Shown here one piece after another: positions 1 to 64,000 of a DNA stretch of 64,000 nt. Below the pieces are notes generated by a model, which had not been told where the DNA came from, made no database searches, and saw nothing but the letters and a program-made list of their open reading frames with translations. Made by a program: the position numbers and the translations under genes. The stretch comes from an uncultured virus (IMG/VR IMGVR_UViG_3300023110_000008) (taxonomy: Duplodnaviria > Heunggongvirae > Uroviricota > Caudoviricetes). The number at the start of each line of letters is the position of its first letter. Position 1 is the first letter of the stretch. The stretch lies in the IMG/VR virus record IMGVR_UViG_3300023110_000008. The stretch is one strand, 5' to 3'.

Positions 1-1
1 T

Positions 2-2131
2 ATAGGTCACTTTGTAACTTCAGATATCATAACAGGTTCTTCTTCTGGTACAGAAGGCACAATTAAACAATCAACAGTCACAGCAGGTGAAGGTGCAAGT
101 CTATTTGCTTGGTCATCTAAGGTCGGTGGTGTTGGCAAGATCAGAATCACATCACAAGGTTATAACTTTGATGAACATGCAGTTTTAGGCGGTGATTCAT
201 ATTACAATATGTTGATTGGTAATCCAACTGCTGTAGCTGATTTAACAAAAGGTGTAACGTTTACTGGCAGAAAATCTGGTGCAACAGGTGAGGTAATATC
301 ATTTGATGAACAAAGAAATTTACTTAAGTTTACAAATGTAAGTGGTACATTTGCTGAAAACGAATTTATTGATTATGCAAACGGACAATACTTTGAAGTA
401 TTGAGATATGACCCATACGAAGCAAGAGGTGAATATGCTGGTGAAGGTGTAATAAACGATAACTTCTTCGGCAATAAAGGTTATGTATCTAGCGATACAA
501 CTAACATACACGATGGTCTATTCTATCAATCACATTCATATGTGATTAAAGTTGGTGAATCAATCAATGCGTATAGATCGGCAGTTAAAGATTTAGTCCA
601 TCCATCTGGTCACATTTTCTTTGGTGAAGTTGCACTTGATAGATACATCGTACAAGACGATAGAGACGGAAGATTTACAGTCGATCCTAAAAACACACTT
701 GGTATTCAGAATACAACATTCGTACCAACTATACTACTTACAACTTATGCTTCAGAACATTTATTATTAGAAGATGCAGATCCAGATGATGCAACACTAG
801 GTTACTTAGATACAGGTCAAGACCCTAATCTTATCAATGTAAAACAAAGAAAGTTCAAAATATTAACAGAAGATGGTTACTATATTGAAAATGAACAGGC
901 ATTCGAGGCTAAAGCATCTACTAAGAAAGAAACATTAGTATTATTCCATACTACAGCATCTGAGTTAGAAGATTTAGCAATGCAAATCAACTTAGATGAA
1001 GCGGGCATACCTACAACAGGTACAGACCCAAGAACAGACGGCGCAATCACAGAACCATTAACTGAGTATGGAGATTCGTCACATAGAAACAGACATTTAA
1101 ATATAAACTCAGTAAGAACATTAATTAGTGCTGTACTTAAGTCTAAACTTAGATCAAGGTACAGTGGTATTTCAGCAATTGATCCTGTATCACAGAAACA
1201 ATATCAAAATATAGCACATGATCCAGTTGCAGAAGAAATAACAATATCAAATCAAAGATCACCAAGATTAGATGGCGTAGTATCAGTATTAAACTTATAC
1301 AACACTGATAGAGACTATCTGATTATGACTAAAGAAGATGCGGTGTCACCAATTGGTGCTAGACCTTCAGATCAAGGTACAGTGTTCCAATTTGCAGAGT
1401 TCTTAGATGAAAGAATAGCATTAGAAGACGGCAATCTCTTTAGAAGTGAAGAACCAAGAAACTATCTAAACCATGAACCACAAAACAGAGATGAGGTTGG
1501 TCCAAGAATCGTATTTGAAGATCATGCAAAGATTTACGAATTAAGTGACCCTAATGATCCTGATTCATACAACCCAGCAACAAGTGGTTATGAAGACATA
1601 AGTGGTTTAGTAGTTGAATTAGAAGATGAAACTGTACCAGAAATGCCAGAGTATTTCGTAACTGAAAGATCGGCAGAAATGTACGAACCATACTTCTATA
1701 TGGAAAATGGTGATAGAATGATTTTTGAAGATGGCAATCCAATAACAGACGAAAGATTAGGTTCAGGTAGTAACTTACATAGTTTTGCTCCTATAGGGTC
1801 TACATTTAGATCACTAAATAAGATTGCGTATCAACAAACTTATAAGATAGCATATCATATCCACCAAGAATCTGGCAACGCATCAAATATTGTAAACAAT
1901 ATCAATACAGAACCAGACTTTGGTGATAGAATACTTTTAGAAAGTGGCGGAGGTTTCATGTTGGATGAAACTAGCGAGAGTGAAGGACTAAGAATTAGTC
2001 AGTTAGATAACCTATTAGGGTTAATGTATATAGCAGAATTACCTCTATATGCGAACAGACGAACTAATATAGCTCATTCTACCTATGTTTCTTCATCAAA
2101 AGTTACCAATTCAACCCTAGCAGCATTATAA
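2..2131 (+). CDS. gp7: Baseplate wedge initiator (gp7-like), 5'-truncated by window edge
   Basis: Frame is open from position 2 (IGHFVTSDIITGSS...). Motif IHDGLFYQSHSYVIKVGESINAYRSAVKDLVHPSGHIFFGEV is typical of T4-like gp7. Lies directly upstream of gp8. Confidence 0.75.
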   Translation: MGHFVTSDIITGSSSGTEGTIKQSTVTAGEGASLFAWSSKVGGVGKIRITSQGYNFDEHAVLGGDSYYNMLIGNPTAVADLTKGVTFTGRKSGATGEVISFDEQRNLLKFTNVSGTFAENEFIDYANGQYFEVLRYDPYEARGEYAGEGVINDNFFGNKGYVSSDTTNIHDGLFYQSHSYVIKVGESINAYRSAVKDLVHPSGHIFFGEVALDRYIVQDDRDGRFTVDPKNTLGIQNTTFVPTILLTTYASEHLLLEDADPDDATLGYLDTGQDPNLINVKQRKFKILTEDGYYIENEQAFEAKASTKKETLVLFHTTASELEDLAMQINLDEAGIPTTGTDPRTDGAITEPLTEYGDSSHRNRHLNINSVRTLISAVLKSKLRSRYSGISAIDPVSQKQYQNIAHDPVAEEITISNQRSPRLDGVVSVLNLYNTDRDYLIMTKEDAVSPIGARPSDQGTVFQFAEFLDERIALEDGNLFRSEEPRNYLNHEPQNRDEVGPRIVFEDHAKIYELSDPNDPDSYNPATSGYEDISGLVVELEDETVPEMPEYFVTERSAEMYEPYFYMENGDRMIFEDGNPITDERLGSGSNLHSFAPIGSTFRSLNKIAYQQTYKIAYHIHQESGNASNIVNNINTEPDFGDRILLESGGGFMLDETSESEGLRISQLDNLLGLMYIAELPLYANRRTNIAHSTYVSSSKVTNSTLAAL

Positions 2132-2145
2132 ATAGTTTATAAATA
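2127..2145 (+). promoter_or_regulatory. Two tandem T4-type late promoters (TATAAATA at 2127-2134 and 2138-2145)
   Basis: Exact gp55 consensus upstream of gp8. Confidence 0.8.
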
Positions 2146-2164
2146 ACCGAGGAGTTACAAAAAA

Positions 2165-3688
2165 ATGGCAGCAATAATTTTAGAGAATTTTAGAACGCAC
2201 AATGCAAAAGAATTTGTTGCAGATTTCAGCGATTCTAAAAATTACATATTCATTGGTAGATCACACGCATGGGTAGATGCTGATGATTCATCAATTGACG
2301 ATAATAACCCACCAAGTCCAAACAATTCAGTAGAGGAAATATTAGGAGCACAATCAAATATGATTGCTCTTAAACAAGTTTCTTCAGGTGATGTATCACA
2401 CGGACTTGTAAGATATGACTGGACATCAGGTACAGTATATGACGAGTATAGAGACGATTACGGTGTAGGTACAGCAGTACCTTCAAGTTCAGACGGTTCA
2501 ATAGTGAACTGGTTTGATGGTAAGGGTTATATAATTACAGACGAATATAAAGTCTATAAGTGTTTAAAAACACCTTATAGCGGTGTAAATCCTGTTAATT
2601 CAACAGACCAACCAACTTCAGTTAGTACCACTGATCCTGAAACTACCTCAGACGGATATATGTGGAAATTTATGTATCAAATTACTGCCTCAGATGTTAT
2701 TAAATTTGTAACTAACGATTTTATTCCTGTAAAGACTCTCGGTGCTAAATCAGGAATTGCTGGTATCGGTACAAACGGTGGATTCGGTTCATCAGCAACC
2801 GATGACGGTTCTGCTCAATGGGATGTAGAAAACGATGCGGTTGACGGTGCAGTGTTTAGATATATTGTTAAATCTGCTGGTTCAGGTTATACTGCGACAA
2901 GTGGAGGTTCAAGTACATTCACATGTGACATTCCAGTCCAAGGTGACGGTTCAGGTGCTGTTGTAACATTATCATTTGACTCAGGTGAATTAGTAGATGC
3001 ATATTTTAAAGATTCATCATCATACGGTTCAGGTTACAGACGTGCATCATTAGATACTATCGATGCAAACATCGTAGATGACTCAGCTGCTACACCTATA
3101 GCATCAGGTTCAGGTGCAGAAGTTCACGTTGTAATGTCACCAATTGGTGGTCATGGTGCAAATCCAGTTGACGAACTAGGCGGTAACTTCGTAGTAGTAA
3201 ACTCAAGATTAGAGTTTGGCGAAGGCTCAGGTGATTTCCCAACAGACAACGATTTTAGACAAATTGGTCTAATTAAAAATCCTTTACAAGACTCAGACGG
3301 TGCTATTTCAACACTATCAACAATGACTGTAACAAATAGAATTACAGTTGGTAGTGCTTCAGGTATATCAGTAGATGATATTATAACAGATAGTACAACA
3401 AACAACGCATCAACAGCAGTTGGTAGAGTTGTATCTAAGTCAGGTAATATTATAAGTTATCAACCGATAGCAAATGGCGGTGGTGAGTTTATATTGTTCC
3501 AAAACAATGATGATATTTACATCAATGCTTCTGGTTCAATTGTAACTTCAGTGAATGCCGCTGGTGTAGATGCAGATCATCCAGAGATGAGAAGATTTAC
3601 TGGTGATATTCTCTATGTTGAGAATAGAGGTCCTGTGTCAAGGGCAGCCGATCAGATTGAAGATATCAAACTGATCATTGAAATGTAA
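2165..3688 (+). CDS. gp8: Baseplate wedge subunit gp8
   Basis: Motifs YIFIGRSHAW, RYDWTSGTVYD, YKVYKCL, DGYMWKFMY, NDFRQIGLIKNP, GDILYVENR and EDIKLIIE. SD GAGGAG upstream. Confidence 0.9.
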   Translation: MAAIILENFRTHNAKEFVADFSDSKNYIFIGRSHAWVDADDSSIDDNNPPSPNNSVEEILGAQSNMIALKQVSSGDVSHGLVRYDWTSGTVYDEYRDDYGVGTAVPSSSDGSIVNWFDGKGYIITDEYKVYKCLKTPYSGVNPVNSTDQPTSVSTTDPETTSDGYMWKFMYQITASDVIKFVTNDFIPVKTLGAKSGIAGIGTNGGFGSSATDDGSAQWDVENDAVDGAVFRYIVKSAGSGYTATSGGSSTFTCDIPVQGDGSGAVVTLSFDSGELVDAYFKDSSSYGSGYRRASLDTIDANIVDDSAATPIASGSGAEVHVVMSPIGGHGANPVDELGGNFVVVNSRLEFGEGSGDFPTDNDFRQIGLIKNPLQDSDGAISTLSTMTVTNRITVGSASGISVDDIITDSTTNNASTAVGRVVSKSGNIISYQPIANGGGEFILFQNNDDIYINASGSIVTSVNAAGVDADHPEMRRFTGDILYVENRGPVSRAADQIEDIKLIIEM

Positions 3689-3726
3689 TTAGTTGTTTTA
3701 AACAACATTAAATAAAATTTAAAACT

Positions 3727-6700
3727 ATGTCAGAGAAAACGGATCTAAATATTACACCATATTACGATGATTACGATGCAGACAAGAAATTTCATAAAGT
3801 TCTGTATCGTGCTGGTCGACCAATTCAAGCGAGAGAGTTAACTCAAACTCAATCTATTCTACAAGATCAGGTAGAGAAATTTGGTGATCATTTCTTTAAA
3901 GAAGGTTCTATTGTTTCAGGTGCTCAGTCAAACATTGACATGGACATCTATTTTGTCAAAGTACAAAATTCAAATCCAAATGCAAACGGCGATCTAAACG
4001 TAGAATCTTATAGAACTAGTTTTCACGGCAAACTCATTCAAGGTTTAACAACAGGTGTAGTAGCAAAAGTTATTTCATCAACTGCTGAAACTGAAGATGA
4101 TTCTATAACACTATTTGTAAAAGCATTATCACAAGGTACAGACAGCGATGGTTCTTTTATATTCAAAGGTTCAGAAGAAATAAGAGAAGTAGAATTCTCA
4201 GCTGACGGTTTTGGATCAACTTCTGCTGTAGCAACAAACAACAACTACTTTAAAACATTATCACAATCATCAACACCAACTGGTCGTGCTTCAATTGCAG
4301 AAATTTCAGAAGGTGTAGTTTTTACAAGAGGTTTCTTTGTAAAGGTAGACAAACAACTTATCGTATTAGAAAAATATGCAGGTAATCCTTCATATAGAGT
4401 TGGTCTTTCTATCAATGAAACTATCATATCATCAACAGAAGATAATAGTCTCTTAGACAATGCACAAGGCTCATCAAACGATAATGCGCCTGGTGCCGAT
4501 AGATTAAAATTTGATCTTACATTATCTAAAGTAGCACTAACAGATACTACAAGTGTTAACTTCATTGAATTAGCAAGAGTTAACAATGGTATCATTGAAC
4601 TATCAATCAATAGACCAATCTATTCTGAAATAGAAAATACTATGGCACGAAGAACCTTTGATGCCAATGGCGATTTTGTTGTAAGACCATTTACTAGTAA
4701 TTTCAGAGAACATTTAAAAACTTCAGATAACAAAGGGTTTTATCCAATAGCAGAAGGCGGACAAGAAGAGAAGTTTATCATGCAGATATCTGCTGGTAAA
4801 GCTTATGTTAGAGGATACGAAATTGAAAAAGCAGGTACATCAAACCTAACAATTAATAAAGCAAGAACAACAGCAGAACTATCTAACGCATCAACACCAG
4901 TTAGAATAGGTAATAAATTAAAAATCAACAACATTTATGGAATGCCAGAAATTGGTGATTCAGCTTCAACAAATGCTTTCGAACCAATCAAACTTTACAG
5001 TCTACCTAAATCTTCTGCATCAGCATTAAGTGGTAGTGCAGAGAATATTGGTTTTGCAAGAGTTAGACATTTTGATGAGTCAGCTACAGATGAATATCAA
5101 TTATATCTATTTGATATTAAAATGTTTACTAAAGTTGGAGTTACAACAGCAACCTCAACATTATATGCTAACGGTGATAAACTAACAGACGATATTACAG
5201 GCGCAACAGGTATTGTTGCATATGTCGATAGTAATAACATTTATCTACATGATGTAGTAGGACAATTTGTATCAGGTAATAATGTATCAGTTAGAGGTAA
5301 GGGAACTGCATCAGCAGTAGCATCAACTAGTGTTCAGGTCTTTAATGTAAGTCAATCTCACTCAGTCGGTCAAGTTTCACCTGCTAGCGTAGGACTAGAC
5401 TTTAGTGCCGATGTAGTATTAGATGATATATCAGTAATATCTGGTTTAGGTACATTTAATGGCTCAACAAATGAATTACAAGGTGTTGGTTCACAGTTTA
5501 CTAAAGAAGTAAAAGTTGGTGATCATATCGTTGTTAATGGTACAGAACATAGAGTTTCAGTTGTTACTAACGATACATCGTTAAATGTAGTTACAACAGC
5601 TGGTGGTGCAGTGACACCTTCAGCGGCAACACAAGTAGCAGTTATCAGAAAAAGAGCAAAACTTGCAGACCAAGATCAGACATCAAATATATTTGCATGG
5701 CCTAGAGATTACGTTTCAGATGTAACACCAACAGGAACAGTAGAAGTCAGAAAACAAGGACTGTTCTCAATGTCAAATGGTACAATCACTTTGACAAAAG
5801 AGTCAGACGAAACATTCTCAGACTTTGGTGATGACAAATATCAATTTACTAAATTATCACTAAACGGAACTGGTGATGTCGTAGCATTAGGTGACGTGTT
5901 AGTCGCAGACGATGTAACTTTTGGTACACCAGGTACTTCATTAGATGTTACATTCAGTGATTCAGGATCAGGTGCTCAAATATTAGCAACTTATACTGTT
6001 AAGAGAACAGCACCTGCTGTAAAGTCAAAAGCTTTAGAAAAATTCAGATCAGTTTCATTTAGATCATCTAATAGTGATAAACCTTTCTATGGTCTTGCAT
6101 ACGATCACAAAGAATTGAATCTATGTGTACCAGATGTCTATAAAATACATGCAGTTTTAGAGGCAGTTCCAGGCACAACTTCAGGTTCAAATAGTCAGGC
6201 AACACCACCAAACGCAACTGTAACAATAAGTTCAGGTTCTTTTGCATTAAAAGAAGAGATTGTAGGTCAATCATCAACAGCAAGAGCATTATTGATCAAT
6301 TGGGGTGGTGATACAAACACATCATACTTTGTATACTTAAATGATATACCTTTCATTGACGGTGAGACAATTGTTGGCCAAACAAGTTCAGGTATCGCTG
6401 TACTATCAAACTTAAGTGCAGGTTCACCAAACATTAAGAACAACTATTTCTTAGACAATGGCCAAAGAGATGGTTATTATGACTTCTCAAAACTAGTTTT
6501 AAAACAAGGTAGATCAGCACCTAACAATCCTGTGACTGTTATCTTTGACATGTTTAGTAGAGGTGGTACAGGAGATTACTACTCAGTAAATTCTTATAAC
6601 AGTGCTGATGTTGAGTACAAAGATATACCAAATTACTCACCAAATAAAGTAGACTTAGGTGGTTTTGAACCAGACGGTAAGTTCGAATTATCAGATGCAG

Positions 6701-9700
6701 TAGACTTTAGACCATCAACAGACTTTTTACCTGGCACTAATTTCCAAGATGATGATACAAATGCTTATGATCAGAACGATCCATTAAACTTATCAGATAA
6801 TACAAAAGTAACAGCTGCACCATTTGTATACACATCAAGGGTGTTTAACGATGTCGACAATGGAACAATTTCATGTCCAATGCCTACATCTTCAGTGACA
6901 GCAGATATAGATTTCTATGTACCTAGAATTGATAAAGTATTCTTAACTAGAAATGGTAAGTTTGAAGTTTCTATTGGTTATCCTGATATTAGTCCTCAAA
7001 AACCAAATCAGTTAGATGATGCAATTGAAATGTTCGAATTGTTCATACCTGCTTACACATCAAACTTAAAAGAAATCAATTTAAAACAATTTGATCATCG
7101 TAGATATACGATGAAAGATATTGGTAGAATAAACCAAAGACTTACAAACATTGAAAGAATTACAGCACTATCTTTATTAGAAAAAGATACACAATCAAAA
7201 CAAATTTTAGATGCAGACGGATTTGACAGATATAAATCAGGCTTCTTAGTAGATAACTTTAGAGGTCATAAGATTGGTGATGTTTCACATCCAGACTATG
7301 AATGTGCTATCGATACAAAACTAGGTCAATTAAGACCTAAACACCATACTCAGTTCTTTGATATCATTGCTAACTCAGCATTGTCACGTAACTATAAGAA
7401 GTCTGGTGATATTATCACATTACCATATACAGAAAGATCATTTGTTAATCAAAATAAGGCATCTAGGTCATTAAATGTTAACCCATACGCTGTGTTTGCA
7501 TTTATTGGTCACGTTAAACTAAGTCCAGAGACAGACATCTGGCAAGACACAGAACAATTACCAGAAGTAAGAGTTAACAGAGAAGGCAACTTCGATGCAA
7601 TATTAGCAGAGAACGAAAACGCATTAGGCACTGTTTGGAACGCATGGCAGACTACATGGGTAGGTGAACCTACAGTTGTAGAGACAGAGACATTATCAAG
7701 TGTTCCAGCAGCTTGGAACGGTGATCCTTCACAAGGTGGTGAATATACACCTAATACTACTGTTACAAGAAATGTAACAGAAACACCTGAGTCTCAGATC
7801 AGAACAGGTGTTAGAACATCGGTTGTAGAAGAGTTAGTTGAAACACGTAACGATAGAATTGTTAGTGTCACAATTGTACCATTCTGTAGACCAAGAGACA
7901 TTGAAATAGATGCAGTTAACTTAAAACCAAACACAAACCATTACGTATTCTTTGATGGTATCGATGTAAACTCATATGTAAAACCATTCAGTACACTGTA
8001 CAGTAAAGATGGTGGTACATCATACGATCAAATAGTAAAAACAGATGGTAACGGTAGATTAAGAGCAACATTCAGTTTACCTAACGATAGATTCCAGAGA
8101 TTCCCAACTGGTGCTAGAGAAATGGTTATTACATCAAGTTCAAATAACCTTTCTAACCCAGCATCACGAGGTAATGCAATCTATCAAGCACAAGGTTTAT
8201 TACAAGCTTCACAAACTGAAATTGTATCAACAAGGAATGGTAGAGTAGTTATTGAAAGGCTATCTGCTGAGAGACAAATAGTAAGAAGAGGTGAGTTATT
8301 AAACGTAACACCTGGTACAGGTACACCACCTGAGCCAAGTCCAGAACCACCTGCAACTCCAGCACCTACACCTACACCAGAACCTACTGAGGCACCTATA
8401 CCGAGTCCAACACCGACTCCAGAGCCTACACCAAGTCCTACACCGACACCTACGCCGACGCCAGCGCCGACAACAACTCCTGCGCCTACACCGTCGCCTA
8501 CACCGACACCGACACCAACGCCGACACCAACAAGTACGCCGATACCGTCACCACCGCCTATTGATGACCCTAGAGATTTTTGGGACGTTGATCCTAGAAT
8601 TCCTAGAATATTCGATGAGAGAGAATTGCGTGAGACAGAGTGGGTCGATCCATTAGCAGAATCATTCTTAGTAGATATGGATGGTGGCATGATGTTGTCT
8701 TCAGTTGATCTATTCTTTAGAACTAAAGACGATGCACTACCAGTGTCAGTACAAGTTAGAAACATGGTGAATGGTTATCCAGGTCAGTTAGTATTACCAT
8801 TCTCAACAGTATCTAAGAATCCAAACGAAGTTAATATTTCAGAAGACGGTTCAAGTGCTACAACATTTACATTTGATTCGCCTGTATACCTAGAGAAAGG
8901 TAAAGAATACTGTTTCGTAGTTTTATCAAACTCAAACGAATACGAATGTTTCATATCCAGAATGGGCGAAAACGATTTAATTACTGGTGAAACAATTTCA
9001 GGACAACCATATGCTGGTTCATTGTTCTTATCACAAAACGCATCAACATGGACAGCAGAACAAACAGACGATCTCAAGTTCAATCTTAAGATTGCACAAT
9101 TCGATACCTCAAAAGTTGCAGAAGTTGTGTTTGAAAACGATTTTATCGGAGATGTAAAACTACAAGAGAATCCAGTTCAAACATTTGCTGGTCAAAGTTA
9201 TGTTAAGATATTAAACTACTCACACGGTATGTACGAAACAACTTCACACGTAACAATAGCAGGCGTGAAAGGCGATAAAGAAGATGGCGTAGTAGAGATT
9301 GGCACACCAAGTGCTATTAGTGCTGCCGTAACAGCACAGACATACGAGACTGGTGGAAGTAATGATGCTGTTGTAACAGGTGGTACAGGTACAGGTCTTA
9401 AAGTCAAAGTAGTTGTAGACGCTGGAGATTTAGATGCAGTAAACTCAATTAAGATTACTGATCCAGGTAGTGACTACGCAGTGAACGACACTATTACAGT
9501 CACAATCGACAGTCAAACATTTACAGTAAGTGTCACCAATGTTGAAAACACATTGGGTGGTATTCCAGTTGCAGCTATTAACGGTACACACGAGAGTCTA
9601 CAAGATTATAGTATAGACTCATTTAATGTTCTACCTAGAACATCTGTAATGTCATCTTATGACTTAGAAGGCGGCACAAGTTTTGTTGCAACTCAAAGTG

Positions 9701-10494
9701 TAGATGGCGGTGGTAGTCAAGTTAGAAGTACAAGAAACATCTATTATGATGCAATTCATACAATGATACCTTCTATAACATTTAATAATACTCAAATATT
9801 CTCAAGTATTAATAGAACAGGTATGGGTTCACCAGAAGATTCAAACTTAGATACTGAATATGTAAGAAGAACTGCAAATGACTTTATTAAATTAAACGAT
9901 AACGTTTACTTCAGTAGACCAAGTGTTGTTGCATCACCCCTCAACGAATTAGAGAGAATGGGTAACCAGAGATCATTTAGATTATTACTACAAATGAGAT
10001 CATCAAATCCAAACGTATCACCTTACATTGATACAGGTACAATTGGTTGTCTAGGTATTATGAACAGAATTAATGATATTGATTCTGCTGCCGATCTATC
10101 AGATGGTGAAGTTTACGTACCATCAACAGAACCAGATGGCGATAACAACGCAATGGTATACACAACAAGATTGGTAAGTTTAAAGAATCCTGCTACATCA
10201 TTGAAAGTTTTATCAGATAACTTTAGACCACCTAACTCAGACATTAAAGTTTTATACAAACTCATCAAAAACGATGAAGATACACCAGTAGATGATTTAG
10301 GATTTGAATTCTTTAACTCAACTGGTGGTCCTGACACAGCTATTGATCAAGACGCTAGAAACTTTAAAGAATACGAATACACAGCAGACAACTTACCTGA
10401 ATTTACAGGTTTTGTAATTAAGATTGTAGGACAGGCTACAAACACATCTCAAGTACCAATAATTTCTGGTCTTAGATGTATAGCATTAGCATGA
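3727..10494 (+). CDS. Large virion structural protein, VrlC-like (DUF4815-type)
   Basis: N-terminal [28 protein letters not shown], plus [36 protein letters not shown] and DPLAESF motifs seen in T4-like marine phage structural proteins. Confidence 0.8.
8314..8560 (+). repeat. Pro/Thr low-complexity linker inside the VrlC-like protein
   Basis: About 80 aa of [14 protein letters not shown]...; locally C-rich DNA. Confidence 0.9.
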
Positions 10495-10694
10495 TAAAGG
10501 TTGAAGGACATTCAAATCTAATTAGAGAAGAAAGTTCACAAGCAATTATCAATACAGATGTTGAACAGTTTAAATTGGTAATGAGAAGAAGACAAATCAT
10601 TGCTTCTCAGAAAAAGGAAATAAATAGTTTAAGACAAGAAGTAACCGAAGTTAAGGAACTTCTTAGAAAGATAGAAGAGAAAATAAATGGCTAA
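10491..10694 (+). CDS. Small conserved coiled-coil protein
   Basis: ATGA overlap with the upstream stop. [23 protein letters not shown] followed by a C-terminal coiled coil. Confidence 0.7.
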
Positions 10695-12594
10695 AACAGT
10701 AGACAGTTTCAGTACTATAGAAAATTTTAGACAACAATATAATGTGTTGGCTAATGACGTGGGTGATATTAGTGGTCTTAGAACTACTGCTCAAGCAACT
10801 TTAGTTGACGCTGTTAATAGTGTAGAAGATAAAGCATTTTACTTCCAAGAGTATGTGTATATTGCAACTGGTGGTGAAACGCATTTCGAAGGCGCTGATC
10901 AGTTTAACAATGTGATGAAATTTGTACAAGACCGAATTCAGGTCTTTGTCAACGGTTCTCACTTAATAGAAGGTATAGACTATCAGATCACTAGCCAAAA
11001 TTCAGATGGTAGTTATGGAAGAATTAACTTACAAGGTGCTACATACGGTTCTGGTTTATCAAATGGCGATAGATTCGTTCTATATTCTTACACAGGTTCA
11101 TACTTAGGTACTGCATTAGCAAGTACAGGTGCTTCATACTGGCAGTTATCAGATACAAACTCAATCTTTAACAACAACTCAAATGGTGTTATTCTTAATG
11201 CTTCAAACACAAATAACACAACAGAATTAGAGACTGGTTTCAACATTCAACTTGCAGGTAAAACATTTGCAGAAGATGATATAACAATCACAACAGGCGG
11301 TGTAATGACTGCGCCTACAATTACTGATAGCACCATGAGTATCAACTCAGGTAGTATTACTGGTGGTGTAAATGCAAACTTTAGCGCAACAGTCAACGTG
11401 GGTACATTGAGTGATGGAACTGCAACACTTACAGGCGGTGATTTAAATGCCTCAACAGTTACAACTACTGGCGCTTTAACAGTTAATGGATTATCATCAC
11501 TGAATGGTAACATCGATTTAGGTAACGCATCTAGTGATACAATATCATTCACAGGTTCAATAGACTCAGATGTTTTACCAAGTGCTAACAACACACACGA
11601 ACTTGGAAGTAGTATACTAAAATGGCAGAACATTCATGCAACAGACATGACTGCAACTACTTTTAATGGTAATCTAAAAGGTGATGTTCTATCAAGTGGT
11701 GGTCAAACAATCATCGATAACGGTACAAATGGTACCGATGCTACTGCAAGATTATCTACAATTACAGCAGACGGTTCAACAACAGTTTTAAATGTATCAA
11801 CAGGACATCTTACAGGTACAGTTTCAAGTTTATCAAACCACGACACTGATGATTTAACAGAAGGAAGTTCTAATCTTTATTATACAGACGGTAGAGCAGA
11901 CGCTAGAATCGCAGCTGCTAGTATCGATGATCTTTCAGATGTAAATACAAGTGGCGCAAATACTAATAGTGTTCTTAAGTACAACGGTTCTAGTTTTGTA
12001 GTTGATGACATTGTAGAAAGAATTGCTGACACAGTCGGTACAATGATTAGTTCAAACACTGAATCAGGTCTTTCAGTTACCTATGATGACTCAGATAATA
12101 CTTTAGATTTAGTTTTAGATAATTCAGACTTTTCATTGACTGGTGCAGTTACAGGTTCAGTCACACAGACTGCTAAAGGCAATGTATCAATAAACACAAC
12201 AATGAACTCTGCTATATCTGATTTAACAGATGTAGGTAGTACATCTAGTGCATCTGCTGGTCAAATACTAGTATTTGATTCTAATGGTGATTTACAAGTT
12301 GCAGATAACTCAACAGGTACCGATTCTATATCAGAACAAACTAATAAATACTTTACAGATGATAGAGTAAATAGTGTCATATCTGCTGGTTCAGGTCTTG
12401 CGAAATCTTATAACGCAGGTTCTTCAGGTGATTCATTAGATGGTGTTGCTACTTTATCAGTGAACACATCAAACGGTGTTAAATTAGACGGCGATGATGT
12501 TGAGTTAGATTATGAAGTTGTTAGTGCTTCTTCACTATCTGGTACACCAAGTGGTACAGGTAAAGAAGTTGGACATTTATGGTTTGTGATATGA
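10687..12594 (+). CDS. Fibre/whisker-like structural protein (fibre 1)
   Basis: Gly/Ser/Thr-rich, with TDDLTEGSSNLYYTDGRA fibre repeats. C-terminus is PSGTGKEVGHLWFVI. Confidence 0.65.
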   Translation: MAKTVDSFSTIENFRQQYNVLANDVGDISGLRTTAQATLVDAVNSVEDKAFYFQEYVYIATGGETHFEGADQFNNVMKFVQDRIQVFVNGSHLIEGIDYQITSQNSDGSYGRINLQGATYGSGLSNGDRFVLYSYTGSYLGTALASTGASYWQLSDTNSIFNNNSNGVILNASNTNNTTELETGFNIQLAGKTFAEDDITITTGGVMTAPTITDSTMSINSGSITGGVNANFSATVNVGTLSDGTATLTGGDLNASTVTTTGALTVNGLSSLNGNIDLGNASSDTISFTGSIDSDVLPSANNTHELGSSILKWQNIHATDMTATTFNGNLKGDVLSSGGQTIIDNGTNGTDATARLSTITADGSTTVLNVSTGHLTGTVSSLSNHDTDDLTEGSSNLYYTDGRADARIAAASIDDLSDVNTSGANTNSVLKYNGSSFVVDDIVERIADTVGTMISSNTESGLSVTYDDSDNTLDLVLDNSDFSLTGAVTGSVTQTAKGNVSINTTMNSAISDLTDVGSTSSASAGQILVFDSNGDLQVADNSTGTDSISEQTNKYFTDDRVNSVISAGSGLAKSYNAGSSGDSLDGVATLSVNTSNGVKLDGDDVELDYEVVSASSLSGTPSGTGKEVGHLWFVI

Positions 12595-12595
12595 T

Positions 12596-14260
12596 ATGGC
12601 AGATAAAATTTACATTAAACACAATTTAAATGGCGGTAGTTTTCAGCAACCTTACATAGCAAGGCAACCTGCTAACATTCAAGAACCAAATATAAGACAA
12701 CAACCATCGATTGTTCCTTATACGTTTCAGTCTCCTTCGACTTATCAGAATCAACAACCAATAATTTATCGAAATCCTGTTAATAGGCAAAATCCTTTTA
12801 TAAGAAACGCACAGCAACCTAACATAAGATCGAGACAAAATCCTTTTATAAGAAACGCACAACAAACGTATACTTATCAGGCCGATGCACAATCACCTTA
12901 TATTGCTAATAGACAGAATCCGTATCCGTATCCTGCAAACGCACAAACACCGTTTACGTATCAACATCAAAGTCCTTCAACTTATAGAGACCCAAGAAAT
13001 GCACAGGTTATAGTTGCGTATCAACATCAATCACCTAGTACATATCGTGACCCAAGAAGTTACAGAAATCCTGTAAGTTATGCTTATAGATCACCTAGTA
13101 CATATCGTGACCCAAGAAGTTACAGAAATCCTGTAACATATCAGGCACAACAACCTACTACGTATCAACACCAGTCACCAGCAAATATAAACGCACAGGA
13201 GTCAAATCAACAACCTGTACCTTATAGAGTGCCTTCAACTTATCAAGCACAACAAAGAAGTCCTCAAACATATAGGGTGCCATCGATTTATCAAAATCCG
13301 TTTACGTATCAGGCGCAAAGACCATCGCCTTACATTTATCAATCGCCTTCGACTTATTCAGCACAAGGCCAAACGCCTTACATATATCAGTCACCATCGA
13401 CTGCTCAGGTACCAACATCATATGAAGGTATTGTAGGCGAATCAGCACTGTCTGGAAGTTCAACAGCAACAAGTGCAACTTTAGCTAATCAACCGAACCC
13501 TCAACCTTGGGGCTCAGGTATAAGTAATCCTGTTTGGGATGTATATCCTTTTGGTGGTAGTACGAATTATATAAATTCTGACCCACCTTCAGGAACTGCT
13601 TCTATGTTTAGTGTACCAAGTTGGAATACTCTTCAATTAGCAACTGGTAATCCTGGTTTTAATCATACCGAATGTGGTTGTTATATGCAATTTGATTTTG
13701 CAGCTAACAATAATACTGTTCAGACAAATCCTTTAGGGGCTTTTAGAATATCGTATGGTCATTATAACTCTTTTAGTAATAGTGGTTGGAGTTTTTATTA
13801 TAGATTTTATATGCCTATTACCGATTTGAATGCTAATGGTATAATTGACGATACTTGGAATTTTGATGTAGCATATTATGCAAGTGGTGAATCGGTATCA
13901 GGTACTCAAGCTCAAACAAATTGTTACGGAGGAGGTGGAAACAGTTATGGATTTTATCCACATGTTTGTGGAAAAACCAGAGGCCAATATTATAATTTCT
14001 GGTCTGGTTCAACTTCAAGGGGTGGATTTAATGGTACTCGCACTGCTAGATTTTTTAAGTGGGGTGTATACGACAGCACAGGTAATCCAGTACAATTAAC
14101 ATCAAATGATGTTTATTTTGGAATAAAAGCAACAAAAGGCACAGACACTTATTATACATATTTTCATATAGCTTCATACTTCAACGGTTCTTGGTCATCA
14201 AGCCCCATAAGTTTAAGAGCAGCATATAATGCAGGTAGTGGGGGGCCAATAATAGTATAA
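12596..14260 (+). CDS. Pro-repeat ribbon protein C with C-terminal globular (putative receptor-binding) domain
   Basis: Residues ~19-273 are Pro-delimited 6/8/10-mer words (PSTYRD, PFTYQHQS, PFIRNAQQ). Residues ~275-554 are a non-repetitive aromatic-rich domain. Confidence 0.75.
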   Translation: MADKIYIKHNLNGGSFQQPYIARQPANIQEPNIRQQPSIVPYTFQSPSTYQNQQPIIYRNPVNRQNPFIRNAQQPNIRSRQNPFIRNAQQTYTYQADAQSPYIANRQNPYPYPANAQTPFTYQHQSPSTYRDPRNAQVIVAYQHQSPSTYRDPRSYRNPVSYAYRSPSTYRDPRSYRNPVTYQAQQPTTYQHQSPANINAQESNQQPVPYRVPSTYQAQQRSPQTYRVPSIYQNPFTYQAQRPSPYIYQSPSTYSAQGQTPYIYQSPSTAQVPTSYEGIVGESALSGSSTATSATLANQPNPQPWGSGISNPVWDVYPFGGSTNYINSDPPSGTASMFSVPSWNTLQLATGNPGFNHTECGCYMQFDFAANNNTVQTNPLGAFRISYGHYNSFSNSGWSFYYRFYMPITDLNANGIIDDTWNFDVAYYASGESVSGTQAQTNCYGGGGNSYGFYPHVCGKTRGQYYNFWSGSTSRGGFNGTRTARFFKWGVYDSTGNPVQLTSNDVYFGIKATKGTDTYYTYFHIASYFNGSWSSSPISLRAAYNAGSGGPIIV

Positions 14261-14261
14261 A

Positions 14262-15191
14262 ATGCCAACCGTACAAGTAACATATAGCAATTCAAACGCA
14301 ACGCCAGGACAACAGCCGTATCCTTATATTGCTAATAGACAAAATTCTACTAACGGTACTACGCCTGTGCCGTACATTGCTAATGCCCGTGCATCAGCAA
14401 ACGCTCAGACAGTTGCTAATACTAGAGTGCCTATTCCTTACATAGCAAACGCACAGACAGCTGCTATCGCAAGAAGTCCATTTCAATCACCATACATTGC
14501 ACAACAACAGAATCCGTTTATTAGAAATAGACCATCACCTTATGTTGCAAATCAACGTCAACCAGCAGCTTATCAACATCCTGTTAACAGACAGAATCCG
14601 ATAATTGGTAGCTATCGTATATCAGCTAATTACAGACATCCTGTAAATAAACAGAATCCGTTTATAAGAAATAAACCTTCACCTACAACTTACAGACATC
14701 CTGTTGATAGACAGAATCCATTTATTAGAGATGCAAGACAGCCTTCAACATATCAGGCAACAGGGCGAACACCAACAACATATCAACATAGGCAACCTAT
14801 AACATATCCTACAACAGGTAGAACACCATTTACGTATCAACATAGATCACCATCGTTCTATCAACATAGAATACCATTTACGTATCAACATAGATCGCCA
14901 GATACATATAGGGTTTCTGCTTCTCAACCTTCACCATATATTGCAAATGCTCAGAATACAAGAAGTGGTAACATTGTTGTACAAACTACATATCAACATA
15001 GATCACCATTTACATATCAGATAACATATTCTAGCAGAAGACCTATAGGTCCTGTAGCAGAAGTTAAACAAGTTTATGTTAAAGATGCAGACGGTACTGT
15101 AAAACAATTAGAAGAAGCATACGTAAAAACTGATCCAACTACAGTAGAAAAAATACATACAAAAGTCCCATATTCCCAATTAAATAATTAG
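14262..15191 (+). CDS. Pro-repeat ribbon protein D (mirror partner of C)
   Basis: Same word vocabulary in reversed order. C-terminal VYVKD...AYVKT module. Confidence 0.75.
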   Translation: MPTVQVTYSNSNATPGQQPYPYIANRQNSTNGTTPVPYIANARASANAQTVANTRVPIPYIANAQTAAIARSPFQSPYIAQQQNPFIRNRPSPYVANQRQPAAYQHPVNRQNPIIGSYRISANYRHPVNKQNPFIRNKPSPTTYRHPVDRQNPFIRDARQPSTYQATGRTPTTYQHRQPITYPTTGRTPFTYQHRSPSFYQHRIPFTYQHRSPDTYRVSASQPSPYIANAQNTRSGNIVVQTTYQHRSPFTYQITYSSRRPIGPVAEVKQVYVKDADGTVKQLEEAYVKTDPTTVEKIHTKVPYSQLNN

Positions 15192-15195
15192 TCCG

Positions 15196-15203
15196 TATAA
15201 ATA
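15196..15203 (+). promoter_or_regulatory. Late promoter TATAAATA
   Basis: Exact consensus, 5 nt before the ATG at 15209. Confidence 0.75.
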
Positions 15204-15208
15204 GTAAT

Positions 15209-15544
15209 ATGGCAATTATAGCAAATCTTTACATAGATCAAGGTTCAGACTTCAGCATTACAGTAGATGTAACAAACTCTGATGGTTCAGTTTTAGACCT
15301 ATCAGGTTATTCAGCAGCTGCACAAATGAGAAAAACATATACGTCTTCTTCAGTAAGTGCAACATTTTCTACATCTATTTCAGAGGCTTCAGGTCAGGTC
15401 ACTTTGTCTTTAACAGATACACAAACAACTGCTCTAAATCCAGGCAGATATCTGTATGACTTAAACATAACAAGTTCTGGTGGTCAAACTAGTAGAGTTG
15501 TCGAAGGACAAGCTATTATAACGCCAGGTGTAACTAGGAGTTAA
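15209..15544 (+). CDS. Conserved small virion/fibre-attachment protein (Ig-like)
   Basis: NLYIDQGSDF...DLSGYSAAAQMRK...GRYLYD...RVVEG...PGVT pattern common in T4-like phages. Confidence 0.7.
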   Translation: MAIIANLYIDQGSDFSITVDVTNSDGSVLDLSGYSAAAQMRKTYTSSSVSATFSTSISEASGQVTLSLTDTQTTALNPGRYLYDLNITSSGGQTSRVVEGQAIITPGVTRS

Positions 15545-15546
15545 GT

Positions 15547-15789
15547 ATGGCAATTAAAGGTGTAGTAGGAAGAGTAGCAGGCATCTCAGGAAAGGTGCAA
15601 GGTCAAGGTAACTTTAGAGTAAAACAAGTTGCAATTGGTAACTCATCTACTAATGTCAATCTATCAGCTAAATCTATACAAGAACTATCAGATGTAGATG
15701 CTAGTGAAACAGATAACGGCCTATTGGCATATAACGCATCGTCTGATAAGTGGGTTACTACCACTGTTATAGACGGCGGAACATTTTAG
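15547..15789 (+). CDS. Small fibre-associated protein ending in IDGGTF
   Basis: ELSDVD..DNGLLAYNASSDKW motif and DGGTF terminus. SD GGAG upstream. Confidence 0.65.
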   Translation: MAIKGVVGRVAGISGKVQGQGNFRVKQVAIGNSSTNVNLSAKSIQELSDVDASETDNGLLAYNASSDKWVTTTVIDGGTF

Positions 15790-15792
15790 TCT

Positions 15793-15800
15793 TATAAATA
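15793..15800 (+). promoter_or_regulatory. Late promoter TATAAATA
   Basis: Exact consensus upstream of a ~140-nt leader. Confidence 0.75.
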
Positions 15801-15814
15801 CTATTACAATCAAG

Positions 15815-15892
15815 GTGTCATTCAGTGAGACACGACCCTCATTGTGAGAGGACGAGATAGATAATGATCTTCTAGGGATATGTGAACTAGAA
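15815..15892 (+). other. Candidate structured 5' leader RNA with three hairpins
   Basis: Stems GTGTC/GACAC, CCTC/GAGG and TTCTAG/CTAGAA. All three loops contain GTGA. Confidence 0.45.
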
Positions 15893-15939
15893 ATTTGCAA
15901 ATTTTATATTAAACCCAATTCATTTTTTAGGAGAAAAAA

Positions 15940-17508
15940 ATGGCAACAGTTATTCAAATTAAAAGAAGTACAGGAGCGAGTGCGCCAACAGTCTCAGACT
16001 TGAGCGAAGGCGAATTAGCGTATGTACAGGATAGATCGAATGACGGTGCTTCTGCTAAATTGTATATCGAGTCAGTAGACTCAGGCTCATCAGCTGTTAT
16101 TCACGAAATCGGCGGTAAATATTATACCGATATCGTAGACGGTGATGCTCCAACGCCTTCAAACTTTATTGTTGGTAACGGTGCAACTTCTGGTGCTTCA
16201 TTACAACTTAGAGAAGATTCAGACAACGGTTCAAACTTCGTTGGTCTGAAAGCTCCTGATTCAGTTGCAAGTTCAGTAACCTTTACATTACCATCAGCTG
16301 ATGGTTCTGCTAACCAGGTTCTTGCAACAGATGCTTCAGGAAACCTTTCTTTCGTATCTACAACTTCAACACTTGCTGGTGCATCAGACTCAGATATTTC
16401 TGCTCCTTCATCAGGTCAAATTTTGATCTATGATGGTACAGATTCATTTGATAACGTTTCACTTTCAGGTGACATAACAGTTAACGCTTCAGGTGTTACT
16501 GCAATTCAAGCTAACGCAGTTCAAGTAGGAAACATTGACTTCTTAGTTGACGAAGACAACATGGCTTCTGATTCAGACGTTAAAGTTCCTACACAGCAAT
16601 CTGTTAAAGCATATGTTGATTCACAAGTAACAGCACAAGATTTAGACATCTCAGATGGTACTACATCTATTGCTATCGACCTTGACTCAGAAGTACTTTC
16701 TGTTTTAGGTGGTACTGGTGTTTCATCAACTGCTTCAGGCAACGGCGTAACATTAGCAATCGGTCAGGATGTTGGCACATCATCAAACGTACAGTTTAAC
16801 AACGTACAAGTAGATGGTACACTAACTTCAGATGACATTACATCAACAAATATTGCCGCTTCAGGTAACTTAACAGTTTCAGGTAACTTGACTGTTAACG
16901 GTACTACAACTACTGTAAACTCTACAACTACTTCAGTTGCAGATCCAGTGTTTGAAATCGGTGATGACGCTTCAGATGACAACCTAGACAGAGGTATCAA
17001 ATTTAAGTGGCACAATGGTTCTACTGCTAAAATTGGTTTCTTTGGTATGGATGATTCTGACGGTAAATTTAAATTTATCCAAGACGCTACAGACACATCT
17101 TCAGTATTCTCTGGTTCAGTAGGTAACGCAGTATTCGGTAACTTAGAAGTTTCAGGACTTGCACTTTCAGGTTCAATTACTTCTATAGACGGTGCAGCTC
17201 CTACAGCAGGACAATTACTAATTGGTAATGGTTCTAACGGAGATATGGAACTTGCTGCTCTTTCAGCTGGCGAAGGTATCGATGTAACAAACGCTGACGG
17301 TAGTATAACAATAGCAGGTGAAGATGCAACAGACGCTAATAAAGGTATCGCATCTTTCTCAGCTTCATACTTTACTGTAACATCTGGTGATGTTGCAATC
17401 GATGATGCTACAACATCTGCTAAAGGTATTGCTTCATTCGACTCAAGTAACTTTACAGTCTCTTCAGGTGCTGTATCTGTTACTGCTATAGACGGTGGTA
17501 CATTCTAA
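15940..17508 (+). CDS. Tail fibre-like structural protein
   Basis: N-terminal IQIKRS...[12 protein letters not shown]...[32 protein letters not shown], ATxxxKGIASF repeats, C-terminal IDGGTF. Confidence 0.75.
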
Positions 17509-17536
17509 TTTAACATCTAATCTATAGGAGAGAACA

Positions 17537-18364
17537 ATGGCAACATTAATACAATTTAAAAGGAGTTCTACACAAAGCGCTTTGCCTGGTATAGGTGATC
17601 TATCACTAGGTGAATTAGCTGTCAATACTTATCATGGTAGATTTTATACCGAGAAGAATGACGGCTCAGCTGCTGTTGTAGAAGTTGGATCGAATCCAGC
17701 TTCTTTAACTGTTAATGATGCTTTCTCTTTTCCTACAAGTGATGGTTCCTCAAATCAGATTTTAAAAACTGATGGTTCAGGAACTTTGAGTTGGTCAGAC
17801 CAACCATCTTCGGGTGTACAAACATTCACTTACACTATATCATCAACTGGTACTTCAATTACAGGTAACGATGATAATGGTAATTCACTTTCATATACCT
17901 CAGGTTATGAACAAGTGTACATTAACGGTGTTAAGTTAGTAGGTGGTGGTGCAGACTATACTGCTACCAGCTCATCAACTATCACATTAACGGAAAATGC
18001 TTTAAATGGTGATGTTGTTGAAGTAGTCGCTATTACTAGTGCAGCTAACCTTGTTCAAGGTTACTTCACTACATTATCAGCTACTGCTACTACAGCAGAT
18101 CAGGTGTTATCAGCAAACGCAATTGCCAACAAGGCAGTTAAGTATGTGATCATGGCATCACATGCATCAGCTGGCACACATTCAGCAGAAGTATTATTGA
18201 TTAATGATGGCTCGAATTCTTACTTCGTTCAATATGGCGATGTATATTCAGCGTCTTCATTATTCACGTTAAGTTCAGATGTAAATTCAGGAAACATGAG
18301 ATTGCTTGTGACTCCTGCAAATACTAATACAACATTCAAAACCTTCCAAATTAGGTTATCATAA
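17537..18364 (+). CDS. Fibre-associated structural protein
   Basis: IQFKRS...GELAVN, FPTSDGSSNQILKTDGSG, VYINGVKL...DYTAT. Confidence 0.7.
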   Translation: MATLIQFKRSSTQSALPGIGDLSLGELAVNTYHGRFYTEKNDGSAAVVEVGSNPASLTVNDAFSFPTSDGSSNQILKTDGSGTLSWSDQPSSGVQTFTYTISSTGTSITGNDDNGNSLSYTSGYEQVYINGVKLVGGGADYTATSSSTITLTENALNGDVVEVVAITSAANLVQGYFTTLSATATTADQVLSANAIANKAVKYVIMASHASAGTHSAEVLLINDGSNSYFVQYGDVYSASSLFTLSSDVNSGNMRLLVTPANTNTTFKTFQIRLS

Positions 18365-18374
18365 GGAGTAGACA

Positions 18375-18785
18375 ATGGCTAAAACAAATGCATTTAAAGT
18401 CGCTGAGTTAATTAGAGTATTGTCTTACGATTCATCTAATGATGTCATCACTACTTCTAAAGAGTTGGATACTAAACATAGAACGTCTACAGCATTAACA
18501 ACAACATCTACATCTCAAGTCGACTTGGACACTTTTGCCCATGCTGACTTTAGAGCTGCTAGATATGTTATTGCAATGTCAGAAGGTTCTAACTATCATT
18601 CAACTGAGATAGTATTAGTACATGACGGAAGCGCAGTAACCATGACTCAATACGGTACATTGAAAAACACTAGTGTTGCATCATTCGATGCTGACATTAA
18701 TGGTTCCGACTTGAGACTCAGAATTACACCTGCCTCAGCAAACAGTACAACTATTAAATTCCACAGGACTTTAGTAGGCGCTTAG
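18375..18785 (+). CDS. Fibre-associated structural protein
   Basis: FRAARYVI...YHSTEIVLVHDG...TQYG domain, paralogous to the C-termini of both neighbours. Confidence 0.65.
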   Translation: MAKTNAFKVAELIRVLSYDSSNDVITTSKELDTKHRTSTALTTTSTSQVDLDTFAHADFRAARYVIAMSEGSNYHSTEIVLVHDGSAVTMTQYGTLKNTSVASFDADINGSDLRLRITPASANSTTIKFHRTLVGA

Positions 18786-18802
18786 AACTAAGCAACTTTC
18801 TT

Positions 18803-18832
18803 GAGAGGGGATCACATGATCCCCTTTCTTTT
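18803..18832 (+). terminator. Rho-independent terminator
   Basis: AGGGGATC-ACAT-GATCCCCT followed by TTCTTTT. Confidence 0.8.
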
Positions 18833-18881
18833 ACTTCCAAAAAGTCATAAATAGTACTGAGAATATATTTTTGAGATTATT

Positions 18882-19622
18882 ATGGCAACAAAATCAAAAT
18901 TTTATGCAGACATAGGACTAGAAACAGGTCAAGACCTGTTGGTCGATGGCGATGCGACAATCACAGGCAATTTAACAGTTAATGGTACACAAACTACCGT
19001 TAACAGTACAACCACGTCTGTTATAGACTCAATGATCGAACTTGCGAACTCAAACACGAGTTCAGATACAGTTGACATAGGGTTATATGGTAACTACGAT
19101 GATGGTTTATCAGACAGCGGCAATGAGTTCACAGGTCTTTTTAGAGATGCTAGTGATTCTACATGGAAATTATTTGACGGTTTAGAAGTAGAACCTACTA
19201 CAACAGTTAACACTTCAGGCACAGGTTACGCTAAAGCAGCTTTAGAAGTTGGTGATTTAACATGCACTACTATCACTGCTTCAGACACATTAACAATCGA
19301 TAGTTTGGTTGTTGATAGTAATACAGGTACAACAACCACTACAACATCGGAAACAGACTTAGATTCGTTTTCTTTATCAAATTATCGAAGTGCTAAGTAT
19401 ATTTTACAAGCAACAGAGGGTACAAACTATCACACATCTGAAGTTGTTGTAATTCATGACGGTTCAACTGCTTACTTTACACAATACGCTGAGATAGTTA
19501 CAAATAGTTCGTTGTATTCAGTATCAGTTGCAGTTGAAAGTGGTAATGTAGTTTTAAAGATTACACCTGCTTCTGCAAACTCGACTGTATTCAAATGGTC
19601 ACGTCAATTAATTAAAGTATGA
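18882..19622 (+). CDS. Fibre-associated structural protein
   Basis: [34 protein letters not shown] and YRSAKY domain. CATAAATA late box at 18846-18853. Confidence 0.7.
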   Translation: MATKSKFYADIGLETGQDLLVDGDATITGNLTVNGTQTTVNSTTTSVIDSMIELANSNTSSDTVDIGLYGNYDDGLSDSGNEFTGLFRDASDSTWKLFDGLEVEPTTTVNTSGTGYAKAALEVGDLTCTTITASDTLTIDSLVVDSNTGTTTTTTSETDLDSFSLSNYRSAKYILQATEGTNYHTSEVVVIHDGSTAYFTQYAEIVTNSSLYSVSVAVESGNVVLKITPASANSTVFKWSRQLIKV

Positions 19623-19710
19623 TTTTTGTTTAAATTTTGTTTAAACCACCTTTTTGAAGAGTAATCTCTACTAAATAATACTGTATACACTCAATTAGGA
19701 CACACTAACC

Positions 19711-19971
19711 ATGGCAACACAAAATAATTTTGTTATAGAATACGGATTAAACATCGGTTCTACAGAGGTCATAACTAGTGCTGGTAAAATTACCGCTGGA
19801 TCAGTATCCGCACTAGACTCAGATGACATCACAGAAGGTGCAACGAATCAATATTTTACTAACGCAAAAGCAAGAGGTGCTATTTCATTAGCATCTGGAG
19901 AAACGAATTTATCTTATAACTCATCAACGGGTGAGTTTTCATTACCGCAAGTTGACGGAGGTACTATCTAA
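19711..19971 (+). CDS. Small fibre-associated protein ending in VDGGTI
   Basis: DDITEGATNQYFTNAKAR repeat. N-terminus paralogous to the next gene. Confidence 0.65.
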   Translation: MATQNNFVIEYGLNIGSTEVITSAGKITAGSVSALDSDDITEGATNQYFTNAKARGAISLASGETNLSYNSSTGEFSLPQVDGGTI

Positions 19972-22268
19972 TGGCAGGGGAAAAGAATTTTAATATTAAA
20001 AACGGCCTGTCAATCGGTGGAACAGAGGTTATTAGCTCTTCTGGATCATACGTTGGTTCAATTTCAGCATCAGCATTAGATGAGTCAGTAGACGATAGAG
20101 TCGCTCAACTTTTAACAGCAGGTACAGGCATCACATTAACATACGATGATGCTGCTAACACACTAACAATCGCAGGTGCAGCCCAATACGGCGACTCAGA
20201 TGTATTATCATACTTAGGTGGTGGTACATTTGCAGGTAACATCATACCAAGCGCAGATAACACATACGACTTAGGTTCATCAAGTAGAACATGGAAAGAC
20301 GTATACGTTGGACCTGGTTCTTTATATGTTAACGGACAACAGGTTATTTCAGATGACTCAGGTACAATCGTCTTTAGTGCTGACTCTAACCAAAACATGT
20401 CTATACAGACAAGTGGTTCTGGTGATTTAGAGTTAGATGCAACAGGATCAGGTGTTATTGCACTTAAAGGTCCAGTTCAAATCGAAGACGGTAACAATAT
20501 TACCAACAGTGCAGGAAACAACATCACATTTAGTAACAATATTGCAGTTGATCAAATCGTGTCCAGATCAGCTGATACTAACTTAGTATTGAGTGGTAAC
20601 GGAAATGGTGTTATTTCACTTAACGATGATGTTACAATCTCAGGTTCACTAACAGTTTCAGGTACAACAACAACTGTAAACTCAGAGACAATTAACCTTG
20701 CAGACAACACAATCGCATTAAACAGTAACTTTACTTCAGGTTCACCAACAGAAGATGCTGGTTTGAGTGTAACTAGAGGTAGTTCAACTGCAAAAACATT
20801 CTTATGGGATGAGACCAACGATAAATGGACAGTCGGTTCAGAAACTTTTGTTGCAGGAACATTCGAAGGAAACTTAACTGGTAACGTAACTGGTACAGTT
20901 ACTAGTATTGCTAACCATGACACTGGTGATTTAGCAGAAGGTTCAAACTTATATTTCACTGACGCTAGAGCAGATGCTAGAATCACAGCAGCTCTTATCG
21001 ATGAAGATAATATGGTGTCTAATAGTGAAACAAGAATACCTTCTCAACAATCAGTTAAAGCATATGTAGATTCACAAGTCGCAAGTAAAGACAATACAGA
21101 TGAAATAACAGAAGGCTCTACAAACTTATACTTTACAAATGCAAGAGCAGACGCTAGAGTTCAAAATGCAATCGATACAGATGTTAATTTTGGTAGTGCT
21201 TCAGATACTTTAGTACCTTCTCAGTTAGCAGTCAAAACTTATGTTGATGCACAAGTAGATACAGCAGATGCATTAAGTGAACTAAGTGGTGATTCAGATG
21301 ACATTACAGAAGGTTCAACAAACTTATTCTATACAGATGCTAGAGCAAGAGCATCTCTAAGTACAAACTCTGGTGCAGGTGCATATGATTCAAGTACAGG
21401 TGCTATTACAATACCTTCAACAACTGCTCATATTTCAGAAGGTTCAAACCTTTACTTTACAAACGCTAGAGCAGATGCTAGAGTTAATGCATTATTACCA
21501 GATACAGATTCGTTAACAGAAGGTTCATCAAACTTATACTTCACAGACGAAAGAGTTGATGACAGAGTAAATGCTTTAGTAACAGCAGGTACAGGCATCA
21601 CATCAACATACGATGATGTAAATGGTACCTTAACACTTGCAACAACAATTACACAATATGCTGATTCAGATGCAAGAGGTTCAATCTCTGTTACTGATTC
21701 AGGTGGTGATGGAAGTTTAGCATACAATTCATCTACTGGTGTAATCACATATACTGGCCCAAGCGCTTCAGAAGTTAGAAGTCATATTAGTGCAGGAACT
21801 GGTGTCTCAATTAGTTCAGGTGAAATAAGTATTGGTCAGGCAGTTGCTACAACAAGTAACGTACAATTTGGTAACTTAACATTATCTGGTAACCTAACAG
21901 TTAATGGTACTACATCAACTGTAGATTCTACAAATACAACAATCAGTGATGCATTGATTGAATTAGGGTCTGGTAACACAGGTGCTAACTCAAATGACCT
22001 TGGTCTTGTGTTAGAAAGAGGTTCAACTGGCGACAACGCATTTATGGGTTGGGACGAAAGTGCTGATGAGTTTGTAGTTGCTACAACAACTGCAACTGGT
22101 GCTTCTACAGGTTCGTTAACATTAACAGACGCAAACTTTAGAGCATCACAAATTTCAACATCATACGCTTCAAATAGTGGTGGTGTTGCGAGAAACATAT
22201 ATCAATCAACTTCTGCACCTACTTCAGGTGACGGAGCAGTTGGTGATCTATGGATTCTTTATTCATAA
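19971..22268 (+). CDS. Long tail fibre-like protein (fibre 2)
   Basis: Multiple TDxxxEGSxNLYFTxARA repeats. C-terminus is APTSGDGAVGDLWILYS. Confidence 0.75.
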   Translation: MAGEKNFNIKNGLSIGGTEVISSSGSYVGSISASALDESVDDRVAQLLTAGTGITLTYDDAANTLTIAGAAQYGDSDVLSYLGGGTFAGNIIPSADNTYDLGSSSRTWKDVYVGPGSLYVNGQQVISDDSGTIVFSADSNQNMSIQTSGSGDLELDATGSGVIALKGPVQIEDGNNITNSAGNNITFSNNIAVDQIVSRSADTNLVLSGNGNGVISLNDDVTISGSLTVSGTTTTVNSETINLADNTIALNSNFTSGSPTEDAGLSVTRGSSTAKTFLWDETNDKWTVGSETFVAGTFEGNLTGNVTGTVTSIANHDTGDLAEGSNLYFTDARADARITAALIDEDNMVSNSETRIPSQQSVKAYVDSQVASKDNTDEITEGSTNLYFTNARADARVQNAIDTDVNFGSASDTLVPSQLAVKTYVDAQVDTADALSELSGDSDDITEGSTNLFYTDARARASLSTNSGAGAYDSSTGAITIPSTTAHISEGSNLYFTNARADARVNALLPDTDSLTEGSSNLYFTDERVDDRVNALVTAGTGITSTYDDVNGTLTLATTITQYADSDARGSISVTDSGGDGSLAYNSSTGVITYTGPSASEVRSHISAGTGVSISSGEISIGQAVATTSNVQFGNLTLSGNLTVNGTTSTVDSTNTTISDALIELGSGNTGANSNDLGLVLERGSTGDNAFMGWDESADEFVVATTTATGASTGSLTLTDANFRASQISTSYASNSGGVARNIYQSTSAPTSGDGAVGDLWILYS

Positions 22269-22301
22269 TTGATAAATAGATAAAAAGCGAGAAAGGATTA
22301 A

Positions 22302-24077
22302 ATGGCGACAGGCTCACAGAAAGTAAAAACCCCCTCAGGTTGGAATTCAACCCAAGGTGCATGGGTTAAAACTGCTTCAAACACTTGGAAAGATGTAGAT
22401 CAAATTTACATTAAAACTCCTAGTGGGTGGAATAACGCATCAGGTCAACAACCTACACAACAACCATATCCTTATATTGCTAATAGACAGAATCCATTTA
22501 TAAGAGATGCACAACAGCCGTATCCTTATATTGCTAATAGACAGAATCCATTTATAAGAGATGCACAACAACCGTATCCTTATATTGCGAATGCTCAATC
22601 GCCTTATATTGCGAATGCACAAAACTCTGTATCATATAGACATCCTGTTAATGCACAGAATCCGTTTATAAGAAATAGACAAACACCAGCATTCTATAGA
22701 CATCCAGTAAATGCACAGAATCCGTTTATCAGAAACGCACAACAACCTGCTTCTTATCAACATCCTGTTAATGCACAGAATCCGTTTATCAGAAACGCAC
22801 AAACACCAGCTGGGTATAATCACCCTGTAAGTGCTCAGACTCCGTTTATAAGAAATAGACAAACACCAGCATCTTATCAACATCCAGTTGCTGCTCAAGA
22901 GCCTAATATTAGAAGCGGTCAAGAACCAAATATTAGGTCTGCACAAGAACCAAATATCAGAAACGCACAAACACCGTTTACGTATCAACATAGGTCACCA
23001 TTTACATATAGAGACCCAAGATCATATAGGGTGCCATTTACGTATCAACATAGATCACCATTTACATACCGTGATCCAAGATCATATCAGATACCGTTTA
23101 CGTATGCGTACAGATCACCATTTACATACCGTGATCCAAGATCATATAGGGTGCCATTTACGTATCAACATAGATCACCGTATACGTATAACCACAGATC
23201 ACCGTTTACATATAACCACAGATCACCGTTTACGTATAACCATAGATCGCCGTTTACGTATCAGGCAAGACAACCTAATAACGCAAGGACTCCATTTACA
23301 TTCCGTGCGCCGTTTACGTATCAGGCAAGACAACCTAATAACGCAAGGACTCCATTTACATTCCGTGCGCCGTTTACGTATCAGGCAAGACAACCAGTTG
23401 CTGCTAGACAACCTAATAACGCAAGGCAACCAAACAACGCAAGGCAACCAAATAACGCAAGGCAACCAAGTACTACACAACAAACAGCAAGATATCCATT
23501 TATCTTCCCAGCAGTGTACTTCTATCAACCGTTTGGTCCAATACCTGGTAACATTCCTGGAGGTGGCAAAGGATGTTTTGTTGCCGGCACAATGATATGG
23601 TTGGGCGATGGCAGTCATGTACCAATTGAAACAGTAGAAGTTGGTCAAGACGTAATGACTTGGAACGAAGAGACAAATAAATTAGAGATCGGTGTAGTCG
23701 AAGAGTTGATGCAACCAAGAGAAGTATCAATACATGAGATACATTTATCAGACGGTAGAATACTTGAAACAACTTCAGAACATCCATTTAGAACAATGAA
23801 TGGTGAATGGGGTGTTATCAACTTAGAGAAATTTAAAGAATTCCACAAAGAAGAAGGTGGAGATGAATTTGTAAATTCAGAAATCGCAGTCGGTGATCAT
23901 TTGATGACCATGACAGATGCTGTACTAGGTACAGAAATAGGACTAGAAATAATTAAAATAGAGGAGAAAGATTCACAACAGGTGTATAACTTGAAGAACG
24001 TTGGCGACAATCACAATTTCTTTGCAAATGGTGTATTAGCTCACAACTTCTTCTTCTTTAAACCATCACCTAAGTAA
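22302..24077 (+). CDS. Pro-repeat ribbon protein A with C-terminal Hint domain
   Basis: N-terminal VKTPSGW module, residues 55-389 Pro-delimited repeats, residues 425-582 Hint domain (CFVAGT...TSEHPF...VYNL...HNFFANGVLAHN). Confidence 0.85.
   Translation: MATGSQKVKTPSGWNSTQGAWVKTASNTWKDVDQIYIKTPSGWNNASGQQPTQQPYPYIANRQNPFIRDAQQPYPYIANRQNPFIRDAQQPYPYIANAQSPYIANAQNSVSYRHPVNAQNPFIRNRQTPAFYRHPVNAQNPFIRNAQQPASYQHPVNAQNPFIRNAQTPAGYNHPVSAQTPFIRNRQTPASYQHPVAAQEPNIRSGQEPNIRSAQEPNIRNAQTPFTYQHRSPFTYRDPRSYRVPFTYQHRSPFTYRDPRSYQIPFTYAYRSPFTYRDPRSYRVPFTYQHRSPYTYNHRSPFTYNHRSPFTYNHRSPFTYQARQPNNARTPFTFRAPFTYQARQPNNARTPFTFRAPFTYQARQPVAARQPNNARQPNNARQPNNARQPSTTQQTARYPFIFPAVYFYQPFGPIPGNIPGGGKGCFVAGTMIWLGDGSHVPIETVEVGQDVMTWNEETNKLEIGVVEELMQPREVSIHEIHLSDGRILETTSEHPFRTMNGEWGVINLEKFKEFHKEEGGDEFVNSEIAVGDHLMTMTDAVLGTEIGLEIIKIEEKDSQQVYNLKNVGDNHNFFANGVLAHNFFFFKPSPK
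23574..24047 (+). other. Hint (intein-like/BIL) auto-processing domain, no endonuclease
   Basis: Cys1 (tgt at 23574), block-B TxxH (TSEH), terminal His-Asn. The +1 residue is Phe. Confidence 0.9.
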
Positions 24078-24088
24078 TCTAAAGTAAA

Positions 24089-25219
24089 ATGGCAACAGGT
24101 TTTTATCCAGCAAATGCTCAAGGTATTACACAGGCTTCTGTTCCTGTGCAGACACCTTTTACTTTCCAGAATCCATTTACATTCCAGAATCCATTTACAT
24201 TCCAGAATCCATTTACATATCAGTCACCTTATATTGCAAATGCTAGACAACCTAATAACGCAAGGCAACCGTTTACTTTCCAGTCGCCTTATATTGCAAA
24301 TGCTCAACAACCTAATAACGCAAGGCAACCGTTTACTTTCCAGTCGCCTTATATTGCGAATGGTCAACAACCTAATATTAGATCAGCACAAGAACCTAAT
24401 ATTAGAAGCGGTCAAGAACCTAATATCAGATCAGCACAAGAACCTAATATTAGAAATGCTAGACAACCAGCAGCATATAGAGCACCTGTATCAGCACAAC
24501 AACCAGTAATTGGTAATGCTAGACAACCAGCAGGTTATAGACACCCTGTATCAGCACAAGAACCTAATATTAGATCAGCACAACAACCAGCAGGTTACAG
24601 ACACCCTGTATCAGCACAAGAACCTAATATTAGAGGCGCTAGACAACCTTCGACTTATCAACATAGATCACCGTTTACGTATCAACATAGGTCACCGTTT
24701 ACATATAACCATAGATCGCCATTTACATACCGTGATCCTAGATCATATCGTGTACCTAGCACATATCAACATAGATCGCCGTCTACATATCAAGACCCAA
24801 GATCATATCGTGTACCTAGCACATATCAACACAGATCACCATCTACATATCGTGATCCAAGAAGTTATAGAGTACCTAGCACGTATAACCATAGATCACC
24901 AAGTACTTACAGAGATCCTAGAGCATATCGTGTACCTAGCACATATCAACACAGATCACCAAGTACTTACAGAGATCCTAGAATAACACAATCGCCAAGT
25001 ACATATCAACATAGGCAACCTGTGACATATGCAAGACAAGGTCAAACTCCGTTTACCTATCAACATAGATCACCAAGTACATATTCTAGACAAGGTAGAA
25101 CTCCGTTTACCTATCAACATAGATCACCAAGTACTTACGCTACACAAGGTAGAACACCAGTGAATCGTTGGGACGGTGTATTGTCACAACAGTGGCCAGC
25201 ATCTCCAATTACGTCATAA
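24089..25219 (+). CDS. Pro-repeat ribbon protein B (mirror partner of A)
   Basis: Nearly all repeats; proline spacing is the exact reverse of protein A. Confidence 0.85.
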   Translation: MATGFYPANAQGITQASVPVQTPFTFQNPFTFQNPFTFQNPFTYQSPYIANARQPNNARQPFTFQSPYIANAQQPNNARQPFTFQSPYIANGQQPNIRSAQEPNIRSGQEPNIRSAQEPNIRNARQPAAYRAPVSAQQPVIGNARQPAGYRHPVSAQEPNIRSAQQPAGYRHPVSAQEPNIRGARQPSTYQHRSPFTYQHRSPFTYNHRSPFTYRDPRSYRVPSTYQHRSPSTYQDPRSYRVPSTYQHRSPSTYRDPRSYRVPSTYNHRSPSTYRDPRAYRVPSTYQHRSPSTYRDPRITQSPSTYQHRQPVTYARQGQTPFTYQHRSPSTYSRQGRTPFTYQHRSPSTYATQGRTPVNRWDGVLSQQWPASPITS

Positions 25220-25248
25220 ATATAGTTAAATAAACTATATTTTATATT

Positions 25249-26853
25249 ATGAGAAAATTAGAAACCTTAGAAGCCGTACAAGAAGCATTTCAAAATAGAA
25301 GATCACCATTTGGGCCAGATAGTGGCGATGAAGTCATTTTCATGGATCATTGTCATATTGGTAGTATCGAACTATCCAAAGACTACAAGGAAACTGAAGC
25401 ATATAAGTCTTTAGATTGGTTGATGAAGAATAAATTACCAAAACTAAAGCATGTTAAATGGAAAGAAGCTTCTAAATTGATAGACGAAAGATTATACGAT
25501 TATTCTGATACAACAAAATTACAACCGTTTAATCAATTACAACATCAAGCATATGTCTATCAATATTATTTGCAGTACGGTTATACTGAAAAACCTGAAA
25601 CACCAATACCTGGTCATTCTGGCTTTGATTTCAAAAACCGAAATGATGAATATCAAAAGATAACAGACTATACAAAATATGTTTTTGGTGCAGAAGGCCC
25701 AACTGAAAGACAATTAGAAATCAATAATTCAACTTATTATCACAGTGCTAAAGCACACTGGTTAATTGATAGTATCAAACATGAAGGCCTTTGGAATCCA
25801 ATCCAAGGTGTAGTGAACAAACCTTCTTCAGAAGAAGAACGATACACTCTTAGAATACATCCAGGTTCTGTAAGATCAGCAGTATTTGAAATGATAGATG
25901 ATCCAGATATGGAAATGTTTGTATGGGATAAGTTTGATTTATTTGATTCAGAAGTTCTATCAGCTGAACAAGTAATTGAATTATGGAAAGCCTTTGTTGA
26001 AAAGAAAGATAAACCAACACATCTTTCATTTACATATACAGAGGGTTTTATAGAAATGCATAGTGCTTTTGCTGATATCGGTTTTAGAAGTACAGTTACA
26101 GACTTCAATAAAAACATTATGAAAATGGCAAAAGGCAAACCTATATCAATCTATGTGGGTTACGATAGTCGTCATGGTGATCTTGCTGAAACAAATGTTA
26201 AGTTGCTTCAAAAAGGAATTGAATATGGTTTTGGTAAAGGTGACATGTATGAATTTATAAAAGACTGGCAACCTAATATTAAGATACTAGATGTATCAAA
26301 GATACCTGAATACACTAGAGAGTATGCTAATCAATCAACAGAGTTTACATATAGTAGATTCTTAATACCTTACCTAGAAAATTATGAAGGTTTCAGTATC
26401 TTCTTAGATGATGACATATTGTTTAGTAAGTCTATACTACCACTATTCTATTTCTTAGACCCAAAAGATGCTATTGCTTGTGTACAATACGATTTCGAAA
26501 ATCATAGTGATACTAAATTTGATGGCGAAAAGAATGTTTCTTATCCTAAGAAATTGTGGTCTAGTCTTATGGTATTCAATAATGCACACGAAGACTGTAA
26601 GAAGTTAACACCAGAAGTAGTGAATACAGAGTCAGGAAAGTATTTACATCAATTTGAATGGACAGACAAGATCAGTAGAATACCACCTAGACATATTATA
26701 ACTGAAGGATATGAAACACATTTAGACAAACCACATGCTTTAGCAATTCACTGGACACGTGGTGGCCCATGGATAAAAGACATGGATACCAGTGATATAA
26801 ATATGTTAGACGTATATGAAAGAGCGTATGCGAGAGCGAATAAAGTCTCTTGA
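25249..26853 (+). CDS. Two-domain protein: ParB/Srx-like N-terminal domain fused to a GT-A glycosyltransferase
   Basis: C-terminal QSTEFTYSRFLIPYL..YEG.SIFLDDD, YPKKLWSSLMVFN, YLHQFEW and IHWTRGGPW motifs. N-terminal LIDSIKHEGLWNPIQG...IHPGSVR. Confidence 0.7.
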   Translation: MRKLETLEAVQEAFQNRRSPFGPDSGDEVIFMDHCHIGSIELSKDYKETEAYKSLDWLMKNKLPKLKHVKWKEASKLIDERLYDYSDTTKLQPFNQLQHQAYVYQYYLQYGYTEKPETPIPGHSGFDFKNRNDEYQKITDYTKYVFGAEGPTERQLEINNSTYYHSAKAHWLIDSIKHEGLWNPIQGVVNKPSSEEERYTLRIHPGSVRSAVFEMIDDPDMEMFVWDKFDLFDSEVLSAEQVIELWKAFVEKKDKPTHLSFTYTEGFIEMHSAFADIGFRSTVTDFNKNIMKMAKGKPISIYVGYDSRHGDLAETNVKLLQKGIEYGFGKGDMYEFIKDWQPNIKILDVSKIPEYTREYANQSTEFTYSRFLIPYLENYEGFSIFLDDDILFSKSILPLFYFLDPKDAIACVQYDFENHSDTKFDGEKNVSYPKKLWSSLMVFNNAHEDCKKLTPEVVNTESGKYLHQFEWTDKISRIPPRHIITEGYETHLDKPHALAIHWTRGGPWIKDMDTSDINMLDVYERAYARANKVS

Positions 26854-26878
26854 AATTTAACACACACAAGTGTATAAT
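26850..26878 (+). promoter_or_regulatory. Sigma70-like promoter TTGAAA-N17-TATAAT
   Basis: Near-consensus hexamers with a 17-nt spacer. Confidence 0.5.
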
Positions 26879-26887
26879 GAGGTAATT

Positions 26888-27439
26888 ATGAATATGTTAA
26901 TTTATGATGAAAACAGTAATCTAATCATTAGAAAACCAAATGGATTAGAATACTCTTTCGAAAACACAGATAGACCAAATCTTGGTTTTGAATATGATGT
27001 ATTGGTGTACGATGACATCGAAGTTAAAATTGAGAAATGGGAAGAAGATAAATGTTTTAACGATCAGGTCAAAATAAATCTAAACTCAGATGAAATAGAT
27101 GCTATCGAAGAATATATCAATCAGTCTGAACCACCTGCTGGTGTTTCATTAAACAATCAGTATGCAAACAAACTATCTGATATGGCTCAAAACTATATCG
27201 ATGATCAAGTACAAGCATATGGTTTCCGTGATTTACTAGAAGTAACTATAGCAGGAAGAGAGGGCTCAAATCACCCTTTAAGATCAGATGCAAGAAGAGT
27301 TATGGAATATTCAGACGTTATATGGAATGTATACGTTAATGTATGTAATGAAATAGGCGAAACAAGAGAAGACACACTACAAGACTTTGAGTATTATTCA
27401 AATAATTTTCCATCACCTCAAAAGTCATTAATAGCATAA
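26888..27439 (+). CDS. Putative tail fibre assembly/chaperone-like protein
   Basis: ATG preceded by GAGG. C-terminal QNYIDDQVQAYGF...RSDARRVMEYSDVIW resembles helical fibre-assembly proteins. Confidence 0.45.
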   Translation: MNMLIYDENSNLIIRKPNGLEYSFENTDRPNLGFEYDVLVYDDIEVKIEKWEEDKCFNDQVKINLNSDEIDAIEEYINQSEPPAGVSLNNQYANKLSDMAQNYIDDQVQAYGFRDLLEVTIAGREGSNHPLRSDARRVMEYSDVIWNVYVNVCNEIGETREDTLQDFEYYSNNFPSPQKSLIA

Positions 27440-27440
27440 A

Positions 27441-28178
27441 ATGAGCCTGCTTGTAGAAAAGGTTGATTCTCCTTTTCATATTCAATCATTACCTTTAGAT
27501 AAAGTCTACATAATTGATAATTACTTAGAGACTTCTATATGGCATTGGATTAATCAAAGATTTACAAGCAGTAATATTTGGTCTAAAACAAATCAAGTGG
27601 GTAGCGAAAGCCCAACAGGATTACCTCACCATAGTTTTTGGGGTGCAAGTTTCTTCAAGGCTGATCGGGACAATAAAGATTTCGGATTTCACAATGTTGA
27701 AGGAGATATTGATAAGAAAGATTCTTATCCTGCTCACTATCTAAATAGAAGAATATGTACAGATTTCGGTTTCAAATGGAAAAGATTTCAGTACATGGGT
27801 TTAAACTCACAGACAATGGGTTGTCATGGAACAACTCATGCAGATTGTGATACTAATGATTCATGGAATTTATCTTTCTTATACTATTACAATACATATT
27901 GGAATCCCGAATGGGGTGGCACATTAAGATTATATGATGAACCTCAACAGGGTTTAGAAGGTAGAAACGAACATATTAAAAACCACCAAATCGCTGAAGT
28001 GGAGTTTGTACCAAATAGATTAGTAATGTTTGACGGCAGAATACCACACGGTGCAGATGCACCAAATGAAACTGCTAGATACATGGATAGAAGATCAATT
28101 GTTTTAAGAGGCGATGAAGTAGAGATAGGAGTTAGCGAAGAGTTTTATAATGCCAACGATAGACTTTATTACATATAA
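27441..28178 (+). CDS. 2OG-Fe(II) oxygenase (prolyl-hydroxylase-like)
   Basis: HxD (THADC), WNPEWGG, PNRLVMFDGRIPH and distal Arg (RRSIV). Confidence 0.8.
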   Translation: MSLLVEKVDSPFHIQSLPLDKVYIIDNYLETSIWHWINQRFTSSNIWSKTNQVGSESPTGLPHHSFWGASFFKADRDNKDFGFHNVEGDIDKKDSYPAHYLNRRICTDFGFKWKRFQYMGLNSQTMGCHGTTHADCDTNDSWNLSFLYYYNTYWNPEWGGTLRLYDEPQQGLEGRNEHIKNHQIAEVEFVPNRLVMFDGRIPHGADAPNETARYMDRRSIVLRGDEVEIGVSEEFYNANDRLYYI

Positions 28179-28998
28179 CGAGAAGACTCTCAGAGACTTT
28201 AAACCAGTTCTTGCAAAGAAATGGCATCCAGATTGGTGGAAAAGAATTAAAGTAAATGCAGTAGTACGTGGTGTTAATACTCAAACTATCAGAGCATGTC
28301 CTGCTATGGATGATTGGTTAAAGAGTGGTTGGTACCTACTTGCAAACAGAGACATGGAAGTTATCGTAGGTAACAATGCAAAAGACGGTGTAAGTACAAC
28401 AGACGTTAGAACTTTCGATCCTTCAGGAGAACATTACGCTTCACCTACACACCCCAAAGAACAATTTGAAAATGCTTTCGATTATTTTGGCGATGATGGT
28501 CCTGTCAAAGATGCATTTAAAATGAGAAACCCATGGAACATTATAACACCAGAGGGTTATTCATGTCTTTACTTAGACCCTTTCTTATTTCAAAATAGAT
28601 ACTTTGCTACATGGCAAGGAATTATCGATACAGATAAGTTCAATGTGAGCCAAGATAATTCACAAATAATTTTTTATCCTAGAGTTAATCATTCATTTAC
28701 TATAAAAAAAGGCACACCATTGTGTCAGGTTATTCCTTTTAAAAGAGAAGAATGGAATTCTACGTATACATTACGTAGTCCTAGAGAATTTCAGGACAAC
28801 AGAAGTTCAGTAACTTCACATGCAGAAATGATGTCTATGGATGAACAAGGTAGAAGAGAATACTCCGATGAATCAAGACTAAGGGGAACTAAACTTGGGC
28901 CATATAGAAACGAAGGTTATTGGCAAGAAAAAGGTAAATACTTCAAAGAAGATGAACCACCACCTGAATGTCCTTTTCATAATGAGGTAGAAGAATGA
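28150..28998 (+). CDS. Conserved phage protein (DUF6065-like beta fold), typically next to oxygenases
   Basis: TIRACPAMDD..SGW, TPEGYSCLY..PF, GIIDTD and IKKGTPLCQVIPFKRE motifs. Confidence 0.6.
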   Translation: MPTIDFITYNEKTLRDFKPVLAKKWHPDWWKRIKVNAVVRGVNTQTIRACPAMDDWLKSGWYLLANRDMEVIVGNNAKDGVSTTDVRTFDPSGEHYASPTHPKEQFENAFDYFGDDGPVKDAFKMRNPWNIITPEGYSCLYLDPFLFQNRYFATWQGIIDTDKFNVSQDNSQIIFYPRVNHSFTIKKGTPLCQVIPFKREEWNSTYTLRSPREFQDNRSSVTSHAEMMSMDEQGRREYSDESRLRGTKLGPYRNEGYWQEKGKYFKEDEPPPECPFHNEVEE

Positions 28999-29690
28999 GT
29001 GTAAAATTATTATTTCCTGCATTTGTTTTTCATAGAGATTTTTTAGGCAAAGATGCAGATAAAGAACCTACATTGATGAATGCAGAATACTTTGATCTCT
29101 TAAAAAGAGAGATTGATGGTATGCGAAAGAAAGATCCTGTTGGTCGAAAGATATCAAATGCATATACAGGTTGGCAATCAAATGATGGTTGCGATCAACA
29201 TCCAACTTTTATTAAATGTATAAGATCAATTAAACGTTTAGTCAGAGACGAGTTATTACCTTTCATGGGATTAAACAAAGATGCACACCGTGTTGATATG
29301 CATAACTCATGGGCTAACATTAATGACAATGGTGCATGGAACAGACCTCACTTACACAATGGTTGTTTCTATTCAGGTGTATTTTATATACATGCTGATG
29401 GTGACGAAGGCGATTTAACTTTCATAGATACAAATCATAAAGTTGCAGGAGCATTTCCTGGCAACAATAGAATGATTGAATCTTATCAGATACAACCTAA
29501 GACAGGTCACTTATACATTTTTCCTAGTGGGTTAATGCATATGGTCGAACCCAATCTAACAAACAAAGATCGATACAGTATATCTTTTAATTTAGATGTC
29601 AATTGCATGGATGATAAAAATTCACGAATTGGTTGGAATGATTCAAATTTTGAGTATGATATAGACGAAAGCGGCAACTTGATCCTATAA
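28995..29690 (+). CDS. Putative 2OG-Fe(II) oxygenase, TIGR02466-like
   Basis: GWQS, SWANIN, NRPHLH, YSGVFY, IFPSGLMHMVEPN and RYSISFN motifs. Confidence 0.8.
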   Translation: MSVKLLFPAFVFHRDFLGKDADKEPTLMNAEYFDLLKREIDGMRKKDPVGRKISNAYTGWQSNDGCDQHPTFIKCIRSIKRLVRDELLPFMGLNKDAHRVDMHNSWANINDNGAWNRPHLHNGCFYSGVFYIHADGDEGDLTFIDTNHKVAGAFPGNNRMIESYQIQPKTGHLYIFPSGLMHMVEPNLTNKDRYSISFNLDVNCMDDKNSRIGWNDSNFEYDIDESGNLIL

Positions 29691-29699
29691 ATAGATTAT

Positions 29700-29960
29700 A
29701 TGGAAATAGTTATAGACGCTCACATCATATGGAATGTACTTCTTACGTTTATATTAGCACCGATAGGTTTGCTAGTACGTAACATATTGTCCGAACAAAA
29801 AAGATTAGATATTTTAATCAATAAGACACGTGAAGAAGTAGCAAAAGAATATGTCACCAGAACTGAACTAGACAAAGATTTAGGTCGTATCATCGAAACT
29901 ATGGAGAGAATTGACGAAAAACTTGATAGACTCCAAACTAAAACATATTTCCAAGATTAG
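29700..29960 (+). CDS. Small single-TM coiled-coil protein
   Basis: N-terminal hydrophobic helix and KTREEVAKEYVT...IDEKLDRL. Late box at 29686-29693. Confidence 0.65.
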   Translation: MEIVIDAHIIWNVLLTFILAPIGLLVRNILSEQKRLDILINKTREEVAKEYVTRTELDKDLGRIIETMERIDEKLDRLQTKTYFQD

Positions 29961-29999
29961 AATTTGCATAAATAGTAGTAGCAGACAGGAATACTACTT

Positions 30000-30815
30000 A
30001 TGGCAAAACCAACAACCAAAGACGAATTAAAAGAATACATCAAAAGAAAACTTGGTGCGCCTGTTCTTGAAATCAACGTTGATGAAGATCAATTAGATGA
30101 TAGAGTAGACGAAGCGCTACAGTACTTTTATCAGTACCATTACGATGGCTCGATGAAGGTGTATCTAAAGCACAAGATAACCAGTGCCAAAAAAACTACT
30201 ATGAAGACGAATGAGTCTTTAACTGAGAGTGCAGCTGGTACACATGCATACGATGATGAAGCATTTGAACTTCAACAAAACTATATCGTATTGCCTGAGT
30301 TTGTTACAGCAGTAATGAACATCTTTCCATTCCACGACAAAAACAACCTCAATATGTTTGATCTTAGATATCAATTAAGATTGAATGATCTTTGGGATTT
30401 AACTTCAACAAATATCTTATACTACACACAAGTACAACAACACATTCAGTTGTTAGATAGAGTGTTAGTTGGCAGACAACCAATTAGATACAATCAACAT
30501 ATGAACAGATTGTACCTAGATATGGATGTCGATAGTATTAGCGCCAATGAATACATTATCATTGAGTGTTATAGAAAGTTAGACCCAACTACATTTACAG
30601 ATGTATACGATGATATGTGGTTAAAGAAATATGCCACAGCATTAGTCAAGTATCAATGGGGTGAAAATTTATCCAAGTTTACAGGTATTGCATTGCCAGG
30701 TGGTGTACAATTAGATGCTTCTCAAATGAAATCAGAAGCACAGGAAGAAATTCGAAGATTAGAAGAAGAATCAAGACTGAACCACGAAATGCCAGTACTT
30801 GATATGATAGGTTAA
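30000..30815 (+). CDS. gp13: Neck protein gp13
   Basis: LKEYIKRKLGAPVLEINV...YHYDG...WLKKYATALVKYQWGENLSKF..LPGG. Confidence 0.95.
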   Translation: MAKPTTKDELKEYIKRKLGAPVLEINVDEDQLDDRVDEALQYFYQYHYDGSMKVYLKHKITSAKKTTMKTNESLTESAAGTHAYDDEAFELQQNYIVLPEFVTAVMNIFPFHDKNNLNMFDLRYQLRLNDLWDLTSTNILYYTQVQQHIQLLDRVLVGRQPIRYNQHMNRLYLDMDVDSISANEYIIIECYRKLDPTTFTDVYDDMWLKKYATALVKYQWGENLSKFTGIALPGGVQLDASQMKSEAQEEIRRLEEESRLNHEMPVLDMIG

Positions 30816-30817
30816 TT

Positions 30818-31672
30818 ATGCCAACAAATGTGTTTTTTAATCATGCAGTTAACACTGAGCAACATCTTTATGAAGATATCGTTGTCGAAGCTCTACGTAT
30901 GTATGGTCATGAAACATTTTATTTACCAAGAGAAATTGTAGAAGAAGACACAATCTTTAATGAAGATGTTCAGTCCACTTTTGGTGATGCATACAGTGTT
31001 GAGATGTATATCGAAAACACTGATGGTTTTGAAGGCGAAGGCGATCTCATGTCTAAGTTTGGTATTCAAGTTAGAGATCAAGCGACCTTTGTCATTTCTC
31101 TGAGGTCATGGGAAAGATTCATTTCTTTAGATACAAACCTTGCAACATCACTAAGACCTAACGAAGGCGATCTGATATATTTTCCTTTATCAGGTTCAAT
31201 GTTTGAAATCAAATTTGTAGAACACGAAGACCCTTTCTATCAAGTTGGTAAACTATTTGTATTTAAACTTAGATGTGAATTGTTTGAATATAGTGGTGAA
31301 GATTTTGATACAGATATCTCAGGCATAGATCAGATAGAAGACGAACAAGCATACAGCATTGATCTAACAATGGATGCTGGTGGTACAGGAACGTTTGCAG
31401 TCAATGAAGATGTCACACTAAATGGTACAGTTGTGGGTGAAGTTGTTCTATGGAGAGCAGATACAAGATTACTCAGACTTAAAGATAATACAACAACACT
31501 AGAGACTGGTGATGTATTACTAGGTGCTGTTTCATCAGCCTCATTTACAGTCTCATCGGTTGATGACGTTATGACTATGTCTAACGATCCTCAGGCAGAC
31601 AATAAAGAATTTGAAGATGCTGAGTCTTCATACTTAGACTTCAGTGAAACTAATCCATTTGGTGAACCATAA
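30818..31672 (+). CDS. gp14: Neck protein gp14
   Basis: EQHLYED...YG...YLPRE, GFEGEGD.MSKFG, RPNEGDLIYFP, PFYQVGK, FSETNPFG. Confidence 0.95.
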   Translation: MPTNVFFNHAVNTEQHLYEDIVVEALRMYGHETFYLPREIVEEDTIFNEDVQSTFGDAYSVEMYIENTDGFEGEGDLMSKFGIQVRDQATFVISLRSWERFISLDTNLATSLRPNEGDLIYFPLSGSMFEIKFVEHEDPFYQVGKLFVFKLRCELFEYSGEDFDTDISGIDQIEDEQAYSIDLTMDAGGTGTFAVNEDVTLNGTVVGEVVLWRADTRLLRLKDNTTTLETGDVLLGAVSSASFTVSSVDDVMTMSNDPQADNKEFEDAESSYLDFSETNPFGEP

Positions 31673-32718
31673 TGTTCGGTACTTATTTTTATAACGAAAC
31701 TATTAAGAGATCGGTATCAATATTTGGTACCTTGTTCAATAATATCTATATCAAAAAAACAAAATCAGATGGTACAGTACTATCTCGAACATTAGTGCCA
31801 ATCTCATATGGTCCTGCTCAAAAATTTATAAACAGACTAGCAGAAGAGCCTGATCTAACAGATAACAATAGAAGTGCTATTAGTTTGCCAAGAATGGCAT
31901 TCCAAATTTCAGCATTTAACTACGATGCAAATAGACAACAGAACAAGTTAATAAGAACAAAGAAAGCAACAATAGAGACAAACAACACCGATAGAAAATT
32001 TCAGTATTCACCAGCACCATATGATATAGAGTTTGAGTTATCAGTACTAGCTAAAAATCAAAACGATGCATTGCAGATTGTAGAACAAATATTACCATAT
32101 TTTCAACCTGAATATACAGTAACAATGAAGATGATAGATGATATGTCTGAGGTCAGAGACGTGCCTATTGTTTTAAACAGTGTGTCTATGACAGACGATT
32201 ACGAGGCAGACTTTGAAAGTAGAAGAGTTATAGAATATACATTAGGGTTTACAATGAAGTTATACTTCTTTGGACCAGTTTACACAGGTGATATCATTAC
32301 TAATGTTATCGAAAGAGACTTTATATCAGACGGATCTGGACAGTTTACAACATCTCAAATCAATAGTTCTGGTCTAGTTAAAGAAGTCAAACACTATGAA
32401 CCTGCATTTTCAGCTGTTGCAAATGTCGTATCTAATTCTACAACAGTGACTTTTGATACTGCAATAAATAGTAAGATAAATGTAGAAGACGAAGTTTTTT
32501 ATACAGGTAACACACCTAATCCAACGATTAGTAGTATTGCAGAAGATAGATTATCAATAGTTTTATCAGCTGCAATAACTTTAGATGAACCTAAAACTAT
32601 TATGTTTGTAGGTTCTGTAGAACCAGGTGACACCTTTGTAGTTGCTGAAACTGTAACGTTCTATGACGATGGTACAAACATCGATTATGCCGATACAGTT
32701 ACAACAGACTCTACATAA
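31672..32718 (+). CDS. gp15: Tail sheath stabiliser/terminator gp15
   Basis: YFYNETIKR...FGTLFN, VPISYGP.QKF, LPRMAF, QIVEQILPYFQP. Confidence 0.95.
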   Translation: MFGTYFYNETIKRSVSIFGTLFNNIYIKKTKSDGTVLSRTLVPISYGPAQKFINRLAEEPDLTDNNRSAISLPRMAFQISAFNYDANRQQNKLIRTKKATIETNNTDRKFQYSPAPYDIEFELSVLAKNQNDALQIVEQILPYFQPEYTVTMKMIDDMSEVRDVPIVLNSVSMTDDYEADFESRRVIEYTLGFTMKLYFFGPVYTGDIITNVIERDFISDGSGQFTTSQINSSGLVKEVKHYEPAFSAVANVVSNSTTVTFDTAINSKINVEDEVFYTGNTPNPTISSIAEDRLSIVLSAAITLDEPKTIMFVGSVEPGDTFVVAETVTFYDDGTNIDYADTVTTDST

Positions 32719-32732
32719 TAGTCAAATATAGT

Positions 32733-33131
32733 ATGAACACAGACGAAAAATTAAACGATATCTTGGATATCGAATCAGAAATTAAAACTCAAACAGCTGA
32801 GGTTGTTAAGAAGTTGCCTGATAGAACAGACAACATTGAAACAGACTACCGATACGCTAGAGAGAATCTCTATAATCTCGTAGAACGAGGACAAGATGCA
32901 ATCGATGGCATCTTAGAACTATCCAAAGAGACAGAACATCCACGGGCCTATGAAGTTGCAGGTCAACTTATTAAAACAGTGGGTGAAACAGCAGAAAAAC
33001 TTATAGACCTACAAAGCAAGTTAAAGAAACTAGAAGACGAAGAAACACAAAAGATAGGAACACAACACAATCACTTGTATGTTGGGTCAACGTCTGAGTT
33101 GCAAAAGTTTTTAAAAAAGAATAAAGATTAA
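32733..33131 (+). CDS. gp16: Terminase small subunit gp16
   Basis: DYRYARENLY...HPRAYEVAGQLIK...GSTSELQKFL. Confidence 0.95.
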   Translation: MNTDEKLNDILDIESEIKTQTAEVVKKLPDRTDNIETDYRYARENLYNLVERGQDAIDGILELSKETEHPRAYEVAGQLIKTVGETAEKLIDLQSKLKKLEDEETQKIGTQHNHLYVGSTSELQKFLKKNKD

Positions 33132-34711
33132 TGGTTAAGGCAAAAAACGAAGGTTATCTTGGTAATAATCTTGTCAAACGTGCAGGAGTAGAACACCAAT
33201 ATACCGAAGAAGAGTTGAAAGAATACATGAAGTGTTCTACTGACCCTTGTCATTTTATTCAAAACTATACACAAATTATATCACTAGATGAAGGTCTTGT
33301 ACCATTTAATCTTCGTGGTTACCAAGAAAAGTTAATTAATCATTTCAAAGATAGTCGTTTTAGTGTAGTTCTAGCTGCTAGACAGTCAGGTAAATCTATT
33401 ACTTCTTGTGCATATCTACTATGGTATCTACTGTTCACTCCCGAAGTCACGGTTGCGATCCTAGCGAACAAAGGTGCAATTGCAAGGGAGATGATAGCAC
33501 GTATCGTAACCATGTTGGAGACTGTTCCATTCTTTCTCCAACCAGGTGTAAAGATACTTAACAAGGGTAATATAGAATTTGGTAACGATTCCAAGATCGT
33601 GGCAGCTGCAACATCTTCATCATCTATTCGTGGTATGTCAATTAACATGTTATACCTCGATGAGTTTGCATTCGTAGAAGATGCAGAGACATTCTATACT
33701 GCTACATATCCTGTAGTTACCTCAGGTAAAGACTCTAAAGTTATCATTACATCAACTGCAAATGGTGTGGGTAATATGTTCCATAAGATATACGAATCTG
33801 CAATACATGAACAATCTGAGTATAAACCATTCACAATCAACTGGTATGATGTGCCTGGCAGAGATGAAGAATGGAAGAAAGAAACCATTGCAAACACCTC
33901 AGAAGCACAGTTTGAACAAGAGTATGGTAATAGTTTCTTAGGTACAGGTAACACACTGATCAATAGTAATACTTTATTAGGTATGAGAGCAGTTGATCCA
34001 GATTGGAATAGAGATGGTGTTAACGTCTACGAAAAACCTATTAAGGACCACGTATATGTTTGTACCGTTGATGTATCTCAAGGAAGAGGTATTGACTTCT
34101 CTACATTTAGTATCTTCGATGTTACATCTAAACCATTTAAACAAGTGTGTACTTATAGAGATAATACTATAAGTCCTATGCTCTACCCAGATTTTATAAA
34201 TAAGTATTGCAGACCCTATAATGATGCATTAGTTATTATTGAGAACAATGCCGAAGGTGGCATGGTAGCAAAACAGTTACATTATGATATAGAATACCCA
34301 AACGTATTTGTTCAAGGACAGACTAAAGCAGATGACATAGGGATAACAATGAGTAGAAGAATCAAAAGGGTTGGTTGTTCTACCATGAAAGAATTATTAG
34401 AGGAAAATAAACTATTACTCGTAGACCGTGCTACAATCACGGAGTTAATGACCTTTGTTAACAAGGGTTCATCATTCGAAGCAGATAGAGGATATCATGA
34501 CGACATGGTCATGAATTTAGTTCTTTTTAGTTGGTTTATTACAACCGACTACTTCTTCCATTTAACTGATCATGCGGTAAAAAACTTACTGTATGCTGAA
34601 CAGCAGAAGTTAATTGAAGATGATATCTTGCCACCAGGCGTATTTGGTCAAGAAGAAAATGATACTTTTGTTGACTCAAATGGCGATAGATGGTTTTTAG
34701 AGCAGTCTTAG
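33131..34711 (+). CDS. gp17: Terminase large subunit gp17
   Basis: RQSGKS Walker A, YLDEFAF Walker B, TSTANG, FEQEY, HDDMVM. Confidence 0.97.
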   Translation: MVKAKNEGYLGNNLVKRAGVEHQYTEEELKEYMKCSTDPCHFIQNYTQIISLDEGLVPFNLRGYQEKLINHFKDSRFSVVLAARQSGKSITSCAYLLWYLLFTPEVTVAILANKGAIAREMIARIVTMLETVPFFLQPGVKILNKGNIEFGNDSKIVAAATSSSSIRGMSINMLYLDEFAFVEDAETFYTATYPVVTSGKDSKVIITSTANGVGNMFHKIYESAIHEQSEYKPFTINWYDVPGRDEEWKKETIANTSEAQFEQEYGNSFLGTGNTLINSNTLLGMRAVDPDWNRDGVNVYEKPIKDHVYVCTVDVSQGRGIDFSTFSIFDVTSKPFKQVCTYRDNTISPMLYPDFINKYCRPYNDALVIIENNAEGGMVAKQLHYDIEYPNVFVQGQTKADDIGITMSRRIKRVGCSTMKELLEENKLLLVDRATITELMTFVNKGSSFEADRGYHDDMVMNLVLFSWFITTDYFFHLTDHAVKNLLYAEQQKLIEDDILPPGVFGQEENDTFVDSNGDRWFLEQS

Positions 34712-34723
34712 AGTACATAATAA

Positions 34724-34731
34724 TATAAATA
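34724..34731 (+). promoter_or_regulatory. Late promoter TATAAATA
   Basis: Exact consensus upstream of gp18. Confidence 0.8.
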
Positions 34732-34769
34732 AAAGTGTAAACAACTTTTTACATTAACAGGAGAAAAGT

Positions 34770-36773
34770 ATGGCATTTCAAGTATCACCAGGCGTACAGG
34801 TCAGAGAAGTTGACCTTTCGAATGTTGTTCCAGCAGTATCTTCTACAGTAGGTGCATTCGCTGGTGTTTTTCAATGGGGCCCTGTTGATGAGGTAAAGAC
34901 AGTTTCAAGCGGACAACAGTTAGTTGATGAGTTCTACAAACCAGCAGACTCAGACGCTGGGGCTGAAGATTTTTACTCAGCAGACTCATTTTTGCGATAC
35001 GGTTCTGCTCTTAGAGTGGTTAGAATTAATAATTCTGGTCTCTTTAGTGCAAACCAAGCAGGAAACTCAGCAACACTTCTAAAGAACGAAAGTGATTATG
35101 AAGGTTCATTTGAAAGCGGCTCATCATCAGCAACAGTCGGAAAATGGATCTCAAAATACGCAGGTGCATTAGGAAACTCAATTAAAGTTTCAGTATGTGC
35201 ATCTAGCAATGCTTATTTTAATGATGCAGTCTCAGCTGTAGACAACGCATTGAACTATTCAAAAGGCGATTCAACAATCGCAGTTGACGATGGTTCAGCG
35301 TTCTTAGTTAGAGATATCATTAAATTTGCAAGTCATTCACAATTATACAGAGTGACAGCTATTGCGATTAATGATCTTTCAATCGAAGCAATAAACAAAC
35401 CATCAGGTACAGGTTTGGTAGAAGACGTTTTGGACAACACAAATATTGACAGATATTGGGAATTTTATAACCTATTCGACAAAGCACCAGGAAGTTCAGC
35501 ATCAGCTGCTCTAGTAGGTGCATCTAACGATGAAATTCACGTAGTAGTCGTAGACGAAGATGGCGTAATATCTGGAACTAAAAACGAAGTTTTAGAAACC
35601 TTTGGATTTGTATCGTTAGCCTCAGACGCTAAAGATTCACAAGGTTCATCAAACTATTACAGAGACGTAATAGCAAGAGACTCAAATTACATATACTGGT
35701 CAGGTCACTCAACAGCAATGTTGACAACAGCTAGTGAACACAGAACACTTGCAACAGCAGTAGGTACTGCTTTCTTAAGACCAGCATTACCAGAGAATTC
35801 ATCACTATCAGGTGGTGCAGACGGTAATTACAACTCAGTAGCAGAAAAAACCTCAGCATGGAACACACACTTTGCTGATGCAGAAACAGTAGATATCTCT
35901 TTCCTAATCGTAGGTTCAAACAGAGTATATGAAAGCGCAGCTATGCACATTGACGGTGGGGCAGCTCAAGTACATTCAAATTCTTTAATTAACGAAGCGA
36001 TCAACATTGCTGAATTAAGAAAAGATTGTTTAGTAGTTTGTTCACCAGATAGAGCATCTGTAGTTGGAGTATCTTCAGAGTCAACTCAAGCAACAAACGT
36101 TATTGCTGACTTTGCAGGCATTACTTCATCATCATATGCAGTTATAGACTCAGGATGGGTATATCAATATGACAGATTTAACGACAAGTACGTATGGGTA
36201 CCAGGTTGTGGACACACAGCAGGAGTTATGTCAAGATCAGATTTACTACAAGATCCATGGTTCTCACCAGCAGGATTTAATAGAGGTCAGTATCTTGGTA
36301 TTTCAAAACTTGCTTTCAATCCTTCACAATCCTCAAGAGACGATCTGTATAGAAACAGAATCAACCCAATCGTAACATTTGCTGGACAAGGTACAGTACT
36401 ATTCGGTGACAAAACAGCACTATCAGTACCAAGCGCCTTCGACAGAATTAACGTTAGAAGATTGTTCATAGTATTAGAGAAAGCAATAGCAACAGCTGCT
36501 AAAGCACAACTCTTTGAATTCAACGATGCATTCACAAGAGCACAATTTAGAGCTGCGGTAGAACCTTTCTTAAGAGACGTTAAAAATAGAAGAGGTTTAG
36601 TAGACTTCTCAGTTCTTTGTGACGAAACAAATAACACAGACACAGTGATTGATAGAAACGAATTTGTTTGTTCAATCTTTGTGAAACCTGCTAAGTCAAT
36701 CAACTATATAACCTTGAACTTTGTAGCTGCAAGAAGTGGCGTAGAGTTCGAAGAAATATACGGAGCAGTTTAA
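34770..36773 (+). CDS. gp18: Tail sheath protein gp18
   Basis: SPGVQVREVDL, FQWGP, PWFSPAGFNRG, FDRINVRRLF, FEFNDAFTR. Confidence 0.97.
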   Translation: MAFQVSPGVQVREVDLSNVVPAVSSTVGAFAGVFQWGPVDEVKTVSSGQQLVDEFYKPADSDAGAEDFYSADSFLRYGSALRVVRINNSGLFSANQAGNSATLLKNESDYEGSFESGSSSATVGKWISKYAGALGNSIKVSVCASSNAYFNDAVSAVDNALNYSKGDSTIAVDDGSAFLVRDIIKFASHSQLYRVTAIAINDLSIEAINKPSGTGLVEDVLDNTNIDRYWEFYNLFDKAPGSSASAALVGASNDEIHVVVVDEDGVISGTKNEVLETFGFVSLASDAKDSQGSSNYYRDVIARDSNYIYWSGHSTAMLTTASEHRTLATAVGTAFLRPALPENSSLSGGADGNYNSVAEKTSAWNTHFADAETVDISFLIVGSNRVYESAAMHIDGGAAQVHSNSLINEAINIAELRKDCLVVCSPDRASVVGVSSESTQATNVIADFAGITSSSYAVIDSGWVYQYDRFNDKYVWVPGCGHTAGVMSRSDLLQDPWFSPAGFNRGQYLGISKLAFNPSQSSRDDLYRNRINPIVTFAGQGTVLFGDKTALSVPSAFDRINVRRLFIVLEKAIATAAKAQLFEFNDAFTRAQFRAAVEPFLRDVKNRRGLVDFSVLCDETNNTDTVIDRNEFVCSIFVKPAKSINYITLNFVAARSGVEFEEIYGAV

Positions 36774-36784
36774 GGGAGTAAAGA

Positions 36785-37282
36785 ATGGCAACTATAGATC
36801 AATTTAAAGCACAATTACTCGGCGGTGGGCCAAGAGCTAACCGATTCAGAGTTTTTATACCACGATCTGGCAATAAGATTGAATTCTTATGTCAGGCTGC
36901 ACAAATCCCAGCTGCTACAGTAGGTGTAGTTGAACAACAGTTCAGAGGACATGTTCTTAAACTCGCAGGAGATAGAACATTCGAACCTTGGACTGTTACA
37001 ATTATTAATGATATTGAGTTTTCATCAAGAACAGCTATTGAAAATTGGCAACAAGACATTCAAGCTTTAGATTCTGGTGAAGGTATCACATCATTAGATT
37101 ACCTCGTAGACAGAGCATTTGTCGAACAACTTAACAAAGACGATTCAGTGTTAGCAAGATACGAATTCTTCAACATGTTCCCAACCAATATTGGTGCGAT
37201 TGACCTATCTTACGAAACAGTCGATGCATTGGAGACATTTGATGTTGAATTCCAATACTCACACTGGGAAAGAGTCGTTTAA
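36785..37282 (+). CDS. gp19: Tail tube protein gp19
   Basis: GGPRANRF, FRG..LKLAGDRTFEPWTVTIIND, FPTNIGAIDLSY. Confidence 0.95.
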   Translation: MATIDQFKAQLLGGGPRANRFRVFIPRSGNKIEFLCQAAQIPAATVGVVEQQFRGHVLKLAGDRTFEPWTVTIINDIEFSSRTAIENWQQDIQALDSGEGITSLDYLVDRAFVEQLNKDDSVLARYEFFNMFPTNIGAIDLSYETVDALETFDVEFQYSHWERVV

Positions 37283-37290
37283 TTTTTTGA

Positions 37291-37319
37291 ATATCGCCCT
37301 TTTTAGGGCGATATAAATA
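37291..37319 (+). promoter_or_regulatory. Hairpin overlapping late promoter TATAAATA (37312-37319)
   Basis: ATATCGCCCT-TTTT-AGGGCGATAT inverted repeat whose right arm runs into the promoter box. Confidence 0.7.
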
Positions 37320-37325
37320 CATATT

Positions 37326-38852
37326 ATGGAAATATTTGGGTTTGAAATAACTCGTAAAAAAGACGAGTTACGAGAAGTAGACGTAGAGAAGAAGTCAGCT
37401 CCTTCTTTCGTTGCGCCAGTGGAAGATGACGGCACACCTGTCATTCAAACTTCGCAATCAGGCTTCATATCAGGTGGTGCATATGGCACCTACGTTGATA
37501 TGGAAGGCGGCATCAAGAATGAAGTTGCTCTTATTCGCAGATACAGAGAGACTTCTCTAGTACCTGAATGTGATGCAGCTATCGAAGACATAGTCAACGA
37601 ATGTGTTGTTTCTGATACTGAAGATAGGATAGTGTCTCTCGATCTCAAAGATGTTGAGCTCAGTGATAGCATCAAGAAGAAGATGCAACTAGAGTTTAAA
37701 CATATCTTATCTTTAATGAAGTTCAATGTGAACTCTCATGAATTATTCAGAAAATGGTACATCGATGGTAGAATCTACTTTCATAAAGTAGTAGATTCTT
37801 CACGTCCTCAAGCGGGCATGGTCGACATTAGAAACGTTGATCCTCTAAAAATTAAGAAGATCAGAAATGTCGAAAAAGATAAAGACAAAAAGACCCAAGT
37901 AGAGGTCATTAAAAAGGTTGAAGAGTTTTACGTCTTCAACGATAAAGGTTTTGACAAGGGTAGTGCAACAGAAGGCAATACTCTTAAAATTGCACCAGAA
38001 GCAGTAAGTTATACAACTTCTGGTATGTTAGATTACACACAGAACATCGTAATCGGACATCTTCATAAGGCATTGAAAACTGCTAATCAGTTAGCAATGT
38101 TAGAAGACGCTCTAGTAATTTACAGAATTGCAAGAGCACCTGAAAGAAGAATATTCTACATCGATGTAGGTAACCTTCCAAAGGCAAAGGCAGAACAGTA
38201 TCTTGCCGATGTTATGAACAAGTACAGAAACAAACTTGTTTATAATGCAGATACAGGCGAAATCAAAGATGATAGACGCCACATGTCGATGATGGAAGAC
38301 TTTTGGTTACCACGTAGAGAAGGTGGTAGAGGTACAGAAATCTCTACATTACCAGGTGGACAGAATCTTTCAGAGATTGATGATATAGAATACTTTAAAA
38401 AGAAACTATATCGATCACTGAATGTACCTGTTTCCAGAATGGAATCAGATAACGGCTTCAATATGGGCCGTTCTTCAGAGATCAGTAGAGATGAACTTAA
38501 GTTTAACAAGTTCACACATAGACTTCAGGTGAAGTTTGCTAGATGCTTCACTGATCTATTAAGAACACAATTGATTCTTAAGAATATTGTATCTAGCGAT
38601 GAATTTGACGAAGTCAAAGATTTTATACGTTATGACTTTGCTACTGATAACTACTTTACAGAGTTAAAAGAGCAAGAGTTATTTAAAGAAAGATTAGACT
38701 TACTCTCACAAGCAGAGTCATATGTAGGTTCATATTTCTCTAAAGAGTATGTTAAAAAGTTCTTCTTAAAACAGTCAGATGAAGACATCGAAAACATGCA
38801 ACAACAGATTGATGCTGACGGTGACGGAGAAGACGATGACATGGGGTTTTAA
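37326..38852 (+). CDS. gp20: Portal protein gp20
   Basis: YRIARAPERRIFYIDVGNLPKAKAEQY, EDFWLPRREGGRGTEISTLPGG. Confidence 0.98.
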   Translation: MEIFGFEITRKKDELREVDVEKKSAPSFVAPVEDDGTPVIQTSQSGFISGGAYGTYVDMEGGIKNEVALIRRYRETSLVPECDAAIEDIVNECVVSDTEDRIVSLDLKDVELSDSIKKKMQLEFKHILSLMKFNVNSHELFRKWYIDGRIYFHKVVDSSRPQAGMVDIRNVDPLKIKKIRNVEKDKDKKTQVEVIKKVEEFYVFNDKGFDKGSATEGNTLKIAPEAVSYTTSGMLDYTQNIVIGHLHKALKTANQLAMLEDALVIYRIARAPERRIFYIDVGNLPKAKAEQYLADVMNKYRNKLVYNADTGEIKDDRRHMSMMEDFWLPRREGGRGTEISTLPGGQNLSEIDDIEYFKKKLYRSLNVPVSRMESDNGFNMGRSSEISRDELKFNKFTHRLQVKFARCFTDLLRTQLILKNIVSSDEFDEVKDFIRYDFATDNYFTELKEQELFKERLDLLSQAESYVGSYFSKEYVKKFFLKQSDEDIENMQQQIDADGDGEDDDMGF

Positions 38853-38855
38853 TAA

Positions 38856-39035
38856 ATGAGTGATATAGCAAACAAAATAGTAGACCAAATTGAAGCAGGT
38901 AAACTACAAGATGCTAAAGATAGTATTTTTGATGGTATTAAAGCAAAAGCTGCTGACGTAGTAGACATGAAACGTGTCGAAATGCAGGTCGATTGGGTAA
39001 ACAAAAGTGAAAACTTGGACACAGATAACAGCTGA
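38856..39035 (+). CDS. Prohead core protein, gp67-like (not in ORF track, 59 aa)
   Basis: MSDIANKIVDQIEAGKLQDAKDSIFDGIKAKAADVVDMKRVEMQVDW..., in the syntenic position after gp20. Confidence 0.6.
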   Translation: MSDIANKIVDQIEAGKLQDAKDSIFDGIKAKAADVVDMKRVEMQVDWVNKSENLDTDNS

Positions 39036-39309
39036 GTTAAACGAAGCGAAGTTTACACTTCCTAAAGATCAAAAGGAAGTTAAGCGTGAAACACAAAAAG
39101 TTTCAGGCAAAACTGTCAACATCGTATACGCTGAAGACAGAAGAAAAAAAATCCATGTTTATATGGATGATATAGAAATCGGCACATATAAAAATGTAAA
39201 AGAGGCCGAAAAAGAGATGAAGAATATTAAGAATGTAATGTTACAAATGGGTGAAGAAAACATCTCATTAGAAGAAATTTTAGGAGTTATAAATGAAACT
39301 AATATCTGA
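39007..39309 (+). CDS. Hypothetical prohead-region protein (gp68 position)
   Basis: GTG-start ORF between the gp67-like gene and gp21. Confidence 0.55.
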   Translation: MKTWTQITAELNEAKFTLPKDQKEVKRETQKVSGKTVNIVYAEDRRKKIHVYMDDIEIGTYKNVKEAEKEMKNIKNVMLQMGEENISLEEILGVINETNI

Positions 39310-39946
39310 ATTTGTAGATTACGGAGTATCACCAATTATCGTTGAAGAGAACGAGCAAGGTAAAAAAGATTACTTCATCGAGGGAATATTCATGCAAGCT
39401 GCGATTAAAAACAGAAACGGTAGAATATATCCTAAAGACGTAATGGATAAAGAAGTAAATCGTTACGTTAAAGAATTCGTTGAAAAGGACAGAGCATTCG
39501 GCGAACTTGGTCATCCAGATGGACCAACAATTAATTTAGACAAAGTATCTCACCTTATCACCAAATTAGAATCAGACGGTGATAATTATGTGGGACGAGC
39601 AAAAATTTTATCAACACCAAATGGTCAGATTGTGAGAAATTTGATTGACGATGGTGCAAAACTTGGAGTATCCTCTAGAGGTCTAGGTTCACTAGAACAA
39701 AAAGGTGGCGCACAAGTTGTTAAGAATGATTTTCAGTTGGCAACAGCCGCTGATATCGTTGCAGATCCGTCTGCTCCAGAGGCTTTCGTAGAGGGCATCA
39801 TGGAAGGAGTAGAGTGGATATATGAATCAGGTATCCTTAAAGCAGTGGATGCAGGCAAAATGAGAGATACTCTCAGAACTGCTAAGCGCAATAAACTTGA
39901 GGAAACCAAATTAAATCTATGGAAAAAGTTCATTGAGAACCTATAA
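39293..39946 (+). CDS. gp21: Prohead protease gp21
   Basis: IEGIFMQ...NRNGRIYP, GELGHP, GVSSRGLGS, DIVADPSAP. Confidence 0.97.
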   Translation: MKLISEFVDYGVSPIIVEENEQGKKDYFIEGIFMQAAIKNRNGRIYPKDVMDKEVNRYVKEFVEKDRAFGELGHPDGPTINLDKVSHLITKLESDGDNYVGRAKILSTPNGQIVRNLIDDGAKLGVSSRGLGSLEQKGGAQVVKNDFQLATAADIVADPSAPEAFVEGIMEGVEWIYESGILKAVDAGKMRDTLRTAKRNKLEETKLNLWKKFIENL

Positions 39947-39948
39947 TA

Positions 39949-39956
39949 TATAAATA
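39949..39956 (+). promoter_or_regulatory. Late promoter TATAAATA
   Basis: Exact consensus upstream of gp22. Confidence 0.8.
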
Positions 39957-39985
39957 AAAGAGTATTACTCAAACAGGAGAAAAAA

Positions 39986-41356
39986 ATGGCAGAGTTAGAA
40001 AATAACCTAGAAACAGTTGAAGAGGGTCAACAGCCCAACGCTAAAGCTGTAGACGGTGACAAAAAACCTGTTAAGCAAGGTTCATCCGATGCTGAAAAAA
40101 TTGAAAGCGGCAAAGGTGAAGTCGTCAAACCTGAAGAAAATCCTGTTGACAAAGCAGTTGCTAGCATTAAAAGTGCAGAAAAAGGAACTAAAGAAGTTTC
40201 TGGTGATGCACAACAAAAAGGTGAATCAAAGCCTGATGCACAACCTAAGTTGAAAAAAGTTTCAGAAGAAGAAGACTCAGAAGATGAGAAACCTTCAAAA
40301 ATGGAAATGATCAAGGCTATGGTCAACGCTATGAAAGATATGGATAAAGAAAAACTTCAGGCAATGTACGGTAAAATGTCTGATGAAAAAGATGACGTTG
40401 ATGAATCCTTGACTAAAGCAGAGATCGCAAGATCAATCGTTGAACTCATGAAGAAAAAAGATGAGGAAGAAGTAGACGAAACTTACAACGCATTCTTCAC
40501 AGAAGAAGAAGATAAAGAAGACGAAGACGAAAAAGAAGTTGAAGAGAATAAAGATGAAGACGAAGACGAAGAAGAAGTCAAAGAGTCAACATCAGCACTT
40601 GAAGCTTCATTAGTTGAGATCGAAGTAGAAGACGACCTAGAGAAAATCTCAGAAGCTCTTGAACTATCAGAAGAGAATCAAGAGAAAGCTAGAACAATCT
40701 TCAAAGCAGCTGTATCTTCAAAAGTTGAAGAAGTTAAAGAACAACTTGAGTCTCAGTACTCAGAAGAATTAAAAACCTCAGTAGAAAAAGTCAAAGGCGA
40801 CCTCGCAGAAGCAGTTGATAAGTATCTATCATATTGTGCAGAAGAGTGGACAAAAGAAAACGAACTCGCAATTGAAAGAGGTTTGAGATCAGAAATGACC
40901 GAGAACTTCATTGAAGGACTTAAAACATTGTTCGTTGAACATTATGTAGAAGTACCAGAAGATAAGTACAACGTTATTGATGAACTCGCAAATCGTCTCG
41001 ATGAGATGGAAGATAAACTTGACGCTGAAGTATCTAAAAATATGGAAATCGTTGAGGAAAACGAAAGTCTTAAAAGAGACGGAGTGATCAGAGAAGCCTG
41101 TAAAGACTTGTCTGAGTCACAGCAAGAGAAATTAGTTTCACTTTCAAAAGGTGTAGACTTCACAGATTCAGAAGATTTCGCAGAGAAAGTTTCTGAGTTA
41201 AAAGAAGCATACTTTCCTTCAGAGGGCGGAACTATCGCAGAAGAAACTGTAGTTGAAGAAGGAACTGGCGAATTCGCAACTAGCGAAGAGAAAGTTCTTG
41301 ATCCTTCAATGAACAGATATTCTACTGCAATATCAAAACTAAAACCATTAGGTTAA
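39986..41356 (+). CDS. gp22: Prohead scaffold protein gp22
   Basis: Acidic protein with VDKYLSY..EEW..ENELAIERGLRSEMTENFIEGLK.LF.EHYVEVP. Confidence 0.93.
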   Translation: MAELENNLETVEEGQQPNAKAVDGDKKPVKQGSSDAEKIESGKGEVVKPEENPVDKAVASIKSAEKGTKEVSGDAQQKGESKPDAQPKLKKVSEEEDSEDEKPSKMEMIKAMVNAMKDMDKEKLQAMYGKMSDEKDDVDESLTKAEIARSIVELMKKKDEEEVDETYNAFFTEEEDKEDEDEKEVEENKDEDEDEEEVKESTSALEASLVEIEVEDDLEKISEALELSEENQEKARTIFKAAVSSKVEEVKEQLESQYSEELKTSVEKVKGDLAEAVDKYLSYCAEEWTKENELAIERGLRSEMTENFIEGLKTLFVEHYVEVPEDKYNVIDELANRLDEMEDKLDAEVSKNMEIVEENESLKRDGVIREACKDLSESQQEKLVSLSKGVDFTDSEDFAEKVSELKEAYFPSEGGTIAEETVVEEGTGEFATSEEKVLDPSMNRYSTAISKLKPLG

Positions 41357-41379
41357 TTTAAAGGAAACAGGAAACTAAA

Positions 41380-42684
41380 ATGTTTTTATCAGAAAATTTA
41401 GTAGAAAAGTGGCAGCCTATTCTAGAACACAACGATCTTCCAGAGATCGGTGACAACTACAAGAAAGCCGTTACAGCAGTTATCCTCGAAAACCAAGAGA
41501 AAGCTCTTTCAGAAGAAAGATCACAACTTGACGAGGTTGCACCTTTAAATGCTACTGGTTCTTCAGCTATTTCAAATTGGGACCCAATCCTAATTTCTCT
41601 AGTAAGAAGAGCTATGCCAAATCTCGTTGCATACGACATTTGCGGTGTTCAACCAATGACAGGACCAACAGGTCTTATCTTTGCTATGAAAGCAAGATAT
41701 GCCGACTATCCTTCCGCAGGAAGAGAAAGTCAATCAGAAGCATTATTCAACGAAGCAAGAACTTCAAACTCAGCAACTGCTGGGCCTAACAGTTCTGCTG
41801 GTGTTGATTCAGATCCATCTGGCGATCCTTTCGCTGGTGCATATGCAACTGATACATCTTCAGGTATGAGCACAGCTTCTGCTGAAGCATTAGGCGATTC
41901 AGCCTCAAATGCTTTCAACGAAATGTCTTTCACAATTGAAAAGGCAACTGTTACAGCAGTATCCAGAGCACTTAAAGCCGAGTACACACTCGAACTTGCA
42001 CAAGACTTAAAAGCAATCCACGGTCTTGATGCAGAATCAGAACTTGCAAACATCCTTTCAGCTGAAATTCTTGCTGAAATCAACAGAGAAGTTGTAAGAG
42101 AAGTAAACCTACAAGCAAAAACAGGTGCTTCCGCAACAGCTTCACCAGGCACATTCAACTTAGACGTTGATGCAAATGGTCGTTGGTCAGTTGAGAAATT
42201 CAAAGGGTTATTGTTCCAAATCGAAAGAGAATCAAATGTTATCGCTAAAGACACAAGAAGAGGAAAAGGTAACTTTATCCTTTGTTCTTCAGACGTAGCA
42301 TCTGCTCTTTCAATGGCAGGCGTATTAGATTACGCACCTGCATTATCAACAAACTTAAACGTAGACGACACAGGCAACACATTTGCTGGTCTTCTTAACG
42401 GTAGAGTTAAAGTCTATATCGATCCATATGCTGGTTCAGATTATATGACAGTTGGTTACAGAGGTTCAAATCCTTATGACGCTGGTCTATTCTATTGCCC
42501 ATACGTACCTTTACAAATGGTTCGTGCAGTTGGCGAGAATACATTCCAACCAAAAATCGGTTTCAAAACCAGATATGGAATGATCCCTAACCCATTCGTA
42601 ACTTCAACTCCATTGAGTTCAGTTTCAGGTGGTAGAGGTAACAACCAGTACTTCAGAAAGATGGCAGTTTCTAACATTCTGTAA
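41380..42684 (+). CDS. gp23: Major capsid protein gp23
   Basis: LVRRAMPNLVAYDICGVQPMTGPTGLIFAM, SRALKAEYTLELAQDLKAIHGLDAE, FQPKIGFKTRYG. Confidence 0.99.
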   Translation: MFLSENLVEKWQPILEHNDLPEIGDNYKKAVTAVILENQEKALSEERSQLDEVAPLNATGSSAISNWDPILISLVRRAMPNLVAYDICGVQPMTGPTGLIFAMKARYADYPSAGRESQSEALFNEARTSNSATAGPNSSAGVDSDPSGDPFAGAYATDTSSGMSTASAEALGDSASNAFNEMSFTIEKATVTAVSRALKAEYTLELAQDLKAIHGLDAESELANILSAEILAEINREVVREVNLQAKTGASATASPGTFNLDVDANGRWSVEKFKGLLFQIERESNVIAKDTRRGKGNFILCSSDVASALSMAGVLDYAPALSTNLNVDDTGNTFAGLLNGRVKVYIDPYAGSDYMTVGYRGSNPYDAGLFYCPYVPLQMVRAVGENTFQPKIGFKTRYGMIPNPFVTSTPLSSVSGGRGNNQYFRKMAVSNIL

Positions 42685-42703
42685 TAATTCTTTTTTGAAT
42701 TTT

Positions 42704-42731
42704 AAAGGGGTCTTTTTAGACCCCTTTTTTT
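42704..42731. terminator. Bidirectional Rho-independent terminator
   Basis: AAAGGGGTCT-TTTT-AGACCCCTTTTTTT between convergent gp23 and the glycosyltransferase gene. Confidence 0.85.
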
Positions 42732-43569
42732 ATACGATTGTTTTATTGATGTAATCTATACCAGAGAAGTTCTTATAATCATTGAGCGATCTTTTCCACC
42801 CTATCCCATAGACTCCTTTGATCTTTCCGTGAATGATATCACTGTATCTTTGCATTGATCTATCTCTCATTCTACCCCAATCTTGGTGTTTCTCCCAATG
42901 TAGTGGTCTAATGTTTTTTCTATAATCATGAAATATTGGGTTATTAGGTACATGATATATGTCATAACCCATACAATATGCACGGAGAGCTAACGAGGGT
43001 TCTTCTCCTTCAAAGTAAAAGTGAGGGTCATATGGCACATCTCTACAGAAGTCTGTACTACTGAACAGATTGCCTGCTGATAACAGATAACCTTGATGAA
43101 TGTTTGGAGTATCTGAAACAGAGATTTGAGTATTGAAATGTGTGTCATACTGCCATAGATTGTTCTTATCGACTCTAAGAACGTGTGTGTGACTACTTTT
43201 AACACCTAGGTCTTTTACATCTCTAGGATAACCAGTTATTATAGAATTAGGTGGAAGATTACTCATTTGACCGAGTAAAATAGTATCCCAACCTACTTCA
43301 AATTTAGTATGAGAATCTATCTGTAGATACCACTGTTCATCTTCTATAAGATTCTGAATTAGATGTCTAGCGAAACATGGACCTCTAGCACTACGCCAGT
43401 CCATGAAGTTATAGTACTTGACCATTTTTGCAACGTTTTCGTTGTACTGTTCTGATTGATCACATACTGCAATATGAATTCTATTAGAGTCAGCATTATC
43501 CAAACATGAAGATATGGTATCTTCAAGTTGTGGGTCCATAAACGAGGCAATTGATATAAAAATATTCAC
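42730..43569 (-). CDS. Skp1-hydroxyproline GlcNAc-transferase-like glycosyltransferase (GT60/Gnt1-type)
   Basis: IFISIASFMD, ARGPCFAR, YLQIDSH..F..GWD, ITGYP, VPYDP..YF.GEE...ALRAY..GYDIY..P...FH.Y. Confidence 0.8.
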   Translation of the reverse strand: MNIFISIASFMDPQLEDTISSCLDNADSNRIHIAVCDQSEQYNENVAKMVKYYNFMDWRSARGPCFARHLIQNLIEDEQWYLQIDSHTKFEVGWDTILLGQMSNLPPNSIITGYPRDVKDLGVKSSHTHVLRVDKNNLWQYDTHFNTQISVSDTPNIHQGYLLSAGNLFSSTDFCRDVPYDPHFYFEGEEPSLALRAYCMGYDIYHVPNNPIFHDYRKNIRPLHWEKHQDWGRMRDRSMQRYSDIIHGKIKGVYGIGWKRSLNDYKNFSGIDYINKTIV

Positions 43570-43584
43570 TAAATACTATTTAGT
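43568..43584. promoter_or_regulatory. Palindromic pair of variant late boxes (ACTAAATA-C-TATTTAGT)
   Basis: Perfect 8-bp inverted repeat between divergent genes. ACTAAATA also precedes other genes (near 19670, 47734, 60765). Confidence 0.5.
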
Positions 43585-43616
43585 CATACACACACAAACA
43601 CACACAGGAGGAAATT

Positions 43617-43835
43617 ATGACTAATTCACAAAAATCTGGGTACGAGATTCGTGCCAACTTACTTAATCTAGCAGAAAGTCTTATTATCAATAATATTGAG
43701 AATGAGAGGCAGACCATATATTCATGGAATGACAATCATGCTGAGTCTAAAAAGGAAATTCCTTTGAGGACTTATACTGCTCAAGATGTTATTGAAACTG
43801 CAAAACAGTTCAATGATTTTGTAAACGAGAAATAA
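43617..43835 (+). CDS. Conserved hypothetical protein
   Basis: SGYEIRANLL...DVIETAKQFNDFV. SD AGGAGG. Confidence 0.75.
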   Translation: MTNSQKSGYEIRANLLNLAESLIINNIENERQTIYSWNDNHAESKKEIPLRTYTAQDVIETAKQFNDFVNEK

Positions 43836-43838
43836 AAA

Positions 43839-43868
43839 GTGGGGCGCAATGCCCCACCTATATAAATA
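43839..43868 (+). promoter_or_regulatory. Hairpin followed by late promoter TATAAATA (43861-43868)
   Basis: GTGGGGC-GCAAT-GCCCCAC then the consensus box. Confidence 0.65.
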
Positions 43869-43887
43869 GTACTATACGGAGAAAATT

Positions 43888-44106
43888 ATGTCAGAGTATG
43901 CAAAAAGTGTAACAGTGTTAGAAGGACCGTGGGAAAGAAGTGCTTTTCCTAAAGGCAAAGAAACAACAAATGTATTGAATCGTACAATCACAACTCAATA
44001 CGTAGAAGATGGTTTTCTATGTGAAGAGACTGTAACAAGAGTTTACAAAGGCGATGACTACCATGATACAACTACTAATAAAAGGATTATAAAACTTGGA
44101 AACTAG
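43888..44106 (+). CDS. Hypothetical protein
   Basis: SD GGAG, downstream of a late promoter. Confidence 0.65.
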   Translation: MSEYAKSVTVLEGPWERSAFPKGKETTNVLNRTITTQYVEDGFLCEETVTRVYKGDDYHDTTTNKRIIKLGN

Positions 44107-44635
44107 TATTAATAAATCGATTCTCAATAAGAATAATTTCAGACTTCTTATTGATAAAGTACCAGCAGTTGAATACTATGTAAGAACGGTCAACATACCA
44201 GGACTTACATTTGGTGAAACAGTTCAAGCTGCTGGTGTTGGTATCGATGCTTATTTTCCAGGCGACAAGGTATCTTATGATACACTAGATGTATCCTTTT
44301 TAGTAGATGAAGACTTAGAAAACTTCAAAGAAATATATGATTGGATGGATTCTATTGTTCCTGTTGCTGACCCTAGACTGTATGAAAACTATACACGTAC
44401 AATCAAAACACAAACAGGTACGTTAAGTGCCGTAGAAAACGACCTCAATCAGTATTCAGATATCACATTGGTAACAAATACAAATAAAAATATACCAAAT
44501 AGATATTTTAGATTCCATGACTGTTTCCCTATATCATTAGGTTCTATTGAATTAGAGTCTGGTGCCGATGCAGAAGCAGTTATCTGTACTGTATCTTTTA
44601 GATTTACCTACTACGAGATAAAAACAACTTCTTAA
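44096..44635 (+). CDS. gp3: Tail tube terminator gp3
   Basis: P.VEYY...VNIPG, PGDKVSYD.L.VSFLVDEDLENFKEIYDWM, SDITL, FPISLG. Confidence 0.9.
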   Translation: METSINKSILNKNNFRLLIDKVPAVEYYVRTVNIPGLTFGETVQAAGVGIDAYFPGDKVSYDTLDVSFLVDEDLENFKEIYDWMDSIVPVADPRLYENYTRTIKTQTGTLSAVENDLNQYSDITLVTNTNKNIPNRYFRFHDCFPISLGSIELESGADAEAVICTVSFRFTYYEIKTTS

Positions 44636-44681
44636 ATCGTAATAAATATGATATACTATAGGGTATATTATAGGATATTTT

Positions 44682-45125
44682 ATGAACTTAGATGAATTAA
44701 AAGCAATGTGGAAAGAAGATTGTAAGGTAGATGATATCGAATTAGATACGTCTAGTTTAGAAGTACCAAAACTACATGCTAAGTACTCAGAGTTATTGAC
44801 CGATGCATCAATTCAACTCAAAAATGCCAACTTAAAATACCAACTACTTTTAAAAGATAAGTGGTTATGGTTTCATGGTAAAATGGACCAAACAAAAATC
44901 AAAGAACTTGGCTGGGAAGATGACCCTTTTGATGGTCTAAAAATTATGAAAAATGATATGCCTGTTTTCTTTGACGCTGATCCCGATCTACAGAAAGCAA
45001 GAGCACAAATAGAATACTTTAAAGAAGTAATCGACTTTCTAAAAAGGGCAATGGACAACATAACATGGCGTCACCAAACTATTAAGAACACAATAGAGTG
45101 GCGTAAATTTATGTCAGGTGCATAA
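44682..45125 (+). CDS. uvsY: Recombination mediator UvsY
   Basis: W.ED..VDD.ELD..SL.VPKLHAKY...IKNTIEWRKFMSG. Confidence 0.92.
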   Translation: MNLDELKAMWKEDCKVDDIELDTSSLEVPKLHAKYSELLTDASIQLKNANLKYQLLLKDKWLWFHGKMDQTKIKELGWEDDPFDGLKIMKNDMPVFFDADPDLQKARAQIEYFKEVIDFLKRAMDNITWRHQTIKNTIEWRKFMSGA

Positions 45126-45796
45126 TGAATTTAAGAAACTATATTTGGATTTACGAAAGCTATTTCACTGAAGAAGAGGTCAAAACGATCAATGCTATGA
45201 GTGAAAAAGTGCCTTTCCAAATTGGTAAAGTTGGTAACAAGGCAGAAGATCCAGATGGTGAAACAGAGGGTGGTACAGAAGACTCTCATATCAGACAATC
45301 AGATGTAAAATGGTTTGAACAAGACTTTTTACCTGAAGAACTTACAGAAAAACTTCATGCAGGTATTGATATGGCAAATGCAGAGGCAGGTTGGCATCAT
45401 GAATGGACTTGGCCTGAACCACATCAATATACAGTGTATAATCATAGACCAGATTCTCCTGTAACAGGAGATCATTACACATGGCATACAGATTCATCTG
45501 ATATGAATCAGAGTGATCATGGTATCAGAAAACTAAGTTCTACAGTTCAACTATCACATCCAGATGACTACGAAGGTGGTCATTTTCAATATATCAATTA
45601 TCAAGGAGTATTTGATAAATTAGGGCGCAATACAAATATAGATGCAGGCAATTATATAAACACAGTTCCATTTTCAGCCAAGTCGATTGGTACTTTAATT
45701 GTGTTTCCTTCTTTTGTATATCACCAAGTGACACCTGTAACTAAGGGTACTAGAATATCTTTAGTGAGTTGGTTTCACGGCAAACCCTATGTCTAA
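45125..45796 (+). CDS. 2OG-Fe(II) oxygenase (PKHD/prolyl-hydroxylase-like)
   Basis: YTWHTD, RKLSSTVQLS.PDDYEGG, VFPSFVYHQVTPVTKGTRISLVSW. Confidence 0.88.
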   Translation: MNLRNYIWIYESYFTEEEVKTINAMSEKVPFQIGKVGNKAEDPDGETEGGTEDSHIRQSDVKWFEQDFLPEELTEKLHAGIDMANAEAGWHHEWTWPEPHQYTVYNHRPDSPVTGDHYTWHTDSSDMNQSDHGIRKLSSTVQLSHPDDYEGGHFQYINYQGVFDKLGRNTNIDAGNYINTVPFSAKSIGTLIVFPSFVYHQVTPVTKGTRISLVSWFHGKPYV

Positions 45797-47195
45797 AGTA
45801 ACAGTTTCTAAAGTCAACGAAGTTTTCATGCAGGTCAATTGTGATGATGGTCTTGCACGTGATTTATATGACTTCTTTTCTTTTACAGTACCAAATGCAA
45901 AGTTTATGCCTTCTGTTAAGAACAGATATTGGGATGGTAAAGTAAGATTATTTTCAATTAAAACAAAAAGAATCTATATTGGATTATTACCATATGTCGA
46001 TGAGTTTTGTAGAGAAAGAGGATATGAATTTGAAGGTGTTGAAGAAGTACTTGGAACAAAACAAAGAGACAAGTGTAGTCAATCATGGTTGGCAGATTTA
46101 AACCTTCCCTTTGAACCTAGAGAATATCAGATAGATGCATTCAATACTGCTATTCAATATGGCAGACAACTTCTACTCTCACCAACTGCAAGTGGTAAAT
46201 CATTAATCATATATCTACTTGCAAGATATTACAACAAAAAAACAATTGTCATTGTACCTACTACATCATTGGTAGAACAGATGGCAAAGGACTTCGAAGA
46301 TTATGGATATGATAAAGACATTTGTAAAATTTATAGTGGTCAACCTGTATTTTCTGCTGACATTACGATATCGACATGGCAGAGTTTTAGTAAAGCACCT
46401 AAAGAAATCTTGGAAGGATTTGACGTAGTAATAGGAGATGAAGCACATCTATTTAAAGCAACAACTTTAAAAGGCATTTTAGAGAAAATGAAGAAGACTG
46501 CTGTACGATTTGGTACAACAGGTACGTTAGACGGTAGTGAAGTACACCGATTACAACTTGAGGGTCTTTTTGGGCCTGTAAAGAAAGTTATATCTTCTGC
46601 TCAGTTAATTGAAGAAGGCACAATTGCAAATATTAACATTGATTGTATTATACTTAAACATCAAAAGTGTCATAAAATGTCATACCAAGAAGAAATGGAT
46701 TATCTAGTTTCTAATGAGAAACGTAATGCATTCATAACTAATTTAGTTGCCTCTCTCAAAGGCAATACCCTAGTGTTGTTCCAATACGTAGAAAAACACG
46801 GTGAAGTATTGTACCCAATGATTGAGAAGAGAGTGAACAGTTTACACTATGTCTATGGTGGTACAGACACCGAAGACCGAGAGAAAGTCAGAGAACTTGT
46901 TGAGCAATCTAATGACAGTGTCATACTAGCGTCATACGGAACTTTCTCTACAGGTGTCAATATTAAAAAGATTGATAATATTGTTTTTGCAAGTCCTTCT
47001 AAATCACGTATTCGTAATCTACAGTCTATTGGTAGAGGTCTACGTAAGACAGAAGGCAAAGATGCTATGAGATTGTTCGATATTGCCGATGATCTCCAAT
47101 GTGATAATTATACCCTTGAACACCTGAAAGAAAGGATAAATATCTATAATGGAGAACAATTTCCATACGAAATCAAACAATTTGACTTAGACTAA
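45789..47195 (+). CDS. uvsW: DNA helicase UvsW
   Basis: WDGKVRLF, SPTASGKS, DEAH, GTTGT, QSIGRGLR. Confidence 0.95.
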   Translation: MSKVTVSKVNEVFMQVNCDDGLARDLYDFFSFTVPNAKFMPSVKNRYWDGKVRLFSIKTKRIYIGLLPYVDEFCRERGYEFEGVEEVLGTKQRDKCSQSWLADLNLPFEPREYQIDAFNTAIQYGRQLLLSPTASGKSLIIYLLARYYNKKTIVIVPTTSLVEQMAKDFEDYGYDKDICKIYSGQPVFSADITISTWQSFSKAPKEILEGFDVVIGDEAHLFKATTLKGILEKMKKTAVRFGTTGTLDGSEVHRLQLEGLFGPVKKVISSAQLIEEGTIANINIDCIILKHQKCHKMSYQEEMDYLVSNEKRNAFITNLVASLKGNTLVLFQYVEKHGEVLYPMIEKRVNSLHYVYGGTDTEDREKVRELVEQSNDSVILASYGTFSTGVNIKKIDNIVFASPSKSRIRNLQSIGRGLRKTEGKDAMRLFDIADDLQCDNYTLEHLKERINIYNGEQFPYEIKQFDLD

Positions 47196-47707
47196 TGGCA
47201 TCACCAAAAGATTTATTACCAACAAGATATGAAGTAATTAAACTTAAAACTGGCACTGAAGTTGTAGGTATGACCAGAGAAACCGACACATCTTTAGAAA
47301 TCACATTGCCAATGATCTGCCATTTGTCTATAATACCAGGCACACCAAAAACTCAGGCAACATTCTACCCATATGCGCCTTTGACCTCAGATGAAAAGAT
47401 TACAATACCAAAAGATCATGTGGTGCATAGAAGTATTATGAATGATCAATTCATTCCATTTTATGATAGTGCTTCATCAAAATGGTTTAAGATGATTGAA
47501 GAGGGCAGTATACCTTTAGATGATGGTAGACCGATACCAGTCAAAGGTAGTTTTATGAATAAACTCGATAGCAAGATTAGAAAAGCTATGGATGAACTCA
47601 TTGAAAATGCAACTGACCTAGAACTAGATGAGTTTGAAGAAGTAATGTCTGAGTACGATGATTTTGAATTCGCAGAAGTTCCAAAAGACCCTAAAAAAAT
47701 TCACTAA
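47195..47707 (+). CDS. Conserved hypothetical protein (uvsW-gp55 interval)
   Basis: VIKLKTGTEVVG N-terminus; coupled to the uvsW stop. Confidence 0.7.
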   Translation: MASPKDLLPTRYEVIKLKTGTEVVGMTRETDTSLEITLPMICHLSIIPGTPKTQATFYPYAPLTSDEKITIPKDHVVHRSIMNDQFIPFYDSASSKWFKMIEEGSIPLDDGRPIPVKGSFMNKLDSKIRKAMDELIENATDLELDEFEEVMSEYDDFEFAEVPKDPKKIH

Positions 47708-47800
47708 AACCTATTTGTTAGGTTCATTAACTTACTAAATAATTGCGTTTATAACCAAGAATTATATTATATTATATAATTTACTTATTAATGGAGAATC

Positions 47801-47935
47801 ATGACTGAGCTAGTTAAAAAATTAAAAGATGAAATTTCTGAGTTGGATGAATCTAACTTAGTAGATGCCTTAGAACTTATTGTTCTATGTTTTGTATTCA
47901 TTTCATGCACAGTAGCGATTGCGCCAATAGTCTAA
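47801..47935 (+). CDS. Small membrane protein, 44 aa (not in ORF track)
   Basis: SD GGAG. MTELVKKLKDEISELDESNLVDALELIVLCFVFISCTVAIAPIV. Confidence 0.55.
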   Translation: MTELVKKLKDEISELDESNLVDALELIVLCFVFISCTVAIAPIV

Positions 47936-47944
47936 GGAGAAAAC

Positions 47945-48196
47945 ATGAAAAAATTATTTGCTTTAACTACAATGCTCTTGATCACAAGTGAGGCTTTCGC
48001 CGATGATTGGAGAATGAGAAAATTTGACCTAGATAGTAACGGTTTCGTTACTCAACAAGAATTGAGAGATTCAGGTTGTACGGTACGTGTTGGCCTATTT
48101 AAAGCTGCCGATAAAAACGGCGATGGCGTATTATCGAAAAAAGAACTACGAAAAGCATCTGACTACATCATTCGTAGAAGATGTCCTAGGGCATAA
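47945..48196 (+). CDS. Secreted EF-hand protein
   Basis: Signal peptide ending AFA, two EF loops (DLDSNGFVTQQE and DKNGDGVLSKKE), two Cys. Confidence 0.75.
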   Translation: MKKLFALTTMLLITSEAFADDWRMRKFDLDSNGFVTQQELRDSGCTVRVGLFKAADKNGDGVLSKKELRKASDYIIRRRCPRA

Positions 48197-48357
48197 TGGA
48201 AGTTTTACTTATTTTATTCACAAGTATTGTAATAAGTGTTGCGTATTTGAAGCACGCTCCTATGAGCGAGATCGAATATATTTTATATCAACAAAACAGC
48301 AGTAATGCAAAACATAAAGATGAGATATCCGCAACAGTTACAACTACAACTAAATAA
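48196..48357 (+). CDS. Small membrane protein, 53 aa (not in ORF track)
   Basis: TAATG coupling to the previous stop; N-terminal TM MEVLLILFTSIVISVAYL. Confidence 0.5.
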   Translation: MEVLLILFTSIVISVAYLKHAPMSEIEYILYQQNSSNAKHKDEISATVTTTTK

Positions 48358-48529
48358 AACTACAGACGCTACGCCTGAAGAGTTTGAGAAGTGGAGAGAA
48401 GAAGACTTCTTTTCAAAGGGTGATTTCGATCCACTTCTTTTGTTTGTAGTAATACCAACAATCATTCAATTAAGTTGTGTCTTTGCAATGGGGGCAGTAA
48501 TGATGTTGAGTGGCTACCTAATAGGATAA
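48305..48529 (+). CDS. Small membrane protein
   Basis: DATPEEFEKW followed by a C-terminal hydrophobic segment. Start may be 48320. Confidence 0.55.
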   Translation: MQNIKMRYPQQLQLQLNKTTDATPEEFEKWREEDFFSKGDFDPLLLFVVIPTIIQLSCVFAMGAVMMLSGYLIG

Positions 48530-48661
48530 GGCTTCTCAGCGAACATAATAATCATATCATATGATTTGAAATCCAAACACCCCCTTTTCCAAAAAAAATT
48601 AGATTTAATAAATACCTAAAAACCCCTTACAGGATCAACGTTTTTAGTGTAATATCCCTTT

Positions 48662-49213
48662 ATGACTACGAAAAAACAAAATGAACACTATGTAAACAAC
48701 AAAGAGTTCACAGCAGCTGTCGCCGAGTTTAATGAGTCAGTTAAACTTGCCGAGTCAAAGGGGAAAACACCTCCCCAAATGTCAAACTACATAGGCGAAT
48801 GTATCTATAAGATCGCTACACGACTATCTACTAGACCAAACTTCATCAACTATACTTATAGGGATGAAATGATTTGTGATGCAATTGAAAACTGCATACA
48901 ATATATCAACAATTTCAACAGAGAAAAATCAGACAATGCCTTTGCCTACGTAACACAGATTTGTTACTATGCATTTTTAAGAAGAATACAAAAGGAGAAA
49001 AAACAAGTATTCGTAAAGCAAAAACTTATCAATGAAACAGGCTTAACAGAGGTAGGATTCGATACAATAGATGGAGTATATGACCCTAGTTTGTCAAATA
49101 CAAACGTTGAGTGGATGCAAGAGAATATGAATCCAGTCGAGTACGAACCAAGAAAATCAAAAAGAACAAAGAAAGCAACAACGAAAAAAAACTTAGATAA
49201 CTTTACTGAATGA
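48662..49213 (+). CDS. gp55: Late-transcription sigma factor gp55
   Basis: HYVNNKEF, YIGEC..KIA..LS.RPNF.NYTYRDEMICDAIENC, AFAY.TQI.YYAFLRRIQKEKKQ. Confidence 0.97.
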   Translation: MTTKKQNEHYVNNKEFTAAVAEFNESVKLAESKGKTPPQMSNYIGECIYKIATRLSTRPNFINYTYRDEMICDAIENCIQYINNFNREKSDNAFAYVTQICYYAFLRRIQKEKKQVFVKQKLINETGLTEVGFDTIDGVYDPSLSNTNVEWMQENMNPVEYEPRKSKRTKKATTKKNLDNFTE

Positions 49214-50277
49214 AAATAGCTCTATTAAATGATACTCATGCAGGTGTCAGAGGTGACATGGTTGCAATGGCCGAATATCAAGGTCGTTTCTACAATGAAG
49301 TCTTCTTTCCATACCTAGCTGAACATGACATCAAACACATCATTCATTTGGGTGATTACTTTGATAGACGTAAGTATGTAAACTTTGCAAGTCTTAAGGC
49401 AAATAGAGAACACTTTATTAAACCTATGCTTGAACAAGGCATATCTATGGACCTTATTATAGGTAACCATGATGTCTATTATAAATCAACAAACGATGTG
49501 AATGCACCAGAGTTATTACTATTTGGTGATGATTCAATCAATGTGATCACAGAACCTTCAGTAAAAGAATACGATGGTTTTAATATTGCACTTGTACCAT
49601 GGATTAATAATGAAAACTATGCAGACTCAGTAGACTTTCTGTTATCAGCAAATGCTAGTGTTTGTATGGGTCACTTTGAAATCGAAGGTGCATTGATGAT
49701 GCCTGGTGCCGTGTGTTCTCACGGTTTAGATATCAGTTACTTAAAAAGATTCGATAAAGTTTACAGTGGCCACTTTCATAGTAAATCTGAAGTGAAGAAC
49801 TGTAGATATCTAGGAAGTCAAATGCAATTTACATGGTCAGATTATGGAGACCCAAAATATTTCCATATCTTTGATACAGAAACACAAGAGTTAACACCAG
49901 TTTTAAACCCTTTAACAATGTTTGAAAAGGTATTCTATGATGATGAAAAAGAAACCTTTGAGACCATTATGAATAAAGATTACGACAAGTACTCAAACAA
50001 ATTTGTTAAGGTGGTCGTAGTCAACAAAGAAAATCCATATCTATTTGACAGTATGATAGATAAGTTACATGCAGTTAATCCTTTACACATGACTGTAGTA
50101 GATGACCATAAACACATGGACTTACTATCAGATGAAGAACTCGAAGGCGTGGAAGATACATTAACAATACTCAGTAAATATATTGACTCTCTGGAGATAC
50201 AAGGTGACAAAACCCAATTGTCAGAAATGATAACTTCGTTGTATAATGAAGCATTGGATGAACACGCTTATCTATGA
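49210..50277 (+). CDS. gp47: Recombination endonuclease subunit gp47 (Mre11-like)
   Basis: DTH.G, LGDYFDRRK, GNHD, GHFE, SGHFH. Confidence 0.95.
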   Translation: MKIALLNDTHAGVRGDMVAMAEYQGRFYNEVFFPYLAEHDIKHIIHLGDYFDRRKYVNFASLKANREHFIKPMLEQGISMDLIIGNHDVYYKSTNDVNAPELLLFGDDSINVITEPSVKEYDGFNIALVPWINNENYADSVDFLLSANASVCMGHFEIEGALMMPGAVCSHGLDISYLKRFDKVYSGHFHSKSEVKNCRYLGSQMQFTWSDYGDPKYFHIFDTETQELTPVLNPLTMFEKVFYDDEKETFETIMNKDYDKYSNKFVKVVVVNKENPYLFDSMIDKLHAVNPLHMTVVDDHKHMDLLSDEELEGVEDTLTILSKYIDSLEIQGDKTQLSEMITSLYNEALDEHAYL

Positions 50278-51992
50278 TACATTTTAAAAAGATTAGATGG
50301 AAGAATCTACTTTCATCTGGTAATAAGTTTACCACCATCGAATTAGATCGTTCACAAACAACACTAATTCTTGGTGAAAATGGTGCAGGTAAATCTACTT
50401 TACTTGATGCCCTTTGTTTTGGTTTATATGGTAAAGGTTTTAGAAACCTTAAGAAAGAACTATTAATCAATTCAATAAATGAAAAAGAACTCATTGTTGA
50501 GATCGAATTTTCTGTAGGTAAGAAAAACTACAAAGTAATTCGTGGTGCAAAACCAAATAAATTCGAACTCTATCTTAGTGATGTCCTGATCAACCAAGAT
50601 GCAACAATGAGAGACTACCAAGATCACTTAGAAAAGAACATACTCAAAATGAGTTATCGTTCCTTCACTCAAGTGGCAATTTTAGGTTCAGCTAACTTTA
50701 CTCCATTCATGCAGCTAAGAGCTCGTGATAGACGTAAACTAGTTGAAGACCTATTAGATATTTCTATCTTCTCTACTATGAAAGACATACTAAGGAAGAA
50801 ATTTGCAGATCATAGAATTGAACTGAAAGACACTGAACATCAAGTCGAGATTATGGAAGAAAGAATTGCTGGCTTGACTGATCAGATGAATGCACTTCAA
50901 CAAACACGTGATGAACAAATTGATAAGTATGAAAAAACCGTGAAAGAAACTGAAACTAATATTCAATCTTTAATGGGGAAAATCAATGAAAAGACGGAAA
51001 ATGTGGTGGAGAAAGAATCCGCCATCAAGAGTAAAGATTCTACAGAAAATAAACTTAAACAAGTTATTGATGTGGAGAAACAACTCGAAGCAGCTAGAAA
51101 GAAAGCACTTGCAGATATTGAATTCTACGAAAACAATGACAACTGCCCAACCTGTAAACAAGGTTTAGATCATGAACACAAGAAGAAACACATTCAGGAA
51201 AAATCTGATAAAATCTCTGAGATCAAGACGGCGATGTCTACTCTTGACGACCAACTTAAAGAACTCAATGACGAAGTTGATCGAATCACAGGAATACAAT
51301 CAGAAATTACAGAAGTCCAAAGAGAAATAGGACTTCTACAGACCGAAGTGTTGTCTAATCAAAAGTACATACAGAAGATAACCTCTCAGATAGAAGAACT
51401 TAGAAATAGCATCCAGAGTGACGGTGGTGTACAGGACAGACTAACCTCAAGTGAAGACGACCTAGATAAACTAGAGAGTAAAAAGAAATCTCTAACAGAA
51501 AAGAGTCATTACTATGAGATAGCAGCCTTACTCTTAAGAGACGAGGGTGTCAAACAAAAAATTATTAAACAATATGTTCCAGTGATGAACAAGTTAATCA
51601 ACAAGTATCTATCATCATTGGAGTTTTATGTTGGGTTTGAACTTGATGAAGGTTTCGAAGAGACTATCAAGTCCAGATTTAGAGACGTTTTCAAATATGA
51701 TAACTTCTCACAAGGTGAAAAGATGAGAATTGACCTTGCGCTTCTCTTTACATGGAGAGCAGTTGCAAGAATGAAGAATTCGGTGAACACTAACCTATTA
51801 ATATTAGATGAGGTTTTTGATTCTTCATTAGATGCTCAAGGTACCGATGACTTCTTAAGATTGTTAAATACTCTATCAGAGAAGACAAATGCTTTCATCA
51901 TATCACACAAAGGCGACCAACTCTACGATAAGTTTGAAGAGGTCATTAGATTTGAGAAGTATAAGAACTTCTCAAGAATTTCAGTGCAATAA
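50274..51992 (+). CDS. gp46: Recombination ATPase gp46 (Rad50-like)
   Basis: GENGAGKST, CPTC hook, FSQGEKMRIDLA, LILDEVFDSSLD. Confidence 0.96.
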   Translation: MIHFKKIRWKNLLSSGNKFTTIELDRSQTTLILGENGAGKSTLLDALCFGLYGKGFRNLKKELLINSINEKELIVEIEFSVGKKNYKVIRGAKPNKFELYLSDVLINQDATMRDYQDHLEKNILKMSYRSFTQVAILGSANFTPFMQLRARDRRKLVEDLLDISIFSTMKDILRKKFADHRIELKDTEHQVEIMEERIAGLTDQMNALQQTRDEQIDKYEKTVKETETNIQSLMGKINEKTENVVEKESAIKSKDSTENKLKQVIDVEKQLEAARKKALADIEFYENNDNCPTCKQGLDHEHKKKHIQEKSDKISEIKTAMSTLDDQLKELNDEVDRITGIQSEITEVQREIGLLQTEVLSNQKYIQKITSQIEELRNSIQSDGGVQDRLTSSEDDLDKLESKKKSLTEKSHYYEIAALLLRDEGVKQKIIKQYVPVMNKLINKYLSSLEFYVGFELDEGFEETIKSRFRDVFKYDNFSQGEKMRIDLALLFTWRAVARMKNSVNTNLLILDEVFDSSLDAQGTDDFLRLLNTLSEKTNAFIISHKGDQLYDKFEEVIRFEKYKNFSRISVQ

Positions 51993-52000
51993 ATAAAACT

Positions 52001-52645
52001 ATGTATGAACTTATAGAAGAAGCAAGTAAAGTACTCAGAACTCCACCACCCGAGTTTGACTTTGAGAACCCTAAGGAAGACCCTAAGGAAATCGAAAAGA
52101 ATATGGCAGAGGCGATGGATAAATTCGGTGGTATTGGCCTATCAGCAAATCAGGTTGGTCTACCATACAAAATGTTTGTTATGAAAACTGCTGATAAAGG
52201 TACAGTAGGTTTCTTTAACCCTAAGTTAACTAAAGCATCACAAGATACCGATCTTATGAAAGAGGGTTGTCTTTCTTTTCCAGACATCTATCTAATGATC
52301 AAAAGATCAAAGACAATAGAGTTTGAATACCAAGATAGTGATGGTGAAAAACATACGTTAGTGCTAGATGGTCTAGCAGCTCGATGTGTACAACACGAGA
52401 TAGATCACTTAAATGGTGTAATCTTCTTACAACGTGCCTCAAGATTAAAACTCGAAAGAGCATTGAAAGCACGACCAAAGGAAGAAAGAAAACGATTAGA
52501 ATATGAAAAACGAATGGCAATCGCAAGATTCATCCAACAACAACAAGAACTCGCAGAGTCAGAGTCCGTTTCAACCTCAGATGATTCAACATCTGTTGAC
52601 GAAGGAAGAAGCGAAGAATCTGATACTATTTCACAAAGCGCATAG
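52001..52645 (+). CDS. def: Peptide deformylase
   Basis: GIGLSANQVG, EGCLS and QHEIDHLNG motifs. Confidence 0.95.
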   Translation: MYELIEEASKVLRTPPPEFDFENPKEDPKEIEKNMAEAMDKFGGIGLSANQVGLPYKMFVMKTADKGTVGFFNPKLTKASQDTDLMKEGCLSFPDIYLMIKRSKTIEFEYQDSDGEKHTLVLDGLAARCVQHEIDHLNGVIFLQRASRLKLERALKARPKEERKRLEYEKRMAIARFIQQQQELAESESVSTSDDSTSVDEGRSEESDTISQSA

Positions 52646-53162
52646 AAACTTAGAGACTGTTGGAGACGGTTCTGATTACGTAGGTATCAGATTTCTACAC
52701 ATTAAAACTCAATGGGTCAGAGACCTTATATTTCGTTGCATCTACGATTTAGTTGGAGAAATTAAACTTACTTCACGTCAAACTGTTTGGCCTGAAATGA
52801 TATCTCTAAACGAATGGCCAATCGGTGGTATACAAGACCCACACTTAGATACATATTCAAACCAAGAAACAAAAATAAAAAGAAAAGATACAATAGTACC
52901 TGCCAGAGAATGGACATGTATACTATATTTGAACGATGACTTCAAAGGTGGTAGAACATACATTCCAGATGGTGAAACATTTGAACCAGAAGCAGGTACA
53001 GGACTATTGTTTCAAGGCATCTACATTCCTCATGGTGTCTCAAAAGTGAGAAGAAACTCACGTCACACAATATCATTTTGGTTCTCTACAGATCCAGACA
53101 AACAAATGATACAACACCCTATTCACAACTTAGACCTAGACGAAGACTCAGTACGCTTGTAA
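52581..53162 (+). CDS. 2OG-Fe(II) oxygenase, prolyl 4-hydroxylase-like
   Basis: HLD, CILYLNDDFKGG, HGVSKV and RHTISFW. Start could extend to 52503. Confidence 0.85.
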   Translation: MIQHLLTKEEAKNLILFHKAHRNLETVGDGSDYVGIRFLHIKTQWVRDLIFRCIYDLVGEIKLTSRQTVWPEMISLNEWPIGGIQDPHLDTYSNQETKIKRKDTIVPAREWTCILYLNDDFKGGRTYIPDGETFEPEAGTGLLFQGIYIPHGVSKVRRNSRHTISFWFSTDPDKQMIQHPIHNLDLDEDSVRL

Positions 53163-53165
53163 AGC

Positions 53166-53195
53166 TTGACAATGACCTCCATTTTTTGGTACCAT
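53166..53195 (+). promoter_or_regulatory. Early promoter TTGACA-N18-TACCAT
   Basis: Shares TTGACAATG with two other copies. Confidence 0.7.
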
Positions 53196-53223
53196 TACCA
53201 TCAAATAAAAAAAGGAGTAAATT

Positions 53224-53451
53224 ATGTCACATTTTTCAAACGATCTAATTGCTGATAAAGCAATTTCAGATGCAATCGATGTAGTCGATGCAATGTCAAA
53301 TATCAAAGTAAAACAGGTTCTACATCTAAATTTTGGTATCAATATACCAATGTGGAAGCTAGACTTAGATGAAGCAAGAGAGTTTCTAATCAATAGAATC
53401 TCTGAACAATTTTTTGAAGAAGCGATGGAAGCCCCTGGCCCAATGGGTTAG
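53224..53451 (+). CDS. Hypothetical early protein
   Basis: SD AAGGAG, downstream of an early promoter. Confidence 0.7.
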   Translation: MSHFSNDLIADKAISDAIDVVDAMSNIKVKQVLHLNFGINIPMWKLDLDEAREFLINRISEQFFEEAMEAPGPMG

Positions 53452-53458
53452 GAGACGC

Positions 53459-53488
53459 TTGACAATGACCACCAAAAAATTGTAGGAT
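53459..53488 (+). promoter_or_regulatory. Early promoter TTGACA-N18-TAGGAT
   Basis: GCTTGACAATGACC is identical to the 53164 copy. Confidence 0.7.
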
Positions 53489-53494
53489 ATACAC

Positions 53495-55828
53495 ATGACT
53501 GAGATAAGACAACAAAAAGACACGCTTGCAAAACTAATGGCAACAGAGAATATTACTGTTGTTCACAAAGCAATTCCAACTGCATACTTTGATGTTAAGA
53601 ACAGGGTTCTTGCCTGTCCTACATTCAAAGATGATATTTCATCCGAACTTTATGATCTGTTTATGGGTCACGAAGTAGGTCATGCTTTGTATACTCCTTA
53701 TGAGGGTCTACACTCTACTATCAAAAACAATAGAACATTGAAAGGTTATCTCAATGTGATAGAAGACGTTAGAATTGAGAGAAAGATCAGAGACAAATTT
53801 GCAGGTCTAAGAAAGTCTTTCTTCAAAGCATATGATGAACTAATGCAAAAAGATTTCTTTGGTATCAAAAATAGAGACCTTCAATCTCTATCTTTGATTG
53901 ATAAAATTAACTTAATTACAAAAGTAGGTTCAAGAGTTAACATCAAACTTAATGATGTAGAACAAGCATTCTTAGATGCCTCTTACAAGTGTGAGACATG
54001 GGAAGATGTTGTTCAAGTTGCAAATGCAATCTATGAATGGTCAAAAGAAAACGAGTCAAGAAATGAAGATGATAGTCAACTTGTTAAGACACTCCTAGGT
54101 GACGACTTCGATATCGACCTTGATGAAGAAGATGAAGAACCAACTTTTGGTGATCAATGGGAGGACACAGACGATGAATACGAAGACAATGAAGACGAAG
54201 ATACTTTTGGAGAAGACGGAGAAGATGAAGAACAAGCGTCTAAAGGCGATGATTCTTCTGAACAAAACACCGAAGAAGAATCAGAAGAAGAAAGAGACTT
54301 AAGTAAAGATACTTCTGGTAAAATGGGTGGTGAGTTCGATTCAGAAGATGGTGCTAGAGAGTCAATCACAGAACACAATGCTCACAGTAACGAGAACGAT
54401 TTTATTGATGAAAATGCAAGTATCAAAACTTATTGTAACCTCGACACATTCTTCGCAAAAGACGGTGTTGTCGACAAGATAATCGTAGGTTACAAAGATG
54501 TTTTCAAAGACTTTGATGCTCACAATGGACCTAAACCTGCTGAAGAATATAGAAGTGAATGGCACAATAAAGAATATCCTAGATGGATTGAAATGTCAGA
54601 GAAGGTTACAAAATACTTAAGCGACAAAAGTAAAAAAGTTGTCATGCATATGGCAAAAGAATTTGATATGAGACAAACAGCTAAACTTGCAGTGAGAGCT
54701 AGAGTTGCTAAGTCTGGTAAACTTGACATGAACAAACTTGCTAAGTATCAGATTATTGATGATGTGTTCAAACAAATGACATATCTTCCTAAAGGTAAGA
54801 ATCACGGTGTGCAAGTCTTACTTGACTGGTCTGGTTCGATTGCTAACGAAGCAAAAGATATCTTAGAACAAGCAATTATTCTTGCTGAGTTCTGTAGAAA
54901 AGTTCAACTACCTTACAGAGTTTATTTGTTCTCAGATTGTTATTCACCAGACAGTTCTTGGTATGACCATGACGGAAGATTAATTGAGATTCTTTCAAAT
55001 GAAATGACAGGTAGAGAACATAAAAAAGCTTTGAATGCTATATCTCAACTTTACATTGGGTCATGGGCAAGAAACATTAACTACTGGCAAACTAATGAGA
55101 AGACAGAAGCATTCTTTGAAGCAACTGGTTATGACCTTACACAAGACTCAGGATCATTAACTTGGAATATTGTTCCTAACAAATACAATTTCAGTGGTAC
55201 TCCACTTGATCACAGTATCATTGCTATGAGAAAGTTAGTACCTGCATTTAACAAAAGATATGGTATTGAAAAATCAATCTTAACAGTTGTTACTGACGGT
55301 TTTTCCCACGAATCTCAAATGTTAAAGAAAACAGATGAAGAGTATGCTGATCAGAGATCACAAGAAACAGAAGATTCATGGAGAGGCACGTCTCACAGAT
55401 ATCTAAAAGATCCGTACACAAAGGCGTCTTATCTGTTCGATGGTAATTACATTGATGCATGGAATAGAACTTGCAATTTATTAGAATGGATATCAGATAC
55501 AACTGGTGTCACTATCACAGGTTACTTTATCTTCAGTAAAAAGAGAGACTTCTCAAACCTAGTTTACTATCTCAAAGAGATTTCATGGTCAGAAGAAGCT
55601 TCTTCTTGGAGACAAATGAAAAAAACAGGTTTAGTAGTTAACTCAAAAGGCTACAACAAACTATTCTTAACTACATCAAACAACCTACTTGCTTCAGGTG
55701 ATGATGAGTTAGACACAGACTTAGTGGGTGCTAAGAAGTCTAAAGTACTTTCTGCTTTCAAAAGAAATCAGAAATCTAAAACTACTTCTAGATTTTTAAC
55801 AAACGAGTTCATAAAGGAGATCGCATAA
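53495..55828 (+). CDS. CobT-like metallopeptidase/VWA protein
   Basis: HEVGH zincin motif, NVIEDVRIE, acidic linker, and VWA MIDAS elements DWSGS, SGTPL and VTDG. Confidence 0.85.
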   Translation: MTEIRQQKDTLAKLMATENITVVHKAIPTAYFDVKNRVLACPTFKDDISSELYDLFMGHEVGHALYTPYEGLHSTIKNNRTLKGYLNVIEDVRIERKIRDKFAGLRKSFFKAYDELMQKDFFGIKNRDLQSLSLIDKINLITKVGSRVNIKLNDVEQAFLDASYKCETWEDVVQVANAIYEWSKENESRNEDDSQLVKTLLGDDFDIDLDEEDEEPTFGDQWEDTDDEYEDNEDEDTFGEDGEDEEQASKGDDSSEQNTEEESEEERDLSKDTSGKMGGEFDSEDGARESITEHNAHSNENDFIDENASIKTYCNLDTFFAKDGVVDKIIVGYKDVFKDFDAHNGPKPAEEYRSEWHNKEYPRWIEMSEKVTKYLSDKSKKVVMHMAKEFDMRQTAKLAVRARVAKSGKLDMNKLAKYQIIDDVFKQMTYLPKGKNHGVQVLLDWSGSIANEAKDILEQAIILAEFCRKVQLPYRVYLFSDCYSPDSSWYDHDGRLIEILSNEMTGREHKKALNAISQLYIGSWARNINYWQTNEKTEAFFEATGYDLTQDSGSLTWNIVPNKYNFSGTPLDHSIIAMRKLVPAFNKRYGIEKSILTVVTDGFSHESQMLKKTDEEYADQRSQETEDSWRGTSHRYLKDPYTKASYLFDGNYIDAWNRTCNLLEWISDTTGVTITGYFIFSKKRDFSNLVYYLKEISWSEEASSWRQMKKTGLVVNSKGYNKLFLTTSNNLLASGDDELDTDLVGAKKSKVLSAFKRNQKSKTTSRFLTNEFIKEIA

Positions 55829-56097
55829 TGAGAAATTTAGCAATTGATATAACCGAGTATGAAAGTCCTAGAGATCCAGGATTTAATACAAATAAACTTG
55901 CAGAAGCGATGATTCAGGTGGGTAAAGGCCCATGTGTAAAGTTTGACTGTAAGAGGCAAGAAGAATGTGCCTTAGAAAAAGTAGAATGTAAGGCATTCAG
56001 ATATTGGGTCAACAACGATTCTTATTTCACTATGAGAAAAAAGAAGAAGACATCTATTGATGTTGATCTAGGCAGACTATTGAAACCAATCGAATAA
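55828..56097 (+). CDS. Hypothetical Cys-containing protein
   Basis: PCVKFDC...EC....EC; SD AAGGAG. Confidence 0.65.
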   Translation: MRNLAIDITEYESPRDPGFNTNKLAEAMIQVGKGPCVKFDCKRQEECALEKVECKAFRYWVNNDSYFTMRKKKKTSIDVDLGRLLKPIE

Positions 56098-56102
56098 CAT
56101 GG

Positions 56103-56132
56103 TTGACAATGGGTGCTGTTTTTTAGTAGGAT
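56103..56132 (+). promoter_or_regulatory. Early promoter TTGACA-N18-TAGGAT
   Basis: Third copy of TTGACAATG with the same spacer length. Confidence 0.7.
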
Positions 56133-56173
56133 GGAATCATGATGAGATTAACTGATATTTTTAAGGAGACTAT

Positions 56174-57388
56174 ATGAGAAGTGAAGTTATCAATCTAGGT
56201 GATAAGAATTTTAGGTTATCACCAGATAAAGTAGAGTTTATAAACACTCTAAAAACTAATTTTCCAGATCAGTCTGTTTTCTCGAAAGAGGATTTAGACA
56301 CTCTGGATTATGTACCCTATTGGGTAAAATCTAAAAAGTATCCATTTACGAATGATACTAAAACTACTTTTGATCTAACACCTTTGATCAATAGTAATGT
56401 TGTTCCTATGACAACAAGGGCGATTCCTGCTAAAGTTCAAAGCAACATGCCTGTTGCTGCTCAGACAGAATCGATTAACATCTTAGAAGACAATGTCAAA
56501 ATTGTTCCTGAGAAAATGACTAATTATGTTCCTTTCGGACATTTCAAAGATGTCAAGAACATAATCAAGTCGAAGATTTTCTTCCCTGTTTTTGTCACAG
56601 GTCTTTCTGGTAACGGTAAGACTTTGATGATCGAACAGGTTTGTGCTCAACTGAAGAGAGAACTCTACAGAGTCAATATCACTATTGAGACCGATGAAGA
56701 TGATCTAATGGGTGGTCACACTCTAGTCAATGGTAACATTGAGTTCAGAGAAGGCCCTGTTATCAAGGCAATGAGAAAAGGCGCTGTTCTTCTCTTAGAC
56801 GAAGTCGATCTTGGTTCTAACAAACTTATGTGTTTACAATCAGTTCTTGAAGGTAAAGGTTACTTGATCAAGAAAACTGGTGAGTGGGTGACACCTAAAG
56901 AGGGTTTCACTATTCTTGCGACTGCAAACACTAAAGGTCAAGGTTCAGAAGATGGCAAGTTCATCGGAACTCAGATCATGAACGAAGCGATGCTTGAAAG
57001 GTTTGCGATCACTATGCAACAAGAATATCCTCCAGTGACAACTGAGAGAAAAATTCTTGAGAAAGAAATGGCATTGACTGGTGAAGTCGACACTGAGTTC
57101 ACAACCAAGTTAGTAGATTGGGCTGACATAATCAGAAAGACATACTACGAGGGTGCAATCGATGATGTTATCACAACAAGAAGACTTGTTCACATCGTCA
57201 ACGCTTTCAGAATGTTTGACGACAAACTCAAGTCAATCGAAATGTGTATCTCAAGGTTCGATGAAGAGACAAGAGCTGCTGTTCTTGACCTCTACACTAA
57301 AGTCGATGAGGGTGTTTCACTTAATGATGAAAATCCTCTAGACGAATCAGAGACTTCAGAGTATAATGATACCGATGAGTATGTTTAA
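56174..57388 (+). CDS. cobS: CobS/MoxR-like AAA+ ATPase
   Basis: GLSGNGKT, RVNITIETDEDDL.GG, LLLDE, TANTKG.G, NEAMLERF, TRRLVHI. Confidence 0.9.
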   Translation: MRSEVINLGDKNFRLSPDKVEFINTLKTNFPDQSVFSKEDLDTLDYVPYWVKSKKYPFTNDTKTTFDLTPLINSNVVPMTTRAIPAKVQSNMPVAAQTESINILEDNVKIVPEKMTNYVPFGHFKDVKNIIKSKIFFPVFVTGLSGNGKTLMIEQVCAQLKRELYRVNITIETDEDDLMGGHTLVNGNIEFREGPVIKAMRKGAVLLLDEVDLGSNKLMCLQSVLEGKGYLIKKTGEWVTPKEGFTILATANTKGQGSEDGKFIGTQIMNEAMLERFAITMQQEYPPVTTERKILEKEMALTGEVDTEFTTKLVDWADIIRKTYYEGAIDDVITTRRLVHIVNAFRMFDDKLKSIEMCISRFDEETRAAVLDLYTKVDEGVSLNDENPLDESETSEYNDTDEYV

Positions 57389-57674
57389 GAGAAAGATTGA
57401 CTACAAGTATAACGAGGACAAACTCCTGAAGGAGTTGTCCTCTTATATTGATAAGACGTATGATCAACATTACTCACTGAACAAATACCAATCCACTGAA
57501 TTTATTATTGACAGTGGACATGGTGAAGGTTTCTGTATCGGAAACATAATGAAATATGCACAAAGATACGGAAAGAAAAATGGGAAGAATAGGGCAGACT
57601 TACTTAAAGTAATTCATTATGCCATGTTCATGTTACACGTTCACGACAAGGAGGCTAACAGTGAAAATAAGTAA
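57375..57674 (+). CDS. Conserved phage protein (DUF3310-like)
   Basis: YKYNED, TYDQHYS, GFCIGNIMKYAQRYGKK.G...DLLK. Start uncertain (57366, 57375 or 57381). Confidence 0.75.
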   Translation: MSMFKRKIDYKYNEDKLLKELSSYIDKTYDQHYSLNKYQSTEFIIDSGHGEGFCIGNIMKYAQRYGKKNGKNRADLLKVIHYAMFMLHVHDKEANSENK

Positions 57675-58326
57675 TGAAACTAGAAGTATATTAAAAAACT
57701 TCGCAACTATAAATTCGGGAATCAAAGTCGATTCAGGTAATCAACTTAAGACAATCTCGAATATGAAAAATATCTTGGCAGTGGCAACGGTGCCTGAAAC
57801 ATTCAGCCAAGAGTTTAGTATCTACAATCTTGCAGAGTTCTTAGGTGCAACTTCGTTATTGGATAATCCTGAATTCAATTTCAATGAAAGTTCAGCATCT
57901 ATCTCAGACAATGATTCTGCTATGACTTACTTCTATGCAAGTGAGGGTATGGTGACTTCACCTGAAAAGATGATCACAATGCCAGATGCAGAGGTCAAGA
58001 TTGATTTATCATCAACACTACTAGATGAACTACAGAAAGCTGCAAGTGTTCTAGGTGTAAATGATTTAATTCTTAAATCAGATGGTACCAAGATTGAGTT
58101 TGTAGTTACTGATAAGAAGAATGCAACATCTAATACATTCAGTAGAATTGTAGGTGAAGGCAATGGTGTTTCATTCTCTATGAACTTCAAAATTGAAAAT
58201 TTAAAAATCTTACAAGGTAATTATGAAGTGTTTGTATCTTCTAAAGGTATATCAAACTTCAAAAACAAAGATGTGGACTTAGAGTACTTTATTGCACTAG
58301 AACCTGATTCAAAATATAATGTTTAG
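57661..58326 (+). CDS. gp45: Sliding clamp gp45
   Basis: GTG start after GGAGG. ILKNFATINSGI, FSIYNL.EFL, FKIENLK...GNY.V, YFIALE. Confidence 0.93.
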   Translation: MKISNETRSILKNFATINSGIKVDSGNQLKTISNMKNILAVATVPETFSQEFSIYNLAEFLGATSLLDNPEFNFNESSASISDNDSAMTYFYASEGMVTSPEKMITMPDAEVKIDLSSTLLDELQKAASVLGVNDLILKSDGTKIEFVVTDKKNATSNTFSRIVGEGNGVSFSMNFKIENLKILQGNYEVFVSSKGISNFKNKDVDLEYFIALEPDSKYNV

Positions 58327-58442
58327 CATATATATTAATAAGTGTGATAGAAGTGCCAGTCTCCGCTTCAATCATGGGAGTAGAGTGATCTCATCATCAA
58401 TCTTGGGTATTCTACACGACCATTCGGAGGGGTTTGGTCTCC

Positions 58443-59384
58443 ATGAGTAAGGAATTTCTTTACGTTGAAAAGTATCGTCCTCAAACAATTGAGGACACGA
58501 TACTTCCTGCATCTATCAAAAAATCATTCTTTGAGTTCGTAAAGAATGGTGAAATACCAAATCTATTACTAAGTGGTTCTGCTGGGGTTGGTAAGACTAC
58601 AGTTGCAAAAGCATTATGTAATGAATTGGGTGCAGACTTTATTGTCATTAACGGCTCAGACGAGGGCCGTTTGATTGACACCCTACGAACAAAGATCAAA
58701 AACTTTGCATCTACAGTATCACTTGCAGGTGGTCCTAAAGTTGTTATCTTAGATGAGGCAGATTACATATCTGCTGACTCAGTTCAACCTGCATTGAGAA
58801 ACTTTATTGAAGAGTTCTCTTCTAACTGTAGATTCATATTCACGTGTAACTATAAGAACAGGATTATTCCTGCTCTTCATTCTCGTTGTACTGTTATAGA
58901 TTTCAGTATCACACCAGAAGAGAAACAAAGACTAGCAAGTGTATTTCTCTCACGTCTCATGGAGATTTGTGATAGTGAAGGCATCAAATATGATACACAA
59001 GTACTAGTAGAACTTATTCTCAAATTCTTTCCTGACTTTAGAAGATGTCTAAATGAAGTGCAAAGATATGGTGCAAGTGGTGAGATTGACTCAGGCCTTC
59101 TTGCAACTTTATCAGAAGAGAAACTAACACCATTACTTGACATGTTAAAGGACAAAGATTGGGCTGGTATGAGAAAGTGGGTCGGTCAGAATTCTGATCA
59201 GGACTTCAACACTCTATATAGGAAGTTGTTCAATGCTTTAGAAAAGAAATTACAACCATCTAGTATACCTGCTTCAGTTTTATTAATAGCAGACTATCAA
59301 CATAAGTCTGCCTTTGCAATGGATTCAGAAATCAATTTCGTTGCATGTTTAACAGAAATTATGTCGGAGTGTAAATTCAAATGA
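58443..59384 (+). CDS. gp44: Clamp loader ATPase gp44
   Basis: VEKYRP, GSAGVGKTT, ILDEAD, SRC, FFPDFRR. Confidence 0.96.
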   Translation: MSKEFLYVEKYRPQTIEDTILPASIKKSFFEFVKNGEIPNLLLSGSAGVGKTTVAKALCNELGADFIVINGSDEGRLIDTLRTKIKNFASTVSLAGGPKVVILDEADYISADSVQPALRNFIEEFSSNCRFIFTCNYKNRIIPALHSRCTVIDFSITPEEKQRLASVFLSRLMEICDSEGIKYDTQVLVELILKFFPDFRRCLNEVQRYGASGEIDSGLLATLSEEKLTPLLDMLKDKDWAGMRKWVGQNSDQDFNTLYRKLFNALEKKLQPSSIPASVLLIADYQHKSAFAMDSEINFVACLTEIMSECKFK

Positions 59385-59557
59385 GTATATCAGAAGAAAT
59401 GAAATACCAGCTACAAATCATTGTTGATGCTGGTGAAATAGTTAAAGCATTAATAGAAGAGGGTCATGAAGATATCGCAATCTTTGACGAACCTCTTACC
59501 GATATCCTAGGTGCAACTAACGAAGTCTTACAAGAGATAGACGGAGGTTGGTCATAA
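59381..59557 (+). CDS. Hypothetical acidic protein, 58 aa (not in ORF track)
   Basis: ATGA overlap with the gp44 stop; MSISEEMKYQLQII...GGWS. Confidence 0.55.
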   Translation: MSISEEMKYQLQIIVDAGEIVKALIEEGHEDIAIFDEPLTDILGATNEVLQEIDGGWS

Positions 59558-59682
59558 TGGGTAAACTTAGACAATGGTTTAGAAGGTGGTTTGACAGACA
59601 GATTGAAAAGTCTTTTCAAAGAACAGCAAATCGACAGTTTGACAAGTCAAGGGTTAAATATAATGATGGAGACAATACATGA
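59557..59682 (+). CDS. Hypothetical basic peptide, 41 aa (not in ORF track)
   Basis: SD GGAGG, coupled at both ends; MGKLRQWFRRWFDRQIEKSFQR.... Confidence 0.55.
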   Translation: MGKLRQWFRRWFDRQIEKSFQRTANRQFDKSRVKYNDGDNT

Positions 59683-59978
59683 CGGAGTTTAAAAATAAAG
59701 TAGAGAGACAAAGAGTTCTCTTAGAAGCAGAAGAATGGGCAAAAGGTGTTTCAGGCATTCATGCTCATAGTTTGAGTAGTATGTGGTACGACACTAGACC
59801 ACAAGATACTCAAGATGGTAAAGGTGTCGTTGATAGAAGTTTCAATAGTGGACTTATTGAAAGAACACTTGATGATGGTTCTATCGTATACTTTGGTAAA
59901 GAACTTAAAGGCGATGAACTGATTAATGAATATCAAAGAAAAGTATTGCCTTCTGTCACACAACAAGCACTTGCTTAA
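59679..59978 (+). CDS. Hypothetical protein
   Basis: Coupled ORF with SD GGAG. Confidence 0.65.
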   Translation: MTEFKNKVERQRVLLEAEEWAKGVSGIHAHSLSSMWYDTRPQDTQDGKGVVDRSFNSGLIERTLDDGSIVYFGKELKGDELINEYQRKVLPSVTQQALA

Positions 59979-60370
59979 TGTCCAAAAGAAATCCATTCGA
60001 CTATGTTAAAAATGTCAGTTTTGACAAAGTCGATATCATGGTTGATGAGGTAGAAGAGAAGTCTTATCAACCATTCCTAGTAAATCGAGCATTATCTTAT
60101 CACCAAGATTCGCTCTTTTTCGTCAACGAAATGAATGTCCGGCACAGTCTGGACAGTCGTCTTCAATACTCTTTTTTAATAAATACTCTTAGAAAAAGAA
60201 AAAGGTTCAGCAAGTGGCAGAAGCCATATGAATCTAAAAAAATAGACACTGTAAGAGAATCTTATGGTGTATCAACTAAAATAGCGAAAGAGTATTTAGA
60301 GTTATTAGACGATAAACAATACCGTGACTTGAAAGAGAGTATGAAAACTGGTGGTAAGAATAATGGATGA
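59978..60370 (+). CDS. gp62: Clamp loader small subunit gp62
   Basis: YQPFLVNRALS...NEMN...LQYSFL...RKRKRFSKW...GG. Confidence 0.92.
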   Translation: MSKRNPFDYVKNVSFDKVDIMVDEVEEKSYQPFLVNRALSYHQDSLFFVNEMNVRHSLDSRLQYSFLINTLRKRKRFSKWQKPYESKKIDTVRESYGVSTKIAKEYLELLDDKQYRDLKESMKTGGKNNG

Positions 60371-60770
60371 ACACGATATAGTAAAAGACTTAATCGAAAT
60401 AACATTCCCCGAAAAAGACGATTTTTTAAAGATAAGAGAAACCTTATCACGTATAGGCGTAGCTTCGAGGAAAGACAAAGAGTTATTTCAATCATGTCAC
60501 ATTCTTCATAAAAAAGGCAAGTATTATATCGTACACTTTAAAGAACTATTTTTACTAGACGGTAAACAAACCAATATTGATGAGTCAGACATTGGTAGAA
60601 GAAACACAATCATTGATCTTTTACAACAATGGAACTTATTGAAGGTTAATGATCCATCTAAAATATCAGAACCTAAGTCGCCTTTATCTCAAATAAAGGT
60701 AGTATCATATAAAGAAAAATCAGATTGGAAACTTACAACTAAGTATTCAATTGGTAATATAAACAACTAA
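60363..60770 (+). CDS. regA: Translational repressor RegA
   Basis: DDFLKIRETLSRIGVAS, LFQSCHILHKKGKYYIVHFKELF.LDG, RRNTI..LL..W. Confidence 0.97.
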   Translation: MDEHDIVKDLIEITFPEKDDFLKIRETLSRIGVASRKDKELFQSCHILHKKGKYYIVHFKELFLLDGKQTNIDESDIGRRNTIIDLLQQWNLLKVNDPSKISEPKSPLSQIKVVSYKEKSDWKLTTKYSIGNINN

Positions 60771-60795
60771 ATACCATAAAAAATAGGAGGTCAAT

Positions 60796-61002
60796 ATGTT
60801 TTCAGGCATAATTGATTTTATAATGGGAATCTGGAATCTACTTATGATAGTTCCAGTTGTTATCTCAATTTGTAGTGTTATTGTCGCTATGACACCAACA
60901 CCAGCAGATGACAAATTATGGGCAAAAGTCTACAAATGGTTAGAAGTACTTGCCCTAGCAATTGGTAAAGCAAAAGATAAAAACCCCTTGTTAGATAAGT
61001 AA
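60796..61002 (+). CDS. Small membrane protein (holin-like candidate)
   Basis: TM helix followed by TPTPADD...KWLEVLALAIGKAK. SD GGAGG. Confidence 0.6.
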   Translation: MFSGIIDFIMGIWNLLMIVPVVISICSVIVAMTPTPADDKLWAKVYKWLEVLALAIGKAKDKNPLLDK

Positions 61003-61045
61003 CGATCTGATAGGATGGTAACTAAAACCTAATTAGGAGTACATT

Positions 61046-61327
61046 ATGGAATATTTTTTGATTGCAGTTGCAGTATTTGTGATCGGTTACTTCATAGTAA
61101 ACAGAGGTAAAAGTAATACTTCTACCACTGTCACACCATCTCCAGTTCCTTCTACAAGACCAGGTGTCTCTGTAGATAGAAATGCTGACGGTGCTGTTTC
61201 TAAATTCGAGCTAAAGAAGTTAACGAAAGTTCAACTACTTGATATGGCAGAGAAGAAGAATCTCAAAGTTAAGAGATCAGGAACAAAAGCTGAAGTAATC
61301 AATGAGATCCATTCTCAACTAAAGTAA
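61046..61327 (+). CDS. Membrane-anchored protein with C-terminal Rho-N/HeH-like helical motif
   Basis: N-terminal TM and LKKLTKVQLLDMAEKKNLKV...TKAEVI. Confidence 0.6.
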   Translation: MEYFLIAVAVFVIGYFIVNRGKSNTSTTVTPSPVPSTRPGVSVDRNADGAVSKFELKKLTKVQLLDMAEKKNLKVKRSGTKAEVINEIHSQLK

Positions 61328-61345
61328 TTTTTAGTTAAAAATAAC

Positions 61346-61373
61346 AAAGGGGACATAACGTCCCCTTTTTTTT
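61346..61373. terminator. Bidirectional terminator
   Basis: AAAGGGGAC-ATAAC-GTCCCCTTTTTTTT between convergent ORFs. Confidence 0.85.
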
Positions 61374-61376
61374 ATC

Positions 61377-61529
61377 TTAAGGATAAAAAGGGTTATCTGT
61401 AATATACTTTGGTAATTCTACAGATTCCTTCTTTTCAATTTTATAATTCTTAGCCCTAGAGCTTAGATGTTTTTCCCTAAGAGATTTTTTGACTGCTCTT
61501 TGAAAGAGCATTGCTTGATATTTAGTCAT
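61377..61529 (-). CDS. Riboswitch-controlled basic peptide, 50 aa (not in ORF track)
   Basis: MTKYQAMLFQRAVKKSLREKHLSSRAKNYKIEKKESVELPKYITDNPFYP. SD GGAG; stop abuts the terminator. Confidence 0.7.
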   Translation of the reverse strand: MTKYQAMLFQRAVKKSLREKHLSSRAKNYKIEKKESVELPKYITDNPFYP

Positions 61530-61545
61530 GTCAATCTCCGAAAAG

Positions 61546-61599
61546 ATTGCGTTCCTTCAGCACCATTGCCTACTTCCGTCTAAAAATAGATGAACGTAA
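61546..61599 (-). ncRNA. Glutamine riboswitch aptamer (glnA class), copy 2
   Basis: Minus strand reads TTACGTTCATCTATTTTTAGACGGAAGTAGGCAATGGTGCTGAAGGAACGCAAT: P1, P2, GGAAGUA, P3 and GAAG elements. Confidence 0.85.
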
Positions 61600-61601
61600 C
61601 A

Positions 61602-61655
61602 ATGCGTTCCTTCGTCTTATGACTACTTCCGACCCTAGAAAAAGGGTTGAACGAT
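61602..61655 (-). ncRNA. Glutamine riboswitch aptamer (glnA class), copy 1
   Basis: Minus strand reads ATCGTTCAACCCTTTTTCTAGGGTCGGAAGTAGTCATAAGACGAAGGAACGCAT. Core is conserved while the P2/P3 stems differ but still pair. Confidence 0.85.
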
Positions 61656-61660
61656 ACCTT

Positions 61661-61674
61661 TATTTATATAAATA
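61661..61674. promoter_or_regulatory. Back-to-back divergent late promoters (TATTTATATAAATA)
   Basis: TATAAATA on + at 61667-61674 and on - at 61661-61668. Confidence 0.75.
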
Positions 61675-61682
61675 AGAGTATA

Positions 61683-61976
61683 ATGGATGTATTCGAAATG
61701 ATAACTGAGTTGGGCTTCCCTGTAGCTATCGCCTTAGTTATGGGAAGTTTTATATTCATTATCATTAAACAAATACTTCAAGGTATAGTTGATGACATTC
61801 AGACGCTTACTATGTTCTGTAAGTCACTAGAGAATCGTGCAAGAACCATGTCTAATGAAATGATTAAGATAGACATGTTAGTATCGTCAGCATTGGAACT
61901 TCGACCTGATATTGAGAGAGTTGCTCGTGCAGAGAACTTTATCGAAGACGGTAAATTGGATGTGAGAAGAGATTAA
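61683..61976 (+). CDS. Single-TM coiled-coil membrane protein
   Basis: ELGFPVAIALVMGSFIFIII; paralogous to the next ORF. Confidence 0.7.
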   Translation: MDVFEMITELGFPVAIALVMGSFIFIIIKQILQGIVDDIQTLTMFCKSLENRARTMSNEMIKIDMLVSSALELRPDIERVARAENFIEDGKLDVRRD

Positions 61977-62266
61977 TGGAAGAATTTGACATTATCTCAA
62001 AAGTCCAAGAGTACGGATTTCCTATTATACTAGCAATTGGTCTAGGTTACTTTATTTACTATGTGTGGTGGTTCATTGGTGAACACATAGAGCCCGAAAT
62101 TGAAAAGATGCATTTTGCATTGATAAGAGTAATAGACCAAACTAGAATGTTAGACCAAGACCTTATACGACTACAACAAAAGGTTGATGTAGTTTTAGAG
62201 TATAGAGAAAACGAGAAGAAAAAGGGCAAGGTAAAAACCAATGATAAAAAGAGTTCTAGTTCTTAG
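61976..62266 (+). CDS. Single-TM coiled-coil membrane protein
   Basis: EYGFPIILAIGLGYFIYYVW...LIRVIDQTRMLDQDLIRL. Confidence 0.7.
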   Translation: MEEFDIISKVQEYGFPIILAIGLGYFIYYVWWFIGEHIEPEIEKMHFALIRVIDQTRMLDQDLIRLQQKVDVVLEYRENEKKKGKVKTNDKKSSSS

Positions 62267-62726
62267 TCTACTATCACTACCAGTTTTAGCAGACGAGATT
62301 AAATTTGGATTTAAAAATCCATCCTTTAGTGGTGTCGGCACAGGCGCACACTATCTGACCATTGAAAACCAAGAGTTCTCAAGAAAAAAGGCAATTGAAG
62401 ATGCACTTGAATCGGCCAGAAAGGCAGCTGAAAGAGAGGCAGAAAATTCAACCCTAGCAAAATTTATACGTAACTTAGAAAGTAGAATCTACGCTCAATT
62501 TGCTAAGCAATTAGTAGAGTCTATGTTCGCAAATGATAACCCAGCAGGTTTCGGTTCATTTGTATTAGAAGGTAACACCATTACATGGGAAGTTATCACA
62601 GATGAAACAGGTGCTGAGTTTATCAGACTGATTGTTGTAGCAGAAGATGGTACAACCACAGAGATCACCATACCAGTAGGAACAGGAAACTTCGCACAAG
62701 ATCCTGATGGTGGAAATGGTGGTTAG
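62241..62726 (+). CDS. csgF: Curli assembly component CsgF-like
   Basis: Signal peptide, then F.FKNPSFSG, and F..NLESRIYAQ.AKQL...G.F.LEG...TTEITIP. Confidence 0.85.
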   Translation: MIKRVLVLSLLSLPVLADEIKFGFKNPSFSGVGTGAHYLTIENQEFSRKKAIEDALESARKAAEREAENSTLAKFIRNLESRIYAQFAKQLVESMFANDNPAGFGSFVLEGNTITWEVITDETGAEFIRLIVVAEDGTTTEITIPVGTGNFAQDPDGGNGG

Positions 62727-63645
62727 ATATCTACTAGCACTTACACTTCTAATAAGTGGATGTGCATCTGTACCAAGATGGTCTGATAATCCTCAAGACT
62801 GTAACCCAGCAACATGGGAAGAAGGCGTAGATTATCCAAACGATGTATGGAATCTGGCAAAGGCAGCTGGCAGAACGTTTGAACGGGCAATGCCTTACAT
62901 TTGTGTTGAAGAACCAGAAGTTGTTAAATTACCTTCTTATATCGAGTTGCTACAATTACCACCAGCAAAAGAAAGACCAATTGTCACTGTCTATAATTTC
63001 TTAGATAAAACAGGACAAAGAAAAAGTGTAGACAACATTGCATCATTTAGTACAGCAGTAACTCAAGGCGGACCAGAGTTAGTTATTGATGCTCTTAAAA
63101 CTGCTGGTAACGGAACATGGTTCAGAGTCGTAGAGAGAAATGGTTTAGATCATCTTGTAAGAGAAAGACAAATCATTAGAACTGCAAGACAAGAATACGC
63201 AGACTCTACAGGCGAAGAACTACAAGGAGTACAACCACTTCTATTTGCAGGAATGATAATAGAAGGTGGTGTAATTGGTTATGATACCAATATTTTAACT
63301 GGAGGCCGAGGCGCAAGGTATCTAGGAATTGGTAGTGCGAGACAATATCGACAAGATGTTGTCACAGTTTCCATGAGAGCTGTTTCAGTTCTTACTGGAG
63401 AAGTTTTACTTAATGTACAAACTCGGAAAACTATACTGAGTTATGGTGCTACAGGCGATGTGTTTAGATTCATCGAACAAGGCACTAGACTAGTGGAGTA
63501 TGAAGACGGAGTTGGTAATAATGAATCGGTGACTTACGCAACACGAACAGCTATTGAAGCTGCAGTGTTGGAATTAATCTACCAAGGACACAGAAGAGGT
63601 TTTTGGGAAATAGAGGGGTATAACGAAAATGAAAAAACTAATTAG
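62716..63645 (+). CDS. csgG: Curli secretion channel CsgG-like lipoprotein
   Basis: Lipobox LISGC, VYNFLDKTGQRK, FSTAVTQG, WFRVVER.GLD.L.RERQIIR, EGG..GYD, GG.GARYLGIG. Confidence 0.93.
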   Translation: MVVRYLLALTLLISGCASVPRWSDNPQDCNPATWEEGVDYPNDVWNLAKAAGRTFERAMPYICVEEPEVVKLPSYIELLQLPPAKERPIVTVYNFLDKTGQRKSVDNIASFSTAVTQGGPELVIDALKTAGNGTWFRVVERNGLDHLVRERQIIRTARQEYADSTGEELQGVQPLLFAGMIIEGGVIGYDTNILTGGRGARYLGIGSARQYRQDVVTVSMRAVSVLTGEVLLNVQTRKTILSYGATGDVFRFIEQGTRLVEYEDGVGNNESVTYATRTAIEAAVLELIYQGHRRGFWEIEGYNENEKTN

Positions 63646-64000
63646 TTTATTTTTACTTATGTCGACATCATTCGTTTTCGCACAAGCCACTGATGATAAC
63701 GAAATTAAGATCACTCAAACTGGTGATACTTTGAAACTTTATATCGACCAAATCGGTTTTGGAAACAAAATTGGTGGAGACGATGCAAGTTCAGGAAGTT
63801 TATCTTCTATGAGTATAACTGGTACTACACTTGAGTTCGATTTAGATTTTACTGGTAATTCAAACATTTTATTTGGTCCTGTAGTTGCAGATAGTTCTTA
63901 CTATACGCTAAACTTTACAGGTGATTCAAACGAGATCGACTGGAATATCGGATACATCGGTAGTGCTGACAGTTCAGATATTAATTTTGATGTAACAGGA
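63629..64000 (+). CDS. Secreted curlin-like beta-repeat protein, 3'-truncated
   Basis: MKKLISLFLLMSTSFVFA signal, then DNEIKITQTG..LYIDQIGFGN and repeated xFTGxSN strands. Confidence 0.65.
   Translation, partial: MKKLISLFLLMSTSFVFAQATDDNEIKITQTGDTLKLYIDQIGFGNKIGGDDASSGSLSSMSITGTTLEFDLDFTGNSNILFGPVVADSSYYTLNFTGDSNEIDWNIGYIGSADSSDINFDVTG

Follow-up and report, generated by a model that had tools for sequence, protein, structure and literature searches.

Mirror-ordered, proline-delimited repeats in two gene pairs of a marine T4-like phage suggest antiparallel two-chain fibre shafts

Results

Two pairs of adjacent, same-strand genes (A/B and C/D; Table 1) encode repeat proteins that match each other word for word when one chain is read backwards. 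They lie in a 64,000-nucleotide stretch of DNA from an uncultured virus (IMG/VR IMGVR_UViG_3300023110_000008), hereafter the window, whose source is a marine T4-like myophage, probably a pelagimyophage. The word-for-word match points to a thin two-chain fibre whose register is kept by a peptide pairing code. From these sequences we consider it likely that A with B, and C with D, form in-register, antiparallel, beta-type fibre shafts of this phage.

The gene order is gp8-like, VrlC-like and fibre-like genes (phrog_697, phrog_892), followed by neck, sheath and portal genes. Both pairs are located among the fibre genes, with the VrlC-like gene on one side and the neck genes on the other, and are encoded, like a tail-fibre module, among the fibre/baseplate genes of the structural operon. 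B starts 11 nt downstream of the A stop codon and D 1 nt downstream of the C stop, and a 765-aa fibre gene precedes the A/B-type pair in 40 of 42 loci. The corresponding region of pelagimyophages is named the host recognition cluster (PMC7029224).

Table 1. Features of the two gene pairs in the window
Feature	Position	Strand	Remarks
Gene C (x chain, second pair, 554 aa)	12596..14260	+	repeat arm 19-272, then 282-aa C-terminal domain
Variant word PVSYAYRS, C159-166	13070..13093	+	
Gene D (y chain, second pair, 309 aa)	14262..15191	+	repeat arm ~19-261
Variant word PIIGSYRI, with Gly, D113-120	14598..14621	+	
Gene A (x chain, 591 aa)	22302..24077	+	ORF; conserved N-terminal domain, repeat shaft, Gly linker, C-terminal BIL/Hint domain
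A residues 1-54, Trp-rich conserved N-terminal domain	22302..22463	+	candidate anchor end
A residues 55-389, repeat shaft	22464..23468	+	proline-delimited 6/8/10-residue words
Variant word PFTYAYRS, A265-272	23094..23117	+	Tyr at word position 6; opposite B139-146
A residues 425-582, BIL (Hint) autoprocessing domain	23574..24047	+	first residue Cys after Gly run, His-Asn end
Gene B (y chain, 376 aa)	24089..25219	+	shaft = residues 23-356
Variant word PVIGNARQ, B139-146	24503..24526	+	Gly at word position 4
B residues 357-376, conserved C-terminal tail	25157..25216	+	PxxRWDGxxSQQWPxTPIxS

The N-terminal domain of A carries the motif MATGSQKVKTPxGWN...IYxKTPxGWNNASGQ and is near-identical in x proteins of the A/B type from the listed related loci. 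The last ~48 residues of D form a conserved end (..VYVKD..EKIH..VP..) that is also present in fused single-gene forms. The shaft DNA of A consists of tandem repeats of 18, 24, 54, 60 and 120 nt with 60-100% matches. B, C and D have no Pfam or PHROGs match, and neither the A protein, the A-B DNA nor the N-terminal 55 residues of A matched any of 50,697 cultured-phage records in BLAST searches whose low-complexity filter may mask repeats. Relatives of the C-terminal domain of C were absent among 1.84 billion representatives, where it matched only itself; against the Atlas it scores 0.83, inside the range reported there for shuffled or reversed proteins.

Mirror register of the repeats

A sequence-only reading of the window had described the mirror order of these repeats, and the observation is confirmed; the four ORFs and the words PFTYAYRS, PVIGNARQ, PVSYAYRS and PIIGSYRI all lie at the residues it gave. 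Repeat-region words are all even in length (6, 8 or 10 residues), and the prolines of A51-419 all fall at odd positions. We scanned every register, parallel and antiparallel, for each of the ten combinations of the four chains. With A forward and B reversed, 47 prolines face prolines in a gap-free antiparallel register (i+j=412), against 33 at the runner-up, and C/D gives 23 at i+j=280 against 15. The non-cognate pairings A/D, B/C, A/C and B/D do not exceed 22, nor the self pairings 32, and none of them has an outstanding register. Shuffling the word order of B gives a mean of 19.0 facing prolines (maximum 29), and shuffling that of the partner in C/D a mean of 11.9 (maximum 19); the observed match was reached by 0 of 2000 shuffles for either pair. 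The polarity swap between chains described at A225/B187 is also present. The antiparallel register places the conserved C-terminus of B at the same end as the N-terminal domain of A.

Comparison of the A and B DNA recovers a single 14-nt match and otherwise no inverted repeat. The mirror relation thus exists at the protein level only, and DNA inversion is ruled out as its origin. The opposed DNA repeat arrays are both recent, with 100% matches at 23248-23395 in A and 94% at 24221-24377 in B.

The same arrangement recurs in 60 distinct complete A/B-type pairs from many samples, the window's included. Antiparallel pairing is better than parallel in 60/60, with a median of 90% of y prolines opposite an x proline. 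The last y residue stands opposite x residue 36-38 (s-len(y)) in 53/60 pairs, over y lengths of 206 to 562 aa, an end offset that supports matched shaft lengths in the two partners. The register is fixed in relation to the conserved ends. Among the seven others, L015, L017, L052, L063 and L135 are displaced by 44, 88 or 18 residues, which are whole repeat units, and L082 and L083 by 3 residues. Related phages keep the mirror match through matched changes of repeat number in both partners. Word order is also partner-specific, as had been suggested: the cognate y is the best or tied-best partner for 37 of 42 x proteins, a non-cognate y fits better for 5, and A/D and C/B find no good register.

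A reciprocal word code

The sequence-only reading had proposed that words between opposed prolines pair by fixed rules, namely PxTY[QN]HRS with P[NF]IRxxxx, PxTYRD with PV[NS]AQx, PRSYRV with PAxYxH, PNNARx with PFTFxx, PFTYQARQ with PYIANxxQ, and the 10-mer PYPYIANxQx with PxTYxxQGxT. In A/B, 45 of 46 word pairs fit these rules once they are slightly relaxed (e.g. to admit PVAAQE and PAAYRA). In C/D, 7 of 17 fit the strict patterns, and the remainder are mostly near-variants of the same classes.

The pairing is reciprocal irrespective of the chain that carries each word. Over 37 pairs with distinct class strings, xTYxHxx (H) and xIRxxxx (I) face each other in both polarities (H:I 287, I:H 190) and like pairs are almost absent (H:H 1, I:I 3), counts that derive from related sequences and from repeats duplicating as blocks, are not phylogenetically independent and so overstate the number of independent events. 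Other classes in these 37 pairs are reciprocal as well (Q:A 82, A:Q 69; P:T 122, T:P 26; d:v 50, v:d 56). Mutual information between opposed words, the check that the reading had named, is 1.575 bits for 8-residue words against 0.127 bits when words are shuffled within a pair (maximum 0.174 in 1000 shuffles). Across the family, 1720 of 1721 words between facing prolines are even in length. Within H:I word pairs, the strongest covariation links positions that share the non-proline parity: (2,6') with z 25.6, (2,8') with z 20.5 and (6,4') with z 16.5.

A rarer substitution, in which QH to AY in one word was said to accompany R to G in the facing word, holds in one direction only. Gly of P.[IV]G stands opposite Tyr (11), Phe (11), Ala (3), Val (1) or Ser (1) and never His in 27 cases that include two copies of the window's own pairs, so that Y/F makes up 22/27. 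Most aromatic residues occur without Gly: in 935 cases with Arg or Lys at the same site, His is opposite in 786 and Y/F in 104. Since Y/F mostly faces Arg/Lys, the AY and IG variants are not strictly coupled, and independent occurrence is what had been named as counting against the rule. Exact AY outside the window pairs and their identical copies is found in one locus (L081); other variants facing Gly are SF, SY, AF, IY, EY, GY and QV. These counts indicate that Gly requires an aromatic (or small) residue opposite.

Fused single-gene forms

Natural single-gene forms exist in which a C-like arm is joined to a D-like arm. The 488-aa protein P0083 aligns from residue 1 onward to the N-terminus of C (E 7e-31) and at its C-terminus to the C-terminal end of D (E 9e-34), and its cluster contains a second full-length 488-aa member from a different source. 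Twelve of 21 distinct related loci carry one fused gene and no neighbouring repeat gene, and nine carry a split pair. Self-mirror symmetry of the fused genes exceeds all shuffles in 6 of 12, is marginal in 2 and lacks a significant gap-free form in 4; for P0005, P0014, P0083 and P0121 it was reached by 0 of 500 shuffles each. The arms of these four obey the same code, e.g. HHHHQIIII over IIIIAHHHH. Screening for fusions above 658 aa in length recovered no A+B fusion and five C-like proteins with a tip domain and a Hint domain; the C+D fusions were among proteins of normal length.

The Hint domain of A

An AlphaFold2 model of A425-582 built from an 11-sequence alignment (mean pLDDT 86.1) has the horseshoe beta architecture of the Hint fold. 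Its top Foldseek matches are BIL2 structures 6TMM and 6Y75 (E 3e-11 to 1e-10, TM 0.70-0.84), followed by inteins and hedgehog (1AT0). By sequence, the region matches the BIL domain of PDB 2LWY at E 5.6e-6, and in Pfam it stays under the gathering cut-offs of Intein_splicing (33.3 bits against 35.8), PT-HINT, Hint_2 and Vint. The first Cys, the block-B His and the terminal His-Asn are invariant in 11/11 sequences, and the block-B Thr is conserved in at least 90%.

A true splicing intein was rejected: position +1 after the terminal Asn is taken by F, Y, G or L, none a nucleophile, in 11/11 sequences, and only 6-30 residues follow downstream. As the +1 nucleophile is missing and the tail is short, the domain fits auto-cleavage rather than splicing (PMC7765530). 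It probably releases itself from the chain by cleavage at the Gly-Cys junction. It resembles the A-type BIL domains (2LWY, 6TMM, 6Y75) in its Hint fold, N-terminal Cys, block-B Thr-x-x-His, C-terminal His-Asn, missing +1 nucleophile and setting in a hypervariable protein region (PMC7765530). Unlike known BIL domains, that of A would be the distal element of a phage fibre chain and is followed by only 9 residues.

Discussion

In the proposed shaft, x and y would be extended strands of beta type, in register and opposite in direction, a conformation suggested by the two-residue sequence unit and by prolines of a single parity. Facing prolines would occupy non-hydrogen-bonded positions and, as all of them share one parity, would point their missing NH groups outward and block the outer edges of the ribbon. 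Tyr, Phe, Ala and His are abundant on one face; the face that bears the prolines is polar, with Gln, Arg, Thr and Asn. The complementary words (xTYxHxx/xIRxxxx, xTYQAxx/YIANxxx, PYPYIAN 10-mer/xTYxxQGxT, xTYxD/VxAQx, NNARx/FTFxx) would define one stable register, prevent slippage by one repeat unit and keep A/B from cross-pairing with C/D within one virion. The conserved end of A/B, where the x N-terminal domain meets the y C-terminal tail, may anchor the fibre to the virion, and the C-terminal end of D may do so in C/D. The opposite end would bear a variable tip: the BIL/Hint domain in A and the 282-aa orphan domain in C.

Structure predictions speak neither for nor against this model: complex prediction for A189-344 with B68-223, run without controls, scored 0.00 with partner pLDDT below 50, and AlphaFold2 of the self-complementary P0005 without an alignment gave a mean pLDDT of 33.4, with the repeats taking up no defined fold. 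Several observations weigh on the model. Both A/B shafts are strongly cationic (+33 and +32 per 335 residues each; family mean ~+7.5 per 100 aa), so the x/y pairing has no charge complementarity and has repulsion to overcome. A proline every 6-10 residues is unusual for beta strands. Side-chain volumes on the aromatic face are anticorrelated across chains (r -0.21, shuffles sd 0.02), a relation of similar strength at offsets -2 and -3 in A/B that does not discriminate the register. Two other architectures were rejected. A collagen-like or PPII triple helix conflicts with a period of 2 rather than 3, and no runs of four or more G-X-Y triplets occur (Gly is 2.6-7.0% of whole proteins A-D and 0.6-2.7% of the A/B shafts). 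A metal-binding needle is excluded by the lack of an HxH motif in A, B, C or D.

A more far-reaching version of the model, which we regard as doubtful but worth stating, treats the words as a true modular alphabet: 6/8/10-residue words would make direct cross-strand contacts in an isolated two-stranded ribbon of more than 100 nm, word order alone would set register, partner (A with B and C with D in one cell) and length, and in A-type fibres the Gly thioester of the distal BIL domain would, beyond self-removal, join the x C-terminus to the adjacent y N-terminus, closing the duplex covalently as a hairpin like that of the fused genes. Somewhat less probable is that the same antiparallel x/y pairing is packed as a bundle of three (or two) pairs, with the Tyr/Phe/Ala/His faces in a narrow core like that of the six-stranded needle of gp37, the T4 long-tail-fibre tip protein; the code would then largely reflect constant side-chain volume per layer. 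Phage fibres are usually trimers. Y, A, F, H and V make up 57% of one face of the shaft (190 of 334 A/B positions) and the other is polar, the commonest facing pairs on the aromatic face are big-small (A:Y 312 and G:Y 155 of 2472), and the need of Gly for an aromatic partner recalls the gp37 needle, whose packing between subunits needs Gly opposite Phe of the neighbouring chain (PMC6957217). However, one-parity prolines suit free outer edges more than a closed barrel, neither face is strongly hydrophobic, and both the missing HxH metal-binding motif and the lack of register specificity in the volume anticorrelation speak against such a core.

That x and y might not touch each other, both being laid in opposite directions along a third, polar template such as another fibre, is brought to mind by the several long fibre proteins encoded beside the pairs. 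Such a template would predict like words with like at each level, whereas reciprocal unlike pairing is observed; the A/B shaft varies from 206 to 562 aa between phages, the upstream fibre gene, whose length may vary too, is conserved in 40/42 loci, and fused hairpin forms stand alone. We consider this explanation very improbable. The least credible reading, at odds with both the shuffles and the family survey, is that the repeats are low-complexity disordered linkers whose mirror order arose by chance, DNA rearrangement or repeat misassembly. Blank Pfam and PHROGs results for B, C and D, a region built of tandem DNA repeats and some metagenomic pairs mismatched by whole repeat units, as misassembly would give, are in its favour, yet no shuffle reached the match of either window pair, the rule recurs in all 60 pairs from many samples, and both partners keep it through changes in repeat number. 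Nor is there an inverted A-B repeat, and an inversion could not set proline opposite proline in genes of the same strand.

The proposed two-chain shaft has partial parallels among known systems. The stalk of streptococcal antigen I/II (SpaP/SspB) is long and thin, formed by Ala-rich and Pro-rich repeats of a single chain that pair antiparallel, an alpha helix wound with a polyproline-II helix, with a globular domain at the turn. Here, too, two unlike repeat arrays would run antiparallel and match one unit after another, but the unit is beta-type and of 2 residues, the arrays mostly belong to separate genes, and words change from one chain to the other. Heterodimeric coiled coils and the antiparallel arms of SMC/Rad50 likewise use a short repeating code to set register, partner and length, written in alpha-helical heptads with hydrophobic and charge patterns; the chains described here are proline-rich, lack heptads and are both cationic. 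In the gp37 needle of T4, each chain extends to the tip and returns, with strands antiparallel along the axis and the tip at the turn. This needle of the long-tail-fibre tip (D10-D11, PDB 2XGF; described in PMC6957217) is a phage fibre segment, as proposed here. It consists of three copies of one chain and has iron-binding His motifs, whereas the present shafts would combine two different chains, or use a single self-complementary one; they lack HxH, are divided by prolines into words of 6, 8 or 10 residues and follow a reciprocal word code. B has no sequence match among PDB chains at E up to 1, gp37 included. Neither a peptide pairing code nor a two-chain fibre of this kind was found in full-text literature searches, whose coverage mostly excludes subscription journals.

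If the proposed pairing is correct, these genes would encode a natural protein duplex whose register, specificity and length are written in a few complementary peptide words. One virus would then carry natural orthogonal sets (A/B and C/D), with length variants of ~200-560 residues across the family, providing an evolution-tested parts list for heterospecific beta-type assemblies and molecular rulers. The idea is directly testable through the split, fused and self-complementary natural forms. It would represent a building principle new to phage fibres, which are usually homotrimers, and it would also bear on how these phages find their hosts.

Genomic setting of the repeat genes

The window comes from a T4-like myophage and contains a gp8-like baseplate gene, a 2255-aa VrlC-like gene, several fibre-like genes, neck proteins and gp15, along with terminase, sheath, tube, portal, prohead protease, scaffold, major capsid protein and a homologue of the curli secretion channel CsgG. 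The closest cultured relatives at the DNA level are cyanomyophages and Pelagibacter phage Mosig. In a metagenomic study of pelagimyophages, the region from VrlC to the neck genes is named a hypervariable 'host recognition cluster', and a curli (CsgG/CsgF) cluster is described as widespread and of unknown role (PMC7029224). Taken together with that cluster, the CsgG homologue supports the window's place in the pelagimyophage group. The words 'proline' and 'intein' are absent from that study, and neither its host-recognition passage nor its curli passage speaks of proline repeats.

Two pairs of adjacent genes, A/B and C/D, encode proline-delimited repeat proteins, which are putative fibre chains of the virion. 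We refer to A and C as x chains and to B and D as y chains.

Features of the repeat-gene region and of other genes discussed in the text
Feature	Coordinates	Strand	Remarks
VrlC-like gene	3727-10494		linker at residues ~1425-1505
C	12596-14260	+	ORF, 554 aa
Overlapping ORF	12626-12892	-	within repeat gene
D	14262-15191	+	ORF, 309 aa; begins 1 nt past C stop
Small protein	15209-15544		3' of D; LtfC-like beta-sandwich match sub-threshold (24.4 bits, cut-off 27)
A	22302-24077	+	ORF, 591 aa
Overlapping ORF	22632-22991	-	within repeat gene
Overlapping ORF	22888-23595	+	within repeat gene
Overlapping ORF	23223-23648	-	within repeat gene
Repeat array in A	23248-23395		100% matches; faces array in B
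B	24089-25219	+	ORF, 376 aa; begins 11 nt past A stop
Overlapping ORF	24114-24509	+	within repeat gene
Repeat array in B	24221-24377		94% matches; faces array in A
Overlapping ORF	24510-24986	+	within repeat gene
GT8-like glycosyltransferase	25249-26853		534 aa; Pfam 23.0 bits, just below cut-off 24.3
ORF downstream of B	26870-27439		189 aa
2OG-Fe(II) oxygenase	27441-28178
2OG-Fe(II) oxygenase	28995-29690
CsgG homologue	62707-63645		Pfam E 1.5e-50

The GT8-like gene, the 189-aa ORF and the two oxygenases are found 3' of the A/B-type pair in 42, 42, 41 and 39 of 42 distinct loci, respectively. The GT8-like and 2OG-Fe(II) enzymes may modify the Pro/Asn/Arg-rich shafts by hydroxylation or glycosylation, or the arrangement could be mere conserved backbone synteny. 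A homologue of the small protein 3' of D is found beside A/B-type pairs in none of the 42 loci. The VrlC-like protein has an ~80-residue Pro/Thr/Ser/Glu-rich linker of PTPTP type, the pattern of which is unrelated to the period-2 words of A-D. Long alternative-frame and antisense ORFs also run within the repeat genes; several frames of the repeats are free of stop codons, which keeps these ORFs open, and we see no reason to regard them as genes.

Mirror register within the two gene pairs

When cut before each proline, A-D yield almost exclusively words of 6, 8 or 10 residues, and every proline between residues 51 and 419 of A occupies an odd position. A scan of all parallel and antiparallel registers in all ten pairings of A-D reveals one outstanding register for A/B, which is antiparallel and gap-free (i+j=412, where residue i of x lies opposite residue j of y) and places 47 prolines opposite prolines. 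The runner-up, with 33 facing prolines, is shifted by one 20-residue unit. C/D likewise has one outstanding register (i+j=280), with 23 facing prolines against 15 in the runner-up. No register stands out in the same scan for A/D, B/C, A/C and B/D (at most 22 facing prolines) or for the self pairings (at most 32). None of 2000 word-order shuffles of the partner reaches the observed count in A/B (mean 19.0, maximum 29) or in C/D (mean 11.9, maximum 19).

These results confirm the mirrored words described in an earlier sequence-only reading. All of its word pairs are present in the alignment, including a swap of word types between the chains at A225/B187 and both members of a variant pair (PFTYAYRS/PVIGNARQ in A/B and PVSYAYRS/PIIGSYRI in C/D). 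Written as slightly relaxed patterns, its rules fit 45 of the 46 word pairs of A/B; for C/D the figure is only 7 of 17, the pairs outside the rules being mostly near-variants of the same classes. Since A and B lie on the same strand and share no inverted DNA repeat beyond a single 14-nt match, the mirroring resides in the proteins. The facing repeat arrays of A and B are both recent expansions.

Register and length are maintained across related pairs

Searching a viral contig collection with B identified 261 related stretches, of which 73 loci were kept, and D as query added 90 stretches, with 78 loci kept. The repeat genes in these loci form adjacent same-strand pairs, except at contig ends. 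A large protein collection further holds ~418 homologues at E<=0.001, all of them metagenomic and, where named at all, called 'hypothetical protein'.

Among 60 distinct complete A/B-type pairs, the window's own included, the best antiparallel register exceeds the best parallel one in 60/60, and a median of 90% of y prolines lie opposite an x proline. The offset of the register relative to y length, s-len(y), is 36-38 in 53 of the 60 pairs, although y spans 206-562 residues. The y chain thus ends beside residue ~36 of x, in a register fixed relative to the conserved chain ends, and the two shafts change length together, which supports the earlier reading on fibre length. The other seven pairs depart from this offset by whole repeat units of 44, 88 or 18 residues (L015, L017, L052, L063 and L135) or by 3 residues (L082 and L083), and for L015 and L052 a better-fitting y is found on another contig. 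We take these seven as probable collapsed or expanded repeats in short-read assemblies, or as recent unequal crossovers.

Partner specificity, also proposed from the order of words, is seen in that, for 37 of 42 x proteins, no other y fits better than the cognate one, in line with the absence of an outstanding register for A/D and C/B.

Two loci carry a third kind of pair in which the gene order is apparently reversed (L145, 1265-1918/1929-2738; L147, 4971-5624/5635-6444). The first gene encodes a 217-aa protein whose N-terminus is B-like, and the second a 269-aa protein whose Gly-rich C-terminus resembles that of x; 27 of 29 prolines face each other.

A reciprocal code of facing words

With words reduced to classes and x written forwards above y backwards, class order varies widely among phages, and the partner tracks this order every time. 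Class pairs were counted in 37 pairs with distinct class strings; because units duplicate as blocks and loci are related, the counts are not independent events and describe a consistent pattern rather than probabilities. The xTYxHxx class (H) lies opposite xIRxxxx (I) in 287 instances with the H word on x and in 190 with it on y, whereas like words almost never meet (H:H 1, I:I 3). The same reciprocity is seen for xTYQ[ANS]xx opposite YIANxxx (82 and 69 times), for the 10-mer PYPYIANxQx opposite xTYxxQGxT (122 and 26) and for xTYxD opposite VxAQx (50 and 56). Words therefore pair by fixed rules whichever chain carries them, as had been claimed. The mutual information between facing 8-residue words agrees, at 1.575 bits versus 0.127 when shuffled within pairs (maximum 0.174 in 1000 shuffles), and 6- and 10-residue words show the same behaviour.

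Within the H:I class (206 unique word pairs), covariation is strongest between positions of the same, non-proline parity, namely (2,6') with z of 25.6, (2,8') with 20.5, (6,4') with 16.5 and (8,2') with 7.2. The last three are directly opposed in the proposed register, and (2,6') is a diagonal neighbour on the same face.

The glycine variant depends on its partner in one direction

The sequence-only reading had also proposed a compensatory substitution, in which a change of QH to AY in one word accompanies R to G in the facing word. We tabulated the residue facing the fourth residue of P.[IV][GRKA] words in 71 distinct pairs with clear register. Gly at this position (27 cases, 2 of which repeat the window's own pairs) lies opposite Y 11 times, F 11 times, A 3 times and V and S once each, and never opposite His; it thus requires an aromatic or small residue as partner. 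Arg or Lys (935 cases) has His opposite it 786 times, Y 89 times, F 15 times and V 30 times. The Gly cases are spread over many sites, on either chain and in A/B-type and C/D-type pairs alike. The reverse dependence fails, as the aromatic variant is usually opposite a retained Arg/Lys (104 cases versus 22 with Gly), and the exact AY form is rare, occurring in the window's two pairs, their identical copies and otherwise only in L081. The proposed coupling thus holds in one direction only; this is the pattern that a permissive-then-dependent order of substitution would give, and strict two-way coupling would not. The common 10-mer pair has the same Gly-opposite-Tyr geometry, with G8 of xTYxxQGxT opposite Y4 of PYPYIAN.

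Conserved and variable ends of the proposed A/B fibre

Conservation is high in the first ~50 residues of x, which carry two KTPxGWN...W motifs, and in the last 20 of y (PxxRWDGxxSQQWPxTPIxS), and these two segments share one end of the antiparallel pair. The opposite end is variable: y begins within a few residues, and x terminates in a short Gly-rich tail, in a ~150-aa domain, or in a Gly run followed by a ~160-aa domain.

The last domain of A (residues 425-582) is a bacterial-intein-like (BIL) Hint domain. It matches the BIL domain 2LWY in the PDB (E 5.6e-6), its Pfam score of 33.3 is just below the cut-off of 35.8, and its AF2 model (pLDDT 86.1) finds its best structural matches in Tetrahymena BIL2 (6TMM and 6Y75; E 3e-11 to 1e-10), followed by inteins and hedgehog. 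All 11 sequences retain a Cys as first residue, the His of block B and the final His-Asn, at least 90% have the block-B Thr, and none has a nucleophile at +1. A-type BIL domains, as a review describes them, end in His-Asn, occur in hypervariable regions and cut at their termini with no ligation of the flanking sequences (PMC7765530). By analogy with these properties, we expect that A would cleave itself at Gly424/Cys425. More speculatively, the thioester may instead be passed to the N-terminus of y, its neighbour in the proposed pairing.

Fused and self-complementary forms

A self-complementarity screen of the homologues identified chains in which the forward reading of the first arm matches, in the same code, the backward reading of the second. 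In P0005, for example, the arm classes are GHHHHQIIII over 8IIIIAHHHH. The self-mirror symmetry of P0005, P0014, P0083 and P0121 lies above all 500 word-order shuffles in each case. P0083 (488 aa) aligns from residue 1 onward to C from its residue 1 (E 7e-31), and its C-terminus aligns to the C-terminal end of D (E 9e-34); its cluster includes a second full-length 488-aa member from another source. Among thirty related loci there are 21 distinct gene arrangements, 12 with a fused gene lacking an adjacent repeat gene and 9 with a split pair. In a gap-free symmetry test, which is blind to arms with indels, six of the 12 fused genes lie above all 300 shuffles, two are marginal and four show no symmetry. 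The occurrence of one module in fused, split and self-complementary versions is a classical sign of parts that act together.

A single chain can align its two arms only by folding back, so that its middle comes to form the far tip. On the same reasoning, the 282-aa C-terminal domain of C would form the distal tip of the C/D fibre; it has no relatives among 1.84 billion representatives. In other phages, the C-like homologues P0121-P0125 (661-695 aa) contain a globular domain in the middle and end in a Hint domain, just before which lie an acidic run and a CC motif; the probable self-cleaving cap is therefore not limited to A-type chains. Within P0121, residues about 88-308 also form a self-complementary stretch.

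A proposed structure and its alternatives

We consider it likely that the x and y chains pair in register and antiparallel. The word-length increment of two residues and the single proline parity suggest that the chains would be extended and beta-like. Each pair of opposed prolines would then sit at a non-hydrogen-bonded site, its missing NH groups turned to the outer edge, which would stop the ribbons from adding strands. Blocked edge strands prevent strand addition, a design principle from the edge-strand literature. A collagen-type reading was rejected, as its periodicity is wrong. Y, A, F, H and V make up 190 of 334 positions on one face of A/B, and the proline face is rich in Q, R, T, N and S; this leaves room for several ribbons packed face to face as an alternative stoichiometry.

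Other observations count against the pairing of x with y. Both chains carry a net charge of ~+33 per 335 residues and thus lack charge complementarity, volume anticorrelation on the aromatic face is not register-specific, and C/D and several fused forms obey the rules loosely. The earlier interpretation as a whole, cross-strand side-chain complementarity, is partly supported, with direct contact between the strands as a proposal.

The nearest known object is the T4 gp37 needle, in which each chain reportedly runs to the tip and back (PDB 2XGF). The antigen I/II stalk and coiled-coil codes serve here as analogies of principle. gp37 is a homotrimer with iron-binding His motifs, whereas A-D have no HxH, and no sequence similarity of A-D to any solved chain was found. 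A Gly of gp37 is described as having to face Phe of another subunit (PMC6957217). No description of a paired-word fibre design was found in the full-text literature, mostly outside subscription journals, with motif strings included in the search. As unlike words pair and like pairs are nearly absent, shifted registers and A/D or C/B pairings are poor matches, and this poor cross-matching may plausibly explain how one phage can make two such fibres.

Follow-up and report, generated by a model that had tools for sequence, protein, structure and literature searches.

Two adjacent phage proteins with mirror-image proline barcodes, and their proposed pairing as an antiparallel two-chain fibre

Two adjacent genes, here called C and D, of the 64,000-nucleotide stretch of DNA analysed as a whole (the window) encode proteins whose repeats mirror each other: when residue i of C is set against residue 280-i of D, 23 prolines of one chain face prolines of the other. 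The source is an uncultured marine T4-like phage, and the pair lies in its pelagimyophage-like host-recognition cluster. The explanation that we put forward for the whole of the data, and that on balance we consider somewhat probable, is that C and D form an antiparallel, in-register heterodimeric fibre consisting of a ribbon, a clasp end and a variable-head end. The features concerned are the following.

10687..12594, plus strand: upstream fibre-like protein, 635 aa, in an operon-like run with C, its stop codon abutting the start of C
12596..14260, plus strand: gene C, an ORF of 554 aa with a putative N-terminal clasp strand, then the mirror repeat, then a variable C-terminal domain
12596..12649, plus strand: C residues 1-18, conserved N-terminus of the M-[AS]-D-[DE]-I-[YF] type, opposite the D tail in the mirror alignment
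12650..13414, plus strand: C repeat region, residues 19-273, with 38 prolines, all at odd positions and mostly with gaps of 6 or 8
13448..14257, plus strand: C residues about 285-554, C-terminal domain outside the repeat, hypervariable among relatives of C type
14262..15191, plus strand: gene D, an ORF of 309 aa, 1 nt after the stop codon of C
14304..15044, plus strand: D repeat region, residues 15-261, with 33 prolines confined to odd positions; 23 of these face a C proline at i+j=280
15045..15188, plus strand: D residues 262-309, a conserved tail at the C-terminus containing two strands of the V/I-Y-V-K type; in the mirror alignment it falls at the same end as the C N-terminus
15209..15789, plus strand: two small conserved ORFs (111 aa and 80 aa) 3' of D
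22302..25219, plus strand: sister pair A (22302-24077) and B (24089-25219), with mirror register i+j=412
62707-63645: CsgG homologue

The register had been proposed in an earlier note on this DNA, which counted 23 ungapped proline coincidences at i+j=280; the recount gives exactly that number, and the six pairs quoted there (C19/D261, C67/D213, C119/D161, C167/D113, C223/D57 and C261/D19) are all Pro/Pro. In the reversed-register test the peak is at 280, with the next reversed registers reaching 15 coincidences and the best forward offset 18. The peak also stands clear of shuffled sequences, as the reading in the note requires: in two null models that preserve the proline spacings, with the maximum over all registers as statistic, 23 was reached by 0/5000 gap-shuffled pairs (mean 14.5, sd 1.2, highest 20) and by 0/5000 order-1 Markov pairs (mean 14.5, sd 1.4, highest 21), and adding the forward registers still leaves 0/5000 in each. 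The prolines of every repeat region keep to a single parity (C 38/38, D 33/33, A 53/53 and B 50/50). The matched share for C/D is modest, 23/33 D prolines (0.70). Where a proline is unmatched, its partner is S, T, A, V or I at 17/22 sites versus 70/176 in the background (Fisher p=2.7e-4), which bears out the small or beta-branched partners described earlier, and the word pair PSTYSAQGQT / PYPYIANRQN offered as an example is correct to within one residue, D28-19 lying opposite C252-261.

Facing residues were further scored with a log-odds matrix built exclusively on 25 pairs of other phages, which yields +118 bits for C/D at 280 and -65 or less at every other register. With prolines left out, the matrix still selects 280 (+88 versus a mean of -161, sd 53, over 303 registers). 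Concerning partner specificity, the same 25-pair matrix is negative at all A/C, A/D, B/C and B/D registers, where the best proline counts are 18-21; the C/D barcode is distinct from that of A/B, as had been claimed. A matrix trained on 24 A/B-type pairs only recovers the proline-count register in 6/9 C/D-type pairs; for L073 it chose a register 8 away, and for L016 and L017 it gives no positive register. The exact contact register of C/D is uncertain: position-wise mutual information at the proline-parity positions yields 1.29 bits for shift 0, with higher values of 1.66 for -2 and 1.47 for -4, hence the non-proline residues fix the physical register only within about 2-4 residues, and this quantity does not discriminate as a register test because whole words face whole words.

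The prolines bound words of two complementary classes, which always stand opposite each other: Tyr/Arg words, such as P-F-T-Y-Q-H-R-S, and Asn/Ile/Ala words, such as P-N-I-R-S-A-Q-E, with Tyr/Phe/His opposite Ala/Gln/Arg at the even positions. Among 289 distinct 8-residue word pairs the top six corrected covariations are X2-Z6, X2-Z8, X6-Z4, X6-Z2, X8-Z4 and X8-Z2, all joining the N-terminal half of one word to the C-terminal half of its partner, as an antiparallel contact predicts. The order of the words is irregular, since the gap series shifts within one protein between 8-8-8-8, 6-6-8, 10-8 and 6-6-6-6 blocks, and block periods of 18, 20 and 24 residues occur. A nucleic-acid palindrome as the cause of the mirror was rejected, both because the DNA holds only inverted repeats of 14-27 nt at 70-93% and because the reverse complements of codons cannot give Pro from Pro.

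The sister pair A/B obeys the same rule, with 47 of 49-53 prolines matched at sum 412, secondary register peaks at +/-20 (33 and 28 matches) and up to 30-31 proline coincidences when A and B are each compared with themselves. The earlier view of C/D as a replicate of the A/B pattern holds: it is a second mirror pair, partner-specific and written in the same word-complementarity code. In A the repeat is joined to a type-A intein-like domain, which starts at Cys425, the sole Cys of the protein, contains a T-x-x-H block and ends in His-Asn followed by Phe, a non-nucleophilic +1 residue. By the criteria of PMC4031507 these features point to a putative type A bacterial intein-like (BIL) domain. Its match to Pfam Intein_splicing has an E of 5e-8 and 33.3 bits, versus a curated cut-off of 35.8, and that to PDB 2lwy an E of 2e-4, the intein-like part being the only part of A that matches PDB chains. 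Neither C nor D carries such a domain.

The mirror rule persists in 41-47 related gene pairs, whose partners change length in step. Two adjacent barcode genes are found in 65/78 related viral loci, and among 47 distinct pairs a median of 0.95 of the shorter partner's prolines is matched versus 0.53 in 2162 non-partner combinations. The spans of the repeats (about 100-540 residues) correlate between partners (r=0.94), 39/41 unique pairs lie above all 200 shuffles, and 5/41 fall below 0.7 matched prolines. Same-parity runs in relatives reach 76 consecutive prolines, and the gaps (n=3101) are dominated by 8 (1503) and 6 (822), multiples of 3 making up only 29%. The chain ends are flush in most pairs, the residue facing the last repeat proline lying ~1-17 residues from the partner's N-terminus. 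Given this conservation with matched length changes, antiparallel side-by-side pairing is the natural reading. It should be noted that all loci belong to one phage lineage with conserved synteny, and the pairs are thus not phylogenetically independent. None of 5 longer relatives is a self-mirroring, fused single-chain hairpin (best 13/29 prolines), which is weak evidence of the absence of such fusions.

Physical antiparallel contact between C and D is supported indirectly, by the covariation of facing halves and by the matched lengths. The heterodimer is probably a two-stranded beta ribbon, a class of structure that calls for the strict two-residue periodicity and the confinement of proline to one parity on both chains that are seen here, and we propose in addition that it is present in the virion, functions as a fibre and zips up during translation. 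Residue i of C would lie beside about residue 280-i of D over some 245 positions, and a continuous two-stranded antiparallel beta ribbon appears the most economical geometry; by pure geometry, 243 facing positions at 0.33 nm would extend over ~80 nm. Even positions would be the backbone-hydrogen-bonded pairs (Tyr/Ala, His/Arg, Phe/Gln, Ser/Asn) and odd positions the non-bonded ones, where the NH points outward and which would be the sole place tolerating proline. A proline opposite a proline would then cap both edges against sideways growth of the sheet. The two word classes and the irregular succession of 6-, 8- and 10-residue words would jointly serve as a barcode that sets both the choice of partner (D for C, B for A) and the register, as in a non-repetitive nucleic-acid duplex. 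As D starts 1 nt after C and its N-terminus pairs with the last-made repeat of C, zippering from the distal end during translation of D is possible.

The two ends of such a ribbon would differ. At one, the C N-terminus, with M1, D3, I5, G13, Q17 and Q18 invariant among 9 C-type proteins, would meet the D tail, with A266, K269, H299 and P303 invariant among 18 D-type proteins, in a possible clasp that could attach the pair to the virion, presumably at the baseplate or on another fibre. At the opposite end the hypervariable C-terminal domain of C, which may be globular, would sit beside the D N-terminus, presumably as a host-binding head, and is a candidate distal receptor-binding domain. Among the 9 C-type proteins the C-terminal parts cannot be aligned, one relative (L075) excepted; a region search with this domain returned only itself, and its single-sequence AF2 model has a mean pLDDT of 35 and is unusable. 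Complex prediction for C(1-295)+D gave scores of 0.00 and 0.00 with the two alignments A1 and A2, the partner fold being uncertain, and is neutral on binding. In the ESM Atlas, the matches of D are confined to clusters of hypothetical viral proteins (scores 0.80-0.87, short of the level of 0.9), and the structure matches obtained there are meaningless, the Atlas model of D by itself having a pLDDT of 0.47. The phage fibres described so far are parallel trimers, and to our knowledge a two-stranded ribbon 1 nm thick and 80 nm long has no precedent.

A comparable known structure is the tip needle of T4 gp37 (domains D10-D11, PDB 2XGF), which, in the part of PMC6957217 dealing with it, belongs to a one-gene homotrimer and is held by seven iron ions bound by histidines. 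Like the proposed C:D fibre it is a thin distal shaft with strands running both ways along the axis and a receptor-binding end at its tip; it is roughly a fifth as long, and in C:D the outgoing and returning strands would be two gene products with a complementary word code. The needle also lends weight to the main alternative, namely that the antiparallel C:D pair is real and is the asymmetric unit of a thicker fibre, either a six-stranded needle of three C:D pairs about a threefold axis, after the fashion of the gp37 tip, or two ribbons face to face, an arrangement with a real but minor chance of being correct. The homotrimer is described in the same part of that source (PMC6957217) as having a domain made of an early and a late segment of the chain (residues 811-881 and 1010-1026), so that every chain goes out and back. 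A bundle of C:D pairs would fit the same sequence data, and the large-small complementarity of the even face (Tyr/Phe/His versus Ala/Gln/Arg) is typical of a packed core; Tyr, Phe and His would share one ribbon face and neither face is cleanly polar, which suggests further packing. Moreover, the attachment sites of phage fibres are threefold or sixfold, and the genes adjoining C and D encode ordinary fibre-like proteins. However, proline occupies about 30% of the outward NH positions on both edges, which speaks against regular hydrogen bonds with additional strands. The H-x-H spacing, which is the histidine iron-site pattern of the gp37 needle, occurs 0 times in A, B, C and D, and the repeats have no sequence relation to solved chains, a profile of 18 D-type proteins giving 0 matches at E<=1 against all PDB chains.

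The blocks of 6+6+8 residues, with their superperiod of 20, and the A/B peaks at +/-20 resemble the periodicity of coils, and Pro is common at the corners of solenoids. The chains could therefore be interleaved in a two-start beta solenoid, a short thick rod of about 15-20 nm with prolines at its corners and words as its sides. We regard this as improbable: the coil length would have to vary between blocks (8-8-8, 6-6-8, 10-8, 6-6-6), each side would have to direct three bulky residues (Phe, Tyr, His) into a narrow core, regular 20-residue blocks are few in C/D, and the even spacing of all 33-76 prolines would not be required. Strict parity over so many consecutive prolines, combined with varying block periods, fits an unbroken strand better than a coiled solenoid.

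Readings without an antiparallel strand pair in the virion fare worse. The conserved 2OG-Fe(II) oxygenase and glycosyltransferase-like genes 3' of the sister pair might indicate that C and D do not touch, being bound in opposite polarity on a twofold-symmetric partner or read in opposite directions by one modifying enzyme. This is very improbable, as the complementarity is heterotypic (Tyr/Arg versus Asn/Ile/Ala) where a common template would favour like against like, and as facing halves covary at the level of residues and the matrix assigns partners specifically. Hardly any likelihood is left for C and D as secreted curli-like subunits of a phage-encoded CsgG channel, outside the virion. A CsgG homologue is encoded on the same DNA, and Gln, Asn and Tyr are abundant in the proteins; the relevant part of the pelagimyophage paper (PMC7029224) notes that counterparts of CsgA/CsgB have not been identified for the phage curli operon. 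Against such a role, no hydrophobic stretch marks the N-terminus (within the first 35 residues the longest such run is 2-3, a crude proxy), no Pfam curlin match is found, and the fibre-cluster genes lie about 47 kb from csgG. In addition, a proline every 6-8 residues opposes amyloid stacking. Finally, that the register peak is a structurally meaningless by-product of the repeat-block architecture is scarcely credible, since, although quasi-periodic spacings do raise the background (shuffled maxima of 20-21 for C/D, self-comparisons of 30-31 for A and B), neither null reached the observed count, the proline-free score is independent of the proline count, and the rule holds in 39/41 pairs of differing block orders and lengths and fails in non-partners.

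Other elongated assemblies offer partial likenesses to the antiparallel C:D ribbon. The streptococcal antigen I/II stalk pairs an Ala-rich helix with an antiparallel Pro-rich repeat within one molecule, in an alpha plus polyproline-II arrangement of period 3; it too is a long narrow stalk of two repeat types set antiparallel unit by unit, with a variable domain at the far end. C/D differs in being two polypeptides with the same even proline spacing, and this spacing, with 29% of gaps being multiples of 3, indicates beta-strand periodicity, unlike the polyproline-II of antigen I/II. Collagen-like G-X-Y is likewise absent, with 0 runs of three G-x-x triplets in A-D. The "polar zipper" of Perutz reportedly joins antiparallel beta strands through polar side chains, in homotypic, low-complexity sequences without control of register; the polar Gln/Asn/Arg-rich repeats of C/D would also pair as antiparallel strands, but heterotypically and with facing prolines setting register and partner. 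Heterodimeric coiled-coil zippers, built of alpha-helical heptads and usually parallel, share a sequence-coded partner and register along an elongated two-chain rod, of which C/D would be the beta-strand, antiparallel counterpart, ten or more times longer than is typical.

A broader joint reading, which we think unlikely to hold in full, would combine the pairing code with orthogonal barcodes, co-translational zipping, a covalent A-B hairpin and enzymatic modification. Word classes and proline punctuation would enable any chain to encode its partner and its register across hundreds of residues, the A:B and C:D barcodes would coexist orthogonally in one virion, and the chains would zip co-translationally, distal end first. 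The intein-like domain of A would present a thioester on a poly-Gly tether exactly where the B N-terminus ends, and the free amino group of B could attack it to give one covalent hairpin. The adjacent 2OG-Fe(II) oxygenases and the glycosyltransferase-like product might then modify exposed Pro, Asn or Arg.

If the proposed C:D ribbon is right, it would be a naturally occurring equivalent, in beta strands, of the leucine zipper or of base pairing in nucleic acids. Its simple, readable code (facing prolines plus Tyr/Ala, His/Arg, Phe/Gln, Ser/Asn, Thr/Gln and Arg/Ile pairs) would determine which two chains pair, and in what register, across 100-540 residues. Phage host-recognition fibres, otherwise parallel trimers, would gain a new type of architecture, and unannotated host-recognition-cluster genes of abundant marine myophages would acquire a role. 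For protein designers the ribbon would offer orthogonal, length-programmable heterodimeric rods, with about 40 natural pairs of differing barcodes as a ready test set for deriving and checking the code. In the main texts of the literature searched, we found no description of such a mirror-coded two-protein design.

Regarding the locus, C and D stand between a VrlC-like giant gene and the neck genes, a region called the "host recognition cluster" of pelagimyophages in the part of PMC7029224 that treats it. C and D each match 0 Pfam families (Pfam-A, E<=0.01) and 0 PHROGs (E<=0.001). Searches of the GenBank phage collection by blastn gave no match, nor did tblastn with D against 50,697 phage records, where the low-complexity filter may hide relatives; the sole tblastn match of C in the same records, in a Vibrio phage, covers DNA repeats on the strand antisense to an annotated gene and was discarded as spurious. 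Among cultured phages the closest by gp8 is Pelagibacter phage Mosig (32%), whose two genes after the VrlC-like gene show no proline periodicity. Contigs of four RNA libraries match parts of C and D with 0-1 differences, patchily and at low depth, and could stem from DNA carry-over; an RNA-contig joint inside D, whose letters resemble gene A, was set aside as paralogue cross-mapping. A fibre-sized ORF 5' of the pair is present in 6/6 C/D-type loci examined, and an ORF of 110-111 aa follows D in 6/6. The one in the window, of 111 aa, has a weak LtfC-like beta-sandwich match (E 4.6e-5, under the curated cut-off).

Genes C and D, whose ORFs fill 12596-15191 with a one-nucleotide spacer between them, encode proline-punctuated repeat proteins with no match in Pfam or PHROG families, and are accompanied in the window by a sister pair, A and B:

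Mirror-pair genes
12596-14260, same strand as D: gene C, ORF of 554 aa
14262-15191, same strand as C: gene D, ORF of 309 aa
22302-24077 and 24089-25219: genes A and B, the sister pair, in the host recognition cluster

When one chain is read backwards, so that residue i faces residue 280 minus i of the partner, exactly 23 prolines of C fall on prolines of D, as the earlier note had counted, and all six residue pairs that it quoted are Pro/Pro. The next reversed registers reach 15 coincidences and the best forward offset 18. Repeat-region prolines keep one parity throughout (38/38 in C, 33/33 in D, 53/53 in A and 50/50 in B), and no parity bias of prolines was seen in neighbouring ORFs. Two spacing-preserving nulls were used, one shuffling the gaps and the other drawing them from an order-1 Markov chain (5000 replicates each), with the maximum coincidence count over all registers as statistic. 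For C/D the null maxima have a mean of 14.5 (sd 1.2-1.4, highest 20-21), and 23 was reached by 0/5000 replicates in either null, hence the proposed register peak stands against shuffled sequences. For A/B, with register 412, 47 coincidences stand against null maxima that average 22.7 and never exceed 33. The proposal that small or beta-branched residues face unmatched prolines also held, with S/T/A/V/I at 17/22 positions vs a background of 70/176 (p=2.7e-4). A DNA-level inverted repeat was considered as source of the mirror, and none underlies the pattern.

Concerning the remaining residues, the mirror alignment shows two classes of proline-bounded words, Tyr/Arg (types P-F-T-Y-Q-H-R-S and P-S-T-Y-R-D) and Asn/Ile/Ala (P-N-I-R-S-A-Q-E, P-Y-I-A-N-A-Q-x and P-V-N-A-Q-N), words of the two classes always lying opposite each other. 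Over 26 clean pairs (7500 facing positions), P/P occurs 965 times at proline-parity positions, 3.2x expectation, together with Q/T, T/Q, R/I and I/R (3.6-5.8x), while the other parity is enriched in Y/A, A/Y, S/N, N/S, H/R (9.9x), Q/F and F/Q. A log-odds matrix trained on 25 pairs, leaving out the window's own proteins, gives C/D +118 bits at 280 and at most -65 at all other registers, and A/B +487 at 412; A/C, A/D, B/C and B/D are negative in every register. With proline-containing pairs removed, 280 is still the sole positive C/D register (+88; mean -161, sd 53, 303 registers).

To determine orientation, 289 distinct facing 8-residue word pairs, which are phylogenetically non-independent, were oriented as Tyr-word (X) vs Asn-word (Z). 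The top six APC-corrected mutual informations are X2-Z6, X2-Z8, X6-Z4, X6-Z2, X8-Z4 and X8-Z2, so that covariation links the N-terminal half of one word to the C-terminal half of the word opposite, and pairs expected from a parallel arrangement (X2-Z2, X8-Z8 and similar) are negative. Covariation sums of 8, 10 and 12 are supported about equally, and shift 0 has a lower raw mutual information than shifts -2 and -4, so that the physical register is fixed only within a few residues.

The rule extends to a family. Among 5207 candidates, relatives of D at E<=1e-3 fall into 356 clusters, almost all of them metagenomic proteins without a name, and a viral contig scan yielded 78 loci. If a barcode gene is taken as an ORF with 15 or more same-parity prolines, 65/78 loci have two adjacent ones on the same strand, 8/78 one and 5/78 none; in the latter two classes the match lies close to a locus or contig end. 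Best reversed registers of the 47 distinct pairs range from 205 to 598, and the pairs match a median 0.95 of the shorter partner's prolines (range 0.57-1.00), compared with a median of 0.53 and a 95th percentile of 0.75 for 2162 cross-locus non-partner combinations. After crude de-duplication to 41 pairs, partner repeat spans (102-542 residues) correlate with r=0.94, 39/41 pairs lie above all 200 gap shuffles, and the matched fraction is >=0.9 in 26, 0.7-0.9 in 10 and <0.7 in 5. Since the same-parity run is part of the protein definition, even gaps in this set hold by construction and the evidence for parity is the run length, up to 76 prolines. Pairs of C/D type, in which the N-terminus (M-S-D-E-I-Y type) is conserved and the C-terminal domain varies, are the less perfect ones (0.57-0.85). 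A matrix trained solely on 24 A/B-type pairs recovers the proline register in 6/9 C/D-type pairs; of the misses, L073 peaks 8 away and L016 and L017 have no positive register. Two loci, L022 and L070, show two nearly equal registers 8 apart (e.g. 310 and 318), each over half of the pair, suggesting that one chain has a single 8-residue word without counterpart, a bulge. In L072, L074 and L076 the order is reversed, the short B-type gene preceding the A-type one, and the match is still perfect (27/27 prolines). None of 5 longer relatives is a fused hairpin, no C/D-like gene appeared in the cultured phages searched, Atlas and PDB sequence searches gave no match to the repeat, and full-text literature searches listed no description of such proteins.

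Sequence statistics and conservation with compensating changes thus give good support to antiparallel, partner-specific pairing of C with D, and equally to the claim that C/D replicates the A/B pattern. Since a two-residue periodicity is kept strictly for hundreds of residues, we infer one unbroken beta strand per chain, the two forming a two-stranded antiparallel ribbon. In such a ribbon outward NH groups occur only at residues of non-hydrogen-bonded pairs, where a proline costs no hydrogen bond and blocks edge-to-edge aggregation; tolerance of proline in this single parity class would account for the parity rule. Pro opposite Pro would also preserve a locally symmetric backbone. With 243 facing positions and 0.33 nm per residue, the ribbon would be about 80 nm long. 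The main rival is a bundle of several C:D ribbons; two chains in a beta solenoid fit less well, as coil length would need to vary between blocks. The ribbon form, its stoichiometry and its presence in the virion are predictions, and RNA-library contigs from four runs, covering parts of C and D with 0-1 differences, give a weak hint of transcription.

For the proposed C:D ribbon, conserved ends are the C-type N-termini and the D-type C-terminal tails, which share one end in the mirror alignment, the C strand I-Y-I-K lying <=2 residues from the D strand V-Y-V-K. Among relatives the C-type C-terminal domains cannot be aligned with one another, and some carry a Hint domain; the end of the C repeat faces D residue 7, and the D N-terminus is nearly flush with it. 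Receptor-binding fibres usually have a conserved attachment and a variable tip, a polarity which the C/D ends match.

The window, part of a 105-kb viral contig with an estimated completeness of 58%, is the structural module of a marine, T4-like myophage. It encodes a gp8 baseplate wedge (best cultured match Pelagibacter phage Mosig, 32% identity), a 2255-aa DUF4815 (VrlC-like) protein and, downstream, neck, sheath, tube, portal and capsid genes. A pelagimyophage study describes, between VrlC and the neck genes, a variable host recognition cluster, lists GT8-type transferases, peptide deformylase and a CsgG homologue, and states that identification of tail-fibre proteins was not possible (PMC7029224). 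The window shares all four of these features, and both C/D and A/B sit inside its host recognition cluster. The phage-encoded homologue of CsgG, the curli secretion channel (62707-63645, Pfam E 1.5e-50), fits the curli gene cluster reported for pelagimyophages (PMC7029224). Upstream of C (10476-12594), a 72-aa ORF and the N-terminus of a 635-aa fibre-like protein resemble by eye two genes behind the VrlC-like gene of Mosig (L079, 27610-28759); if this likeness is real, pelagimyophage synteny reaches the point of mirror-pair insertion.

It should be noted that A carries a type-A intein-like domain within residues 425-591 (23574-24077); the layout given next is that of A and of the related loci L011, L014, L018, L024, L029, L044 and L059-L063. 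The A-type repeat end, facing partner residue 1-5, is followed by 4-13 glycines, a Cys opening the domain (residue 425, the only one of A), a His-Asn end and a tail of 4-12 residues with Lys at or near its end. Where the domain is absent, relatives have Gly-rich sequence and a short Lys-ending tail, as if it had been inserted at the Gly-rich end. Behind A/B (25249-29690) lie a GT8-like glycosyltransferase (match below the Pfam threshold), a 183-193 aa ORF, a 2OG-Fe(II) oxygenase (PF13640) and a ~300 aa ORF, a run conserved by ORF sizes in 16/16 A/B-type loci; in six loci (L009, L014, L024, L029, L047, L078) Pfam finds the oxygenase in 6/6 and the transferase in 4/6. The run may point to repeat proteins that are hydroxylated or glycosylated, or may reflect no more than lineage synteny. 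Further oxygenase genes at 45125-45796 and 28995-29690 make three in the window (PF13640, PF13759), and a GlcNAc-type glycosyltransferase (42730-43569, PF11397, E 3e-46), directly behind the major capsid gene, is the sole sizeable minus-strand gene of the structural run.

Follow-up and report, generated by a model that had tools for sequence, protein, structure and literature searches.

Two adjacent genes, A and B, encode proteins whose prolines occupy mirrored positions, and the two proteins probably run alongside each other in antiparallel, in-register fashion, forming a fiber shaft, as judged from their sequences. The genes lie in the window (the whole stretch of 64,000 nucleotides of viral DNA that was analyzed), which we assign to an uncultured marine T4-like phage. 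The core proposal of an earlier note on this DNA, an antiparallel match of A and B at the protein level, is strongly supported by the indels of relatives, the specificity of cognate pairs, a code in the repeat units, and covariation. The wider reading is that A and B constitute a protein "duplex" that resembles nucleic acids, with partner and register written in the sequence by unit length and a two-letter code, and with a length that evolves by mirrored gain or loss of units. Taken as a whole, and including an amine-resolved BIL end of A, this is a reading that we believe and doubt in equal measure. Our literature search found the pairing code and the A–B system described nowhere, in agreement with the earlier note, which knew of no equivalent.

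Organization of genes A and B

The features of the two genes are as follows.

22302..24077, + strand: gene A, open reading frame of 591 amino acids
22302..22463, + strand: A residues 1–54, conserved N-terminal domain with two KTPxGWN motifs and many invariant columns among 33 sequences
22464..23468, + strand: A residues 55–389, proline-bounded units of 6, 8, or 10 residues, one strand of the proposed duplex
23469..23573, + strand: A residues 390–424, aromatic/Gly-rich linker that ends in GGGKG directly before the catalytic Cys
23574..24047, + strand: A residues 425–582, Hint/BIL-type putative self-processing domain, Cys425 to His-Asn582
24048..24074, + strand: A residues 583–591, nine-residue tail FFFFKPSPK after His-Asn
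24089..25219, + strand: gene B, open reading frame of 376 amino acids
24155..25159, + strand: B residues 23–357, proline-bounded units, their order the reverse of that in A and their type opposite
25160..25216, + strand: B residues 358–376, conserved C-terminal tail RWDG...WP..P..., with R, W, D, W, P, and P invariant in 33 sequences

The stop codon of A is separated from the start of B by a gap of 11 nt. From its N terminus, A comprises the conserved cap, the proline-periodic repeats, the Gly-rich linker (poly-Gly at this position in relatives), the intein-like domain, and the short tail. Both chains are strongly cationic, with a net charge of about +7 per 100 residues in either. Residues 55–389 of A contain 41 Arg compared with 8 Asp plus Glu, and lack Lys, Cys, Trp, Leu, and Met; residues 23–357 of B contain 42 Arg compared with 10 Asp plus Glu, and lack Lys.

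B matches no Pfam or PHROG family, and the matches of A are confined to its intein-like part. A phmmer search of B against all PDB chains returned 0 matches at E values up to 1. Modeling of B alone with AF2 and a 33-sequence alignment gave no fold (mean pLDDT 38, pTM 0.14), which is weak evidence for the pairing with A. Neither repeat region carries a collagen-like or polyproline signature, as both have 0 GxyGxyG motifs and 0 PP dipeptides.

Mirrored prolines in A and B

When the prolines were recounted, 47 of the 48 in residues 23–357 of B were found to face a proline of A at position 412 − j, and the sole mismatch is B303, opposite A-Ser109, exactly as the earlier note had it. All spacings within this region of B are even (6, 8, or 10). 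Residues 55–389 of A hold 50 prolines, and the three that remain unmatched (positions 57, 75, and 93) are the second proline of PxP motifs. Cross-correlation of the proline positions gave one dominant antidiagonal, i + j = 412, with 47 matches, followed by 432 with 33, whereas the best parallel offset of A and B gave 29. The self-mirror scores are 31 for A against reversed A and 30 for B against reversed B. None of 10,000 shuffled controls reached 47: 5000 shuffles of the B spacings had a mean of 22.9 and a maximum of 33, and 5000 shuffles of whole blocks had a mean of 25.1 and a maximum of 36, the best score of any control.

The two genes are not reverse complements of one another, as the earlier note had also pointed out; blastn yielded 34 same-strand matches and 0 on the opposite strand. 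Where A and B resemble each other in DNA sequence, they do so solely on the same strand, in like-type units that are not paired with one another, at 68–88% identity. An origin of the mirror at the level of DNA, by inverted duplication or as a reverse complement, is ruled out by the strand of the blastn matches and by the only inverted repeat found, which is 14 nt long. Because the paired segments of A and B are non-homologous, neither shared ancestry nor inverted duplication can yield the mirror.

Conservation of the register in related gene pairs

Two scans of viral contigs provided 57 distinct complete pairs of the A/B type, in which B ranges from 206 to 562 amino acids. At least 90% of the core prolines of B fall on a single antidiagonal in 40 of these pairs, 80–90% in 8, and less than 80% in 9. 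The register k equals the length of B plus 36 in 46 of the 57 pairs, which places the last residue of B opposite A36. Since this register is fixed despite the range of B lengths, indels are compensated at mirrored sites, and judging from the sequences, insertions and deletions appear to be compensated between the two genes at the scale of whole repeat units. The prediction of the earlier note that an indel in A would be matched at the mirrored site in B holds for most relatives (40–48 of 57 pairs), but some pairs carry uncompensated indels, which count against the proposal. For four of the latter (L015, L017, L052, and L063), all among the 9 pairs under 80%, a near-identical compensated contig is available for comparison, and what sets each apart from its compensated twin is a single clean indel of whole units (18, 44, or 88 amino acids) in one gene only. 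These pairs may reflect short-read assemblies that collapsed tandem repeats, or they may be genuine variants; Logan contigs that cover the A/B region are fragmented.

The match is also specific to the partner. Cognate combinations match over a mean fraction of 0.90, compared with 0.50 for non-cognate ones, and in 46 of 52 pairs with distinct barcodes no other A surpasses the own A. The family presents a clear case of two-gene compensatory evolution in whole repeat units.

One viral-contig scan contained 261 loci, and the homologues form 379 protein clusters, all of them metagenomic. The two nearest cultured phages lack A/B genes (a positive control was run), and a megablast search of the A/B region against a phage collection gave no match. 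The tblastn matches to Ruminococcus phage phiRM10 and Vibrio phage F23s1 are weak repeat matches that we read as compositional. No fused A–B protein was found among longer homologues, whose 5 matches all belong to another Pro-periodic family with an intein-like domain, and no self-palindromic single chain was found among 155 homologues. Contigs from the RNA libraries X11 and X16 contain identical pieces of A and B; DNA can occur in such libraries, and we do not take these contigs as evidence for transcription.

Complement code and covariation of facing units

The facing units differ in type. In 808 of 818 pairs of 8-residue units, an aromatic residue at P+3 is present in exactly one chain, compared with a mean of 463 and a maximum of 512 in 1000 shuffles. 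The types are likewise opposite in 460 of 536 pairs of 6-residue units; pairs of 10-residue units have the aromatic residue in both chains (178 of 179). An example of the aromatic type is PxTYxHRS-like, and the small-residue type that faces it is PNIRSAQE-like. Recurrent facing residues are P.P, Q.T, Y.A/G, I.R, N.S, H.R, and F.E/Q, and these occur in both directions. Arg stands opposite Arg 16 times, compared with 183 expected.

Covariation was assessed as mutual information over 328 distinct pairs of 8-residue units. It peaks at i + j = 6 (mean 0.41 bits) and i + j = 8 (mean 0.33 bits), compared with 0.08 and 0.06 bits for shuffled pairings, and the strongest covarying pair is position 1 of the Y-unit with position 5 of the N-unit (1.09 bits). 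The covariation is restricted to even antidiagonals and, together with the even spacings, fits the two-residue periodicity of β-strands. A shift of −2 gives more overall mutual information (1.66 bits) than a shift of 0 (1.43 bits), so by this measure the facing register is ambiguous, with proline either opposite proline or shifted by 2. Part of the antidiagonal covariation could stem from the context of neighboring units and not from contact.

The intein-like domain of A

Residues 425–582 of A show sub-threshold Pfam matches to Hint/intein families, the PF14890 match reaching 33.3 bits where the cut-off is 35.8; matches to other Hint families are likewise under their Pfam cut-offs. The AF2 model of this region has a pLDDT of 86.3 and a pTM of 0.84, and Foldseek returned 64 PDB matches with it at E ≤ 0.001. 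The best of these is the BIL2 domain (6tmm/6y75; E 2e-11, target TM 0.81–0.86), and DnaB inteins, a BIL domain of C. thermocellum, and Hedgehog are further top matches. In 12 aligned sequences, the G|C1 junction is invariant, as are the His of the block B motif T/S-x-x-H (alignment position H82, with T79 nearly so) and the terminal His-Asn (H169 and N170). At the +1 position after His-Asn, all 12 sequences have F, Y, G, or L (Phe in A), and none has C, S, or T. This non-nucleophilic residue makes the domain BIL-like and not a canonical splicing intein.

The domain is optional and missing from many homologues of A. We infer that it removes itself and leaves a poly-Gly end. In the intein-bearing forms, by analogy with BIL2, an amine may resolve a thioester at this end, and the resulting bond would hold the duplex together covalently where it is otherwise open.

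Genome context

A and B belong to a T4-like structural module, with baseplate wedge and fiber-like genes upstream of them and neck, terminase, sheath, tube, portal, and capsid genes downstream. The order of fiber-like gene, A, and B is kept in 42 of 42 representative loci, as far as their flanks reach. A downstream GT8-like protein and 2OG-Fe(II) oxygenases are syntenic in 42 of 42 loci, and no solved relatives of these proteins were found. Hydroxylation or glycosylation of the prolines by these enzymes was considered as a link to A and B and is unsupported, since Pelagibacter phage HTVC008M, which lacks A and B, carries four 2OG oxygenases in this position ahead of gp13. A second, weaker mirrored pair is located at 12596–15191; for the C-terminal domain of its long protein, the ESM Atlas gave only scores of 0.82, within noise.

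Architecture of the putative shaft

In the proposed arrangement, A and B would be the two chains of one shaft, paired over ∼335 residues each, with the N-terminal domain of A beside the C-terminal tail of B and the Gly-rich C-terminal end of A beside the N terminus of B. Their register would be set in two layers, one being the length barcode of proline-bounded units of 6, 8, and 10 residues, and the other a two-type complement in which an aromatic P+3 residue of one unit meets a small residue at the mirrored place. Physical contact, a β-type conformation, and a location in the virion would be further parts of this proposal.

A specific form of this explanation is a trimer of pairs, in which 3 A and 3 B would build a needle of six antiparallel strands resembling the T4 gp37 tip, the outgoing strands coming from A and the returning ones from B. 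We hold it tentatively, as a real possibility that falls short of even. It gains from the trimeric state of solved phage fibers, as stated for the T4 long tail fiber in PMC6957217, from the fiber-like gene directly upstream, and from the resemblance of the Y.A/G facing residues to a Gly of the gp37 needle that faces a core Phe of another subunit (PMC6957217). However, A55–389 and B23–357 each contain 0 HxH iron-site motifs, and B has no sequence match to any solved chain. The earlier note had instead proposed a standalone, strictly 1:1, two-stranded β-ribbon of ∼110 nm. The even spacings and the covariation on even antidiagonals would suit the β periodicity of such a ribbon, but neither of its faces would be buried, both chains bear a large positive net charge, so that an isolated duplex would face repulsion, and no comparable long isolated two-stranded ribbon was found in our searches. 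We consider the ribbon unlikely and the trimer of pairs at least as plausible.

The mirror might also arise with no direct contact, if A and B were oppositely oriented along a third periodic component or matched in length only, as by a shared ruler. The contact between A and B is itself deduced, and an anionic partner might serve as a support for the cationic chains. Nevertheless, a shared ruler accounts for the unit lengths and not for the opposite-type rule (808/818), the avoidance of R.R, or the inter-chain covariation. Moreover, the genome record has no third repeat protein with the same barcode, matches to B being limited to A, B, C, and D. This makes the explanation very improbable. Still less credible, and the least probable of all, is that A and B form separate homo-oligomeric fibers and that repeat shuffling or gene conversion between the genes produced the mirror incidentally. 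The identity of 68–88% between like-type units on the same strand makes sequence exchange plausible as such, but same-strand exchange predicts a parallel order, for which the best score is 29 compared with 47 for the mirrored one. The paired units are unlike in type and non-homologous, and indels are matched at mirrored sites in 40–48 of 57 pairs. An antiparallel, in-register pairing of A with B is the reading that we prefer.

Comparison with known systems

The arms of SMC/Rad50-type proteins are antiparallel intramolecular coiled coils, in which interruptions are matched at mirrored places. They are built from α-helical heptad repeats of a single chain, whereas A and B are two chains, and a proline every 6–10 residues excludes long helices in either. 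In the stalk of streptococcal antigen I/II, an Ala-rich helix is wrapped by a polyproline-II helix of the same chain. As predicted for A and B, two unlike repeat regions are paired antiparallel in a long stalk; in contrast, the A and B repeats have no PP dipeptides, and the partners stem from separate genes.

Among the closest known systems is the needle of gp37 (domains D10–D11, PDB 2XGF). According to PMC6957217, outgoing and returning segments are adjacent in the needle, D10 is composed of residues 811–881 and 1010–1026, and a small strand residue lies opposite a core aromatic one (G921 with F970). Both directions are present in one chain of the homotrimer, and His-bound iron holds the core (PMC6957217). 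Antiparallel strands in register of the gp37 type would fit the mirrored barcode and the complement code of A and B, which, like the needle, would form a thin fiber element with segments that run in opposite directions. Measured against what that account gives for gp37, the two directions would here be two gene products and not one folded-back chain, HxH motifs and sequence similarity are absent from A and B, and the paired region is several times longer, with a proline length barcode and a two-type code.

At the C termini of phage fibers and spikes, self-cleaving intramolecular chaperone domains are removed autocatalytically after assembly. The C-terminal domain of A would similarly be autocatalytically removable, although its Hint fold and chemistry differ. 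In BIL2 of the Tetrahymena BUBL1 locus (6TMM/6Y75), a ubiquitin-like domain is joined to a lysine via an isopeptide bond (PMC8616854, section 2.4). The domain of A shares with BIL2 the fold, Cys1, the block B His, and the terminal His-Asn. Isopeptide ligation is a feature of BIL2, whereas self-cleavage or ligation are candidate activities of the A domain.

Implications

If the pairing is true, A and B would represent a natural, heteromeric, sequence-addressed route to a long thin protein rod, with register and partner programmable by the order of units, and would be of interest to structural biology and protein design. They would also show how phage fiber length is tuned, since the match between the two genes persists across B lengths of 206 to 562 amino acids. 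Marine viral metagenomes commonly contain this family, and its absence from the cultured phages searched suggests that it represents a so far unstudied aspect of how abundant uncultured T4-like phages recognize their hosts.

Mirrored prolines of proteins A and B

The earlier claim that two adjacent proteins, A and B, carry exactly mirrored prolines is confirmed and extended. Between residues 23 and 357 of B, 47 of the 48 prolines have a counterpart in A at position 412 − j (j being the position in B), the single miss being B303, which faces A-Ser109. As the earlier note had expected, one antidiagonal k (position in A plus position in B) dominates, with 47 matches at k = 412 and 33 at the next, whereas the best offset of a parallel alignment yields 29. 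Shuffled controls never match equally well, reaching at most 33 matches when the spacings of B are shuffled and 36 when whole blocks are shuffled (n = 5000 each). The three surplus prolines of A are the second prolines of PxP motifs. Family-wide, an "8+2" unit of one chain lies opposite a "10" unit of the other, a unit being the 6-, 8-, or 10-residue stretch between prolines.

The window contains a T4-like myovirus structural module, ordered from baseplate wedge and fibre-like genes via the neck to terminase, sheath, tube, and portal, and then scaffold and major capsid protein. The source record is viral (105,279 bases, completeness estimate 58%), and the closest capsid proteins are those of Methylophilales phage Melnitz (66.1%) and Pelagibacter phage HTVC008M (64.6%), both classed in Kyanoviridae. 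A/B are flanked by a fibre-like gene on one side and a GT8-like gene on the other.

Features of the window
3727-10494 (+): 2255-aa structural protein (phrog_358/877) with a long PxPx repeat run, prolines 2 residues apart
12596-14260 and 14262-15191 (+): second proline-periodic pair (554 and 309 aa), mirrored less cleanly than A/B
19971-22268: fibre-like gene on one side of A/B (phrog_697 and minor tail protein family)
22302-24077: gene A, 591 aa
Cys425 to His-Asn582 of A: intein-like domain
24089-25219: gene B, 376 aa, starting 11 nt past the stop codon of A
25249-29690 (+), after B: GT8-like protein, two 2OG-Fe(II) oxygenases (one a PF13640 match), and two unknown ORFs

Downstream of B, the genes at 25249-29690 keep their order in every one of the 42 related loci, within the reach of the flanks. 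It is tempting to suppose that the GT8-like and 2OG-Fe(II) oxygenase gene products modify the proline-rich proteins, but this link is unsupported: HTVC008M is without A/B, yet possesses four 2OG oxygenases ahead of gp13.

Conservation of the register

Searching viral contigs with B as query gave 261 relatives, from which 73 loci were retained. Adjacent A-like and B-like ORFs are present in 67 of these, and in the remaining 6 the match lies at a contig end. Together with loci added by a second scan, which used the short protein of the other mirrored pair of the window, 57 distinct complete A/B-type pairs were obtained, with B ranging from 206 to 562 aa. The register is k = lenB + 36 (lenB being the length of B) in 46 of the 57 pairs; therefore, it is anchored at the N terminus of A and the C terminus of B, and length changes are matched at mirrored sites. 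When the order of units is written out as a barcode, units are lost or gained jointly in A and B (e.g. locus L004 versus L008 and L051 versus L058). The mean match is 0.90 for cognate and 0.50 for non-cognate pairs, and, of 52 distinct barcode pairs, 46 have a cognate A that no other A surpasses.

The prediction that indels in A are compensated in B thus holds for most of the family, with at least 90% of the B core prolines on one antidiagonal in 40 pairs and 80–90% in 8, and less well for the 9 pairs with fewer. Five poor pairs (L015, L052, L017, L063, and L046) were compared with near-identical contigs, L134, L141, L149, L157, L111, and L101 being left out. In L046, A is truncated. The other four are nearly identical to compensated pairs elsewhere (L026, L021, and L058), from which each differs by a single clean whole-unit indel, confined to one of the two genes (44, 88, 44, and 18 aa). 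Short-read contigs break up across the A/B repeats, and collapsed repeats are therefore a plausible cause of the uncompensated pairs, which may also be real transient variants.

A and B are indeed not reverse complements of each other, as had been stated: blastn of A against B returns 34 same-strand matches and no opposite-strand match, and the sole inverted repeat measures 14 nt. The DNA-similar segments of A and B are like-type units and not the facing ones; therefore, the mirror must be kept at the protein level.

Complementarity of facing units

In the antiparallel layout, facing units are of unlike type. Exactly one chain carries an aromatic residue at P+3 in 808 of 818 pairs of 8-residue units (shuffled partners: mean 463, maximum 512) and in 460 of 536 pairs of 6-residue units, where 61 more are palindromic PxxYxxP with Tyr opposite Tyr; in 10-residue units, both chains carry the aromatic residue in 178 of 179 pairs. 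The most frequent facing residues are P.P, Q.T, A.Y, I.R, N.S, F.Q, H.R, G.Y, and E.F, with both directions used about equally, and Arg opposite Arg occurs 16 times against 183 expected. Mutual information over 328 distinct 8-residue pairs peaks at i+j = 6 (0.41 bits) and i+j = 8 (0.33 bits; shuffled 0.08 and 0.06), coupling the N-terminal half of one unit with the C-terminal half of the facing unit. Because overall mutual information is slightly greater with the chains shifted by two residues than with proline opposite proline, the prolines may not face each other exactly.

Other mirrored pairs

The second pair of the window has its best antidiagonal at 280, with 23 proline matches (next 15). 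Nine relatives show best versus second values of 21 versus 16, 21 versus 15, 14 versus 10 (three times), 16 versus 14, 22 versus 20, 23 versus 14, and 23 versus 17, and the register of second-type pairs is ∼lenD − 30. The long protein (12596-14260) ends in a ∼270-aa globular domain found only as four identical copies on as many contigs, as expected for a hypervariable tip. Loci L151 and L153 hold a further adjacent pair type (ORFs of 217 and 269 aa; N terminus MATGFFQQPNSG, partner end GDGTKNVGAL), also with mirrored prolines (27 versus 17).

Ends of A and B

The first ∼50 residues of A and the last ∼20 of B are highly conserved and would lie side by side in the paired chains. The opposite end is variable, and A homologues possess three kinds of C terminus: poly-Gly, the intein-like domain, and a short tail in succession; a short "...YYFxGGGG...EP" without additional domain; or an unrelated ∼140-aa domain.

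The AF2 model of the intein-like domain is confident (pLDDT 86) and best matches the Tetrahymena BIL2 domain, DnaB inteins, and a bacterial intein-like domain. Twelve aligned sequences all share Cys1, the block-B His, and the terminal His-Asn, and none of them has a nucleophile at +1. We infer that the domain removes itself, leaving a poly-Gly end on A. BIL2 is described in section 2.4 of PMC8616854 as forming an isopeptide bond that joins the N-extein to a lysine. Ligation by the domain of A is at most a possibility.

In the tail after His-Asn (24048-24074 and 11 related A proteins), all 12 proteins have a Lys at one of the final three positions, the shaft being nearly Lys-free; its correspondence to the lysine ligation described in that section for BIL2, the closest fold match, may be coincidence. 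The Gly-rich linker right before the catalytic Cys (23560-23570) carries in-frame insertions of 3 and 6 nt in the marine sequencing run X10 and is therefore variable in length in nature. In a further protein family (P0156-P0160, 661–695 aa, N terminus MSDDIFIK...), a proline-periodic N-terminal region precedes a middle domain and an acidic stretch, and an intein-like domain (CCVHE...) forms the C terminus; such proline-periodic repeat proteins thus bear intein-like caps repeatedly.

Relation to known fibres and nature of the proposed pairing

We found no description of such a mirrored protein pair in the literature. All homologues are metagenomic proteins, and the genes are absent from the two nearest cultured phages, searched with a positive control. 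The needle of gp37, the T4 long-tail-fibre tip protein, described in PMC6957217, resembles the proposed A:B pairing in having antiparallel strands and in setting small residues against aromatic ones. Its defining iron-binding HxH motifs and its single-chain hairpin are absent from A/B.

Both repeat regions of the window (22464-23468 and 24155-25159) are devoid of Lys, Cys, Trp, Leu, and Met; with 41–42 Arg against 8–10 Asp+Glu in each, they are strongly cationic. Across the 57 pairs, Lys accounts for 110 of 36,856 residues (0.3%), and both chains bear a net charge of roughly +7 per 100 residues. This Lys-poor, strongly cationic make-up of both chains disfavours a bare two-chain A:B ribbon standing isolated. 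Modelled by itself, B yields no AF2 fold (pLDDT 38). The best explanation, and a probable one, is antiparallel, in-register pairing of A with B.
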